Shown: positions 1 through 32,000, numbered from the stretch's first letter. The stretch: DNA of 32,000 bases from Candidatus Saccharimonadota bacterium (GCA_016700135.1 CP065004.1:180001-212000); one strand, 5' to 3'. Made by a program: numbers and translations. The notes: generated by a model from the sequence alone, not told the origin.

Positions 1-75
1 CTATACGACATGTAATCCGCCGCGAATCTTTCAAAGAATCGGAGCTTTGAGTGTTGCAAGGATCCTGACAAACTT

Positions 76-636
76 ATGAAACTAACTAACAAAAAAATTA
101 TTATATTGATCTCTGCTCTGGTCGGAGTACTTGTTCTGATAATCTTAATACTGAATGTGATAACACAACGGAAAGAAACCGCTACTCCTGAGACAAATCC
201 CGAAGTTATAAAGAAGGAAGTACAAAAGGTAATTGAAATTACGGAAGTTCCCCGGGTTCCTGATGAAAAGGGAGGAGGGATTGATACTGATTCTCCTGAA
301 GTAAAGACCTCCGTTCAGTCATTACAAAAGCTTCAATCAGCGCTTCCCTTTTATAAAATTTTCACAACTGAAGACGGAACAGAAGTCGAAGTTTCCATTC
401 CTCCTACATCAACAATTTCAAATGAGTGGACTTTACTCGTCCATATTTTCGGCCCGGACTATCAGATTCCCGAAGATTCGTCCGATTATGAGACTCAAAA
501 ACAAGCATTTCTGGCCGGAGTAAGTGAAGTTATGCTTTTTCTCGAAGAACAGGAAATCAATCCTTCAGAAATAATCATCCAATGGGGCGACAGAGCAATC
601 ATAGGTGACCGGTCTGCCAAATGGCTTTCGGAATAA
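76..636 (+). CDS. hypothetical protein with single N-terminal TM anchor
   Basis: 186-aa ORF. One hydrophobic helix near the N-terminus (IIILISALVGVLVLIILILNVI); the rest is acidic and soluble-looking. Lies 36 nt upstream of the next same-strand gene. No family recognised. Confidence 0.55.
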   Translation: MKLTNKKIIILISALVGVLVLIILILNVITQRKETATPETNPEVIKKEVQKVIEITEVPRVPDEKGGGIDTDSPEVKTSVQSLQKLQSALPFYKIFTTEDGTEVEVSIPPTSTISNEWTLLVHIFGPDYQIPEDSSDYETQKQAFLAGVSEVMLFLEEQEINPSEIIIQWGDRAIIGDRSAKWLSE

Positions 637-668
637 ATCCGTCGTTGACTTTCTTTTCCGTTTTGCAG

Positions 669-674
669 TAGAAT
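669..674 (+). promoter_or_regulatory. -10-like TAGAAT, 7 nt upstream of ATG 682
   Basis: Part of the recurrent hexamer-N6-8-ATG pattern (see findings). Confidence 0.3.
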
Positions 675-2376
675 GAATTGTATGTTTAAGTATCTGCTTT
701 TAATGGGTTTTGGATTCTCCAAGTATGCTTTCCATGTCGTGAAACGAATAATGATTGTTTTACTGGTTTTTACCTCAGTTATTTCTTTATTTTTCTTCTT
801 TAGGCAAGATAAAAAAATTCAGGATAACGCTTCATATATGTCTGTTCAACGAGAAAGAATATATATGAATATCGAAGCTATGAAAAAAGATACTTCATCG
901 GAAGGTAAAGCAAAACTGTTTGTATATCAAGGATGGATGTGTAACATCATAGGAGAAGCTTGTACCGACAATCCCGAAGATGCAAATATGAACGTCAGAA
1001 ATAGCCTTTCAGGAATCATAACCGGATGGATCACAGCACCGTATGCAAATCCTCCAGCATCCGGGATAGCCTGGCTGAAAGACGGTTTCCGTGATGCTGG
1101 TTTTGTACCGGAGACTTATGCTGCAACGGGAGTGGGCTTCGCATCTATTGCAAGTTATATGGAAATTTGGAAGCTGTTTAGGGATATTGCTTATCTTATC
1201 TTAGTGTTGGTCATGATAACGATAGGATTCATGATAATGTTTAGAGTTAATCTCGGAGGAGCCGCAGTAAGCATTGAGGCTGCCCTCCCACGAATTGTAA
1301 TCGCAATGATTATGATTACATTTTCATTCCCAATAGCAGGTTTCTTGATTGACCTTATGTATACATTAATCGCCATTAGCGTTGGTTTATTCTTTGATGT
1401 TGCGATTCAACAAGATGCTCTTACAGGCGAATATTCCTCTGCAAAGGAATATCTCAATCAGTATATGACAGCCGGTATTTGGCAAATCTGGCCAGACGGC
1501 GGTGGTACATATTTTTCCGTAGGTAACAGTTTATGGAGACTCATGCCAGCATCAGTACAAAACATGTTTCATATTGCAATGGTTGTACCGCTTGCAGTTA
1601 CTGCTGCTGATAAGTTCGGATGGATGACAGGTAAAATTGCAGACTTATTTAAGGGACTCTCCCTTGCCGGATTTAGTTCTGGAAACTTGGCAGGTATTCC
1701 GCATGTGGTCTTATTATCAGTACTCTTCGGAGCATTAGTTATATGGGGACCCGGATTAATTTTTGGGGGAATTATTATGCTCACAGTGCTACTCTTTGTA
1801 TTCCGGATATTTTTTATGCTGCTCGAGTCTTATATTAAAATTTTACTTTACATTATTTTTGCGCCAATTATTTTGCTCTTTAGCGCTATACCAGGAAACG
1901 GAAATATCGGCTGGTGGTTACGAAACCTTATAGGAGAGCTTATAACATTTCCAACAGTAATTGTCCTTACACTAGTAGGCAACGCCGTTCTCGCAGTGAA
2001 TGTTCGGGATATGGATCATCCCTTTGGTCATTTAATTGGTGGCTTCGGAATTGAGAATACATTCAAATTGCCATTTTTATATGGGTTCCAAACAGACGAT
2101 TTCAATACCATTATTGCACTTGGACTTGTGCTGATGATTCCCGATTTTGTAAAAATGGTAAAAGGATGGATAGGAGTACAGGATACGGGATTGAAATTTG
2201 GACTCGGGACTTTCTTTGCAGGAGCAACTATCTTTACAGGTGGTCTTGGTCTTGGGGCTAATCTCCAAAGCTGGAAACAATCAGCTGTCGGATATGATCC
2301 CAATAAGGGCTGGATGGATACCATGCCATTTATGAGTAAATATGCTGAAAAGATTCGAAGTTGGGGGAAAACTTAA
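673..2376 (+). CDS. polytopic integral membrane protein, function unknown (VirB6/TrbL-like role is only a hypothesis)
   Basis: 567-aa ORF with roughly 10 or more long hydrophobic segments (e.g. AYLILVLVMITIGFMIMF, VVLLSVLFGALVIWGPGLIFGGIIMLTVLLFVF). The start may be the ATG at 682, because TAGAAT (669-674) sits 7 nt upstream of it. No motif I can name. Confidence 0.7.
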   Translation: MNCMFKYLLLMGFGFSKYAFHVVKRIMIVLLVFTSVISLFFFFRQDKKIQDNASYMSVQRERIYMNIEAMKKDTSSEGKAKLFVYQGWMCNIIGEACTDNPEDANMNVRNSLSGIITGWITAPYANPPASGIAWLKDGFRDAGFVPETYAATGVGFASIASYMEIWKLFRDIAYLILVLVMITIGFMIMFRVNLGGAAVSIEAALPRIVIAMIMITFSFPIAGFLIDLMYTLIAISVGLFFDVAIQQDALTGEYSSAKEYLNQYMTAGIWQIWPDGGGTYFSVGNSLWRLMPASVQNMFHIAMVVPLAVTAADKFGWMTGKIADLFKGLSLAGFSSGNLAGIPHVVLLSVLFGALVIWGPGLIFGGIIMLTVLLFVFRIFFMLLESYIKILLYIIFAPIILLFSAIPGNGNIGWWLRNLIGELITFPTVIVLTLVGNAVLAVNVRDMDHPFGHLIGGFGIENTFKLPFLYGFQTDDFNTIIALGLVLMIPDFVKMVKGWIGVQDTGLKFGLGTFFAGATIFTGGLGLGANLQSWKQSAVGYDPNKGWMDTMPFMSKYAEKIRSWGKT

Positions 2377-2497
2377 ACCATCCTCTTTCATTGTCTGAAC
2401 TAGCAGAAACATACCTACAACAGTGTTTTCTTAGATTATCAATGTCAAAGTATAAAACACCTAATTACTAGAAAAACCTTACATAGTACTAACTTCT

Positions 2498-4093
2498 TCA
2501 GATTCTATCAGCGGGGAGTGAAGGTCGGGGGGTGGGAGTCGGAGTAGGTCCTACGAAACCCGGTAACCTAAGAATATCTACTCCAATCACTCTCAATATA
2601 AAGATCGAGAAGATAATCACAATAAGCCCCGTAATACATGCCGTCATCAGCTCCTGAGCCTTCCCCGTACGCTCCGGATTCCCTGCCGATGTCTGCATCA
2701 AAAATGAAGCATAAATAATACATCCTAATGCTATCATCCCTGCAAAGCTGATCGCCAGTCCAAATACTCTCTCATTTAATGTCTTACTGAAATCCGAATA
2801 CATACATCCAAATGCTGTCCATACCCCATCCTTGTCCATCATACAATCAAAACACTTCGCAAATTCCTCCTTGTCATAGTTCCCATCCGAATCCTTCACA
2901 TCCTTGATCGATTTACAAATCTCATGTGCCTTAAAATATGTATCTGCCATGACTTTCGAACATTCATCTCCCCGATTAAGAGCATCCATCCCCGTACTGT
3001 CATATCCAAATCTCTTCTCTATCTCCTCATCCGTCAACTTCGCACAGTAATTACTCTCAAACGCACTTCTCACATTCATGCCTCTCGCAGGATTCCACCG
3101 CGTCCCATACGGATAATCATCCGGATTAACCGTTACTCCTCTCACTTCTCCTCCGCTTGTTACCCCCTCTACGCTCGTCTCCGGTACCTCACAGTAACAG
3201 GCTACTGACTTCCCATCTCCAAACCCTTGCCGAAATTTCTCCCGGGCCTCTTCCCATGCCTCGGTCTTTGCCGAAGGTACCGCATTCTGTGCCGGCTTTA
3301 TCCAATCCCATATCTCATCTAGTTCCTCCTTCTTTGTGATTGCTTCTCTCGTTCCTACCACATTTCCTTCATCATCCACTGTTACCCGATACGGATTCGG
3401 TACCAATGGAACCTCCTGTCCATCCTCCCCGTTTATCGTCCCCGTACACATATCCATACTGCTTGTCAACTCCTCTGCCGGATTGATACCCCCCGTGAAA
3501 AGTCCTATGATCTTTTGCTTTGTCTCCTCCGAAAACAAATTCGTAAACCAGTTGTTCTTCTTTGCCAGTGTCGGATCTGAAAAATCCGGCGGTGCCTGCA
3601 TATCGATCGCTACCCCACCTAAACAACACGCTCCCCCCTCCTCCAACCCGCACACCGTCATCTCCAACTGCTTCTCAAAATTGCCTATGGTATCAGCAGA
3701 TGGTGTTATTTCAGGGCGTGGCGTAAGTACATTTGTGACAGGTGTTAAAGGAATACTATCAAACCATTCTTTAGCTTTCTGAATATAAATGGGTTTTAGT
3801 TGATTTTCGAATAAAGTTAATTGAGTAGTCGTACAAGATAATCCGGTTAATTGAAGAGCAATAACAACATTGTAATAATTTTCAAAACAAGTATTCCAAT
3901 ATTCATCATTTATAGAACCGGAATTGGTACATTTAAAAGCACTATCATTAAAAGGCTTTGCTGTATATTCATCAATAATACTGGTGAGTTTTTGTGTGCA
4001 GGCATCTTGTGCAGAAACAGCTTTAGGAATTATGAAAAGGAAAACCATTAAAACAAAAAGAGAGAATAGAAGCTTATTAGGGATGAATGACAT
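2498..4093 (-). CDS. secreted Cys-rich protein with C-terminal pilin-like two-helix anchor (paralogue A, short head)
   Basis: The ORF-track entry 2498..4234 is trimmed to the ATG at 4093 (MSFIPNKLLFSLFVLMVFLFIIPKAVSAQ, signal-peptide-like). The longer version would overlap the upstream gene end. The C-terminal ~380 aa are shared with the 4194..6248 product. It ends with two hydrophobic helices flanking SAGNPERTGKAQE, then a Pro/Thr-rich tail. Confidence 0.75.
   Translation of the reverse strand: MSFIPNKLLFSLFVLMVFLFIIPKAVSAQDACTQKLTSIIDEYTAKPFNDSAFKCTNSGSINDEYWNTCFENYYNVVIALQLTGLSCTTTQLTLFENQLKPIYIQKAKEWFDSIPLTPVTNVLTPRPEITPSADTIGNFEKQLEMTVCGLEEGGACCLGGVAIDMQAPPDFSDPTLAKKNNWFTNLFSEETKQKIIGLFTGGINPAEELTSSMDMCTGTINGEDGQEVPLVPNPYRVTVDDEGNVVGTREAITKKEELDEIWDWIKPAQNAVPSAKTEAWEEAREKFRQGFGDGKSVACYCEVPETSVEGVTSGGEVRGVTVNPDDYPYGTRWNPARGMNVRSAFESNYCAKLTDEEIEKRFGYDSTGMDALNRGDECSKVMADTYFKAHEICKSIKDVKDSDGNYDKEEFAKCFDCMMDKDGVWTAFGCMYSDFSKTLNERVFGLAISFAGMIALGCIIYASFLMQTSAGNPERTGKAQELMTACITGLIVIIFSIFILRVIGVDILRLPGFVGPTPTPTPRPSLPADRI
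2642..3691. repeat. direct repeat copy 1 (about 1.05 kb, near-identical to 4320..5369)
   Basis: Offset is exactly 1678 bp. Every line I compared is identical from 2642 to 3683, with a single mismatch at 3684 (c vs t). The antisense ORFs 2924..3208 and 4602..4886, and 3157..3339 and 4835..5017, are identical in the ORF track. Confidence 0.9.
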
Positions 4094-4099
4094 ACTATG

Positions 4100-4105
4100 A
4101 TTATA
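4100..4105 (-). promoter_or_regulatory. -10 TATAAT, 6 nt upstream of ATG 4093
   Basis: Minus strand reads GGTTATAATCATAGTATG. No SD-like purine run. Confidence 0.4.
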
Positions 4106-4193
4106 ACCATAATGACAATCGTTTGTGGAGCTAAAACACTGTGAGATCGCTACAGTGAAGAGAACAGACAGAGGCACCATTACAGGTAGATAC

Positions 4194-6248
4194 TCACTCT
4201 GAAGATGGTATGGGAGTTGGAGAAGGACCTCCAAATCCCGGTAACCTGAGAATATCTACTCCAATCACTCGCAAAATGAATATCGAAAATATGATCACTA
4301 TCAATCCCGTAATACATGCTGTCATCAGCTCCTGAGCCTTCCCCGTACGCTCCGGATTCCCTGCCGATGTCTGCATCAAAAATGAAGCATAAATAATACA
4401 TCCTAATGCTATCATCCCTGCAAAGCTGATCGCCAGTCCAAATACTCTCTCATTTAATGTCTTACTGAAATCCGAATACATACATCCAAATGCTGTCCAT
4501 ACCCCATCCTTGTCCATCATACAATCAAAACACTTCGCAAATTCCTCCTTGTCATAGTTCCCATCCGAATCCTTCACATCCTTGATCGATTTACAAATCT
4601 CATGTGCCTTAAAATATGTATCTGCCATGACTTTCGAACATTCATCTCCCCGATTAAGAGCATCCATCCCCGTACTGTCATATCCAAATCTCTTCTCTAT
4701 CTCCTCATCCGTCAACTTCGCACAGTAATTACTCTCAAACGCACTTCTCACATTCATGCCTCTCGCAGGATTCCACCGCGTCCCATACGGATAATCATCC
4801 GGATTAACCGTTACTCCTCTCACTTCTCCTCCGCTTGTTACCCCCTCTACGCTCGTCTCCGGTACCTCACAGTAACAGGCTACTGACTTCCCATCTCCAA
4901 ACCCTTGCCGAAATTTCTCCCGGGCCTCTTCCCATGCCTCGGTCTTTGCCGAAGGTACCGCATTCTGTGCCGGCTTTATCCAATCCCATATCTCATCTAG
5001 TTCCTCCTTCTTTGTGATTGCTTCTCTCGTTCCTACCACATTTCCTTCATCATCCACTGTTACCCGATACGGATTCGGTACCAATGGAACCTCCTGTCCA
5101 TCCTCCCCGTTTATCGTCCCCGTACACATATCCATACTGCTTGTCAACTCCTCTGCCGGATTGATACCCCCCGTGAAAAGTCCTATGATCTTTTGCTTTG
5201 TCTCCTCCGAAAACAAATTCGTAAACCAGTTGTTCTTCTTTGCCAGTGTCGGATCTGAAAAATCCGGCGGTGCCTGCATATCGATCGCTACCCCACCTAA
5301 ACAACACGCTCCCCCCTCCTCCAACCCGCACACCGTCATCTCCAACTGCTTCTCAAAATTGTCTATGGTCGCCTCCGGAACAAAATCATATTCAGGAGGT
5401 ATTTCTGTTATAGAACCTGCCTCAATATTTTTATTCAGAAAACGGATAACAAACCGGTCTCGTGCTTCGTGATTAGGAACCTGTCTGCTCGGATCATACT
5501 CGCCATCTGCATCTTTCGTCAAAAGCCAATTTTGGTGACAAACAAATGCAGAGCCTCCACCCCAAGAGTTAAATATCTGTTCATATTGAAGCAATGCACA
5601 ATCCGTAAGAGCGTCAGAGCGTGTTCGATTATCAGCATTAGGATCAACTGGAATACCGCAATTCCAAAAATTGTGAGTCGGCGGTAGTGCGTCAATTGCT
5701 TCATTCAAAGCTACTGAATCACAGCCTTGAACGGTAGTGAATACGGCAGTATCTTCACAGCTTGGAACTGTTGCACCATCTGACTTAGTGCAGTATGATA
5801 TTTGCTTTGGCTCAGTTGTTGGAGATGGTAATGGAACCGGTGTTGAAGTGGGTTCATTTGGGGTAACTTTTTGTTCATACAGACGTATCAAATAATCGCC
5901 ATTTGTACCCCATTTTTCACAGTAATCCTTACAATCATGATAATCACCTGACTGCCACCACAAATTCCCTATTGCTAAATTGCTACAAACCATACTTTTA
6001 AACTCAGTAGAGGAACATTTATAAGAAGAATTATTCGTACAGTATTGCAACACTGATGGATCTGCTTGCTCAAGTTTTTGTGAAACGCCCTGTCTGTCTA
6101 CCATAGATCCTCGAAGTCCTGCATCACAGCTCATACGTCCCTGCTGTATAAGAAGCTCTTGAAGCTGTGGGTTTATTGTTTTTTCCTGCGCAAAAACTCG
6201 AGGAACAACCAATAAAGCCCCAACAAGAAGTAAAAGTTTCCATCTCAT
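4194..6248 (-). CDS. secreted Cys-rich protein with C-terminal pilin-like two-helix anchor (paralogue B, long head)
   Basis: 684-aa ORF with signal peptide MRWKLLLLVGALLVVPRVFAQ. It has a ~290-aa Cys-rich unique N-terminal part with a Pro/Thr/Ser linker (PTSTPVPLPSPTTEP), then the shared body and anchor. It ends in a PSPTPIPSSE tail. Confidence 0.8.
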   Translation of the reverse strand: MRWKLLLLVGALLVVPRVFAQEKTINPQLQELLIQQGRMSCDAGLRGSMVDRQGVSQKLEQADPSVLQYCTNNSSYKCSSTEFKSMVCSNLAIGNLWWQSGDYHDCKDYCEKWGTNGDYLIRLYEQKVTPNEPTSTPVPLPSPTTEPKQISYCTKSDGATVPSCEDTAVFTTVQGCDSVALNEAIDALPPTHNFWNCGIPVDPNADNRTRSDALTDCALLQYEQIFNSWGGGSAFVCHQNWLLTKDADGEYDPSRQVPNHEARDRFVIRFLNKNIEAGSITEIPPEYDFVPEATIDNFEKQLEMTVCGLEEGGACCLGGVAIDMQAPPDFSDPTLAKKNNWFTNLFSEETKQKIIGLFTGGINPAEELTSSMDMCTGTINGEDGQEVPLVPNPYRVTVDDEGNVVGTREAITKKEELDEIWDWIKPAQNAVPSAKTEAWEEAREKFRQGFGDGKSVACYCEVPETSVEGVTSGGEVRGVTVNPDDYPYGTRWNPARGMNVRSAFESNYCAKLTDEEIEKRFGYDSTGMDALNRGDECSKVMADTYFKAHEICKSIKDVKDSDGNYDKEEFAKCFDCMMDKDGVWTAFGCMYSDFSKTLNERVFGLAISFAGMIALGCIIYASFLMQTSAGNPERTGKAQELMTACITGLIVIIFSIFILRVIGVDILRLPGFGGPSPTPIPSSE
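4320..5369. repeat. direct repeat copy 2 (partner of 2642..3691)
   Basis: Same evidence as copy 1. Beyond 5369 (3691 in copy 1) the two sequences are unrelated. Confidence 0.9.
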
Positions 6249-6254
6249 TACTTA

Positions 6255-6260
6255 ATCATA
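6255..6260 (-). promoter_or_regulatory. -10-like TATGAT, 6 nt upstream of ATG 6248
   Basis: Minus strand reads AAGTATGATTAAGTAATG. Confidence 0.3.
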
Positions 6261-6294
6261 CTTTATACTTGAGTGAAAATACAATAATCGAAGA

Positions 6295-9200
6295 TTAACT
6301 CTCATTTTCTTCAAAGCCTCTTTTCGCTGCCAGAATAAGTACGGCAAGTGCTACCAATATCATATATTTTGGCCCTTCACGCATAATAAGATGAGCAATA
6401 TTTGCTATTTCACGATCTCTGAGTCCATCACCAGACATCTCAGCCCATTTATTACGTACGACATTACCATCTTGAGTTCCAAATAACATATCTGCAACTT
6501 TGCCTACCTGTTCTCCAATCCATCCTTTATCTGCCCATCTTTCCTGATATGACGGTACCGTTTCGTAAACTTTTGCACTTTCCGGAGTTCTCTTAGGAAA
6601 CTGTGCGTAATGCAGAAAATCCGTCACGATTCTATATCGATCTTCCCTATGCAAAGGATATTCCGGACCTTCTTTAACTACAGTAGAGAATGCCGATCTT
6701 AAGCGGTGCTGTGTCATGTATTGTGCTTCAACAAGAAAATTCTCCGCTTCTGAATTGATTCTCATGACATTCATAGCATTCTCAAGAACACGCATCGCCA
6801 TTTGATTTGCCTGGTCTTCATCTTCGTCTTTGATCGAGGTACGCATTTCGGTAATAAGTTCATGCAATGCTTCAAGATCTTCCTTTCGATAATATTTTTT
6901 CAAAGCAGAGAGCAGTCCGCCTCCGGTGACATCGTTCTTATATCGCTCCTGCATGCTCGCGATTGCACTTATGGACCGCTGTACCATATCACGCCCTCCG
7001 CGAACCAACTCCAGGTACTGATACGCTGTATCATTTATCGGCATACCGGAAGTCGCACCAATGATCTCGCCTTTTGACCATGTCAGGCGGTTTGTTACTG
7101 TATTATTATAGTACTCCCGATACTTTCGTTTGAGTTCTTCAGGATACTCATCTTCAAAACGCTCAACGGCAGCTTTGTCATTCGGATTAATTTTGTGCAT
7201 TTTCATTGCCATTTTTTTCCGTGTGTCTGTGACAACAGGCTTTTCAGCGTGTGGATTTTCCTGCGGTTTTTGGATCATACGGGCCTTTATCTGTTCATAA
7301 ACGGCAAGTGCTCTGTTGATTCGTTTATCCTTTTCCTCCTGACTTAAATGAGAAATTCCCTGATATTTTTGCTCAAGTACTTTTTTGATAACATCAGAAT
7401 CGAGAGCGTATCCTTTCTTTTCCTGTCCTTCCACAATTTCAATATCACTTCTGTCTGCTTTAAGACTCTCAATATTTTCTCCATAAAGTGTTTTAACCTT
7501 ATCACCATTGTCTGTTTGCTTTCTGATATGATCATTCATCTGCTCAATCGAAGCGGTTCTTGCTTTTTGTTGAACAAATAGAATATCATCAAACGAATTG
7601 TCAAGTTCTTGAACAGAAGTACCTTCAGTTGTGTGAAAATGATCCTGCAATTCCTGAAGAAGTGTCACACCATTTTGTGATCTTGTTGAACTTTCCATGA
7701 AGACGAAATCCATCGGGACACGTTCGAAAGCGACGATGGTTAGGGCATTATTGACTATCTCCTTCAAGCTTCCGATTTTATTTTCTAAATTCCTGTTTTT
7801 TGCTGACTTTATAGATTCACCTTTCCCCGGTTGTGTCTTTTGGTGCAGAATTGGCCTTATTTTCTTTTCCCAAAACTCCTGCTCTGAATTGACATCAGGA
7901 TAAAAACCGTCTTTCCCAAGTCCGTCTTTGAAGTACCGTCGGTATAAAAATTTGAAAAAGTTTTCGTAATGCTTTTCCTGCTTGACACCGCCGCCTTCCG
8001 TTTCTTTCATGTACGCATTTTCATGCCCCCACAAAAACTCATCTCTATAGATTTTAAGCATATTGGCACTTATGTTTTCGATACGTTTCCATCCATACTC
8101 AAGAGCATGATGTTCAGGATCTTTCGCAGCACTGAGATCAAGCTGATTTTCATTGTTCAATGGATCAAGCATGTCCTGCAGCCACGGATACATCGCATAT
8201 TTCATGCGCCATCCCAGTTGTATTTCAACTCCTCCATTACCCATCGGATTCAGTTCCATGATATTGGGGAGCATTTTCTCGTTATAATTTTTTCTATCGA
8301 CTACAGCCATATTCCCAAGCAGGAATGATTGGTCATAAATATCTCTTCCTTCTGCCGTAATATCTTCATGCACCCAGTCCTCGATATACCAGTCACGATT
8401 AGGCTGCGGCATGAACGCCATGCCTTTCACGTAAGCATCCGTAACCTGCCACATTTCGGCTCCATACCAAGTTCTAAACACATCCAAGTTCTTCAGAGCA
8501 GGGTCACGGTACGTAGGTTTTGCCAGATCGGTAACTGGAGCATGAGAATAACTTGAAAGTGCATGAATCTCCAGATTTACCAAGGACAAATGCATACGCG
8601 CATGGATGATTGCGCGTTTGATAACCCACTCAGGCATATCGCCGAAGTTGTGGATCATGTCTTTCAGAGCCTCGCTTTCCACTTCATTCATATTCTCAAA
8701 AAGTCCAAGAAGGACCTCGGGGTCTTTGCGCCAGTGATTCATCGCCATCTTTTTCTTGTAGTAGCTGCTGAGCTGAATCTTTGCTGCTTCTACAAGATCG
8801 GCAAACGGTAGCTTATACAGTTCATCAAGGCGGTTGGCAGGAAGGGTTTGCTTGGCATATTGGGCAGCCTGCTGAAAGAAAGATTGCTGTTCCTGCGTCT
8901 GTCCTGTGGACATCAGATAATTGAAGTTTATACCGGTCTCAAGAAGATCTTTTTCAGCATCAATCGAAAGGTACATATTTTCAAGAAACTCTTTGTAGCT
9001 GCTCTCCCGAAGTTCCATACTTTCCGTTTCCTCAACGAACTTACCCAGGACTACAGATTCCCCTTTATCTCCTTCACGGGGTACCCACGTCTTCTTTTTT
9101 GTATTTCGGTACTGATAGTATTTGATACCGTCTTCTTCCCATTTTGTATCCCGCTCACTGATCGGATGAGCCAAATACATGATTTTCTTTTTCAGATTGT

Positions 9201-10329
9201 AAAAAACAGTTTGCGGATTGAGCATGTACCCGGTACTTGCATCTGAGACAAGTTGTGCAAACGGTTTCTTTGACCCTCCATCGATGACCGGTGCAAAGAT
9301 TTTGTGTACCATGTAAATCAATGTTTTGTTGATTTCATGTGTAGCTTCTTTAGAAGCACGTTCCTTGCGCTTCTCGGGATCAGCTATTGCAAGTACTTTC
9401 GGATCCTCACGCAGTTTCCGTTCATATATTTCTTTGTAAAAGTCCCTGAACCGTTCAGGAGATTCCATATGACGAAGCAGCTGACTGGCCAACTTGACAT
9501 CCGGATCATCTGCCCCTCCCTGTTCAATAAGATTCGCAAGGTATTTATCTTCATTTCTCGTAAATTCCGAAGCGCCCTGCATCTCATCCATCGCCTGTCG
9601 GATTTCTTCCCGCTGTGCCTCAAGTTCCGTCGCACGGGCCTGTCTGGCTTCGGATTTTTTGTTTGTTAAATCTTCTTGAGTGATGTTGGTTATTGTACCT
9701 TCATCAATCATTTCATTCACTATGTCCGTAAGGAAAGATTTTGCTAAAGACCCACTTCGACCGGTTCCCAGAATATCTTTGAGATCTGTTTCTAATGGGG
9801 TAGGAGGAGCACCTGCACTGGAAAATCGTATATAATCAGGATTATTTATTAAGCCATTAATAATCGCTTGGATATATGGAGCATCAGAGGGACTAAAGCC
9901 CCTGGAAAGTTTTAGCACAAGTTTGTCAAAAAATGCTGCCGAAGTGGGATCAGCCGGTTTGGTAATAAGCCCTTCCTGTGCTGCAACTTTAAATAAGTCA
10001 ATCGAATCATGTACACTGTTTACAACAGGTGCAATATCACGTGACACCTGTCCTCCACTTAATTCGATCGTTTTAGAAGTCATTTCGGCTTCCCGTGATT
10101 TTGACTGGATATCGGATTTAATACTTTGAGTGACAGCAATACGAATTCTATCTTTCTGCTGCTCATCCACCTGGTCTTTGTTCGCCTTATAGTCCTCAAT
10201 CTGTCTTCTGGCCTGTCTGAACTCCATACTCTCACGCCGTCTTTCAGACGATCCGTTCCCGCCGTTTGATCTCTCATTTGATCGGTTTGGGTTCTGACCA
10301 CCGGGTTGTGATTCTTGATTGACAGTCAT
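6295..10329 (-). CDS. very large (1344 aa) hypothetical protein, C-terminal tail anchor
   Basis: Uninterrupted 4035-nt ORF. The N-terminus is low-complexity and basic (QESQPGGQNPNRSNERSNGGNGSSERRRE). The body is charged and helical-looking. There is one hydrophobic helix at the extreme C-terminus (PKYMILVALAVLILAAK). No Walker A or other catalytic motif seen. Confidence 0.85.
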   Translation of the reverse strand: MTVNQESQPGGQNPNRSNERSNGGNGSSERRRESMEFRQARRQIEDYKANKDQVDEQQKDRIRIAVTQSIKSDIQSKSREAEMTSKTIELSGGQVSRDIAPVVNSVHDSIDLFKVAAQEGLITKPADPTSAAFFDKLVLKLSRGFSPSDAPYIQAIINGLINNPDYIRFSSAGAPPTPLETDLKDILGTGRSGSLAKSFLTDIVNEMIDEGTITNITQEDLTNKKSEARQARATELEAQREEIRQAMDEMQGASEFTRNEDKYLANLIEQGGADDPDVKLASQLLRHMESPERFRDFYKEIYERKLREDPKVLAIADPEKRKERASKEATHEINKTLIYMVHKIFAPVIDGGSKKPFAQLVSDASTGYMLNPQTVFYNLKKKIMYLAHPISERDTKWEEDGIKYYQYRNTKKKTWVPREGDKGESVVLGKFVEETESMELRESSYKEFLENMYLSIDAEKDLLETGINFNYLMSTGQTQEQQSFFQQAAQYAKQTLPANRLDELYKLPFADLVEAAKIQLSSYYKKKMAMNHWRKDPEVLLGLFENMNEVESEALKDMIHNFGDMPEWVIKRAIIHARMHLSLVNLEIHALSSYSHAPVTDLAKPTYRDPALKNLDVFRTWYGAEMWQVTDAYVKGMAFMPQPNRDWYIEDWVHEDITAEGRDIYDQSFLLGNMAVVDRKNYNEKMLPNIMELNPMGNGGVEIQLGWRMKYAMYPWLQDMLDPLNNENQLDLSAAKDPEHHALEYGWKRIENISANMLKIYRDEFLWGHENAYMKETEGGGVKQEKHYENFFKFLYRRYFKDGLGKDGFYPDVNSEQEFWEKKIRPILHQKTQPGKGESIKSAKNRNLENKIGSLKEIVNNALTIVAFERVPMDFVFMESSTRSQNGVTLLQELQDHFHTTEGTSVQELDNSFDDILFVQQKARTASIEQMNDHIRKQTDNGDKVKTLYGENIESLKADRSDIEIVEGQEKKGYALDSDVIKKVLEQKYQGISHLSQEEKDKRINRALAVYEQIKARMIQKPQENPHAEKPVVTDTRKKMAMKMHKINPNDKAAVERFEDEYPEELKRKYREYYNNTVTNRLTWSKGEIIGATSGMPINDTAYQYLELVRGGRDMVQRSISAIASMQERYKNDVTGGGLLSALKKYYRKEDLEALHELITEMRTSIKDEDEDQANQMAMRVLENAMNVMRINSEAENFLVEAQYMTQHRLRSAFSTVVKEGPEYPLHREDRYRIVTDFLHYAQFPKRTPESAKVYETVPSYQERWADKGWIGEQVGKVADMLFGTQDGNVVRNKWAEMSGDGLRDREIANIAHLIMREGPKYMILVALAVLILAAKRGFEENES

Positions 10330-10336
10330 AAGAGAA

Positions 10337-10345
10337 AGTATAGCA
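10337..10345 (-). promoter_or_regulatory. extended -10 TGCTATACT, 7 nt upstream of ATG 10329
   Basis: Minus strand reads TTGCTATACTTTCTCTTATG. It lies at the gene-proximal edge of the AT-rich tract (about 10360-10425). Confidence 0.45.
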
Positions 10346-10411
10346 AGAAAAGAGGAAGAATAGAAGAATTATGATATATTTTGATATATAAAATATTATT
10401 TTTATATATAT

Positions 10412-10615
10412 TTATACTTTTCTATATACTAAATCCTTTAAGATCGTCCATGAACTGGAGATAACATGAAATGACATTGAGGAAGTCCGCATATACTGTG
10501 AAACATCACAATGAAGACAGGTGACGGCAGAACTCATTCCGAAAAAGATAATGAGATCAAACAAGAAGATTGCCGGTAACAGAAAAAGGCTTAAGATGAC
10601 TAATACTCTTTTCAT
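10412..10615 (-). CDS. possible small membrane/secreted protein (67 aa)
   Basis: Hydrophobic N-terminus (MKRVLVILSLFLLPAIFLFDLIIFFG). An extended -10-like box, TGCTATACT, lies 6 nt upstream of the ATG. It is short and no homology is recognisable. Confidence 0.35.
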   Translation of the reverse strand: MKRVLVILSLFLLPAIFLFDLIIFFGMSSAVTCLHCDVSQYMRTSSMSFHVISSSWTILKDLVYRKV

Positions 10616-10621
10616 AGAAAA

Positions 10622-10630
10622 AGTATAGCA
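10622..10630 (-). promoter_or_regulatory. extended -10 TGCTATACT, 6 nt upstream of ATG 10615
   Basis: Minus strand reads ATGCTATACTTTTTCTATG. Same GCTATACTTT core as at 10337-10345. Confidence 0.4.
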
Positions 10631-10660
10631 TCTTAAGCCTTCTGATTTCCAGAGTTGCGG

Positions 10661-11179
10661 TTATTCAATATCAATTTTGATATCTTCTTCCCGTTCTTCG
10701 ACTTCTTCACGATGTTCATCATTCTCACGCGCGACATCTACCACCAATCGTCTGTCCCGGCCTTCCCCTATTGAATAACTGGTCAGATCAGGGTAGGTCT
10801 TTGCGATGTATTCATGCATGATGCGTCTTTCATATGACGAAAAACCCCGAAGATACGTCGCAGACTGTCTGTCCTGTACTTTTGTCGCTGCCTGATCGGC
10901 AATATATTCAAGTCTTTCGATCTGCTTCTCACGATAATCATTGACGTTGATGAGCAGGTCCGCTTTTTCACCTGTTTCTTTGAAGATTATTACCTCAAGA
11001 ATCTTCTGTAATGCACGAATCGTTTCACCATGACGTCCGATCACTGTAGGGGCTTCATCATCGGTTTTAATATTGACATGATACATGCCTTCTTCTTCCG
11101 TGACTTCTACTTCGGCATTCTCAACCATTTTATTGAGAAGGTCCTGAGTGTGTTTTTTTATGATTTCTGCTTTTTCCAT
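10661..11179 (-). CDS. jag: Jag/KhpB-type RNA-binding protein (KH + R3H domains)
   Basis: KH GXXG loop in VIGRHGETIRALQKIL. R3H signature in YERRIMHEYI. Canonical position downstream of yidC. Confidence 0.85.
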   Translation of the reverse strand: MEKAEIIKKHTQDLLNKMVENAEVEVTEEEGMYHVNIKTDDEAPTVIGRHGETIRALQKILEVIIFKETGEKADLLINVNDYREKQIERLEYIADQAATKVQDRQSATYLRGFSSYERRIMHEYIAKTYPDLTSYSIGEGRDRRLVVDVARENDEHREEVEEREEDIKIDIE

Positions 11180-11201
11180 AAATTGAACAATTATTAATTA
11201 C

Positions 11202-11218
11202 TAAGGCTCTAGACTAGC
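11202..11218. repeat. IS terminal inverted repeat (jag-proximal end)
   Basis: TAAGGCTCTAGACTAGC is the perfect reverse complement of 11906-11922. Confidence 0.8.
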
Positions 11219-11883
11219 ACATTAACAATTTGTAATAGTTCATTGTAAAGGATCGATGGGGATTTGCTCCATCTCCATTCACACTCTTTCAAGTGTAATG
11301 GAAAGTTTTTCTTTACACCATTGAACTTAACGAGACGTCTTTTACAAAAGGACCAGAATGACTCTATGCCATTGATATGGACCCCTTTTGTATTTGAGAA
11401 CTCATTTTTCTTGTGATTGATTCTCAAATGTTTGTCATACCCGACATCAACAAGTCCGTTGTATCCGCTCCACGAATCTGAATATACAGTACTGTTCAAG
11501 TCAATCTTTCCCTTCATAACAGCATGTAGCGTTCTTCTTTTACAGTTTGGAATGATACGAGTAAATACACGTCCTTGACGCTCATATATCCCAAATACTA
11601 CCTGCTTAAATGACGTCCCACGACCTCTTTTACTTGACTTGCCTCTCATCCTTCGAGGTCCAAAGTATGATTCATCAATTTCTATCTCACCACCAACATA
11701 TCGTTGCATCTGGTGCACTTGGTGATGATATATGAGTTGACGAATATTATTGTAATATTTGTTGACTGTATTGCGGTTGAGACCCAAAATACCAGAGGTC
11801 TGTGTAGCACTCAGATCGTGTGCAAAACACCATAGTATCTTTTTTCTCTTGTATTTTGATATCGGCCTATTGTTACAAACCAT
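11209..11883 (-). CDS. IS1595-family DDE transposase
   Basis: 224 aa. HTH-like LNRNTVNKYYNNIRQ; IEIDESYFG; SDSWSGY; HINGIESFWSFCKRRL. These are characteristic of DDE_Tnp_IS1595 proteins (from memory; confirm by HMM search). Confidence 0.8.
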   Translation of the reverse strand: MVCNNRPISKYKRKKILWCFAHDLSATQTSGILGLNRNTVNKYYNNIRQLIYHHQVHQMQRYVGGEIEIDESYFGPRRMRGKSSKRGRGTSFKQVVFGIYERQGRVFTRIIPNCKRRTLHAVMKGKIDLNSTVYSDSWSGYNGLVDVGYDKHLRINHKKNEFSNTKGVHINGIESFWSFCKRRLVKFNGVKKNFPLHLKECEWRWSKSPSILYNELLQIVNVLV

Positions 11884-11889
11884 ACCTCT

Positions 11890-11898
11890 AGTTTAGCA
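11890..11898 (-). promoter_or_regulatory. extended -10-like TGCTAAACT, 6 nt upstream of the transposase ATG
   Basis: Minus strand reads GTGCTAAACTAGAGGTATG, inside the IS. Confidence 0.35.
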
Positions 11899-11905
11899 CT
11901 ACTCT

Positions 11906-11922
11906 GCTAGTCTAGAGCCTTA
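11906..11922. repeat. IS terminal inverted repeat (yidC-proximal end)
   Basis: GCTAGTCTAGAGCCTTA is the perfect reverse complement of 11202-11218. Confidence 0.8.
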
Positions 11923-11926
11923 CTAA

Positions 11927-12757
11927 TTACTTAGTTACTGACTTTGCTTTTCTCTCATCAATATAATGCTGGATTATACTAAATAGCGAAAACGTATTCC
12001 AATACAGCGACAAGCCGAGAGGGAGAGTATATGAAAAATACCCGATCATAACCGGGAATATATATTTCATTTGTGTACCCATCGCTCTCTGGAATTCATC
12101 TGCCGTACTTGGTTCTTCTTTTGCATCTTTCTTTTTCAGTTCATTAGAGTCAGTTTTTTTCGGTTCATCCATTTGCGGCATCGTGACTTTCGACTGGAAA
12201 TACTGCAAAACCGCAGTTATTACCGGTACCAGGTAGTAATACCACAGACCTGACTGTGCCGGTGATAACGCAAGGTTATAAACAAAAAAATTCGGATCTA
12301 TCTGAGAAATGGTGAGAGCCGGATGATACAGTTTGTCGTTGATCTCCCGGACGATTTTTCCGTCTTTATCATTCGTCAAAAAGAGTTGTAGTGTGTGATA
12401 CAGACCGTAAATAAGCGGGATTTGAAGAATGGCAAAAAGACAGCCGGCAGCCGGGTTAATTCCGGCCTCCTGGTAGATACGCATTTGTTCTTTTTGCAGG
12501 GTTTGAGGATCTTTTTTGTGTTTTTTCTGCAAAGCATCAAGATGAGGTTTGATTTCCTTCATCTTTTTTGCGGTATCCAGCTGCTGACGGAAGAAGGGAT
12601 GCATGAGAAGCCTTATCAGCACCGTAATTGCAATAATGGCAAATCCGAAGGCGCCCGGCAATCCTATCCTGACAAATATGTCATAGAAAACGACCAGTGC
12701 ATTCGTTACCGGCTGAATGAAAATCAGGTTAAAAAAATCAATAAGAAATTGCGGCAC
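11927..12757 (-). CDS. yidC: YidC/Oxa1-family membrane protein insertase (short form)
   Basis: 276 aa. Typical pattern GFAIIAITVLIRLLMHPF ... MKEIKPHLDALQKKHKKDPQ ... QIPLIYGLYH ... LGLSLYW. GTG start at 12757. The stop codon (11927-11929) lies inside the putative IS target-site duplication. Confidence 0.9.
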   Translation of the reverse strand: MPQFLIDFFNLIFIQPVTNALVVFYDIFVRIGLPGAFGFAIIAITVLIRLLMHPFFRQQLDTAKKMKEIKPHLDALQKKHKKDPQTLQKEQMRIYQEAGINPAAGCLFAILQIPLIYGLYHTLQLFLTNDKDGKIVREINDKLYHPALTISQIDPNFFVYNLALSPAQSGLWYYYLVPVITAVLQYFQSKVTMPQMDEPKKTDSNELKKKDAKEEPSTADEFQRAMGTQMKYIFPVMIGYFSYTLPLGLSLYWNTFSLFSIIQHYIDERKAKSVTK

Positions 12758-12797
12758 AATTAAAGTGATAATTTATAAGTAGGCTTCACGACATCAA

Positions 12798-12935
12798 TCA
12801 GATAGAAAGTGACTTACGTCCTTTTTGTCTTCTGCGTTTGATGACATCCTGGCCTTTTTTGGTAGCCATTCGGGAAAGAAATCCGTGTGTTGTCTTTTTC
12901 TTTTTTGCCTTGGGCTGATATGTTTGCTTTGCCAT
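12798..12935 (-). CDS. rpmH: 50S ribosomal protein L34
   Basis: Hand translation of the minus strand gives [45 protein letters not shown], 45 aa, with the classic L34 pattern. It is not in the ORF track because it is under 60 aa. The listed ORF 12814..13014 is another frame of the same DNA. Confidence 0.9.
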
Positions 12936-12970
12936 AGTGTTCTGTATAACTTCTAAATATTGTAAACAAA

Positions 12971-15130
12971 TTACCTTGTGATTGCGAACGGAGTATCAAG
13001 TATTGAGACTTCATCTCCGAAATACTGCTGCCATACTGCCTCAGTTACAAAAGGCACATACGGATGAAGCATCTTCAACGTCTTGGTGTAGACTTCTTCG
13101 AGCAGTTCGTAAGCACCCATATTACCACTCTGCATCGCTCCTTTCAACTGTTCTATGTATAAATCTGCAAATCGGTGCCAGAGAAAATCGTATGAAAGAT
13201 CATAAGCTTTTGCAAACTCAAATTTTTTAAAGTGCTGGTGATACTTTTTCTCAAAAGCGGCAAATTCCTTCTCCAGCTGCTTCATACTTGTCATTTGCTC
13301 TTCGGTCAGTTTTTCGGCATTTTTACTGTTATTGTCTTTATTCATCGATATAAATCTGCCTATGTTCCAGATTTTATTCCCGAAATTGCGCATAGATCTG
13401 ATTTTGTCTTCGGAAAGTACGACATCTCCGCCTTCTTTGGTACCGAATATGAGCGCTGATCGCAATGCATCCGCTCCGTATTTCTCAATCATATCGAGCG
13501 GATTGATCACGTTTCCTTTGCTTTTGCTCATCTTCTGTCCTTTCGAATCACGGACCATTCCGTGCAGGAATACATGTTCAAACGGTACCCGTTTTGTTTC
13601 ATAGTATCCTACCATAATCATCCTGGATACCCAGGCGCGCAAAATGTCATATCCGGTCTCCATGACCGATGTCGGATAAAAATAATCAAAATAGTCTTTT
13701 GAAATTGACTGTAGTGTCGCAAATGGCCACTGGGCACTGGAAAACCAGGTGTCAAATGTGTCTTCATCCTGGACAAACTGGCAGTTTCCGCAGACCTGAC
13801 ACTTTTTAGGTTCTTCAACGCTCACAAACCAGTTCTTCGCAGAAGAACTGTCCTGAGTTTTACCGAAGGACCCAGATTGATTTTTACTCATACACCTATA
13901 TGCAGGAATACGGATTCCCCATACAATTTGTCGAGATACATTCCAGTCAATAAAGTTTTCAAGGATCGCGATAAGTTGTCGTTTAAACCGTTTGGGATGC
14001 ACCTGAATCTTATCCTGCTTCACAAGTTCGATAGCTTTATCTTTGAGAGGTTGGACATTGATAAACCACTGCTCTTTCGGAAGGGGCTGCAGCACTGAAC
14101 CGCAGCGATAACAAGTACCGACCACCATCGCGTGATCCTTCGTTTTTTCCAAATACCCGCCTTCTTCAAGTTTTTCCAATACGATTTTCCGTGCTTTCGT
14201 GAAGTACACACCGTCGACAACACCGGTATTCTGCATCTTGCCGCCGAAATCAATCACCGTGTCATAAGAAAGGGTATGTCTGTTCCCTACTTCGAAATCA
14301 TTGAAATCATGTGCAGGAGTCACTTTCACCGCACCCGTACCGAACTTCGGATCAACATAGTCATCCGCGATTATTGGGATTTCTCTATCAGTCAACGGAA
14401 GTTTTACTGATTTTCCGATGTATGTTTTATATCGTTTGTCAGAAGGATGCACCATCACCGCCGCATCTCCGAACATTGTTTCAGGACGGGTTGTCGCAAC
14501 GGTAATATGTCCCGAACCATCCACCAGAGGATACTGCACGTAATACAATGTTCCCTGCACGTCTTTGTCAGCGACTTCAAGATCAGAAAATGATGTTCCG
14601 CATGAAGTACAGTAGTTCACCAGTCTGTTTGCACGATAAACCAATCCCTCTTTATGAAGATCTGCAAATGTCTGATATACGATTTTTACAATATCCTCAT
14701 CCATCGTAAACTTTTTATTGGACCAGTCCAAAGCAAATCCCAGTCTTCTTAATTGGTTCTCCATCGTACCCCGGTTTTGCATCACGAAGTTCCAGATATT
14801 ATCAAACAGTGTTTTCCGATCGAAATCGAAGCGGCTTTTCCCTTCTTTTTTCAGATGTTTTTCATACACAAACTGCGTCTCAATTCCGGCATGATCCGCT
14901 CCGGCGAGCCACAAAACTTCTTTTCCCATCAGTTTGTTGTAACGGATCATCACGTCTTCGTATACATACATTGCATGCCCGAGATGAAGGTCGGCATTAG
15001 CATTCGGAGGCGGAAGAATGATACAGAACGGTTTCTTTTTTTTATCAACTTGAGCTTTGAAATATCCTTTGTCTTCCCAGAAATGATAGAGCTTCTCTTC
15101 GTATTGTTTATAGTTGTAAGTATTGTCCAT
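12971..15130 (-). CDS. valS: valyl-tRNA synthetase (719 aa, short C-terminus)
   Basis: HIGH region [14 protein letters not shown]; KMSKSKGN; class Ia editing-domain-like middle. Start trimmed to the ATG at 15130 ([15 protein letters not shown]), which is preceded by AAGGA. Confidence 0.9.
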
Positions 15131-15207
15131 ATTTTTCCTTCTATGTAGCTGTAATGTATCAAAAATAGCTTGAAATTGCAATACAAACGTAGTATCTTAG
15201 CACTTAT

Positions 15208-17526
15208 ATGGAATGGTTTATATCAATACTTAACTGGTACCTGTATCTTGCGGTTCTCGGATTACTTTTTTGGCCCCTTTCCAAGCGATTATTCGGAACA
15301 TTTATTGATAAAGGATACGCCTTTTCAAAAACAATAAGTATTATCATTCTCAGCTATGCAATTTTCCTTCTCGGTATTCTGCATATCCTGCCTTTTTCAA
15401 AGGAAAGCCTGATTATTCTGCTGATCATTTCCGGATTTATGATCTTCAGATATTTCAAAAAGGAAATTATTGAGATCAAGAAACTCGATCCGAAAACATG
15501 GTTATTGATCGGCGGGATTGAAATTATGTTCTTCATCGGCCTTGTCGCGCTTTCATTTGTACGGGGACAGGAACCGTCCATACACGGACTCGAAAAATTT
15601 ATGGATTTCGGATTTATGCAGTCAATTAACCGCTCCGAATATTTCCCCCCGAAAGACATGTGGCTCTCGGCCGATCCTACTCACCCTGATGGGTATCCGA
15701 TCAATTACTACTATTTCGGGCATTTGACCGGATCATTCCTGATAAAACTTACCGGAATTAACCCTTTTGTCGGATACAATCTCACACTGGCAACGATTTT
15801 TGCACAGGGAATAACACTCGCTTTTACACTTACTGCCTCAATCGTGCAACGATTACAAGTACTGCTGAATAAAGGAAAAGGTTTAAGCAGGATTCCGTCA
15901 GTTATAACGGGACTTTTGGGAAGCTTTATGGTTAACCTCGGCGGGAATCTCCATACGATTTATACTTTGACAAAAGGATATCCGAATGATAAACCTATAC
16001 CCTTCTGGGAGATTTTCCAGTCTCCGAAGGACATATCCACGACCATGAGTACCGGTAAAGGGTTGTTTGAGAGTATTGTCCAAAACTCAAGTTACTGGTA
16101 CCCAAATGCTACCAGATTCATCCCTTTCACGATCCATGAATTCCCGTCATATTCTTATGTCGTTGCGGATTTGCACGGACATGTATTTGATATTCCGCTC
16201 GTATTAGTCACCATTGCAATCATCTGGAGATTTTTTGAGTTTTGGCATAGTACAGACAAAAAGAAACCTGAGTTTTTCAAGGGTTTCAATATTTTCAATT
16301 TATTTAAGAAAAAAACATCATTCAGCAATATCAAAGAGAAGGTACATTCACTAAAAATTCAAAAAACAGAAGCGATTTTTTCCGTTTTAATCGGTTTTAT
16401 GATCGGCATCAATTATATGACCAATGCTTTCGACGGTCCGATCTATCTTCTTATCGCATTTGTCATGTTTTTCTATCTCTATCGTACGACGCTCAAATTC
16501 ATAGCACTGTCCGTGATAACGATTGCATCATTTGTTGTGACGACCCTTCCGTTTTCGTGGTTTTTTGAACCTTTTGCCAGCTCGATTGGAGTCAACTGCA
16601 GCCCGGATTTTCTGGTCAAACTGGAAAAACTCGGCCCGTTTTTGTTCGAGCAGGGAAACTGTCAGGTATCTCCGATTTATATGCTGTTTGTATTGTGGGG
16701 ATTCTTTTGGATATCCGCTATTCTCCTTCTCGTTTTTCTTTGGAAGAACGGTCATTTTAATAAATCACCGATTATATGGATTGACTCCTTTGTTCTGATG
16801 TTGTTTGCATACGGAACGTTTCTGATACTGGTACCCGAGTTCTTTTATATCAAAGACATCTATCCCGGCCATTTCCGGGCAAATACGATGTTTAAGATGG
16901 GATATCAGGCATTTATGATGATGAGTATCAGCTCGGCCTATGTGTTCTACCGTATCGGTATGTGGAAATCAAAACTACGTTTTGTTCTGAGAGGTATATT
17001 TGCATTCTTTTTTATATTTGTTTTCATCTATCCTTTCCTTGCATTCCCTTCCTATTACCCGGGACTGTACGACATCGAAACGTACCGTAAATCTCCTAAC
17101 CTGGACGGCAGTTCCTGGATGGCAAGTATGTACCCGCAGGATAAAGAGATCATTGACTATATCAACGATAATATTGCCGGACAGCCGGTGATTCTTGAGG
17201 CTCAGGGAGACTCATATACCGATTATGACCGGGTGTCAGCATACACCGGAGTACCGACCGTTGCCGGCTGGTGGGTACATCAATGGCTGTGGAGAGGGTC
17301 ACCGGGTATAGTCGGAGATCGGATTCCTGACATTGAGGCTCTGTATCAGTCCGAAGATATCCAACAAACCAAGCACCTCATCAACAAATATGATATTGAG
17401 TATGTAGTCATCTCCAATATTGAAAGAGAAAAATATCCCAATATCAATGAGGAAAAATTCGGTCAAATAGGGATCAAAGTATTCCAGTCCGATAATGGTT
17501 TTGGGGCTCTGTATAAGGTATATTAG
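15208..17526 (+). CDS. DUF2298 / Chlor_Arch_YYY-family polytopic membrane protein (GT-C-like)
   Basis: 772 aa with many TM helices. Carries the family-defining YYYxG motif (YPINYYYFGHLTG). The C-terminal soluble part has VILEAQGDSYTDYDRVSAYTGVPTVAGWWVHQWLWRG. Confidence 0.8.
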   Translation: MEWFISILNWYLYLAVLGLLFWPLSKRLFGTFIDKGYAFSKTISIIILSYAIFLLGILHILPFSKESLIILLIISGFMIFRYFKKEIIEIKKLDPKTWLLIGGIEIMFFIGLVALSFVRGQEPSIHGLEKFMDFGFMQSINRSEYFPPKDMWLSADPTHPDGYPINYYYFGHLTGSFLIKLTGINPFVGYNLTLATIFAQGITLAFTLTASIVQRLQVLLNKGKGLSRIPSVITGLLGSFMVNLGGNLHTIYTLTKGYPNDKPIPFWEIFQSPKDISTTMSTGKGLFESIVQNSSYWYPNATRFIPFTIHEFPSYSYVVADLHGHVFDIPLVLVTIAIIWRFFEFWHSTDKKKPEFFKGFNIFNLFKKKTSFSNIKEKVHSLKIQKTEAIFSVLIGFMIGINYMTNAFDGPIYLLIAFVMFFYLYRTTLKFIALSVITIASFVVTTLPFSWFFEPFASSIGVNCSPDFLVKLEKLGPFLFEQGNCQVSPIYMLFVLWGFFWISAILLLVFLWKNGHFNKSPIIWIDSFVLMLFAYGTFLILVPEFFYIKDIYPGHFRANTMFKMGYQAFMMMSISSAYVFYRIGMWKSKLRFVLRGIFAFFFIFVFIYPFLAFPSYYPGLYDIETYRKSPNLDGSSWMASMYPQDKEIIDYINDNIAGQPVILEAQGDSYTDYDRVSAYTGVPTVAGWWVHQWLWRGSPGIVGDRIPDIEALYQSEDIQQTKHLINKYDIEYVVISNIEREKYPNINEEKFGQIGIKVFQSDNGFGALYKVY

Positions 17527-17602
17527 ACAATATGCTTGACAAGATATCAGGGTTATGATATCGTTAATTAGGTTGTTCTTGAATAGTATCAAGAATAAAA
17601 AA

Positions 17603-17661
17603 AGAGCATTACTATACGTCGTCCCCTTTATACGAGCGGTAGTGATGCTCTTTCTTTTTTT
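17603..17661 (+). terminator. probable intrinsic terminator after the YYY gene
   Basis: AGAGCATTACTA (17603-17614) pairs with TAGTGATGCTCT (17640-17651): 12 bp including one G-U. It is followed by TTCTTTTTTT. The 25-nt loop is long, which lowers confidence. Confidence 0.5.
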
Positions 17662-18020
17662 GTCCCCCTTTAGCGGTAGATTTTTATAGCTGTATTATTT
17701 GAAACGGCAACGACAGATTTTTATTCATCAGTGCAAACAACTGCTTCCGTCCGAAATTCTTCATATCGTTGTTTAAAAACTTAGAGCTGTTTCTTTTTCC
17801 TCTGTTCGCAAATCTGACCGGTGTCAATTTCATATCTTTATCGTAATCCACTTTTCAACACCAGTCAAGTCTTATAGTAATTATTGGTTACTTTTTACAG
17901 CATCCTATAGTTTTTAATAACATATATAGACTGCTGTATCAATATTTTTTCAGTTATACACACCTTGTGGATAACTGTATTTACGGCTATTTATTACAGA
18001 TTCCTAACAGTTCTGGAGTT

Positions 18021-18029
18021 TGCTACAAT
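18021..18029 (+). promoter_or_regulatory. extended -10 TGCTACAAT, 6 nt upstream of ATG 18036
   Basis: TTTGCTACAATAGAAGTATG. Confidence 0.4.
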
Positions 18030-18035
18030 AGAAGT

Positions 18036-18806
18036 ATGAAAGTCTCAGTCGTAATTCCCACATATAACGAGGAAAAATATATCGGTACTTGTTTGGAATC
18101 ACTCATGCAACAGGAAGAAAAAGCAGATGAAATCATTATTGTCGACAACAACTGTACAGACAAAACCGTAGAAATTGCTAAGCAATATCCTGTGAGAATA
18201 GTTCACGAAAAGACACAGGGTATGACACCAGCCAGAAATCGAGGGTATGATGAGGCTAAATATGAAATTATCGCCCGAACCGATGCAGATGCCATCCTTC
18301 CGACGAATTGGATTGCAACAATAAAGAAAGGCTTTGCGGATGAAAACATTGTTGCTCTTGCCGGCCCTACATTTTTTTATGACGCCCCTCTGCCCGGTAC
18401 GACAACCAAGCTTCAATCCATCATTTTTTTTAAGGGGACAAGACTTATGCTTGGTCATGAGACAACACACGGGCCGAATACTGCTCTGAGGAAATCTGCA
18501 TGGGAGAAGGTCCGAAATGACGTCTGTCTGGATGACCGCGCCGTACATGAAGATATTGATTTAGCTATACATCTCAGCCGTATCGGTACCATCAAATATG
18601 AGCCCGCTATGCTCAACAAAGTATCGGCACGCCGCATCAACTACAATTTTTCTTCAATAGCAACGGATTATTCAGTACGGTGGTTCAAAACCTGTCTTCA
18701 CCAAAGATGGCCTGACTTGAAGAATAAATTACCACACCCGGCGATAATAGAAAAAGCCAAAAACGCCTACCACAATAAGCGCAGAAAAGACAATACTGAG
18801 AGCTGA
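18036..18806 (+). CDS. family 2 glycosyltransferase
   Basis: MKVSVVIPTYNEEKYIGTCLESL ... IIIVDNNCTDKT ... ARTDADAI (DxD-like). The track ORF began at a GTG at 17967. I trimmed it to the ATG at 18036, which sits 6 nt after TGCTACAAT. Confidence 0.85.
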   Translation: MKVSVVIPTYNEEKYIGTCLESLMQQEEKADEIIIVDNNCTDKTVEIAKQYPVRIVHEKTQGMTPARNRGYDEAKYEIIARTDADAILPTNWIATIKKGFADENIVALAGPTFFYDAPLPGTTTKLQSIIFFKGTRLMLGHETTHGPNTALRKSAWEKVRNDVCLDDRAVHEDIDLAIHLSRIGTIKYEPAMLNKVSARRINYNFSSIATDYSVRWFKTCLHQRWPDLKNKLPHPAIIEKAKNAYHNKRRKDNTES

Positions 18807-18980
18807 ATCCAACAACTGGGGGAAGTACAGATGAAGATCTAAAATAAAAAAAACATTGAAAGGTGTAAAAGATTTCTGCTGGATCGCCATAACGGCCAAT
18901 ATAATAAGATGTACCGAAACAAATACCAAAGATCCCTTCATCCATGTATCTATAATTCTGTTGTCATGAAACTGTTTCAT
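18729..18980 (-). CDS. possible small 2-3 TM membrane protein
   Basis: 83-aa hydrophobic ORF starting 12 nt after the hydrolase gene. It overlaps the convergent GT2 3' end by 78 nt, which argues against it. Confidence 0.3.
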   Translation of the reverse strand: MKQFHDNRIIDTWMKGSLVFVSVHLIILAVMAIQQKSFTPFNVFFILDLHLYFPQLLDSALSIVFSALIVVGVFGFFYYRRVW

Positions 18981-18992
18981 AGAGATATTGTA

Positions 18993-19955
18993 TCACGCAG
19001 TAAATTCCTTGAGTAGATCTTTCTCCTGAAGATCATAATCTAGAAAGCCGAAATCCCGGTCCGGATTGAACGAACCGTAGTGACTGCCGTGCTGATCCGC
19101 AAGTGCATAAATGCTTACGGGTATCTGTATCGACTCACAGTAAGAAATAATCCGTTTGTAGATATACGCAATTCCTGAAGCATCAACTTTGGGATTCAGC
19201 AGCGGGCTGACTCCGATTTCCGAAATGATAAGCCGGTGTTTTTTGTATTTTTCGCGTGTTTCTCTGATTCGGGATATGATTTCTTCGGTAATTTGCTCAG
19301 GCTTTTTAAAGGAAACATAGCAGGACAATGTGTACGGATGAAATGCTATCATATCAACGTATTTTTCGGCTCCAAGACGTATGCATTCTTCAATAAACCC
19401 TTTGTAATGGAAGTAATGCCTAGGCATATACATCATAGGTGTAATATCATTTCCGTTTACTCCTCCGAAAATAATCGTAATCTGCGGATTCTCTTTATGA
19501 ATGATTTCCCGTATATGTTTTAAGAATGTTACATACTCCCCAGGTGAGGGTTTGTTAATCCAAAACCGCTTTGAATTCTGCTCATTCCAGATTTCCCAAT
19601 AAAAAATAAGGTCTCTCCATCTGTGTACTGCAGAGGATACGAATTTCAAAAACGGTTCCATATTGGACATAACGGGTGTATGGATATGATGGGGGAAAAA
19701 AATATTCTGCAGTGAGGCAGGTACAAATTGAGAAAACAATCCTACGACAACGATGTCATGATTCAGACATTGAGAACAAAAATAATCTATTGCATCAAGC
19801 TTTTCCCGATGAACATATTTAAGGTAATCGATTTCCAGTCTTACCCATCGTGCTTTGAGCTTAATCAGTGCCCTGATAAGGACATCTATGTCTTTTGTCG
19901 TAAAATGATTGAGATCCACATTCACCCCGAATCCCATAAGAGGAGGTGCTTTCAT
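18993..19955 (-). CDS. clan GH-A (GH5-like) TIM-barrel glycoside hydrolase
   Basis: YWEIWNEQN matches the acid/base NE motif. ISEIGVS is a candidate nucleophile Glu. No signal peptide seen. Confidence 0.65.
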   Translation of the reverse strand: MKAPPLMGFGVNVDLNHFTTKDIDVLIRALIKLKARWVRLEIDYLKYVHREKLDAIDYFCSQCLNHDIVVVGLFSQFVPASLQNIFFPHHIHTPVMSNMEPFLKFVSSAVHRWRDLIFYWEIWNEQNSKRFWINKPSPGEYVTFLKHIREIIHKENPQITIIFGGVNGNDITPMMYMPRHYFHYKGFIEECIRLGAEKYVDMIAFHPYTLSCYVSFKKPEQITEEIISRIRETREKYKKHRLIISEIGVSPLLNPKVDASGIAYIYKRIISYCESIQIPVSIYALADQHGSHYGSFNPDRDFGFLDYDLQEKDLLKEFTA

Positions 19956-19957
19956 GG

Positions 19958-21745
19958 TTATTTATTTGAGTATTGTAACGAAAACATATCGGCTATTTCA
20001 TGCAGTGTTGTCACTTCAGTCGGAGATTTGTCATCACGGAATCTCACGAGTCTGGGAAAACGAAGGGCATATCCGGGTGTTTCTACTTCTTCTCCCGCTC
20101 CCGACTTTGTCGGTTTCATTTTTCTTCCTGCGGTATGGACCGGTGATCTTGTGATCTCATCAGCTTTAATCTCGACAATAATTTCAGGAGAAATCCATTC
20201 ATCACAATCCATAAGCTTATCAACTTCATATGCAGCCGGTTTTTTGTCCTTTGTCAATTTTTCACTTTTTACCTTTAATTCGCGCCATTCCTCATCCGTG
20301 AGTCCGGTCCCGATTTTGGCAACAGTCAGGAACTGATCATTTTTTTCATCATAAATTCCGACCAAAAATGCCCCGATCCCGAAGGAAGCACGTTTCCCTT
20401 TTCCGTAATCGTAACCCATGACAAGACAATCGATAGTGTCATCAATTTTTGAGGAGTAGCTTCTCTTAAATTTAATCCAGTTCCATCCCCGTGCTCCCGG
20501 CTGATAGGTACCGTCAAGTTTTTTCGCGACAATACCCTCCAGTCCTTTTGTAATCGCATCATCAAACATCAGTTCCAGTTTTTGCGGATCTTCAATCACG
20601 GTGTCATCGGCTACAATCACCGTATCCAAAGCACGGTCACCCGTGTTTTTTATTCTTTTTACAAGCTCTTCGCGGCGTTTGGTAAACGGTTCGGATACAT
20701 AGTTTGTACCGTCAGCATAAAGAAGTTCAAATGCAAATAATTTGAGCGGGATTTCTTTCGCTTTTTCTTCAATACCGTATTTCCTTTTCCGCTGTACGGT
20801 CTCCTGAAACGGAAGAAAACTTTGCGCCATAGGATCGTATCCTATCGCTTCTCCTTCAATGATTGCCTCATCCGCTTTCAGCTCTTTTTGCACACCTGAA
20901 ACGACATCGGGATACATAAAAGTAGCATCCTCAAGTCCCCGAGTGTAAAGTTTTACTTCTTTGCCTTTTTTATGAACCTGAATTCTGAAGCCGTCAAATT
21001 TCGGTTCAATTGCACATCTTCCGATCTTTTCAATGATTTCCTCACCTGATGACAAACGCTCAGCCCGCATCATAATGATCGGTGTAAAAACTTCGGGTTG
21101 AATATCCCGCACTTTTTCTATTCCTTTTTCTTTAATCAGTTTGCCGATATGCCCCAGATCAGGATACACATGATATGCTCCCTGAAGCACTTCACGAAGC
21201 CCTTTATCGCCTTGGATCATCCATGACAATGCATCAAGTATGGTCATGTCAGAAAATCCGAGCCTCAAGGCACCGACCGGAATGCGTACGACAAAACGCG
21301 TTGAAAGGGCATCTAGCTGTCTAATGAGAGAACCCAGCAATCTTATTTTTTCATCCTGAGAGCCGACCCCTTCTGCCTGAGCCATTTTCAGAAGCGTATC
21401 AAAGACTTCAATAATACTGAGGTCTCTTTGCTCAAATGACGGATTATTTTCCTTTAATGTTTGTGCAACTTCTCCGAGATCTCCTATTTTCTTGTATTCA
21501 TTCGTAAAATCCTTATGATCCACCTGCATTGCAGAGACAACTGCTTTTATCACCATTTTTTCCGCCATGCCGAAATTTACGTCATCATACTTCGGAGATA
21601 CCTGACCCTGCAGCAGATATACGGCTTTTTCATACTCATCAGGCGTGAGCTTCCCGAATAAATCAGCCAGAATTTTTGTAATCTCCAGTCTTGAGGAGGT
21701 ATCCTCAATTTTTTTGATGTATTGAGATAGTTCTTGAAATGTCAT
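19958..21745 (-). CDS. lig: ATP-dependent DNA ligase, archaeal/eukaryotic Lig1-like architecture
   Basis: 595 aa. Adenylation motif I KxDGxR in EPKFDGFRIQV. EGIVAKKLDGTYQPGARGWNWIKFK (motifs IV-V). The length is compatible with an N-terminal DNA-binding domain. Confidence 0.9.
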   Translation of the reverse strand: MTFQELSQYIKKIEDTSSRLEITKILADLFGKLTPDEYEKAVYLLQGQVSPKYDDVNFGMAEKMVIKAVVSAMQVDHKDFTNEYKKIGDLGEVAQTLKENNPSFEQRDLSIIEVFDTLLKMAQAEGVGSQDEKIRLLGSLIRQLDALSTRFVVRIPVGALRLGFSDMTILDALSWMIQGDKGLREVLQGAYHVYPDLGHIGKLIKEKGIEKVRDIQPEVFTPIIMMRAERLSSGEEIIEKIGRCAIEPKFDGFRIQVHKKGKEVKLYTRGLEDATFMYPDVVSGVQKELKADEAIIEGEAIGYDPMAQSFLPFQETVQRKRKYGIEEKAKEIPLKLFAFELLYADGTNYVSEPFTKRREELVKRIKNTGDRALDTVIVADDTVIEDPQKLELMFDDAITKGLEGIVAKKLDGTYQPGARGWNWIKFKRSYSSKIDDTIDCLVMGYDYGKGKRASFGIGAFLVGIYDEKNDQFLTVAKIGTGLTDEEWRELKVKSEKLTKDKKPAAYEVDKLMDCDEWISPEIIVEIKADEITRSPVHTAGRKMKPTKSGAGEEVETPGYALRFPRLVRFRDDKSPTEVTTLHEIADMFSLQYSNK

Positions 21746-21748
21746 AGG

Positions 21749-22810
21749 TTAACCTGTAAGCACGTAACGGGCAGCTTTCGTCTTTCCGATTTTTTTAACA
21801 AGTCCTTTGTCGATCAAATCTTTCAGATCACGGAGCACCGAATCCTCGGAAATATCCGGAAATATTGAAGCGAAACCTTTGTTCTGGATATAACCGATAT
21901 CCTGCATATATTCTATTAATCTCACTTGTCTTTCCGTCAAAAAAATTTGTTTCCCTCCGAATTTTTCTTTCAGTTTGGCATCTTTTGAGAGTCTGAGGAT
22001 TTTATCCTTAATTTTTTCAAATTCAACTGCGGCGCCGTAAGTAAAGTATTCAAGCCATGAAGTCATATCTCCGTTTGTGGCTTTTTGCAGGTTTTCATAA
22101 TACATGATGGCGTCTTTGTCATAATATTCTTCAAGGGAGAAAAACCGGCGGATGTCATATCCACCCTGTTGCAAAAGAAGTGTCGCAAGGCTTCGGGAAA
22201 CTCTTCCGTTCCCGTCAAGAAACGGGTGAATACGGACAAACTCGTGATGCGCAATGCCAGCTTTCAGAACAGGATGAAGGTCATCTTTGGTTGTCAGGTT
22301 AATCCATGTGACAAATTCCTTCATTAGGTACGGAACCTCAACAGGAGCAGGCGGTTTGAACGTCACTTCCCCTGTTTGTGAATTCCGGATTACGACCTGT
22401 TTGGTACGGTAGACACCGGCCTGATCGGGCGGTAATATTTTATCTACAACGATCGAATGTATTTTCTGTATTGTATTTTCCGTGACTTCAGGGACCTGTT
22501 TTTTTGCTTCTTCATCAATAAAATCAATTACTTTCCGATAATTCATCACTTCCTGGACATCACGTGCCCGTGCCATCACATCTTTTCCCCGAAGGACGTC
22601 TTTTGCCTCATCCTTTTGGAGCATATTTCCTTCAATGTGTGTACCGTGATGGACTGATCTGACTATGGCATCTTCACGAAATTCTTTTTCCCATAAAGGG
22701 AGTATCGGAGCATGCTTAATAACCTCTTCAGTTGCTTCAATCTTTGAAATATTCGTCAGAATTTTATTGGTTATGTTGTACTTGGGAGAGAACATATCTT
22801 GCACCCTCAT
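21749..22810 (-). CDS. Fic-family protein with C-terminal winged-helix-like domain
   Basis: Fic active-site motif HPFLDGNGRVSR. N-terminal THIEGN (inhibitory-Glu-like). I prefer the ATG at 22810 over the TTG at 22819 used in the track. Confidence 0.85.
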   Translation of the reverse strand: MRVQDMFSPKYNITNKILTNISKIEATEEVIKHAPILPLWEKEFREDAIVRSVHHGTHIEGNMLQKDEAKDVLRGKDVMARARDVQEVMNYRKVIDFIDEEAKKQVPEVTENTIQKIHSIVVDKILPPDQAGVYRTKQVVIRNSQTGEVTFKPPAPVEVPYLMKEFVTWINLTTKDDLHPVLKAGIAHHEFVRIHPFLDGNGRVSRSLATLLLQQGGYDIRRFFSLEEYYDKDAIMYYENLQKATNGDMTSWLEYFTYGAAVEFEKIKDKILRLSKDAKLKEKFGGKQIFLTERQVRLIEYMQDIGYIQNKGFASIFPDISEDSVLRDLKDLIDKGLVKKIGKTKAARYVLTG

Positions 22811-22843
22811 TATATACAAAATGAGAGAAATATGCGGTAATAA

Positions 22844-23539
22844 TTACTTACCGAACCGTCTCTGACGATGGAGGAAATCTTCGACGCATTGTTTAAGATC
22901 AGCGGGAGTGAAGTCAGGGAAAAGCTTGTCAACAAATGCATATTCTGCATATTCGGCCTGCCAGAGCATAAAACCTGAAGTGCGTTTGTCTCCGCCTGTT
23001 CGAATCACAAGATCGGGATCAGGCAGATCTTTTGTATCAATACGGTTTGAGATATATTCTTTGGTTATTGATTCCTGATCAACATGTTCCCGTACAATGT
23101 TTCTTATCGCGCGAACCAACTCATCTCTGCCGCCGTAATTTATGGCAAACGTAACTACAGTGCCGGTATTTGTCTTTGTTCTTTCGATCGCCGCCTCAAG
23201 TTCTTTTTGTGTGTCTGCCGGTAGATTCGCTATATCACCGATAATGCGCATCCTCACATTTTTCCTATCAAGCTCCTCAATCCGTTTTTTAAGGAATAGT
23301 TTGAGAAGCCACAGGAGATTACTGACTTCTTCCTGCGTCCGTTTAGTGAAGTTCTCCGGAGAAAGCAGCCACACGGTGCAATACTCAATCCCCAATTCCT
23401 GGACTGCATCAAACAGATCAGGAAGGGTGTGTTCTACGGCATACCGATGACCCTCTATCGACGGCTTCCCTTTAGAACGGGCCCACCTGCGGTTTCCGTC
23501 AGGGATAATTGCGACATGTTTGAGTTCTGATTGATGCAT
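22844..23539 (-). CDS. uppS: undecaprenyl-diphosphate synthase-type cis-prenyltransferase
   Basis: HVAIIPDGNRRWA; NYGGRDE; RTGGDKRTSGFMLWQAEYAE. Confidence 0.9.
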   Translation of the reverse strand: MHQSELKHVAIIPDGNRRWARSKGKPSIEGHRYAVEHTLPDLFDAVQELGIEYCTVWLLSPENFTKRTQEEVSNLLWLLKLFLKKRIEELDRKNVRMRIIGDIANLPADTQKELEAAIERTKTNTGTVVTFAINYGGRDELVRAIRNIVREHVDQESITKEYISNRIDTKDLPDPDLVIRTGGDKRTSGFMLWQAEYAEYAFVDKLFPDFTPADLKQCVEDFLHRQRRFGK

Positions 23540-23547
23540 AACTCCAT

Positions 23548-23556
23548 ATTATAACA
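23548..23556 (-). promoter_or_regulatory. extended -10 TGTTATAAT, 8 nt upstream of the uppS ATG
   Basis: Minus strand reads CTTGTTATAATATGGAGTTATG. Confidence 0.4.
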
Positions 23557-23593
23557 AGATCACGTAAGCATATATCTTGCTTTTGCCTCAGGA

Positions 23594-23932
23594 TTGGTAT
23601 ACACTCATTGGTATATGTATAAGCTAGCCTTTCAATCTCTTCTTCAGATAGATATACGTGATAAAGACATTTTTCCCGCCTCAAGATTCGGAGACATAAA
23701 CACCTTACTCAGTATCGTTGTACCTACTCTGACCATTATCGGCGTTGTCATTTTCGGTGCGATGTTTATGTGGGCAGGGTATCAAATCCTGACTGCCGGT
23801 GATGAACCTGACAAACTCCAGCAGGCACGGCAAACCGCTGTGTATGCTGCCGTCGGAATGCTTATTATTGTGGCTGCATTCCTGATCGTCCGGCTGCTTG
23901 CATTTATTTTCAAACTTGAAATTCCAATATGA
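23594..23932 (+). CDS. small TrbC/VirB2-like two-helix 'pilin' protein 1
   Basis: Helix 1 is LLSIVVPTLTIIGVVIFGAMFMWAGYQIL. The loop is TAGDEPDKLQQARQ. Helix 2 is AVYAAVGMLIIVAAFLIVRLL. The start is uncertain (TTG 23594 or ATG 23615). ATGA overlap with the next gene. Confidence 0.65.
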   Translation: MVYTHWYMYKLAFQSLLQIDIRDKDIFPASRFGDINTLLSIVVPTLTIIGVVIFGAMFMWAGYQILTAGDEPDKLQQARQTAVYAAVGMLIIVAAFLIVRLLAFIFKLEIPI

Positions 23933-24333
23933 ACCTTTCAATACTTTTTGAGAAAACGAACCAGATATTACTTACTTCACCGGTCAGCAACGTATTCGGT
24001 ACACCCGTGAAGCCCCCCGGTCCGACTTGGACGAACCCGGTTGAAGGAATCTCCCGCATCATGGTTTTCAGCATCCGCATGGCTCTTATCATCGGTGTGA
24101 TTCTGGTGCTTTTTTATCTTCTGTGGGGTGCATTTGACTGGATCACCGGCGGAGGAGATCAGGACAAACTGGATAAGGCAAGACAGAAAATGACGAATGC
24201 CGTGCTCGGTATTGTGATCATGGTTGCCGCACTGGGATTATTTGCAGCAGTAGCAGGAGATGTTCTCGGGCTTATCAAACGTGATGCACAGGGGAACTGG
24301 AGATTTTCACTGCCGACTATTCAGGAGCAGTAG
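23929..24333 (+). CDS. small TrbC/VirB2-like two-helix 'pilin' protein 2
   Basis: Helix 1 is ALIIGVILVLFYLLWGAFDWI. The loop is TGGGDQDKLDKARQK. Helix 2 is AVLGIVIMVAALGLFAAVAG. Same hairpin pattern as the neighbouring gene. Confidence 0.7.
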   Translation: MNLSILFEKTNQILLTSPVSNVFGTPVKPPGPTWTNPVEGISRIMVFSIRMALIIGVILVLFYLLWGAFDWITGGGDQDKLDKARQKMTNAVLGIVIMVAALGLFAAVAGDVLGLIKRDAQGNWRFSLPTIQEQ

Positions 24334-24335
24334 TA

Positions 24336-25286
24336 CTATTCCCTGACTTCTAGTACTCCTTCAAAGTTTTGCTGAAAAGGAATTGTACGGAGTTTTTTCT
24401 CTCTGCAATAAGTTTCGAATCCTTCCGTATCTCTTATAACGAACAAAATCAGCCCTGAACCTTCCTGCTGTCCGCCGGCTCCTGTCACCTTCCCTACACC
24501 GTACGGTGTAAGTTCATCGAGCAATGCTTGTGTGCTTGTTGATACGATCCCAAAGTCGACAAGCAATTTCTGATTTTCTCCAATACACTCGGAAAAAAAG
24601 GTAAGATCTTCTTTCACGATTGATACAACCATCCGTTTAGTCACTTTTTCGATACCGACAAGCGTTTGTTCCATGGCTGAAGTCTCCGTATTGTATTTTT
24701 TTCCGACTAGCTTCACCATATCCGAGGTAGATTCCACAGGTTTTCCGGAATCAATTAATACGAGTTTGTCCTGTATGTTTTTGGGGATTTTGAAGTTGAG
24801 CGCCGAAATATACTTCAAAAACTCAAACTCTTTCCGATAGTAAATAAGCCCGCCGAAGCAGGAAGCACTGACGTCAACTCCTGACGGCATGCCGTGAAAA
24901 TGATGTTCACATTTATAGGCAAGCGAATTGATCGTTTCTTTGTCGTATGGTTTTCCGGTATAGAAATGAAGAAGTGCAGCCACGGTCGCGACACAAAATG
25001 CTGCAGATGAACCCATTCCACGTCCTTCAGGAATCTCGGAACGTACGGAAAAAGAGAATTCCTGATCATGTATATGTACAGACTGTTTTTCCAGATACGC
25101 TTTTACAATGCCGTCACAGTATGCAAAGGCTTCCTTCACTTTTGGATCAAACTTCGAGGGAGTTCCCGTTTGAATCGTAGCAGTGAGAAGTAGATCGACT
25201 GCTGTCACAAGTGCCGGCTTAGTATAGACAACGGAATGTTCTCCTGAAAGAATAATCTTCCCCGGGGCAGAATATGTTATCATCAT
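24336..25286 (-). CDS. mvk: mevalonate kinase (GHMP kinase)
   Basis: APGKIILSGEHSVVY N-terminal motif; GHMP motif PEGRGMGSSAA; C-terminal KVTGAGG. Confidence 0.85.
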   Translation of the reverse strand: MMITYSAPGKIILSGEHSVVYTKPALVTAVDLLLTATIQTGTPSKFDPKVKEAFAYCDGIVKAYLEKQSVHIHDQEFSFSVRSEIPEGRGMGSSAAFCVATVAALLHFYTGKPYDKETINSLAYKCEHHFHGMPSGVDVSASCFGGLIYYRKEFEFLKYISALNFKIPKNIQDKLVLIDSGKPVESTSDMVKLVGKKYNTETSAMEQTLVGIEKVTKRMVVSIVKEDLTFFSECIGENQKLLVDFGIVSTSTQALLDELTPYGVGKVTGAGGQQEGSGLILFVIRDTEGFETYCREKKLRTIPFQQNFEGVLEVRE

Positions 25287-25588
25287 GCTGCAGGTTTGAA
25301 CTTGACTCCGTACTCAACAACATCTTCCGGCCCCACATCACCGACTTTCCGAAAGACCGATGTCACTTTTGCACCGATTTTCCGTTCATCTGCGGAAAAA
25401 TCAACCAGTTGCCCGTAGACAAGTTCCTTTGTATCAAGTTCCACCAGAACAACTGTGTAAGGTGTGATCGAATCAAATTTCGGCGGTGAAACAAACACTT
25501 CCGTCCATGACCTGATAGTCCCGGTATGCCCTAATTTCTTTTTATCCTGTTGTTGTTTACGCCAGACGCGTACTGCACTTTGCGACAT
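25283..25588 (-). CDS. DUF35-type OB-fold protein (thiolase/HMGCS partner), no zinc ribbon
   Basis: 101 aa. OB-fold-like GTIRSWTEVFVSPPKFDSITPYTVVLVELD ... GAKVTSVFRKV. It contains no Cys at all. Sits between the thiolase and mvk genes; 4-nt overlap with mvk. Confidence 0.7.
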   Translation of the reverse strand: MSQSAVRVWRKQQQDKKKLGHTGTIRSWTEVFVSPPKFDSITPYTVVLVELDTKELVYGQLVDFSADERKIGAKVTSVFRKVGDVGPEDVVEYGVKFKPAA

Positions 25589-25590
25589 AA

Positions 25591-26748
25591 TTACGCTCCT
25601 AAAATACTAACTACTGCAACTCCTCCGCTTCCGCCGACGTTGTGAGTCAGGCCGAACTGCGGATTTTTTACCTGCCGTTCTCCTGCCTGTCCGGTCAACT
25701 GGAGATATATCTCTCCTATTTGTTTGATACCCGTACCTCCGACCGGATGACCGGCAGCTTTCAATCCTCCAGATGTGTTTACGATGAGATTACTGCCTGA
25801 ATCACGGGAGGTGACCATCTCTTTCGCCAGCTTACCTCCCTGTCCTTTTTCCCAAAAACCGAGATCTTCCAAGGCCAAAATTTCCGCTATTGAAAAACAG
25901 TCATGTACTTCCATAACATGCACATCCTGTCTGTCTATACCCGCATGATGAAATGCTTTTTCCGCAGCAATGACCGTTGCTTCCAGTGTGTCCAGTTTTT
26001 TCCGTTTTGCAATCGAAATTGAATCAGTCGCGACCTCACTTGCCAGAATGCTTACTGCCTTTGATTTGGAGATCAATTCCTTTTTATTTGAAAGTATCAC
26101 CGCAGCGGCACCGTCTGAGATCGGGGAACTGTCAAGAACCTTTAAAGGATAGGCAACATACGGACTTTCCAGCACATTATCGATTGTCACGTATCTTCTG
26201 AAGTGTGCCTTTTCATTCAGGACTCCATGGGCATGGTTTTTTACGGAAATACTGGCCAAATGCTCCTCACTGTAGCCGTAAGTATCAAGATACATCTGGG
26301 CTAATAATCCATAGACTCCGGGGAACGTCAGCCCGGCTGACTGTTCCTCCACGGATGCTGCAGCAGCAAGACTTCTTGTAATCTCAGAAGCTCCGATATC
26401 CGTCATTTTTTCCGCGCCGAGAACCATCACCGAGGAATCAGGATGACTTTTCAGATACTCATCAGCCGTTTGGAACGCCAAACCTCCTGATGCACACGCA
26501 GCCTCAACACGATATACCGGGACATGTATTCCCGTAAGCTCAGAAATATGTGCTGAAAGCAGAAGGTTCTCTTCAACAACTCCCCCAAGCATGTTTCCCA
26601 AAAAAACCGCATCGATATCAGATGGCTCCAGTTTGGTTTCCTGTAAGATTCCCTGAAAAGCATTTAGAATGAGATCGTCAAGAGTTTTGTCCCAAAGCTC
26701 TCCGAATTTCGTCGAATAGTATCCGATTATTGCGTTTTGATTTTTCAT
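25591..26748 (-). CDS. archaeal-type thiolase (acetoacetyl-CoA thiolase)
   Basis: Trimmed to the ATG at 26748 (MKNQNAIIGYY). The track's longer version overlaps the HMGCS gene. Catalytic Cys context VEAACASGG; MEVHDCF; C-terminal HNVGGSGG. Confidence 0.85.
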   Translation of the reverse strand: MKNQNAIIGYYSTKFGELWDKTLDDLILNAFQGILQETKLEPSDIDAVFLGNMLGGVVEENLLLSAHISELTGIHVPVYRVEAACASGGLAFQTADEYLKSHPDSSVMVLGAEKMTDIGASEITRSLAAAASVEEQSAGLTFPGVYGLLAQMYLDTYGYSEEHLASISVKNHAHGVLNEKAHFRRYVTIDNVLESPYVAYPLKVLDSSPISDGAAAVILSNKKELISKSKAVSILASEVATDSISIAKRKKLDTLEATVIAAEKAFHHAGIDRQDVHVMEVHDCFSIAEILALEDLGFWEKGQGGKLAKEMVTSRDSGSNLIVNTSGGLKAAGHPVGGTGIKQIGEIYLQLTGQAGERQVKNPQFGLTHNVGGSGGVAVVSILGA

Positions 26749-26752
26749 GGTT

Positions 26753-27773
26753 TTAGATAATATGCATGTACTGCATGTATGTGCCGTAATCAATATATGT
26801 TTTTTTCTCGATTGCTTCCCTAAACTGTTTTCTTCGTTCTTCAATAGCCGCCGTCACCTTAAAAAGGATTGCATCTGAACCTGCGCCTGAGCCGTATGAA
26901 GCGAAAAATATTGTATCTCCTGCCTTCGCATATTGCAACGTTGCAACAAGTCCCATCAAAGCAGATGCAGAGTATGAGTTGCCGAGTACCGGCACAACAT
27001 ATGACTTTTCGACTTGCTCCCTGGTAAAACCGAGCTTCTGTGCTGCCTTCAGGGGAAAACTGCCATTTGGCATATGGAACACACCGTATGTGATATCCTG
27101 CGCGGTAATATTCTGTTTTTCAAGAAGGGCTTTTGAGGATGAAAGAATGTGCCTGAAGTATGCCGGTGATCCCGTAAAACGTCCCGCATGTGAAGGATAA
27201 TCGGCCTTTGCACGCCTCCAGAAATCCGGAGTATCGGAAGAATATGAATGCCAGTCAATAATTTCAAGTATTACATCTTTTGTCCCGAGAAGCCAGGCAT
27301 TTGCACCTGATCCTGCTGAGTACTCAAGAGTATCCTTCGGTCGGGCATTTGCTTTATCAGACGCACAGACTAGGGCATACTCGATATCTCCCGACTTCAC
27401 CAAAGCCTGAGCTGAAATAAGGGCTCCTGTTGCCGCTTTGCAGGCAAACTGAGTATCATACGCAAGATAATCATTCGACAGGCCGAGCCAATCGGCAAGC
27501 GATGTAGAAACCGCTTGACTGCATACGGAAACGTTTCTGATCCGATAAATACCGCTCCGATATCTTTTTGAGCCCTTCGTGTCCTGCAAGTGCCATTGTC
27601 GAGGCTTCAAAGGCCATAGTCACCATATCCTCATCACGTCCGGCTACGGCTTTTTCTGTGACACGCAAGGACCGTTCGACCTTGTCGGTACATTTTCCCC
27701 ACTGTCTTGCGACATCATCTACTTTGATCCGATATTTTGGGATATAAAATCCGTAGTCAACAATTCCTATCAT
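26753..27773 (-). pseudogene. HMG-CoA synthase (archaeal type), reading frame broken twice near the 5' end
   Basis: Track ORFs 27471..27773 and 26753..27610 are pieces of one gene. The expected KDIGAVFIGSETFPYAVK segment is encoded in the third frame between them. This implies a 1-nt loss in the run at 27565-27569 and a 1-nt loss near 27513 (AAG CGG for AAG CCG G). The downstream part is intact (FACKAATGAL, HMPNGSFP, SYGSGAGSD). Confidence 0.8.
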
Positions 27774-27774
27774 A

Positions 27775-28933
27775 TTATCTTCCTAATTTTTTATGGGCCT
27801 TTCCAAGGGTCTTCTCCGTAATAGAGGCCAAAAGTGATAATTCTCCCGCCAGCACGGCGGAAACCAAAACTTCTGCTAGTTCATTTTGTGTTTGAAGCGC
27901 CTGTCATACTGCGCGCTTCTGTCTGTGTTTTCAGCTTTGTTCCTCCGCCGACCATGCCGAGCATGACATCAGGCATGTAAACAGAAAAATAAAGATCTCC
28001 GTTTTCACAGACTTCTGCTGTCGTGATGCCGAGTGATCCCTCCACGACATGAGCGATATCCTGTCCTGTCGCGGTAAAAAAAGGCGGCAACGATATTGGC
28101 AAAATGAGCATTAAAACCCATCGAGCCGGACATCATTGATCCTGCCCAGCATTTCATAATGACCGTCTTTGCAAGTGCTTTCGGCGTGACTTTCAAAAGA
28201 TCAATGACAAGTTTTTCCGGAATGACAATCTCCGCTTGACAAACCCTGCCTCTTCCGCGGATGACATTCAGCCATGCCGGTTTTTTGTCAACATCATAAT
28301 TTCCTGCTACTGCAATACATCTCGTGTCAAAATGCCCTTCAATATAGGAAACAATCTGATCAGTCGCAATCGTCACCATATTCATACCCATGGCCTGATC
28401 GGTATCATATACAAAACGCATGTATACATACTTTCCGTTTACTGCCGTTTCTATATCAATAAGTTCAAGGTGAGATGATGTTTTTCGGCTTCTGCTGAAA
28501 GAACTTCAAAATGTGATTGGACTGTCTTAATCAATTCCCGACTGTGTCGGATACTTTTTGTCTCGAAAACCGGACCTCTCGTTGTCCCGACAGGGTCAAC
28601 AGTTGTCATCGCTCCGCCGGCTTGGGAGATGATTTTACATCCACGGCTGACCGATGCGACAAGTGCGCCTTCAGTCGTAGCTAAAGGAATGAGTGTTTCA
28701 TATGTTTTTTCAGAGCCGAGTACTTTAAGAGGACCGGCTACACCGAGCGGAAGAGAGATGGCTCCGACCAGATTTTCACAGTGAATACTTGTTTCCTCAT
28801 CTACCAAAACCCCGGTCAATGACTTTAATGAAACTTGTTTTTCCGTTTCAATCAATGTCCGTCGCTCTTTCGTTGTTTTTGCACTTCTCAAGTTCATGTA
28901 CTTGTAGTCGTACTCCTGGAGAAAATCATTCAC
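27775..28933 (-). pseudogene. HMG-CoA reductase, reading frame broken three times
   Basis: Pieces 28451..28933 ([29 protein letters not shown]), 28005..28421 (DQAMGMNMV), 27881..28111 (GMVGGGTKL) and an unlisted C-terminus ([36 protein letters not shown], stop at 27775-27777). The frame switches map to runs at 28481-28485 (-1), 28076-28082 (+1) and 27884-27887 (+1). GTG start at 28933. Confidence 0.8.
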
Positions 28934-29467
28934 TTACAAAATTCTTACAAAAAGGAATTCTGAAAAACTTCAAAGAATACAAAAGGATTGAATACGGTAC
29001 AACGGCTATCAGATATAAGAGCATGCTGTATACAATCCGGAAAAATCTCAGGCCTGTCGCGAACCTGATCGCAAGATAAGTCACAATAATCTTCCAAAGC
29101 AACATGCCGATCGAAAAACTGACATACAGAAGACTGAAGCCTTTGCCGAGAAAGGACGGTGTGCGGGAGGAGGTATCAAAGCATACAATACGGAATTAGT
29201 AATAAACCAGATGAGAGTCGGGATGAGTGCGTAACTGAAAAGCAGCAGAAATGGGGCAATTTTAATCCGATGTTCTTTTGTCGAAAGAATGGTAAAAAGC
29301 GCAAAATATGTAGCTGTAATAAGATAATGAAACACCGTCATGAAAAACAATACCCAGGGAGCATGAGGATAGGTTCTGAGATTATTTGCAAAGTAAAAAT
29401 AGACTCCGATACAGATAAAAATATACAGAACCTGCAGCATGTCATCATCTTCGGAAATCTCACGCAT
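28926..29467 (-). pseudogene. polytopic membrane protein (Yip1-like topology?), one frame break
   Basis: The track ORF 29081..29509 continues in another frame after ..ALIPPP as RTPSFLGKGFSLLYVSFSIGMLLWKIIVTYLAIRF..., ending at 28926-28928. There it overlaps the reductase GTG (GTGAATGA). The break is at the run 29165-29167. I prefer the ATG at 29467, because the GTG at 29509 abuts a terminator T-tract. Confidence 0.5.
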
Positions 29468-29509
29468 GGCTTTGTATGGAGAAACAATGAGATACAGCAC
29501 ACGACGCAC

Positions 29510-29538
29510 AAAAAAAAAGGAATGAGGAAATCATTCCT
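29510..29538 (-). terminator. intrinsic terminator between the sigma/anti-sigma pair and the mevalonate operon
   Basis: On the minus strand: AGGAATGA TTTCC TCATTCCT (perfect 8-bp stem, 5-nt loop, 29518-29538) followed by nine T (29510-29518). Confidence 0.7.
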
Positions 29539-29550
29539 GCCGACATGTGT

Positions 29551-29793
29551 TTAAAATCCATGTTGAAGAAGAGACACAAGACGAATAAGTAATTGACCGA
29601 CTGTCAAATACAGCAATACGGCAATAAGGATGGAAAGAGGAATAATATAAAGAAACGGAATTCGTTTCAGCGGGGCGGTCAGGAATTTATACCAAGAGGT
29701 CAGGAACTCATTATGAAGATCGTTCGGAGGCAATGAGTATATTTGCTGAAATTTCTGAAATAATTTGTCGGGAATTTCCGATTGTTGATTCAT
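29551..29793 (-). CDS. small single-pass membrane protein, putative anti-sigma factor
   Basis: 80 aa. Starts 3 nt after the sigma gene stop. One TM helix (IPFLYIIPLSILIAVLLYLTVGQLLI). The assignment rests on position only. Confidence 0.4.
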   Translation of the reverse strand: MNQQSEIPDKLFQKFQQIYSLPPNDLHNEFLTSWYKFLTAPLKRIPFLYIIPLSILIAVLLYLTVGQLLIRLVSLLQHGF

Positions 29794-29796
29794 GCA

Positions 29797-30346
29797 TTAC
29801 GCCAAACTGCTATAGATATCGATGAAAGCCTTTCGTGCTCTGAAAAGCAGGCTTTCCGTCGATTTAAAGGATCTCACCAGTACTTCCGAGATCTCCTTGA
29901 CTGATCTGTTCTCTATATACTTTAGTCGTAAAACCAACTGATAATCATGCGGCAGCTCATTGAAAGTCTGTTCCAGTTTCTGTGTCAGTTCGTGTCTTTC
30001 CAGGTCTTCATCCATGACAACGGTTGCCAGACCGTCGACGACAAATGACGGCAGATGTGAGAAAAAGACCCGTTTTATCTTTTTTTTTCCTTATGTGATC
30101 GATGACTTTGTTTCTGGCTATGGTAAACAGAAATGTCTTCACGGAACACTGATATCTGAAATCGCGAATGCTTTCAAGAAATTGTATGAGTATATCCTGA
30201 GTAAGCTCTTCGGCTAGATGATGGTCAGAAAGCCGATTGGTGACGAAATTGCACAATTCAGCATGATATGTTTTGTACAAAGTATGAAGCGCCTGAGAAT
30301 CTTTACGGAGCAGTTTTTCGATCAAAAGCCGTTCATCTTTTTCCAT
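29797..30346 (-). pseudogene. sigma-70 family (ECF-like) sigma factor, one frame break
   Basis: 30008..30346 carries region 2 (FLFTIARNKVIDHIRKKK). 29797..30015 carries region 4 (LPHDYQLVLRLKYIENRSVKEISEVL). They join if the 9-nt homopolymer at 30080-30088 is 8 nt long. Confidence 0.75.
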
Positions 30347-30354
30347 AGGTAACC

Positions 30355-30360
30355 ATTATA
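30355..30360 (-). promoter_or_regulatory. -10 TATAAT, 8 nt upstream of the sigma-factor ATG
   Basis: Minus strand reads CCTGTATAATGGTTACCTATG. Confidence 0.35.
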
Positions 30361-30364
30361 CAGG

Positions 30365-32000
30365 CTAATTAAGTGATACACTGAAGATCTTACCGCCGGA
30401 AATGACGTGTACGGCTCCTTCAAAAATATAGATCCCGATCGCTTTCGCAAATACGCTTGACTGAAGTGTCCTTTGATATTCCCTTCTTTGGTAAGAGCGT
30501 ATACCGATGCCTGTGCCGTATCGAGGACATAAACCTGCTCATCATCCGCTGAGGTATAAATACCGTCAAACTGAGGATTTTCATTGGGGAATGTCGGTGA
30601 AAATGACTCCGGTGCACCCGACAAAAATTTATGGACATCCGTTTTTGTGGAGACATACACGGCTGAATCTATAGACATTCCGGTCGCATTTTCCAGATCC
30701 GAAGAGTCCGAAGTAAGGTATGAATTTTTTATCCGAATACCCGCCTTCAGTCACAAGATATTTATAGATAGCACTTTTTCACTATCCAAAAGATAAATAT
30801 TTCCGTTGTAGATCTCAATATCAGAGATTTTGCCCCACTCGTCATCCGCGGGAATAAGAGAGTTGACTTTGCTCTGAGAGGTGAATTTCATAACTCCTTT
30901 TTCAGGATTGAAGAAGAATACTTCGTCATTGTACAAAGTAACTGCTGTCGCATCAGCCAAATCACCGTTCACATATTGTTCCAGGGATTTTTCTGAAGAT
31001 CGAGCACGTGCACTTTCTTGGCTGCAGTATCGAGAATCGCCAATATATCTTCTTCTTTTCCTATTGCATCGCCCTTGGCATCTTTTTCATCAAGTGCCAG
31101 ATCATAAAATTCATCATACGGTTTTTCTTCACGCTTGAGAATCGCCGATTCAGCATCGGCAATCATGGTCTGAATCTCAGCTAATTGTTGTGCTCTGCTT
31201 TCCCTGCTTCCTGCTTCAGTTGCTCATACTTGGTTTTTGCATCCGATAAAAGTATCAGAGACTGATCCAGGTTCAAAATGCTTCATCTTTTGCTTTATCC
31301 AACGTCTGCTGAATCTCAGTTTTAGTCGTTTCAACTTTTTATCTAAAGCTGCTGCCTGTCTCCGCTGATTGCCCCACATAACACTCCAGGCTAACAGCAT
31401 AAACAAAACGATAACAGTTACAACAATAAATCCCTTGCTGCGGATGATATCCATGATTTTATTCTGTGCTGGTTCTTTCTTGTAGTCAGCCATATCCACC
31501 ATAGGCATTCCTGACAAAGATTGCTGAGGAGGTTGGTAAGAAGGTTCCTCAATCTCAGGCTCAGGTACTGAAAGCGGATCATTTATTTTCGGACCGACCT
31601 CATCAAGAATGGAAGGGGCGGCGACTGCTTCTCTTTTGGTAAACTCTACAAAAGGGCAACAAAACCGGTTTCCTCTTCTCCGTATTCCTCACTGTTAATC
31701 TTTTCAATTATGTTTTGCGGTGGGGACATATCCACAAATGCCTGAATGTCCTCTGAGCTACCGATTACTTCCTGAATTCTTGTTGTAGTAAAGACCGCCA
31801 GATCAAATTCTTTGAGATACCCTGAACCTGAAGTGTCTCCTGAGATAAGCTGATCAAATCGCTGTCCGCGACGGAAGAAAATTTGGCCTTCACCGATTGT
31901 TTTTACATACAAAATTCCATCTATCTCTGTACCTATTGCAAGAGCAACATGGGCTGGAAAATTCAGCGACAAAATGAGGCTGCTCACCGTAGACTCAAAG
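30365..32000 (-). pseudogene. large membrane protein (N-terminal globular domain, TM helix, coiled coil, beta-propeller-like repeats); 5' partial, at least 8 frame breaks
   Basis: Track ORFs 31646..31987, 31224..31517, 30969..31166, 30751..30972 and 30322..30678, plus short unlisted pieces, read as one protein once 1-nt shifts are allowed. The shift sites are about 31650-31653, 31336-31340, 31275-31278, 31192-31196, 30988-30992, 30775-30779, 30725-30730 and 30468-30474. All frame arithmetic is consistent. The inferred native stop is at 30365-30367 (..GGKIFSVSLN). The frame is open to the window edge. Confidence 0.55.

What the first reader, a model, noticed from the sequence alone, without database searches (positions are those of the whole stretch)
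76..10329. Ten-kb block of five unannotatable envelope genes: a candidate uncharacterised surface or pilus-associated module
Seen in sequence: the block holds five genes.
- An N-terminally anchored 186-aa protein.
- A 567-aa protein with many TM helices.
- Convergent to these, a minus-strand run of three genes: the 1344-aa tail-anchored orphan, then the two secreted pilin-hairpin paralogues.

The intergenic gaps in the minus-strand run are 46 and 100 bp. None of the five contains a catalytic or NTPase motif that I can recognise. All five are membrane-associated or secreted.

Established knowledge: VirB2/TrbC-type pilins are two-helix hairpins, and VirB6/TrbL are large polytopic proteins.

Inference: the polytopic protein, the hairpin-anchored ectodomain proteins and the giant scaffold could form a reduced, ATPase-less (in this window) surface assembly used for cell-cell contact. 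This is a hypothesis only.
Basis: inference. Interest (0 to 1): 0.7.

Follow-up and report, generated by a model that had tools for sequence, protein, structure and literature searches.

The report
Conserved pilin-fusion envelope module in Roizmanbacteria
This is a real gene block, kept together in dozens of species of tiny uncultured Roizmanbacteria, that pairs fast-evolving surface proteins anchored by a conjugation-type pilin hairpin with a many-helix membrane protein and a giant unknown cytoplasmic protein; it looks like an undescribed offshoot of the type IV secretion pilus system, but that function is not proven.

Summary
They are not unannotatable. The two paralogues end in a T4SS_pilin (PF18895) hairpin, scoring 25.9 and 26.5 bits against a 26.6 cut-off. 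A profile-profile comparison with short Patescibacteria pilins gives 98.7% probability.

The block is a conserved core-chromosome module of Roizmanbacteria/Microgenomates. Next to the polytopic gene there is a convergent pilin-fusion gene in 68 of 71 species loci and a tail-anchored giant in 52 of 52. It usually sits beside jag-yidC-rpmH, and the trio stays together where that context is rearranged. A sixth conserved gene (67 aa, 10412-10615) was missed.

The polytopic protein's AlphaFold model (pLDDT 74.5) has R388 VirB6 as its best PDB match, but weakly (E 0.13, TM 0.22-0.37), and sequence profiles show nothing. The giant matches nothing known. No VirB4 or VirD4 lies within about -20 to +30 kb, although most of these genomes encode VirB4 elsewhere.

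The ectodomains evolve much faster than their neighbours (38-45% against 80-95% identity). This genome carries two N-terminal variants in tandem, with a 1,041-bp identical core.

Best reading: a dispersed T4SS-pilin-derived surface-display or adhesion module. Function remains inferred.

The parts
76..636 (+). g1: 186-aa bitopic protein with an N-terminal membrane anchor, an acidic/Pro-rich linker and a C-terminal domain of about 110 aa
   Evidence: ORF; single hydrophobic segment at residues 2-34. It is 77% identical in close relatives and sits directly upstream of g2. An HMM-matched g1/150-aa-type ORF (40 of the 41 are 140-412 aa) lies directly upstream of g2 in 41/68 loci, and among the short ones the two types (5 vs 28 sequences) align at hhalign probability 99.9%. 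No Pfam, NCBIfam or PHROG family.
673..2376 (+). g2: 567-aa polytopic membrane protein and anchor gene of the module; candidate highly diverged VirB6-like platform
   Evidence: Seven hydrophobic blocks. It has 758+ homologues with no Pfam domain, 3,990 50%-identity clusters and at least 507 relatives among GTDB species genomes. The AF2 model has pLDDT 74.5 and six helices of 33-57 residues. The Foldseek top hit is TrwI/VirB6 8rt9_F (E 0.13, probability 0.96, TM 0.22/0.37), followed by DotA and six more VirB6 chains. hhalign against VirB6, PrgH and Orf15 is negative, but that test had low power.
2498..4093 (-). g3: 531-aa secreted pilin-fusion, 'short N-module' type. Order of parts: signal peptide, variable N-module, Pro/Thr linker, Cys-rich ectodomain, T4SS_pilin hairpin, Pro/Thr tail
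   Evidence: PF18895 25.9 bits against a cut-off of 26.6, at residues 485-550 of the 578-aa ORF. NF045849 Mbov_0395 pilin-like, E 2.4e-4. Contains 18 Cys. Start chosen at ATG 4093.
4194..6248 (-). g4: 684-aa secreted pilin-fusion, 'long N-module' type
   Evidence: PF18895 26.5 bits at residues 597-662. Contains 26 Cys. It is 45-48% identical over its full length to the single pilin-fusion of relatives L171 and L001.
2549..2773 (-). Pilin hairpin of g3 (residues 441-515)
   Evidence: Two hydrophobic helices at 441-468 and 479-515. hhalign of 100-aa C-termini of fusions against short pilins gives probability 98.7%, E 2.6e-16 over 70 columns.
4233..4451 (-). Pilin hairpin of g4 (residues 600-672)
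   Evidence: In the 30 codons after the identical core (the second pilin helix and the following residues through LRLPGF), 14 codons differ between g3 and g4, and all changes are synonymous.
2643..3683 (.). 1,041-nt direct repeat, 100% identical to 4321-5361. It is the shared Cys-rich core of g3 and g4, read as a gene-conversion tract
   Evidence: Position-by-position comparison at offset 1678 and codon table. The repeat finder reports its 3' end.
6295..10329 (-). g5: 1344-aa, highly charged, Cys-free, predicted all-helical cytoplasmic protein with a C-terminal tail anchor; function unknown
   Evidence: ORF. A conserved hydrophobic C-terminus followed by a charged tail is seen across 65 giants. 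A giant is present in 52/52 loci with at least 7 kb downstream. No conserved Walker A; only W707 and P872 are invariant. No Pfam, NCBIfam or PDB match. AF2 gave pLDDT 42, which is unusable.
10412..10615 (-).
   Evidence: 91/85/79% amino-acid identity in L170/L171/L001, and E 1.7e-10 to the 70-aa gene called in L003. My own HMM finds it in 31 loci, 21 of them within 400 bp upstream of the giant. No Pfam family.
10661..12935 (-). Conserved neighbours: jag/khpB (10661-11179), an IS1595-family insertion (11195-11929), yidC (11927-12757) and rpmH (12798-12935)
   Evidence: Pfam R3H/KH, DDE_Tnp_IS1595 and 60KD_IMP. 30-nt terminal inverted repeats. L34 ORF. jag and yidC lie downstream of g2 in 46/50 loci.
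23594..24333 (+). Two tandem short T4SS_pilin genes (112 and 134 aa), possible partners of the fusions
   Evidence: PF18895 at 40.3 and 27.6 bits. The first also hits PF04956 TrbC/VirB2 at 21.1 bits, E 3.7e-4.

Best explanation
The block is a lineage-wide, chromosomal envelope module of Roizmanbacteria/Microgenomates. Its recognisable parts derive from the VirB2-like pilin system of the Patescibacteria type IV secretion apparatus.

Shown:
- g3 and g4 have predicted signal peptides, large Cys-rich and very fast-evolving ectodomains, and a C-terminal T4SS-pilin two-helix hairpin.
- g2 (polytopic), one such pilin-fusion and the tail-anchored giant g5 are kept together across species.
- In close relatives, the g1-g2 operon starts with the cell-wall hydrolases CHAP and Amidase_2.

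Inferred mechanism:
1. The fusions are cleaved after export and sit in the cytoplasmic membrane by their hairpin, with the ectodomain outside.
2. g2 is built of long hydrophobic helices like VirB6. It acts as the membrane platform that binds the hairpins.
3. g2 either holds the fusions as a surface adhesin complex or feeds them, as minor or tip subunits, into a filament of the short pilins encoded elsewhere (for example at 23594-24333).
4. The hydrolases open the wall locally.
5. g5 and the 67-aa protein form the cytoplasmic and membrane-proximal scaffold.
6. Energy, if it is needed, comes from a VirB4 encoded elsewhere.

The variable N-modules, present here as two alternatives in tandem, would set partner or host specificity.
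For: Pilin identity:
- PF18895 scores 25.9 and 26.5 bits, with unmarked precomputed hits (E at most 1e-5) in the relatives L170 and L171.
- NF045849 pilin-like match.
- hhalign gives 98.7% probability and E 2.6e-16 against short pilins.
- The short pilins cross-hit PF04956 TrbC/VirB2.

Linkage:
- A pilin-fusion is present in 68/71 loci and a giant in 52/52.
- L012, L015 and L016 keep g2, the fusion, g5 and the small anchored protein together although yidC-jag has moved to the other side.
- After removing housekeeping divergence, residual distances correlate: g2-g5 partial r 0.47 (p 0.001), fusion-g5 0.33 (p 0.002), g2-fusion 0.20 (p 0.054).

Surface exposure:
- Against relatives in which jag is 95% and aaRS 81-87% identical, g2 is 61% and the fusions 38-45% identical.
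- The fusions carry 18-30 Cys.
- The hairpin is under purifying selection: 14 synonymous and 0 non-synonymous changes.

VirB6 hint:
- The Foldseek top hit is TrwI/VirB6, with DotA and six more VirB6 chains in the top 20 of 350,542 chains.
- The model has six helices of 33-57 residues, comparable to 'seven long alpha-helices, five mostly hydrophobic' (PMC9259494).

Literature fit (PMC12102498):
- VirB6 is 'scarce' in Microgenomatia, 'suggesting extreme sequence divergence'.
- T4SS genes there are dispersed.
- Pilin arrays are abundant.
- No adhesins were detected.

Pilin geometry: pilin termini are solvent-exposed in conjugative pili, so an N-terminal fusion would face outward (bioRxiv 10.1101/2024.03.04.583355).

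Hydrolases: CHAP, Big_5 and Amidase_2 lie upstream of g1-g2 in relatives.
Against: - The VirB6 match is not significant (E 0.13, TM 0.22/0.37, rmsd 12.7 A).
- Pfam and NCBIfam scans of 40 g2 family members never hit TrbL/VirB6.
- hhalign against VirB6, PrgH and Tn916 Orf15 gives probability of 0.5% or less. The control, VirB6 against PrgH, reached only 8.6%, so that test had little power.
- No VirB4, VirD4, VirB3/PrgI or VirB8 was recognised within about -20 to +30 kb.
- g3 and g4 score just below the PF18895 gathering cut-off.
- A 45-65 kDa ectodomain on every subunit would not fit a conjugative-pilus lattice. At best the fusions would be minor subunits (inference).
- g5 and g1 have no assignable role.
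- There are no expression or localisation data.
Confidence: 0.5

Rival explanations
1. The pilin hairpin has been co-opted purely as a membrane anchor. g3 and g4 are ordinary membrane-tethered surface proteins (adhesins or an S-layer-like coat) that never polymerise. g2 is an unrelated, lineage-specific membrane protein, such as an exporter, insertase partner or receptor. The module then has nothing mechanistically in common with type IV secretion.
For: - No T4SS ATPase or other T4SS core gene lies in the neighbourhood.
- There is no sequence-level VirB6 signal.
- The ectodomains are too large for a lattice of identical subunits (inference).
- The module sits in the core chromosome next to yidC, whose product inserts small hairpin and tail-anchored proteins (established knowledge of YidC; adjacency).
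Against: - The hairpin is conserved like a functional pilin and not merely kept hydrophobic. The loop motif S-x-G-N-P-E-K/R is shared with short pilins, and all differences between g3 and g4 there are synonymous.
- The top structural hits for g2 are VirB6 and DotA.
- Short pilins are conserved on the left flank of the module and occur elsewhere in the window.
Confidence: 0.3
2. The module is a housekeeping cell-envelope growth or division machine. The wall hydrolases (CHAP, Amidase_2), g1, g2 and the giant cytoplasmic scaffold g5 would remodel peptidoglycan. The pilin-fusions would be accessory wall-associated proteins.
For: - The location is universal and single-copy, in the core chromosome between ClpB and jag-yidC-rpmH.
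- Hydrolase genes lie in the same-strand run as g1-g2 in relatives.
- g5 evolves at the housekeeping rate among close relatives, at 80% identity.
Against: - g2 and the fusions diverge much faster than housekeeping genes.
- Across 36 species g5 is the most divergent protein of all (mean distance 0.78 against 0.41), which is unusual for division machinery.
- No similarity to any known divisome or elongasome family was found.
Confidence: 0.1
3. The genes are neighbours only through inherited synteny near rpmH-yidC, with no functional link between them.
For: Synteny of the whole region, including ClpB, Leu/Val-tRNA synthetase and DUF2298, is generally high in this lineage.
Against: - The g2/fusion/g5 trio stays together in the rearranged loci L012, L015 and L016.
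- Residual co-variation of g2, g5 and the fusion remains after removing housekeeping divergence.
- All the products are membrane-associated or secreted.
Confidence: 0.07
4. The block is a remnant of a conjugative element, plasmid or prophage.
For: It has pilin-type domains. An IS1595-family transposase lies nearby at 11209-11883.
Against: - The chromosomal position is the same in about 80 species.
- No integrase or relaxase was seen in the window.
- tblastn of g2 and g4 found no match in 72,556 plasmids or 50,697 phage records.
- The IS is a private insertion, absent from close relatives.
- GC content is unremarkable across the block.
Confidence: 0.03

Closest known systems
Patescibacteria (CPR) type IV secretion system with VirB2-like pilin arrays (Wang et al. 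2023 Cell, cited in PMC12857230; Quinonero-Coronel et al. 2025, PMC12102498)
   Same: - The pilin family is the same (PF18895/PF04956 were the profiles used to find those pilins).
- The host is a monoderm CPR bacterium.
- The location is chromosomal, non-conjugative and near rpmH.
- Pilin genes are multiplied and sequence-divergent.
- Wall hydrolases are encoded nearby.
   Different: - Here the pilin hairpin is the C-terminal ~75 residues of a 250-690 aa secreted protein, not a ~100-aa pilin.
- No virB4, virB3/prgI, trsD or virD4 lies in the neighbourhood.
- The partners are an unannotated polytopic protein and a 1,130-1,425 aa tail-anchored protein that that work does not describe.
- The two paralogues are 96.75% identical over 400 aa, whereas the reported maximum within arrays is 54%.
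VirB6 (TrwI)-VirB2 pilus-assembly platform of the R388 T4SS (PMC9259494)
   Same: - It is a polytopic protein made of long, mostly hydrophobic helices.
- It is the best, though weak, structural match of the g2 model.
- It works with membrane-embedded two-helix pilins, which it recruits and assembles.
   Different: - g2 is twice as long (567 against about 300-340 aa).
- It has an extra N-terminal extracytoplasmic Cys-containing region.
- There is no detectable sequence or profile similarity.
- No VirB5, VirB4 or VirB11 gene lies beside it.
Mbov_0395-family pilin-like conjugal transfer protein of Mycoplasma ICEs (NCBIfam NF045849)
   Same: It is a weak match to the same C-terminal hairpin (E about 2e-4, 21 bits against a cut-off of 40), in a wall-less or monoderm setting.
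   Different: The score is below the cut-off. Those are ~80-aa proteins on mobile elements.
Paralogous VirB2 arrays of Bartonella and Anaplasma (cited in PMC12102498)
   Same: Surface-exposed pilin variants are duplicated in tandem, and this is thought to give antigenic or host-range variation.
   Different: There the variation lies within the small pilin itself. Here it lies in swapped N-terminal modules of a large ectodomain, and the core has been homogenised by recombination.
Gram-positive conjugation adhesins such as PrgB of pCF10
   Same: They offer a possible functional analogy: a large surface protein that mediates contact for a monoderm T4SS. No such adhesin has been found in Patescibacteria (PMC12102498).
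   Different: PrgB is LPXTG/sortase-anchored, is unrelated in sequence and has no pilin hairpin.

Membership tests
T4SS_pilin (Pfam PF18895; VirB2/TrbC-like) | Match to the family HMM at or above the gathering score (26.6 bits) | tested here: inconclusive
   g3 scores 25.9 bits and g4 26.5 bits, E about 1e-5, just under the cut-off. The single pilin-fusions of the close relatives L170 and L171 carry unmarked precomputed PF18895 hits (E at most 1e-5). L001's hit is 'weak'.
T4SS_pilin (Pfam PF18895; VirB2/TrbC-like) | Profile-level homology to bona fide short pilins of the same genomes | tested here: met
   hhalign of the C-terminal 100 aa of the distinct positionally defined fusions (72 loci) against the distinct short pilins (36 ORFs) gives probability 98.7%, E 2.6e-16, over 70 columns. 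The window's short pilin scores 40.3 bits on PF18895.
T4SS_pilin (Pfam PF18895; VirB2/TrbC-like) | Signal peptide followed by two hydrophobic helices joined by a short polar loop | tested here: met
   Hydropathy shows a signal peptide plus helices at 441-468 and 479-515 in g3, and at 600-627 and 638-672 in g4. The loop is SAGNPERTGKAQE.
T4SS_pilin (Pfam PF18895; VirB2/TrbC-like) | Small protein (about 70-130 aa) consisting essentially of the hairpin | tested here: not met
   g3 is 531 aa and g4 is 684 aa. The family median next to g2 is about 252 aa. These are fusions, so they are a variant and not typical members.
VirB6/TrbL (Pfam PF04610; MPF_T VirB6, MPF_FATA PrgH) | Sequence or profile similarity to VirB6, TrbL, PrgH or Orf15 | tested here: inconclusive
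   No Pfam or NCBIfam hit in 40 family members. hhalign probability is 0.2-0.5%. The comparator profiles were thin, though: the VirB6-PrgH control reached only 8.6% and the VirB6-Orf15 control 0.2%.
VirB6/TrbL (Pfam PF04610; MPF_T VirB6, MPF_FATA PrgH) | Polytopic protein with at least 5 hydrophobic helices | tested here: met
   Seven hydrophobic blocks and long helices in the AF2 model.
VirB6/TrbL (Pfam PF04610; MPF_T VirB6, MPF_FATA PrgH) | Fold similarity to solved VirB6 | tested here: inconclusive
   The Foldseek top hit is 8rt9_F TrwI/VirB6 (E 0.13, probability 0.96, TM 0.22/0.37). Seven VirB6 chains and DotA are in the top 20, and no hit has E <= 0.001.
VirB6/TrbL (Pfam PF04610; MPF_T VirB6, MPF_FATA PrgH) | Encoded within a T4SS locus near virB4 | tested here: not met
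   No VirB4-type gene lies within +-10 kb of g2 in L001, L002, L170 and L171 by precomputed Pfam. None is among the 10 most widespread unknown-ORF clusters of 80 loci, and none lies beyond recF.
Type IV secretion system (as a locus) | Signature VirB4 ATPase | tested here: not met
   It is absent from the 32-kb window and from the flanks of relatives. It is present somewhere in 6 of 8 module-bearing genomes according to Table S1 of PMC12102498, but its position there could not be read.
Conjugative or mobile element | Relaxase or integrase, variable insertion site, homologues on plasmids or phages | tested here: not met
   Neither a relaxase nor an integrase was seen in the window. The chromosomal position is fixed. 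There were no tblastn matches in the plasmid or phage collections.

The most novel reading that the evidence does not exclude
Roizmanbacteria/Microgenomates build a previously unrecognised surface organelle from three parts.
- VirB2-type pilin hairpins are fused to large, rapidly diversifying, modular adhesin-like ectodomains. These would stand in for the missing VirB5/PrgB-type adhesin.
- g2 is the 'missing', extremely diverged VirB6 platform of this class.
- A ~150 kDa tail-anchored cytoplasmic protein of a new fold couples or scaffolds the organelle.

The organelle would be genetically separate from VirB4, and perhaps independent of it.
Probability: 0.2. Interest if true: 0.8.

Novelty: new variant of a known kind. 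Interest (0 to 1): 0.6.

Why it matters
Patescibacteria are thought to live attached to other microbes. Their T4SS and VirB2-like pilins are the only such system known to be essential for growth of its bearer, yet no adhesin has been found and VirB6 is reported as nearly undetectable in Microgenomatia.

This module offers concrete candidates for both. One is a pilin-anchored, fast-evolving ectodomain protein with swappable N-terminal modules. The other is a conserved polytopic partner whose best structural match is VirB6.

It also defines three protein families of unknown function that are universal in a large uncultured lineage: g2, g5 and the 67-aa protein. If the link to contact or host specificity holds, the variable modules could serve as markers of host range. 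The g2-hairpin pair could serve as a minimal model for how VirB6-type platforms handle pilins.

Tried and rejected
Searches that found nothing:
- Pfam, NCBIfam and PHROG scans of the five proteins gave nothing beyond the pilin hairpin.
- PDB sequence searches with g2, g4 and g5 and with the A1 and A3 profiles gave nothing.
- Pfam and NCBIfam scans of 40 g2 homologues and 30 g5 homologues found no recurrent family.

Searches that did not deliver what was needed:
- The exhaustive profile search with the g2 alignment found 3,990 clusters but listed only the best 150. I could not use distant members to bridge to TrbL/VirB6.
- Two word-index searches for g5, one with the single sequence and one with a 30-sequence profile, returned only the same six close relatives. 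The AF2 run therefore had a 7-row alignment and gave pLDDT 42. I did not send that model to Foldseek.
- hhalign of the g2 family against hand-collected VirB6 (5 sequences), PrgH (6 sequences) and Tn916 Orf15 was negative. The controls show the test had little power.

Looking for VirB4:
- A metagenome scan with RecF extended the left flank in 5 Roizmanbacteria-type contigs (L085, L090, L091, L093, L094). The ORFs scanned in L085, L090, L093 and L094 were EF-G, RpoC and metabolic genes.
- In other CPR classes the recF neighbourhood holds large unscanned ORFs of unknown identity; I did not run family searches on them.

Other checks:
- The ClpB-like gene next to the module is an ordinary ClpB/ClpC by domain content. 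I rejected it as a dedicated motor.
- Promoter and terminator scans gave no more sites than shuffled sequence.
- P0001, the 100%-identical g2 copy, could not be traced to a contig, so the window's own left flank was not seen.


Full report
**Observation**

The five ORFs exist as described: g1 76-636(+) at 186 aa, g2 673-2376(+) at 567 aa, g4 4194-6248(-) at 684 aa and g5 6295-10329(-) at 1344 aa. g3 ends at 2498(-). The g5-g4 gap is 46 bp.

Hydropathy confirms the topologies. g1 has one N-terminal anchor. g2 has seven hydrophobic blocks. g3 and g4 each have a signal peptide plus a C-terminal two-helix hairpin. g5 has a single C-terminal hydrophobic segment in an otherwise highly charged, Cys-free protein.

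g3 and g4 share a 1,041-nt tract at 100% identity (2643-3683 = 4321-5361). Their N-terminal modules are unrelated. In the 30 codons after the tract (the second pilin helix and the following residues through LRLPGF), 14 codons differ, all synonymously. This reads as an old duplication with a recently homogenised core and a hairpin under strong purifying selection.

**Annotation**

'Unannotatable' is too strong.
- Both paralogues hit Pfam PF18895 (T4SS_pilin) at their C-termini with 25.9 and 26.5 bits, against a cut-off of 26.6.
- Both hit NCBIfam NF045849 (Mbov_0395 pilin-like) weakly.
- The window also holds two ordinary short T4SS_pilin genes at 23594-24333 (40.3 and 27.6 bits). The first cross-hits TrbC/VirB2 PF04956.
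- I defined the fusion family purely by position next to g2 in 72 loci. Its C-terminal 100 aa align to the short pilins of the same loci with hhalign probability 98.7%, E 2.6e-16.

g1, g2 and g5 match no Pfam, NCBIfam, PHROG or PDB sequence, either alone or as family profiles.

**Distribution and synteny**

g2 belongs to a large family:
- at least 758 hits in the word-index search, named Roizmanbacteria, Woesebacteria or Microgenomates where a name is given;
- 3,990 clusters at 50% identity in the exhaustive search;
- at least 507 loci among GTDB species genomes.

In 80 of those loci I called ORFs and built iterative HMMs. The recurrent order is:

recF-like, AA-kinase/methyltransferase, short pilin (~105 aa), ~225-aa polytopic protein, ClpB | C39/CHAP-type secreted protein, ~150-aa N-anchored protein, g2 | pilin-fusion (median ~252 aa), giant (1,130-1,425 aa), [67-aa protein], jag, yidC, rpmH, Leu/Val-tRNA synthetase, DUF2298.

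Counts corrected for contig ends:
- a convergent pilin-fusion in 68/71 loci;
- a convergent giant in 52/52 loci, of which 46 have a clearly hydrophobic C-terminus (one search shows the conserved tail anchor);
- jag and yidC downstream in 46/50 loci.

A g1-type anchored protein lies directly upstream of g2 in 41/68 loci.

In L012, L015 and L016 the yidC-jag pair sits on the other side, yet g2, the fusion, the giant and the small anchored protein stay together.

After regressing out housekeeping divergence (jag, yidC, aaRS) over 36 species, residual distances still correlate. The partial correlations are g2-g5 0.47 (p 0.001), fusion-g5 0.33 (p 0.002) and g2-fusion 0.20 (p 0.054). This is weak supporting evidence only.

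**A sixth member**

The 331-bp 'gap' between jag and g5 holds a 67-aa ORF at 10412-10615(-). It has a transmembrane segment, a CxxC and an F.(K/R)(T/S)SS motif.
- It is 91, 85 and 79% identical in L170, L171 and L001, and is recognisably related (E 1.7e-10) to a 70-aa gene called in L003.
- My HMM finds it in 31 loci, 21 of them within 400 bp upstream of the giant.

**Close relatives and rates**

Two contigs carry g5 at 79-81% identity (L170, L171). They show what lies left of the window: CHAP, Big_5, Amidase_2, two unknowns (200 and 317 aa), g1 and g2 on one strand, with ClpB divergent. Each has a single pilin-fusion carrying a PF18895 hit. One is a 'short N-module' type (561 aa) and the other a 'long' type (689 aa). 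The window carries both types in tandem.

| Protein | Identity to the window |
|---|---|
| jag | 95% |
| yidC | 85-86% |
| aaRS | 81-87% |
| g5 | 80% |
| g1 | 77% |
| g2 | 61% |
| pilin-fusions | 38-45% |

The hairpin itself stays nearly invariant. That pattern, together with 18-30 cysteines per ectodomain, fits surface-exposed, diversifying proteins.

**Is g2 a VirB6?**

With a 40-sequence alignment AlphaFold gave pLDDT 74.5 and pTM 0.63. The protein is built from six helices of 33-57 residues.

Foldseek against 350,542 PDB chains ranked TrwI/VirB6 of the R388 T4SS first (8rt9_F, E 0.13, probability 0.96, TM 0.22/0.37). The DotA protochannel came second, and six further VirB6 chains were in the top 20. 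No hit reached E <= 0.001.

Profile-profile tests were negative, with probability 0.5% or less. I ran them against VirB6 (5 alphaproteobacterial plasmids), PrgH (6 Firmicutes plasmids) and Tn916 Orf15, which I collected myself. These thin profiles barely recognise each other: VirB6-PrgH reached 8.6% and VirB6-Orf15 0.2%. The test therefore cannot exclude homology.

I treat the VirB6 link as a lead with roughly one-in-three to two-in-five odds.

**ATPases**

No VirB4 or VirD4 was found in any of these places:
- the 32-kb window;
- within +-10 kb of g2 in L001, L002, L170 and L171 by precomputed Pfam;
- among the 10 most widespread clusters of unassigned ORFs in 80 loci;
- beyond recF in the scanned ORFs of four of five Roizmanbacteria-type contigs, where EF-G, RpoC and metabolic genes follow.

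The adjacent AAA+ protein is a standard ClpB/ClpC by domains.

Table S1 of PMC12102498 lists VirB4 as present in 6 of 8 module-bearing Roizmanbacteria assemblies I checked. The two 'No' entries are drafts.

That paper also reports the following for Microgenomatia:
- T4SS genes are dispersed.
- VirB6 is 'scarce... suggesting extreme sequence divergence'.
- VirB2 arrays are especially abundant.
- No adhesins were found.

**g5**

The family is universal in the module but very divergent: 11-26% identity to distant members, with only W707 and P872 invariant. It has no conserved P-loop. The shallow alignment allowed by the tools gave an unusable model of pLDDT 42 that is helical throughout. Its role is unknown.

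**Interpretation**

The most economical reading is a chromosomal, lineage-wide envelope module derived from the Patescibacteria VirB2-pilin system.
- The fusions are pilin-anchored ectodomain proteins.
- In conjugative pili the termini are solvent-exposed and the loop faces the lumen (bioRxiv 10.1101/2024.03.04.583355). An N-terminal domain would therefore point outward.
- Size makes the fusions plausible only as membrane-held adhesins or as minor or tip subunits.
- g2 would be the platform, the hydrolases would open the wall, and g5 and the 67-aa protein would act as scaffold.

Shown: gene structure, pilin homology, co-occurrence, rate differences and the mosaic paralogues.

Inferred: platform function, any filament, the contact function and the energy source.

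The main rival is that the hairpin is merely an anchor and g2 is unrelated to VirB6. Pure synteny and a mobile-element origin are unlikely, because g2 and g4 have no plasmid or phage homologues and the chromosomal position is fixed.

**Novelty**

The T4SS pilin family and the Patescibacteria T4SS are known. Three things are not described in the literature I could search:
- the fusion of the hairpin to large modular ectodomains;
- its fixed partnership with the g2 and g5 families;
- its separation from VirB4.

I rate it a new variant of a known kind, with interest 0.6.

Noticed in passing
window 10412-10615 (-): A conserved 67-aa membrane protein (TM + CxxC + F.(K/R)(T/S)SS motif) lies between jag and g5. 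It is 79-91% identical in close relatives and was found in 31 related loci. No family matches it. It is probably a sixth member of the module.
   Followed up: partly
window 11195-11929: An IS1595-family element (224-aa DDE_Tnp_IS1595 transposase, 30-nt terminal inverted repeats at 90%) is inserted between jag and yidC. It is absent from the close relatives L170 and L171. It may separate yidC/rpmH transcription from jag-g5.
   Followed up: partly
window 23594-24333 (+): Two tandem short T4SS_pilin genes (112 and 134 aa; PF18895 at 40.3 and 27.6 bits) lie 13 kb from the block, between uppS and mevalonate kinase.
   Followed up: partly
window 26753-28933 (-): HMG-CoA reductase is split into two ORFs (profile positions 2-132 and 152-266, with the rest missing). 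The HMG-CoA synthase-like ORFs overlap out of frame. These are either pseudogenes or indel errors. If they are errors, that hints at a long-read assembly, which would also explain how the 1-kb perfect repeat was resolved.
   Followed up: partly
window 29000-32000: This region contains only short ORFs, including a 112-aa sigma-70 region-2-only ORF (30008-30346) and a Yip1-like membrane ORF. The coding is possibly degraded or error-rich.
   Followed up: no
L002 3391-4388 (and the same position in most loci): Downstream of ClpB on the left flank there is a conserved pair: a ~225-aa polytopic protein with an HEMSH (HExxH) motif and a ~105-aa short T4SS pilin. The polytopic protein could be a pilin-processing metalloprotease. 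It has no Pfam match.
   Followed up: partly
window 12798-12935 (-): rpmH (L34, 45 aa) lies directly upstream of yidC with no rnpA between them. No tRNA gene occurs anywhere in the 32 kb.
   Followed up: no
L083 (MGAR01000007.1) against L081 (same assembly): A second g2/pilin-fusion/jag/yidC locus in the same MAG lacks the giant gene. Several other MAGs (CAZUBL01, PFLI01, CAYTFR01) also show two g2 loci. It is unclear whether these are true paralogous loci or mixed strains in a bin.
   Followed up: no
L001, L011, L018, L033 and L170/L171 left flanks: The ClpB next to the module varies from about 825 to 1,620 aa between species, against about 860 aa for a usual ClpB. This suggests large insertions or N-terminal extensions.
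   Followed up: no

Follow-up and report, generated by a model that had tools for sequence, protein, structure and literature searches.

Tandem genes that join unrelated cysteine-rich heads to one identical body and a VirB2-type hairpin: candidate exported contact proteins

Results

Two tandem genes with different heads and a common body

The window, that is, the whole 32,000-nt stretch analysed here (GCA_016700135.1, CP065004.1:180001-212000) from an uncultured, ultrasmall bacterium (Candidatus Roizmanbacteria), contains two adjacent genes on the minus strand (Table 1). In both, a signal peptide is followed by a head, a Pro/Thr linker, a body, a Cys motif and a VirB2/TrbC-type hairpin, which confirms the modular architecture proposed in an earlier note on this DNA. 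The constant C-terminal module consists of the short Cys motif (C…C..C…GVWTAxGC) and the two-helix hairpin (PF18895). The two proteins are identical over 376 aa, from NFEKQLEM to LRLPGF, in agreement with the ~380 shared C-terminal residues counted before. BLASTP detected no similarity between head A and head B (best E 0.38). Past the predicted cleavage sites (AVSA/QD and VFA/QE) the heads measure 109 aa (A) and 276 aa (B); the earlier lengths of ~105 and ~290 aa are corrected, but the description of unrelated, Cys-rich heads behind signal peptides stands. Head A contains 4 Cys and head B 12; another 12 lie in the shared ectodomain and 2 in the hairpin.

The start of copy 2 is the ATG at 4093. 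The resulting 531-aa form equals the NCBI entry, and a longer TTG ORF from 4234 would overlap the upstream gene. A TATAAT -10 box ends 6 nt ahead of this ATG, and a TATGAT box (about 6255-6260) is equally distant from the ATG of copy 1; these promoter-like sites are consensus matches only, and shuffled sequence contains as many. Because a Shine-Dalgarno sequence is not evident ahead of either copy, the two mRNAs may be leaderless.

Table 1. Positions of genes and features in the window.
Feature	Position	Strand	Remarks
186-aa bitopic protein	76..636	+	co-conserved with the 567-aa gene
567-aa polytopic membrane protein	673..2376	+	convergent; adjoins the pilin slot in all related loci
Copy 2, short-head gene, 531 aa	2498..4093	-	QQS44152, IPM65_00920; ORF/translation
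Copy 2 tail	sequence PTPTPTPRPSLPADRI	-	
Copy 2 hairpin	2585-2791	-	PF18895 at residues 438-503; AlphaFold2 helices
Copy 2 membrane-proximal Cys motif	2792-2917	-	
Copy 2 body	2918-3682	-	
Copy 2 head A	3683-4009	-	32% GC
Copy 2 signal peptide	4010-4093	-	
Spacer between copies	4094..4193	-	promoter-like TCCACA, 18 nt, TATAAT
Copy 1, long-head gene, 684 aa	4194..6248	-	QQS44153, IPM65_00925; ORF/translation, exact match to P0001
Copy 1 Pro/Ser/Thr tail	down to 4197	-	stop 4194-4196
Copy 1 hairpin	about 4263-4469	-	PF18895 at residues 597-662
Copy 1 body	4470-5360	-	
Copy 1 head B	5361-6188	-	two Cys-rich subdomains, Pro/Thr linker between
Copy 1 signal peptide	6189-6248	-	read from translation
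Gene-conversion tract, copy-2 side	2643..3683	-	identical to 4321-5361; position-by-position comparison
Gene-conversion tract, copy-1 side	4321..5361	-	position-by-position comparison
3' flank of the tract, second hairpin helix	2555..2644 (partner 4233-4322)	-	15 nt differences
1344-aa protein, one C-terminal transmembrane helix	6295..10329	-	directly upstream of the pilin genes, same orientation
Two small free-standing PF18895 pilins, 112 and 134 aa	23594..24333	+	PF18895 40.3 and 27.6 bits

An identical tract next to a diverged flank

A position-by-position comparison showed that the two tracts are identical at every base over 1041 bp, with an offset of 1678. The identity itself had been reported before, for 2642-3683 and 4320-5361; these ranges are one base too long at the start, since 2642/4320 is a mismatch and bounds the tract. 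Beyond it, patchy identity reaches 2559. The tract covers the body, the first helix and the loop. Its 5' end is the point where homology stops, in the Pro/Thr linker ahead of the non-homologous heads, and its 3' end lies inside the second helix.

The 3' flank gives a very different picture. Its 15 differences affect 14 of 30 codons and all of them are synonymous; dN of about 0 at a dS of 1.28 indicates strong purifying selection on helix 2. Past this synonymous-only stretch the tails of the two copies differ. Had the 1041 bp diverged as far as the flank (16.7% per site), they would contain about 174 differences; none is seen. The synonymous-only flank (dS about 1.3), which abuts the identical tract, shows that the copies are real, old tandem paralogues and not a young duplication, and that recent gene conversion carried the 1041 bp from one paralogue to the other.

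Two other arrangements were considered for the repeat and rejected. A cassette of the pilE/pilS type does not fit, as there are no silent cassettes in the window, both genes are complete and the tract lies on the shared segment. The target of a diversity-generating retroelement does not fit either, as the repeat search found one repeat family in the window (D1), the 1041-bp tract, which has no mismatches. No Pfam match to a reverse transcriptase was obtained among the scanned ORFs, which are a part of those in the window.

The hairpin and the PF18895 pilin family

The two proteins match the PF18895 T4SS_pilin profile (positions 7-71 of 71) with 26.1 and 26.5 bits (E 9e-6 and 7e-6), 0.1-0.5 bit under the gathering cut-off of 26.6 bits. 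PF18895.6 is listed for both in the precomputed Pfam annotation of the source database, and four relatives that carry this C-terminal module at the corresponding slot (L021, L036, L037, L039) score above the cut-off (27.0-31.5 bits). Both proteins have the layout of the family, namely a signal or leader peptide and two hydrophobic helices with a short charged loop; at 531 and 684 aa they do not have its typical small size (about 100-180 aa). AlphaFold2 predicts the hairpin of copy 2 as two long helices (residues 435-468 and 473-503, pLDDT 85-90) joined by the loop SAGNPERTGKAQE. About 60 proteins of 68-184 aa, most of which carry a PF18895 annotation, share 42-68% identity with the 106-aa C-terminal module; among the shortest, several are probably fragments that come from short contigs.

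The earlier note had pointed out that the hairpin has the pattern of the two small proteins at the far side of the window. BLASTP is blind to this likeness and returned nothing; PF18895 matches and a comparison with hhalign (probability 68% and 86%, E 5e-5 and 5e-6) bear it out. From sequence the small pilins are evidently distant paralogues of the hairpin, and they are candidates for the role of major pilin. The hairpins of both large proteins and both small pilins also weakly match the Mbov_0395 family of pilin-like proteins from Mycoplasma ICEs (NF045849; E 4e-5 to 2e-4), with 20.7-23.1 bits, well under its cut-off of 40 bits. Both sets have a VirB2-like hairpin, and both belong to a wall-less or monoderm setting; the Mbov_0395 proteins differ in being about 80 aa long and in having no ectodomain.

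No described family was found for the Cys-rich ectodomain by Pfam, NCBIfam, PADLOC, PDB-sequence or Foldseek searches; the earlier note knew of none with such an ectodomain ahead of the hairpin. Its AlphaFold2 model is poor (mean pLDDT 58.6) and gave no Foldseek match to known folds.

Neighbouring genes and related loci

The same C-terminal module occupies the same slot in about 35 other Roizmanbacteria/Microgenomates species, so the pair is not a unique oddity. In Roizmanbacteria the slot order is yidC, jag, a ~1340-aa protein and the pilin, followed on the opposite strand by the 567-aa gene; it is present in nearly all loci that are long enough to reveal it. The 1344-aa gene keeps its position in the closest relatives. 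Neither the 1344-aa nor the 186-aa protein has a family or PDB match. For the 567-aa protein at least 758 homologues exist, none of which has a name or a Pfam domain, and the protein itself has no Pfam, NCBIfam or PDB-sequence match. Its AlphaFold2 model is all-helical (pLDDT 75.5). TrwI/VirB6 chains account for 5 of the 8 top Foldseek matches and DotA is also present, none of them significant (E 0.28-1.7; the top match, 7o3v_F, has E 0.28, probability 0.57 and TM 0.18/0.30). The model makes the protein a candidate for a VirB6-like assembly platform. This assignment draws on non-significant Foldseek matches, without sequence support, which counts against a pilus reading.

A scan of the larger ORFs in the window revealed no VirB4, VirB3 or TrsD-type domain, and neither virB4 nor any other recognisable T4SS gene lies within 10 kb of the locus in the relatives. 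Peptidoglycan-hydrolase-like genes (CHAP, Amidase_2, M14, C39-like) occur in the wider neighbourhood.

The slot proteins range from 238 to 693 aa, with ectodomains of about 130-600 aa, and two of them (L022, L048) carry C-terminal extensions past the hairpin. Between species the hairpin and loop are 62-91% identical, with many invariant columns in the alignment, and heads of the same class 52-62%; the body, at 23-29%, is the fastest-evolving segment. The "constant stalk" of the earlier note is therefore constant within one genome and not between species. At least six head classes occur on 11 bodies. Head B has orthologues in P0003 and P0005 (52-62% identity), and head A has no relative among the heads of the family. 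Single genes with differing heads are found at the same site when L004 is compared with L010, or L008/L020 with L011; L004 and L010 are collinear and have 76-78% nucleotide identity, the head excepted.

Tandem pairs are found elsewhere too. L011, an unrelated Rifle-aquifer scaffold without Ns, has a pair whose bodies are 100% identical over 1077 bp while the heads are 21% identical, and the alignment places its junction within about 4 residues of the junction in the window. At the orthologous locus, Roizmanbacteria UBA1450 and three Logan assemblies carry a single intact long-head gene and, next to it, what is left of a second copy: a frameshifted remnant that is 63-67% identical to every intact copy, its own neighbour included. 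Together with the synonymous-only flank, the L011 pair and this decayed copy at the orthologous locus uphold the earlier proposal that gene conversion keeps the shared part homogeneous.

Discussion

These data describe a family of exported, disulfide-rich proteins that is specific to Roizmanbacteria. It is very improbable that the pair is an artefact of assembly or polishing, in which one real gene, or two genes with differing bodies, acquired the 1041-bp identity by mis-assembly or short-read polishing. In its favour, the DNA comes from a metagenome-assembled genome that forms one contig of 1.448 Mb, a frameshift that splits the HMG-CoA reductase gene in the window reveals residual errors, and multi-mapping reads can homogenise repeats during polishing. 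However, each copy has a separate in-frame head with signal peptide, a separate tail and a separate stop codon, and 3' flanks that differ by synonymous changes only are not the product of an artefact. Contig L056 from another sample (96.6% identical) has the copy-2-specific tail beside the 567-aa gene; this short-read contig stops at about window position 2533, the start of the repeated sequence. The independent pair in L011 and the decayed second copy in four assemblies of a sister species also argue for two genes. Read-based polishing of the metagenome-assembled genome could have raised the identity slightly, to the exact 100% observed.

Programmed antigenic or phase variation, in which recombination between direct repeats or with silent cassettes would switch heads or create chimeras as in pilE/pilS or msp2, is also improbable. 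In its favour, two identical direct repeats lie 1.7 kb from each other and can serve as substrates for recombination, short-read contigs end at the repeat, and the single genes of related species have different heads at the same site. Against this, tblastn found no silent head or body fragments in the window, neither 1.84 billion representative proteins nor a scan of JGI metagenomes yielded another head on this body, and both copies, each with its own signal peptide and -10-like box, look independently expressed. The cassette architecture suggested earlier is not borne out by these searches. Furthermore, the conversion evens out the shared part rather than diversifying the variable one. In Neisseria opa and pilE/pilS and in Anaplasma msp2, nearby surface-protein paralogues likewise recombine, with a sharp tract boundary where homology ends; those systems diversify by moving variable segments to an expression site, whereas here the shared body is homogenised and the heads stay distinct.

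The closest known counterparts are the VirB2-like pilin arrays of Patescibacteria (PF18895/PF04956), for example Southlakia epibionticum SEML1_0006-0019 (Wang et al. 2023, PMC10633639; Quiñonero-Coronel et al. 2025, PMC12102498). Phylum and hairpin Pfam family are the same, and so are the signal peptide, the two hydrophobic helices with a short charged loop, the tandem paralogues, the rpmH-yidC-jag neighbourhood and the proposed role in host interaction. These arrays belong to a monoderm-type T4SS that is essential for epibiotic growth and whose adhesin has not been identified (PMC10633639, PMC12102498, PMC12857230), and rpmH and rnpA are common near virB4 in Microgenomatia (PMC10633639, PMC12102498). 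The published arrays consist of small, mutually divergent pilins (mean identity 25%, maximum 54%; PMC10633639, PMC12102498); in contrast, the paralogues in the window are 500-660 aa when mature, are identical over 376 aa, have a large Cys-rich ectodomain ahead of the hairpin and lie in a window without virB4. The papers that were searched gave no mention of ectodomain fusions. CofB of type IV pili and GspK of type II secretion combine a pilin domain with a bulky extra domain and sit at the filament tip or in low copy; they are an analogy only, as they have the unrelated type IV pilin fold with an N-terminal helix, and the extra domain is C-terminal to it. A hypothetical likeness may also be seen to the VirB5/TrwJ tip adhesin and the multi-copy trwL/trwJ genes of the Bartonella Trw T4SS, with an exposed, variable host-contact part and a tandem amplification that would widen binding; mounting on a VirB6 platform would be as in the R388 stalk (7o3v). 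There is no similarity to VirB5 in sequence or fold, and in the window proteins the contact domain would form one polypeptide with the pilin. As cited in PMC12102498, the Bartonella Trw paralogues diverge, unlike the homogenised pair.

On balance we lean towards the view that the twin proteins are contact proteins that leave the cell by Sec and are anchored by a VirB2-type hairpin, and that they may be minor or tip subunits of a T4SS-like pilus. Each precursor would be exported by Sec and its signal peptide cleaved. The hairpin would then sit in the membrane in VirB2 topology, with the ectodomain and the Pro/Thr tail outside and the loop inside, and from this pool the proteins would reach the cell surface, most plausibly as low-copy subunits of a pilus that is itself made of small PF18895 pilins, with the 567-aa protein as VirB6-like platform. 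The two unrelated heads would provide two contact specificities, for host cells or surfaces, while, with body and hairpin identical, one assembly and partner machinery could serve both proteins; between lineages, heads would be swapped as modules and the body would diverge quickly. With unrelated outer heads on identical bodies, the two may be the hitherto missing cell-contact components of the secretion machinery in this group.

A rather unlikely alternative is that these are membrane-anchored surface proteins only, in which the hairpin was co-opted as a stable C-terminal anchor, with no polymerisation and independently of any T4SS; the ectodomain would then be an adhesin, a receptor or a factor that binds the cell wall or host envelope. 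We know of no characterised VirB2 pilin that approaches the mature size of 500-660 aa, and this size makes polymerisation doubtful. The absence of VirB4 and other T4SS genes nearby, the hydrolase-like genes in the wider neighbourhood, slot ectodomains of every size and C-terminal extensions ill-suited to a pilus lattice point the same way. However, the hairpin and loop are conserved far beyond the need of a simple anchor, helix 2 is under strong purifying selection, and the hairpin strictly co-occurs with a conserved polytopic protein, for which VirB6 and DotA are the best, albeit weak, fold matches. Since the ectodomain model is poor and matches no known fold, an adhesin function is without structural support; we infer an adhesin or host-contact role for the two contact proteins.

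Results

Two adjacent minus-strand ORFs fill positions 2498-6248 of the window (see the table). NCBI lists them as hypothetical proteins QQS44152 (IPM65_00920) and QQS44153 (IPM65_00925) of a Candidatus Roizmanbacteria genome, which consists of one 1,448,136-bp contig. Exact-sequence look-up for independent copies of the window genes gave no record for proteins P0002 and P0074. The short-head gene (copy 2) starts with the ATG at 4093; an alternative longer ORF starting with TTG runs into the upstream gene.

A base-by-base comparison of copy 2 with the long-head gene (copy 1) revealed a single unbroken identical run of 1041 bp at an offset of 1678; beyond this run identity continues as shorter matching runs down to 2559. 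No other long direct repeat was found in a repeat search of the 32-kb window. On the protein level 376 residues, from NFEKQLEM to LRLPGF, are identical. The N-termini of both copies resemble signal peptides, and the mature heads of 109 and 276 aa show no similarity to each other in BLASTP. These data confirm the description in the earlier note of tandem paralogues with an identical body and unrelated heads; one detail needs correcting, the start of the identical run, which is 2643 and not 2642.

The DNA of head A has a GC content of 32.4%, compared with 47.6% in the shared body, 41.5% in head B and 42% in the window; this composition suggests that head A is of different, possibly foreign, origin. 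The GC skew of the + strand at 2001-6000 is strongly negative (-0.21 to -0.31) and the most extreme of the window, because the minus strand carries G-rich (Gly/Glu/Asp) coding sequence. A replication origin inside the window was rejected, since the skew shows no turn. A TATAAT box ahead of copy 2 and a TATGAT box ahead of copy 1 each end 6 nt before the ATG, and a Shine-Dalgarno sequence is absent ahead of either gene. The two genes may be expressed from separate promoters as leaderless mRNAs; in the promoter scan overall, sites were not more numerous than in shuffled sequence.

Features of the window and of related loci (L-numbers, from other genomes or assemblies)
Feature	Position	Strand	Remarks
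186-aa gene	76-636	+	
567-aa gene	673-2376	+	polytopic
Copy 2, short head	2498-4093	-	531 aa, head A
Copy 1 (P0001), long head	4194-6248	-	684 aa, head B
Identical run (shared body)	2643-3683; 4321-5361	-	1041 bp
Flank, 30 codons	2555-2644; 4233-4322	-	
Head A DNA	3684-4093	-	
TATAAT box	4100-4105	-	copy 2
TATGAT box	about 6255-6260	-	copy 1
1344-aa gene	6295-10329	-	low-complexity N-terminus, one C-terminal transmembrane helix
IS1595/ISXO2-like DDE transposase	11209-11883	-	PF12762, E 2e-27; between jag and yidC
DUF2298 polytopic membrane protein	15208-17526	+	same position kept in relatives
Family-2 glycosyltransferase	17967-18806	+	
Two small pilins	23594-24333	+	PF18895
Mevalonate-pathway-like cluster	24336-28933	-	directly next to uppS and the small PF18895 pilin pair
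HMG-CoA reductase, split	28005-28933	-	ORF 28451-28933, PF00368 positions 2-132; ORF 28005-28421, positions 152-266
ClpB/ClpC-like ATPase, L001	19450-22082		closes conserved neighbourhood
ClpB/ClpC-like ATPase, L004	18364-22070		closes conserved neighbourhood
ClpB/ClpC-like ATPase, L015	13942-17499		closes conserved neighbourhood
Extended slot protein, L022	8867-10852		about 90-165 aa past hairpin (with L048)
Extended slot protein, L048	5332-6888		about 90-165 aa past hairpin (with L022)

Gene conversion between old paralogues

The 30 codons that flank the identical tract and encode the second hairpin helix contain 15 nucleotide differences in 14 codons, all of them synonymous (dS 1.28, dN about 0). 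Past this flank the Pro/Thr tails and stop codons of the copies are unlike. With the divergence of the flank, the 1041 bp should contain about 174 differences; none is observed. On its 5' side the tract breaks off sharply, at the end of the Pro/Thr linker, where head homology stops. A flank with synonymous differences only would not arise from mis-assembly or from a recent whole-gene duplication, the latter being rejected on the dS of the flank; it is what old functional paralogues yield after a recent gene-conversion event.

The orthologous locus of Roizmanbacteria UBA1450 contains an intact long-head gene (P0003) followed by a frameshifted, stop-containing remnant of the C-terminus of the second copy, and the same holds for three Logan assemblies of UBA1450. 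This remnant is 63-67% identical to all intact copies, its own neighbour included; the equal distance indicates that the second copy is old.

Two observations on other samples also agree with this reading. Logan contig L056, from a different sample and 96.6% identical to window positions 1-2530, bears the copy-2-specific tail beside the 567-aa gene and stops at about 2533, the start of the repeated sequence; short-read assemblers are expected to break at such a repeat edge. A Rifle-aquifer scaffold of a different lineage, which contains no Ns (L011), also carries a tandem pair; its heads are 21% identical, its body is 100% identical over 1077 bp, and in the alignment no more than about four columns separate its head/body junction from that in the window. 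Polishing of a metagenome-assembled genome could raise the identity to exactly 100%. The HMG-CoA reductase gene of the window is split into two ORFs; this is either a frameshifted pseudogene or a leftover assembly indel error, and it bears on the trust in the single-base accuracy of the genome. Gene conversion between old paralogues is well supported, and the earlier proposal that it keeps the body homogeneous stands on the contrast between the difference-free tract and its synonymous-only flank.

Modular heads and diverging bodies

At least six classes of head emerge from BLASTP. P0001, P0003 and P0005 form a long class, P0007 and P0011 a second and P0008 and P0010 a weak one; there are also singletons, which include head A. 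The heads are modular. Loci L004 (long head) and L010 (another head) are collinear with 76-78% nucleotide identity, and the head segment alone is non-homologous; going by this alignment, L010 and L004 differ by a head replacement at an orthologous single-copy gene.

We compared the divergence of heads and bodies for P0001/P0003/P0005 and P0007/P0011 (loci L001, L004, L011 and L014). Between species with the same head class the head is 48-62% identical, the C-terminal module 62-71% and the body 23-29%; neighbouring genes of the window and UBA1450 are 58-67% identical. Within the long class, head B shares 52-62% identity with its orthologues in P0003 and P0005. Paralogues within a genome have an identical body, yet between species it is the least conserved part, and the term "constant stalk" from the earlier note needs to be restricted to the former comparison. 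The rapid divergence of the body may reflect diversifying selection or weak constraint. The view that the genes form a cassette or variation system found no support, because there are no silent cassettes in the window and no further heads on the body were detected by HMMER in 1.84 billion proteins or by the metagenome scan. A diversity-generating retroelement was rejected as well, since mismatched repeats are absent and no reverse transcriptase occurs among the ORFs scanned.

A pilin-like hairpin in a conserved slot

The C-termini of both copies match Pfam family PF18895 (T4SS_pilin) with 26.1 and 26.5 bits (E about 1e-5), which just misses the cut-off of 26.6 bits; the small pilins of the window score 40.3 and 27.6 bits. 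BLASTP found nothing between the hairpin and these small pilins. The hairpin profile aligns to both of them by hhalign (probability 68% and 86%), so that their likeness, claimed from the sequence at the outset, is borne out by profiles. When both copies and three neighbours were searched against Pfam, NCBIfam and PADLOC, the sole matches were PF18895 and NF045849, on the hairpin. About 60 proteins with lengths of 68-184 aa share 42-68% identity with the C-terminal 106 aa, which consist of a Cys motif (C…C..C…GVWTAxGC) and the hairpin; most of these proteins are annotated as PF18895, and several of the shortest are probably fragments of short contigs. We regard the pair as exported Cys-rich proteins with a VirB2-type hairpin. 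They are linked to the PF18895 and VirB2-like pilins, yet they are not small, and no T4SS gene was found near them among the larger window ORFs scanned or within 10 kb in relatives.

The 307-aa body without the hairpin is rare. An exhaustive HMMER search of 1.84 billion proteins returned only 12 representatives, all of which end in the same hairpin, and a genome scan found the body in only two of 185,579 species genomes; a metagenome scan with a single protein gave one locus only, which was already known. The C-terminal module, according to the genome scan, occupies the same syntenic slot in about 35 other Roizmanbacteria/Microgenomates species, in the order yidC, jag, large protein, pilin and then the convergent 567-aa polytopic gene. 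The partnership with the 567-aa gene is conserved. Most slot proteins have 238-281 aa; larger ones (467, 491, 518, 538, 578, 628, 661 and 692 aa) carry Cys-rich heads and Pro/Thr linkers, and a Pfam scan of these eight found no known head domain and PF18895 as the only Pfam domain.

Most slot loci contain a single such gene, and in many a small pilin lies about 6.5 kb off. This pilin of 105-140 aa, found with the same C-terminal HMM, is located about 6.5-10 kb downstream of the slot, beyond the 567-aa gene and oriented like the slot gene (L023, L028-L036, L038, L039, L043, L046 and L053, which are most Roizmanbacteria loci). In the clade of the window no small pilin occurs within 10 kb; the small pilins are about 20 kb away.

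Only the Cys motif of the window body aligns with the common slot proteins of 240-270 aa (hhalign probability 95%, 32 columns), and on this ground we dropped the reading in which the body would be their ectodomain in enlarged form. The constant element throughout the clade is thus the Cys motif plus hairpin, with a highly plastic N-terminal remainder. The C-terminal extensions of the slot proteins at L022 and L048 do not sit easily with the function of a canonical pilin.

A profile search with the family alignment found no match among PDB sequences. For the 531-aa protein AlphaFold2, run on a 22-sequence alignment, gave a model with a mean pLDDT of 58.6 that is poor except for residues 345-510; with Foldseek this model matched nothing better than E 0.88 in the PDB. 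The earlier note knew of no described family with such an ectodomain ahead of a VirB2/TrbC-like hairpin, which agrees with all of these checks (Pfam, NCBIfam, PADLOC, PDB sequences and Foldseek). In a literature search VirB2 or PF18895 proteins with large ectodomains were not described, and accessions of the window family are not listed in the supplement of PMC12102498.

Neighbouring genes

Homologues of the 567-aa protein number at least 758; they are all unnamed and lack a Pfam domain. For the protein itself, sequence profiles gave no match in Pfam, NCBIfam or PDB sequences. AlphaFold2 models it as all-helical (41-sequence alignment, pLDDT 75.5, pTM 0.66). The top Foldseek matches in the PDB are R388 TrwI/VirB6 chains (7o3v_F with E 0.28 and probability 0.57, 7o3v_G, 7o3v_J, 8rtd_H and 8rtd_I), and DotA of Legionella Dot/Icm is also among the best; none of these is significant, and the VirB6-like ranking of the modelled fold is suggestive.

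The 186-aa and 1344-aa proteins have no match among Pfam or NCBIfam families or PDB sequences. The 1344-aa protein has no PADLOC match either; in the closest relatives its gene is found directly upstream of the slot. VirB4 is absent from the wider neighbourhood of the relatives and from the larger window ORFs scanned. This wider neighbourhood comprises CHAP, Amidase_2, M14 and C39-like genes and a long ClpB-like ATPase. The ATPases have 1185-1488 aa, the usual size of ClpB/ClpC being 860 aa or so, and lie beside CHAP, Big_5, Amidase_2 or M14, and C39-like genes.

Relatives' loci L001, L004, L010, L011 and L015 have no gene at the position of the transposase. The mevalonate-pathway-like cluster encodes a GHMP-type (mevalonate-like) kinase, a 101-aa ORF, a thiolase-like ORF, an HMG-CoA-synthase-like ORF (ACP_syn_III domains) and HMG-CoA reductase. 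The genes of the DUF2298 protein and the glycosyltransferase are both close to those of surface proteins whose linkers and tails are rich in Pro and Thr; that either is tied to O-glycosylation of these linkers is pure speculation.

Discussion

A large part of bacterial diversity belongs to the Patescibacteria, whose cultivated members live attached to host cells. Their T4SS is of the monoderm type with VirB2-like pilin arrays, and its genes are frequently located near rpmH, rnpA and dnaA (PMC10633639, PMC12102498, PMC12857230). T4SS and pilin array are essential for epibiotic growth in the one species tested (PMC10633639); a 2025 survey did not find an adhesin for this system (PMC12102498). 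The published arrays consist of small, mutually divergent pilins with at most 54% identity (PMC10633639, PMC12102498); the window pair does not resemble them.

The precursors would be exported by Sec and lose their signal peptide; with a VirB2 topology the charged loop would be inside and the ectodomain and tail outside. The proteins would be displayed on the surface. A T4SS-like pilus built from small PF18895 pilins would most plausibly contain them as tip subunits or in low copy, because a decoration of 500-660 aa per subunit fits a pilus lattice poorly. The heads would confer contact specificity, and conversion would hold both paralogues compatible with one machine. In its full form this model states that the T4SS-like pilus of Patescibacteria has its missing adhesin or tip subunits in the window proteins. 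These would be VirB2-derived pilins with exchangeable receptor-binding heads, inserted into or capping a filament of small PF18895 pilins via the adjoining VirB6-like platform, and intragenomic conversion would keep their body and hairpin identical so that heads interchange on one machine. We consider the model in this full form rather unlikely.

The main competing explanation is that the hairpin serves as a mere membrane anchor and that no pilus is involved. It is favoured by the lack of T4SS genes nearby and by those slot-mates that extend C-terminally beyond the hairpin. Arguments against it are that the hairpin is strongly conserved and that its polytopic partner gene is fixed. Even as merely membrane-anchored proteins, they would represent a large unannotated family of Microgenomates surface proteins, with the VirB2 fold put to a new use.

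The window provides an unusually clean natural conversion tract, with 0 differences in 1041 bp abutting a flank with a dS of about 1.3, in a type of genome thought to be limited in recombination capacity. VirB2-type proteins with ectodomains of several hundred residues and exchangeable heads would be unexpected to a T4SS specialist. Ectodomains of 130-600 aa on a pilin hairpin, with swappable heads, fast-evolving bodies and a conserved slot by rpmH-yidC-jag next to a polytopic partner, could supply the contact element that is missing from the Patescibacteria T4SS; we infer this function and regard the window proteins as concrete candidates for it. The family thus yields concrete candidate determinants of host range and, if the pilus model is true in its full form, a modular host-range determinant of ultrasmall epibiotic bacteria.
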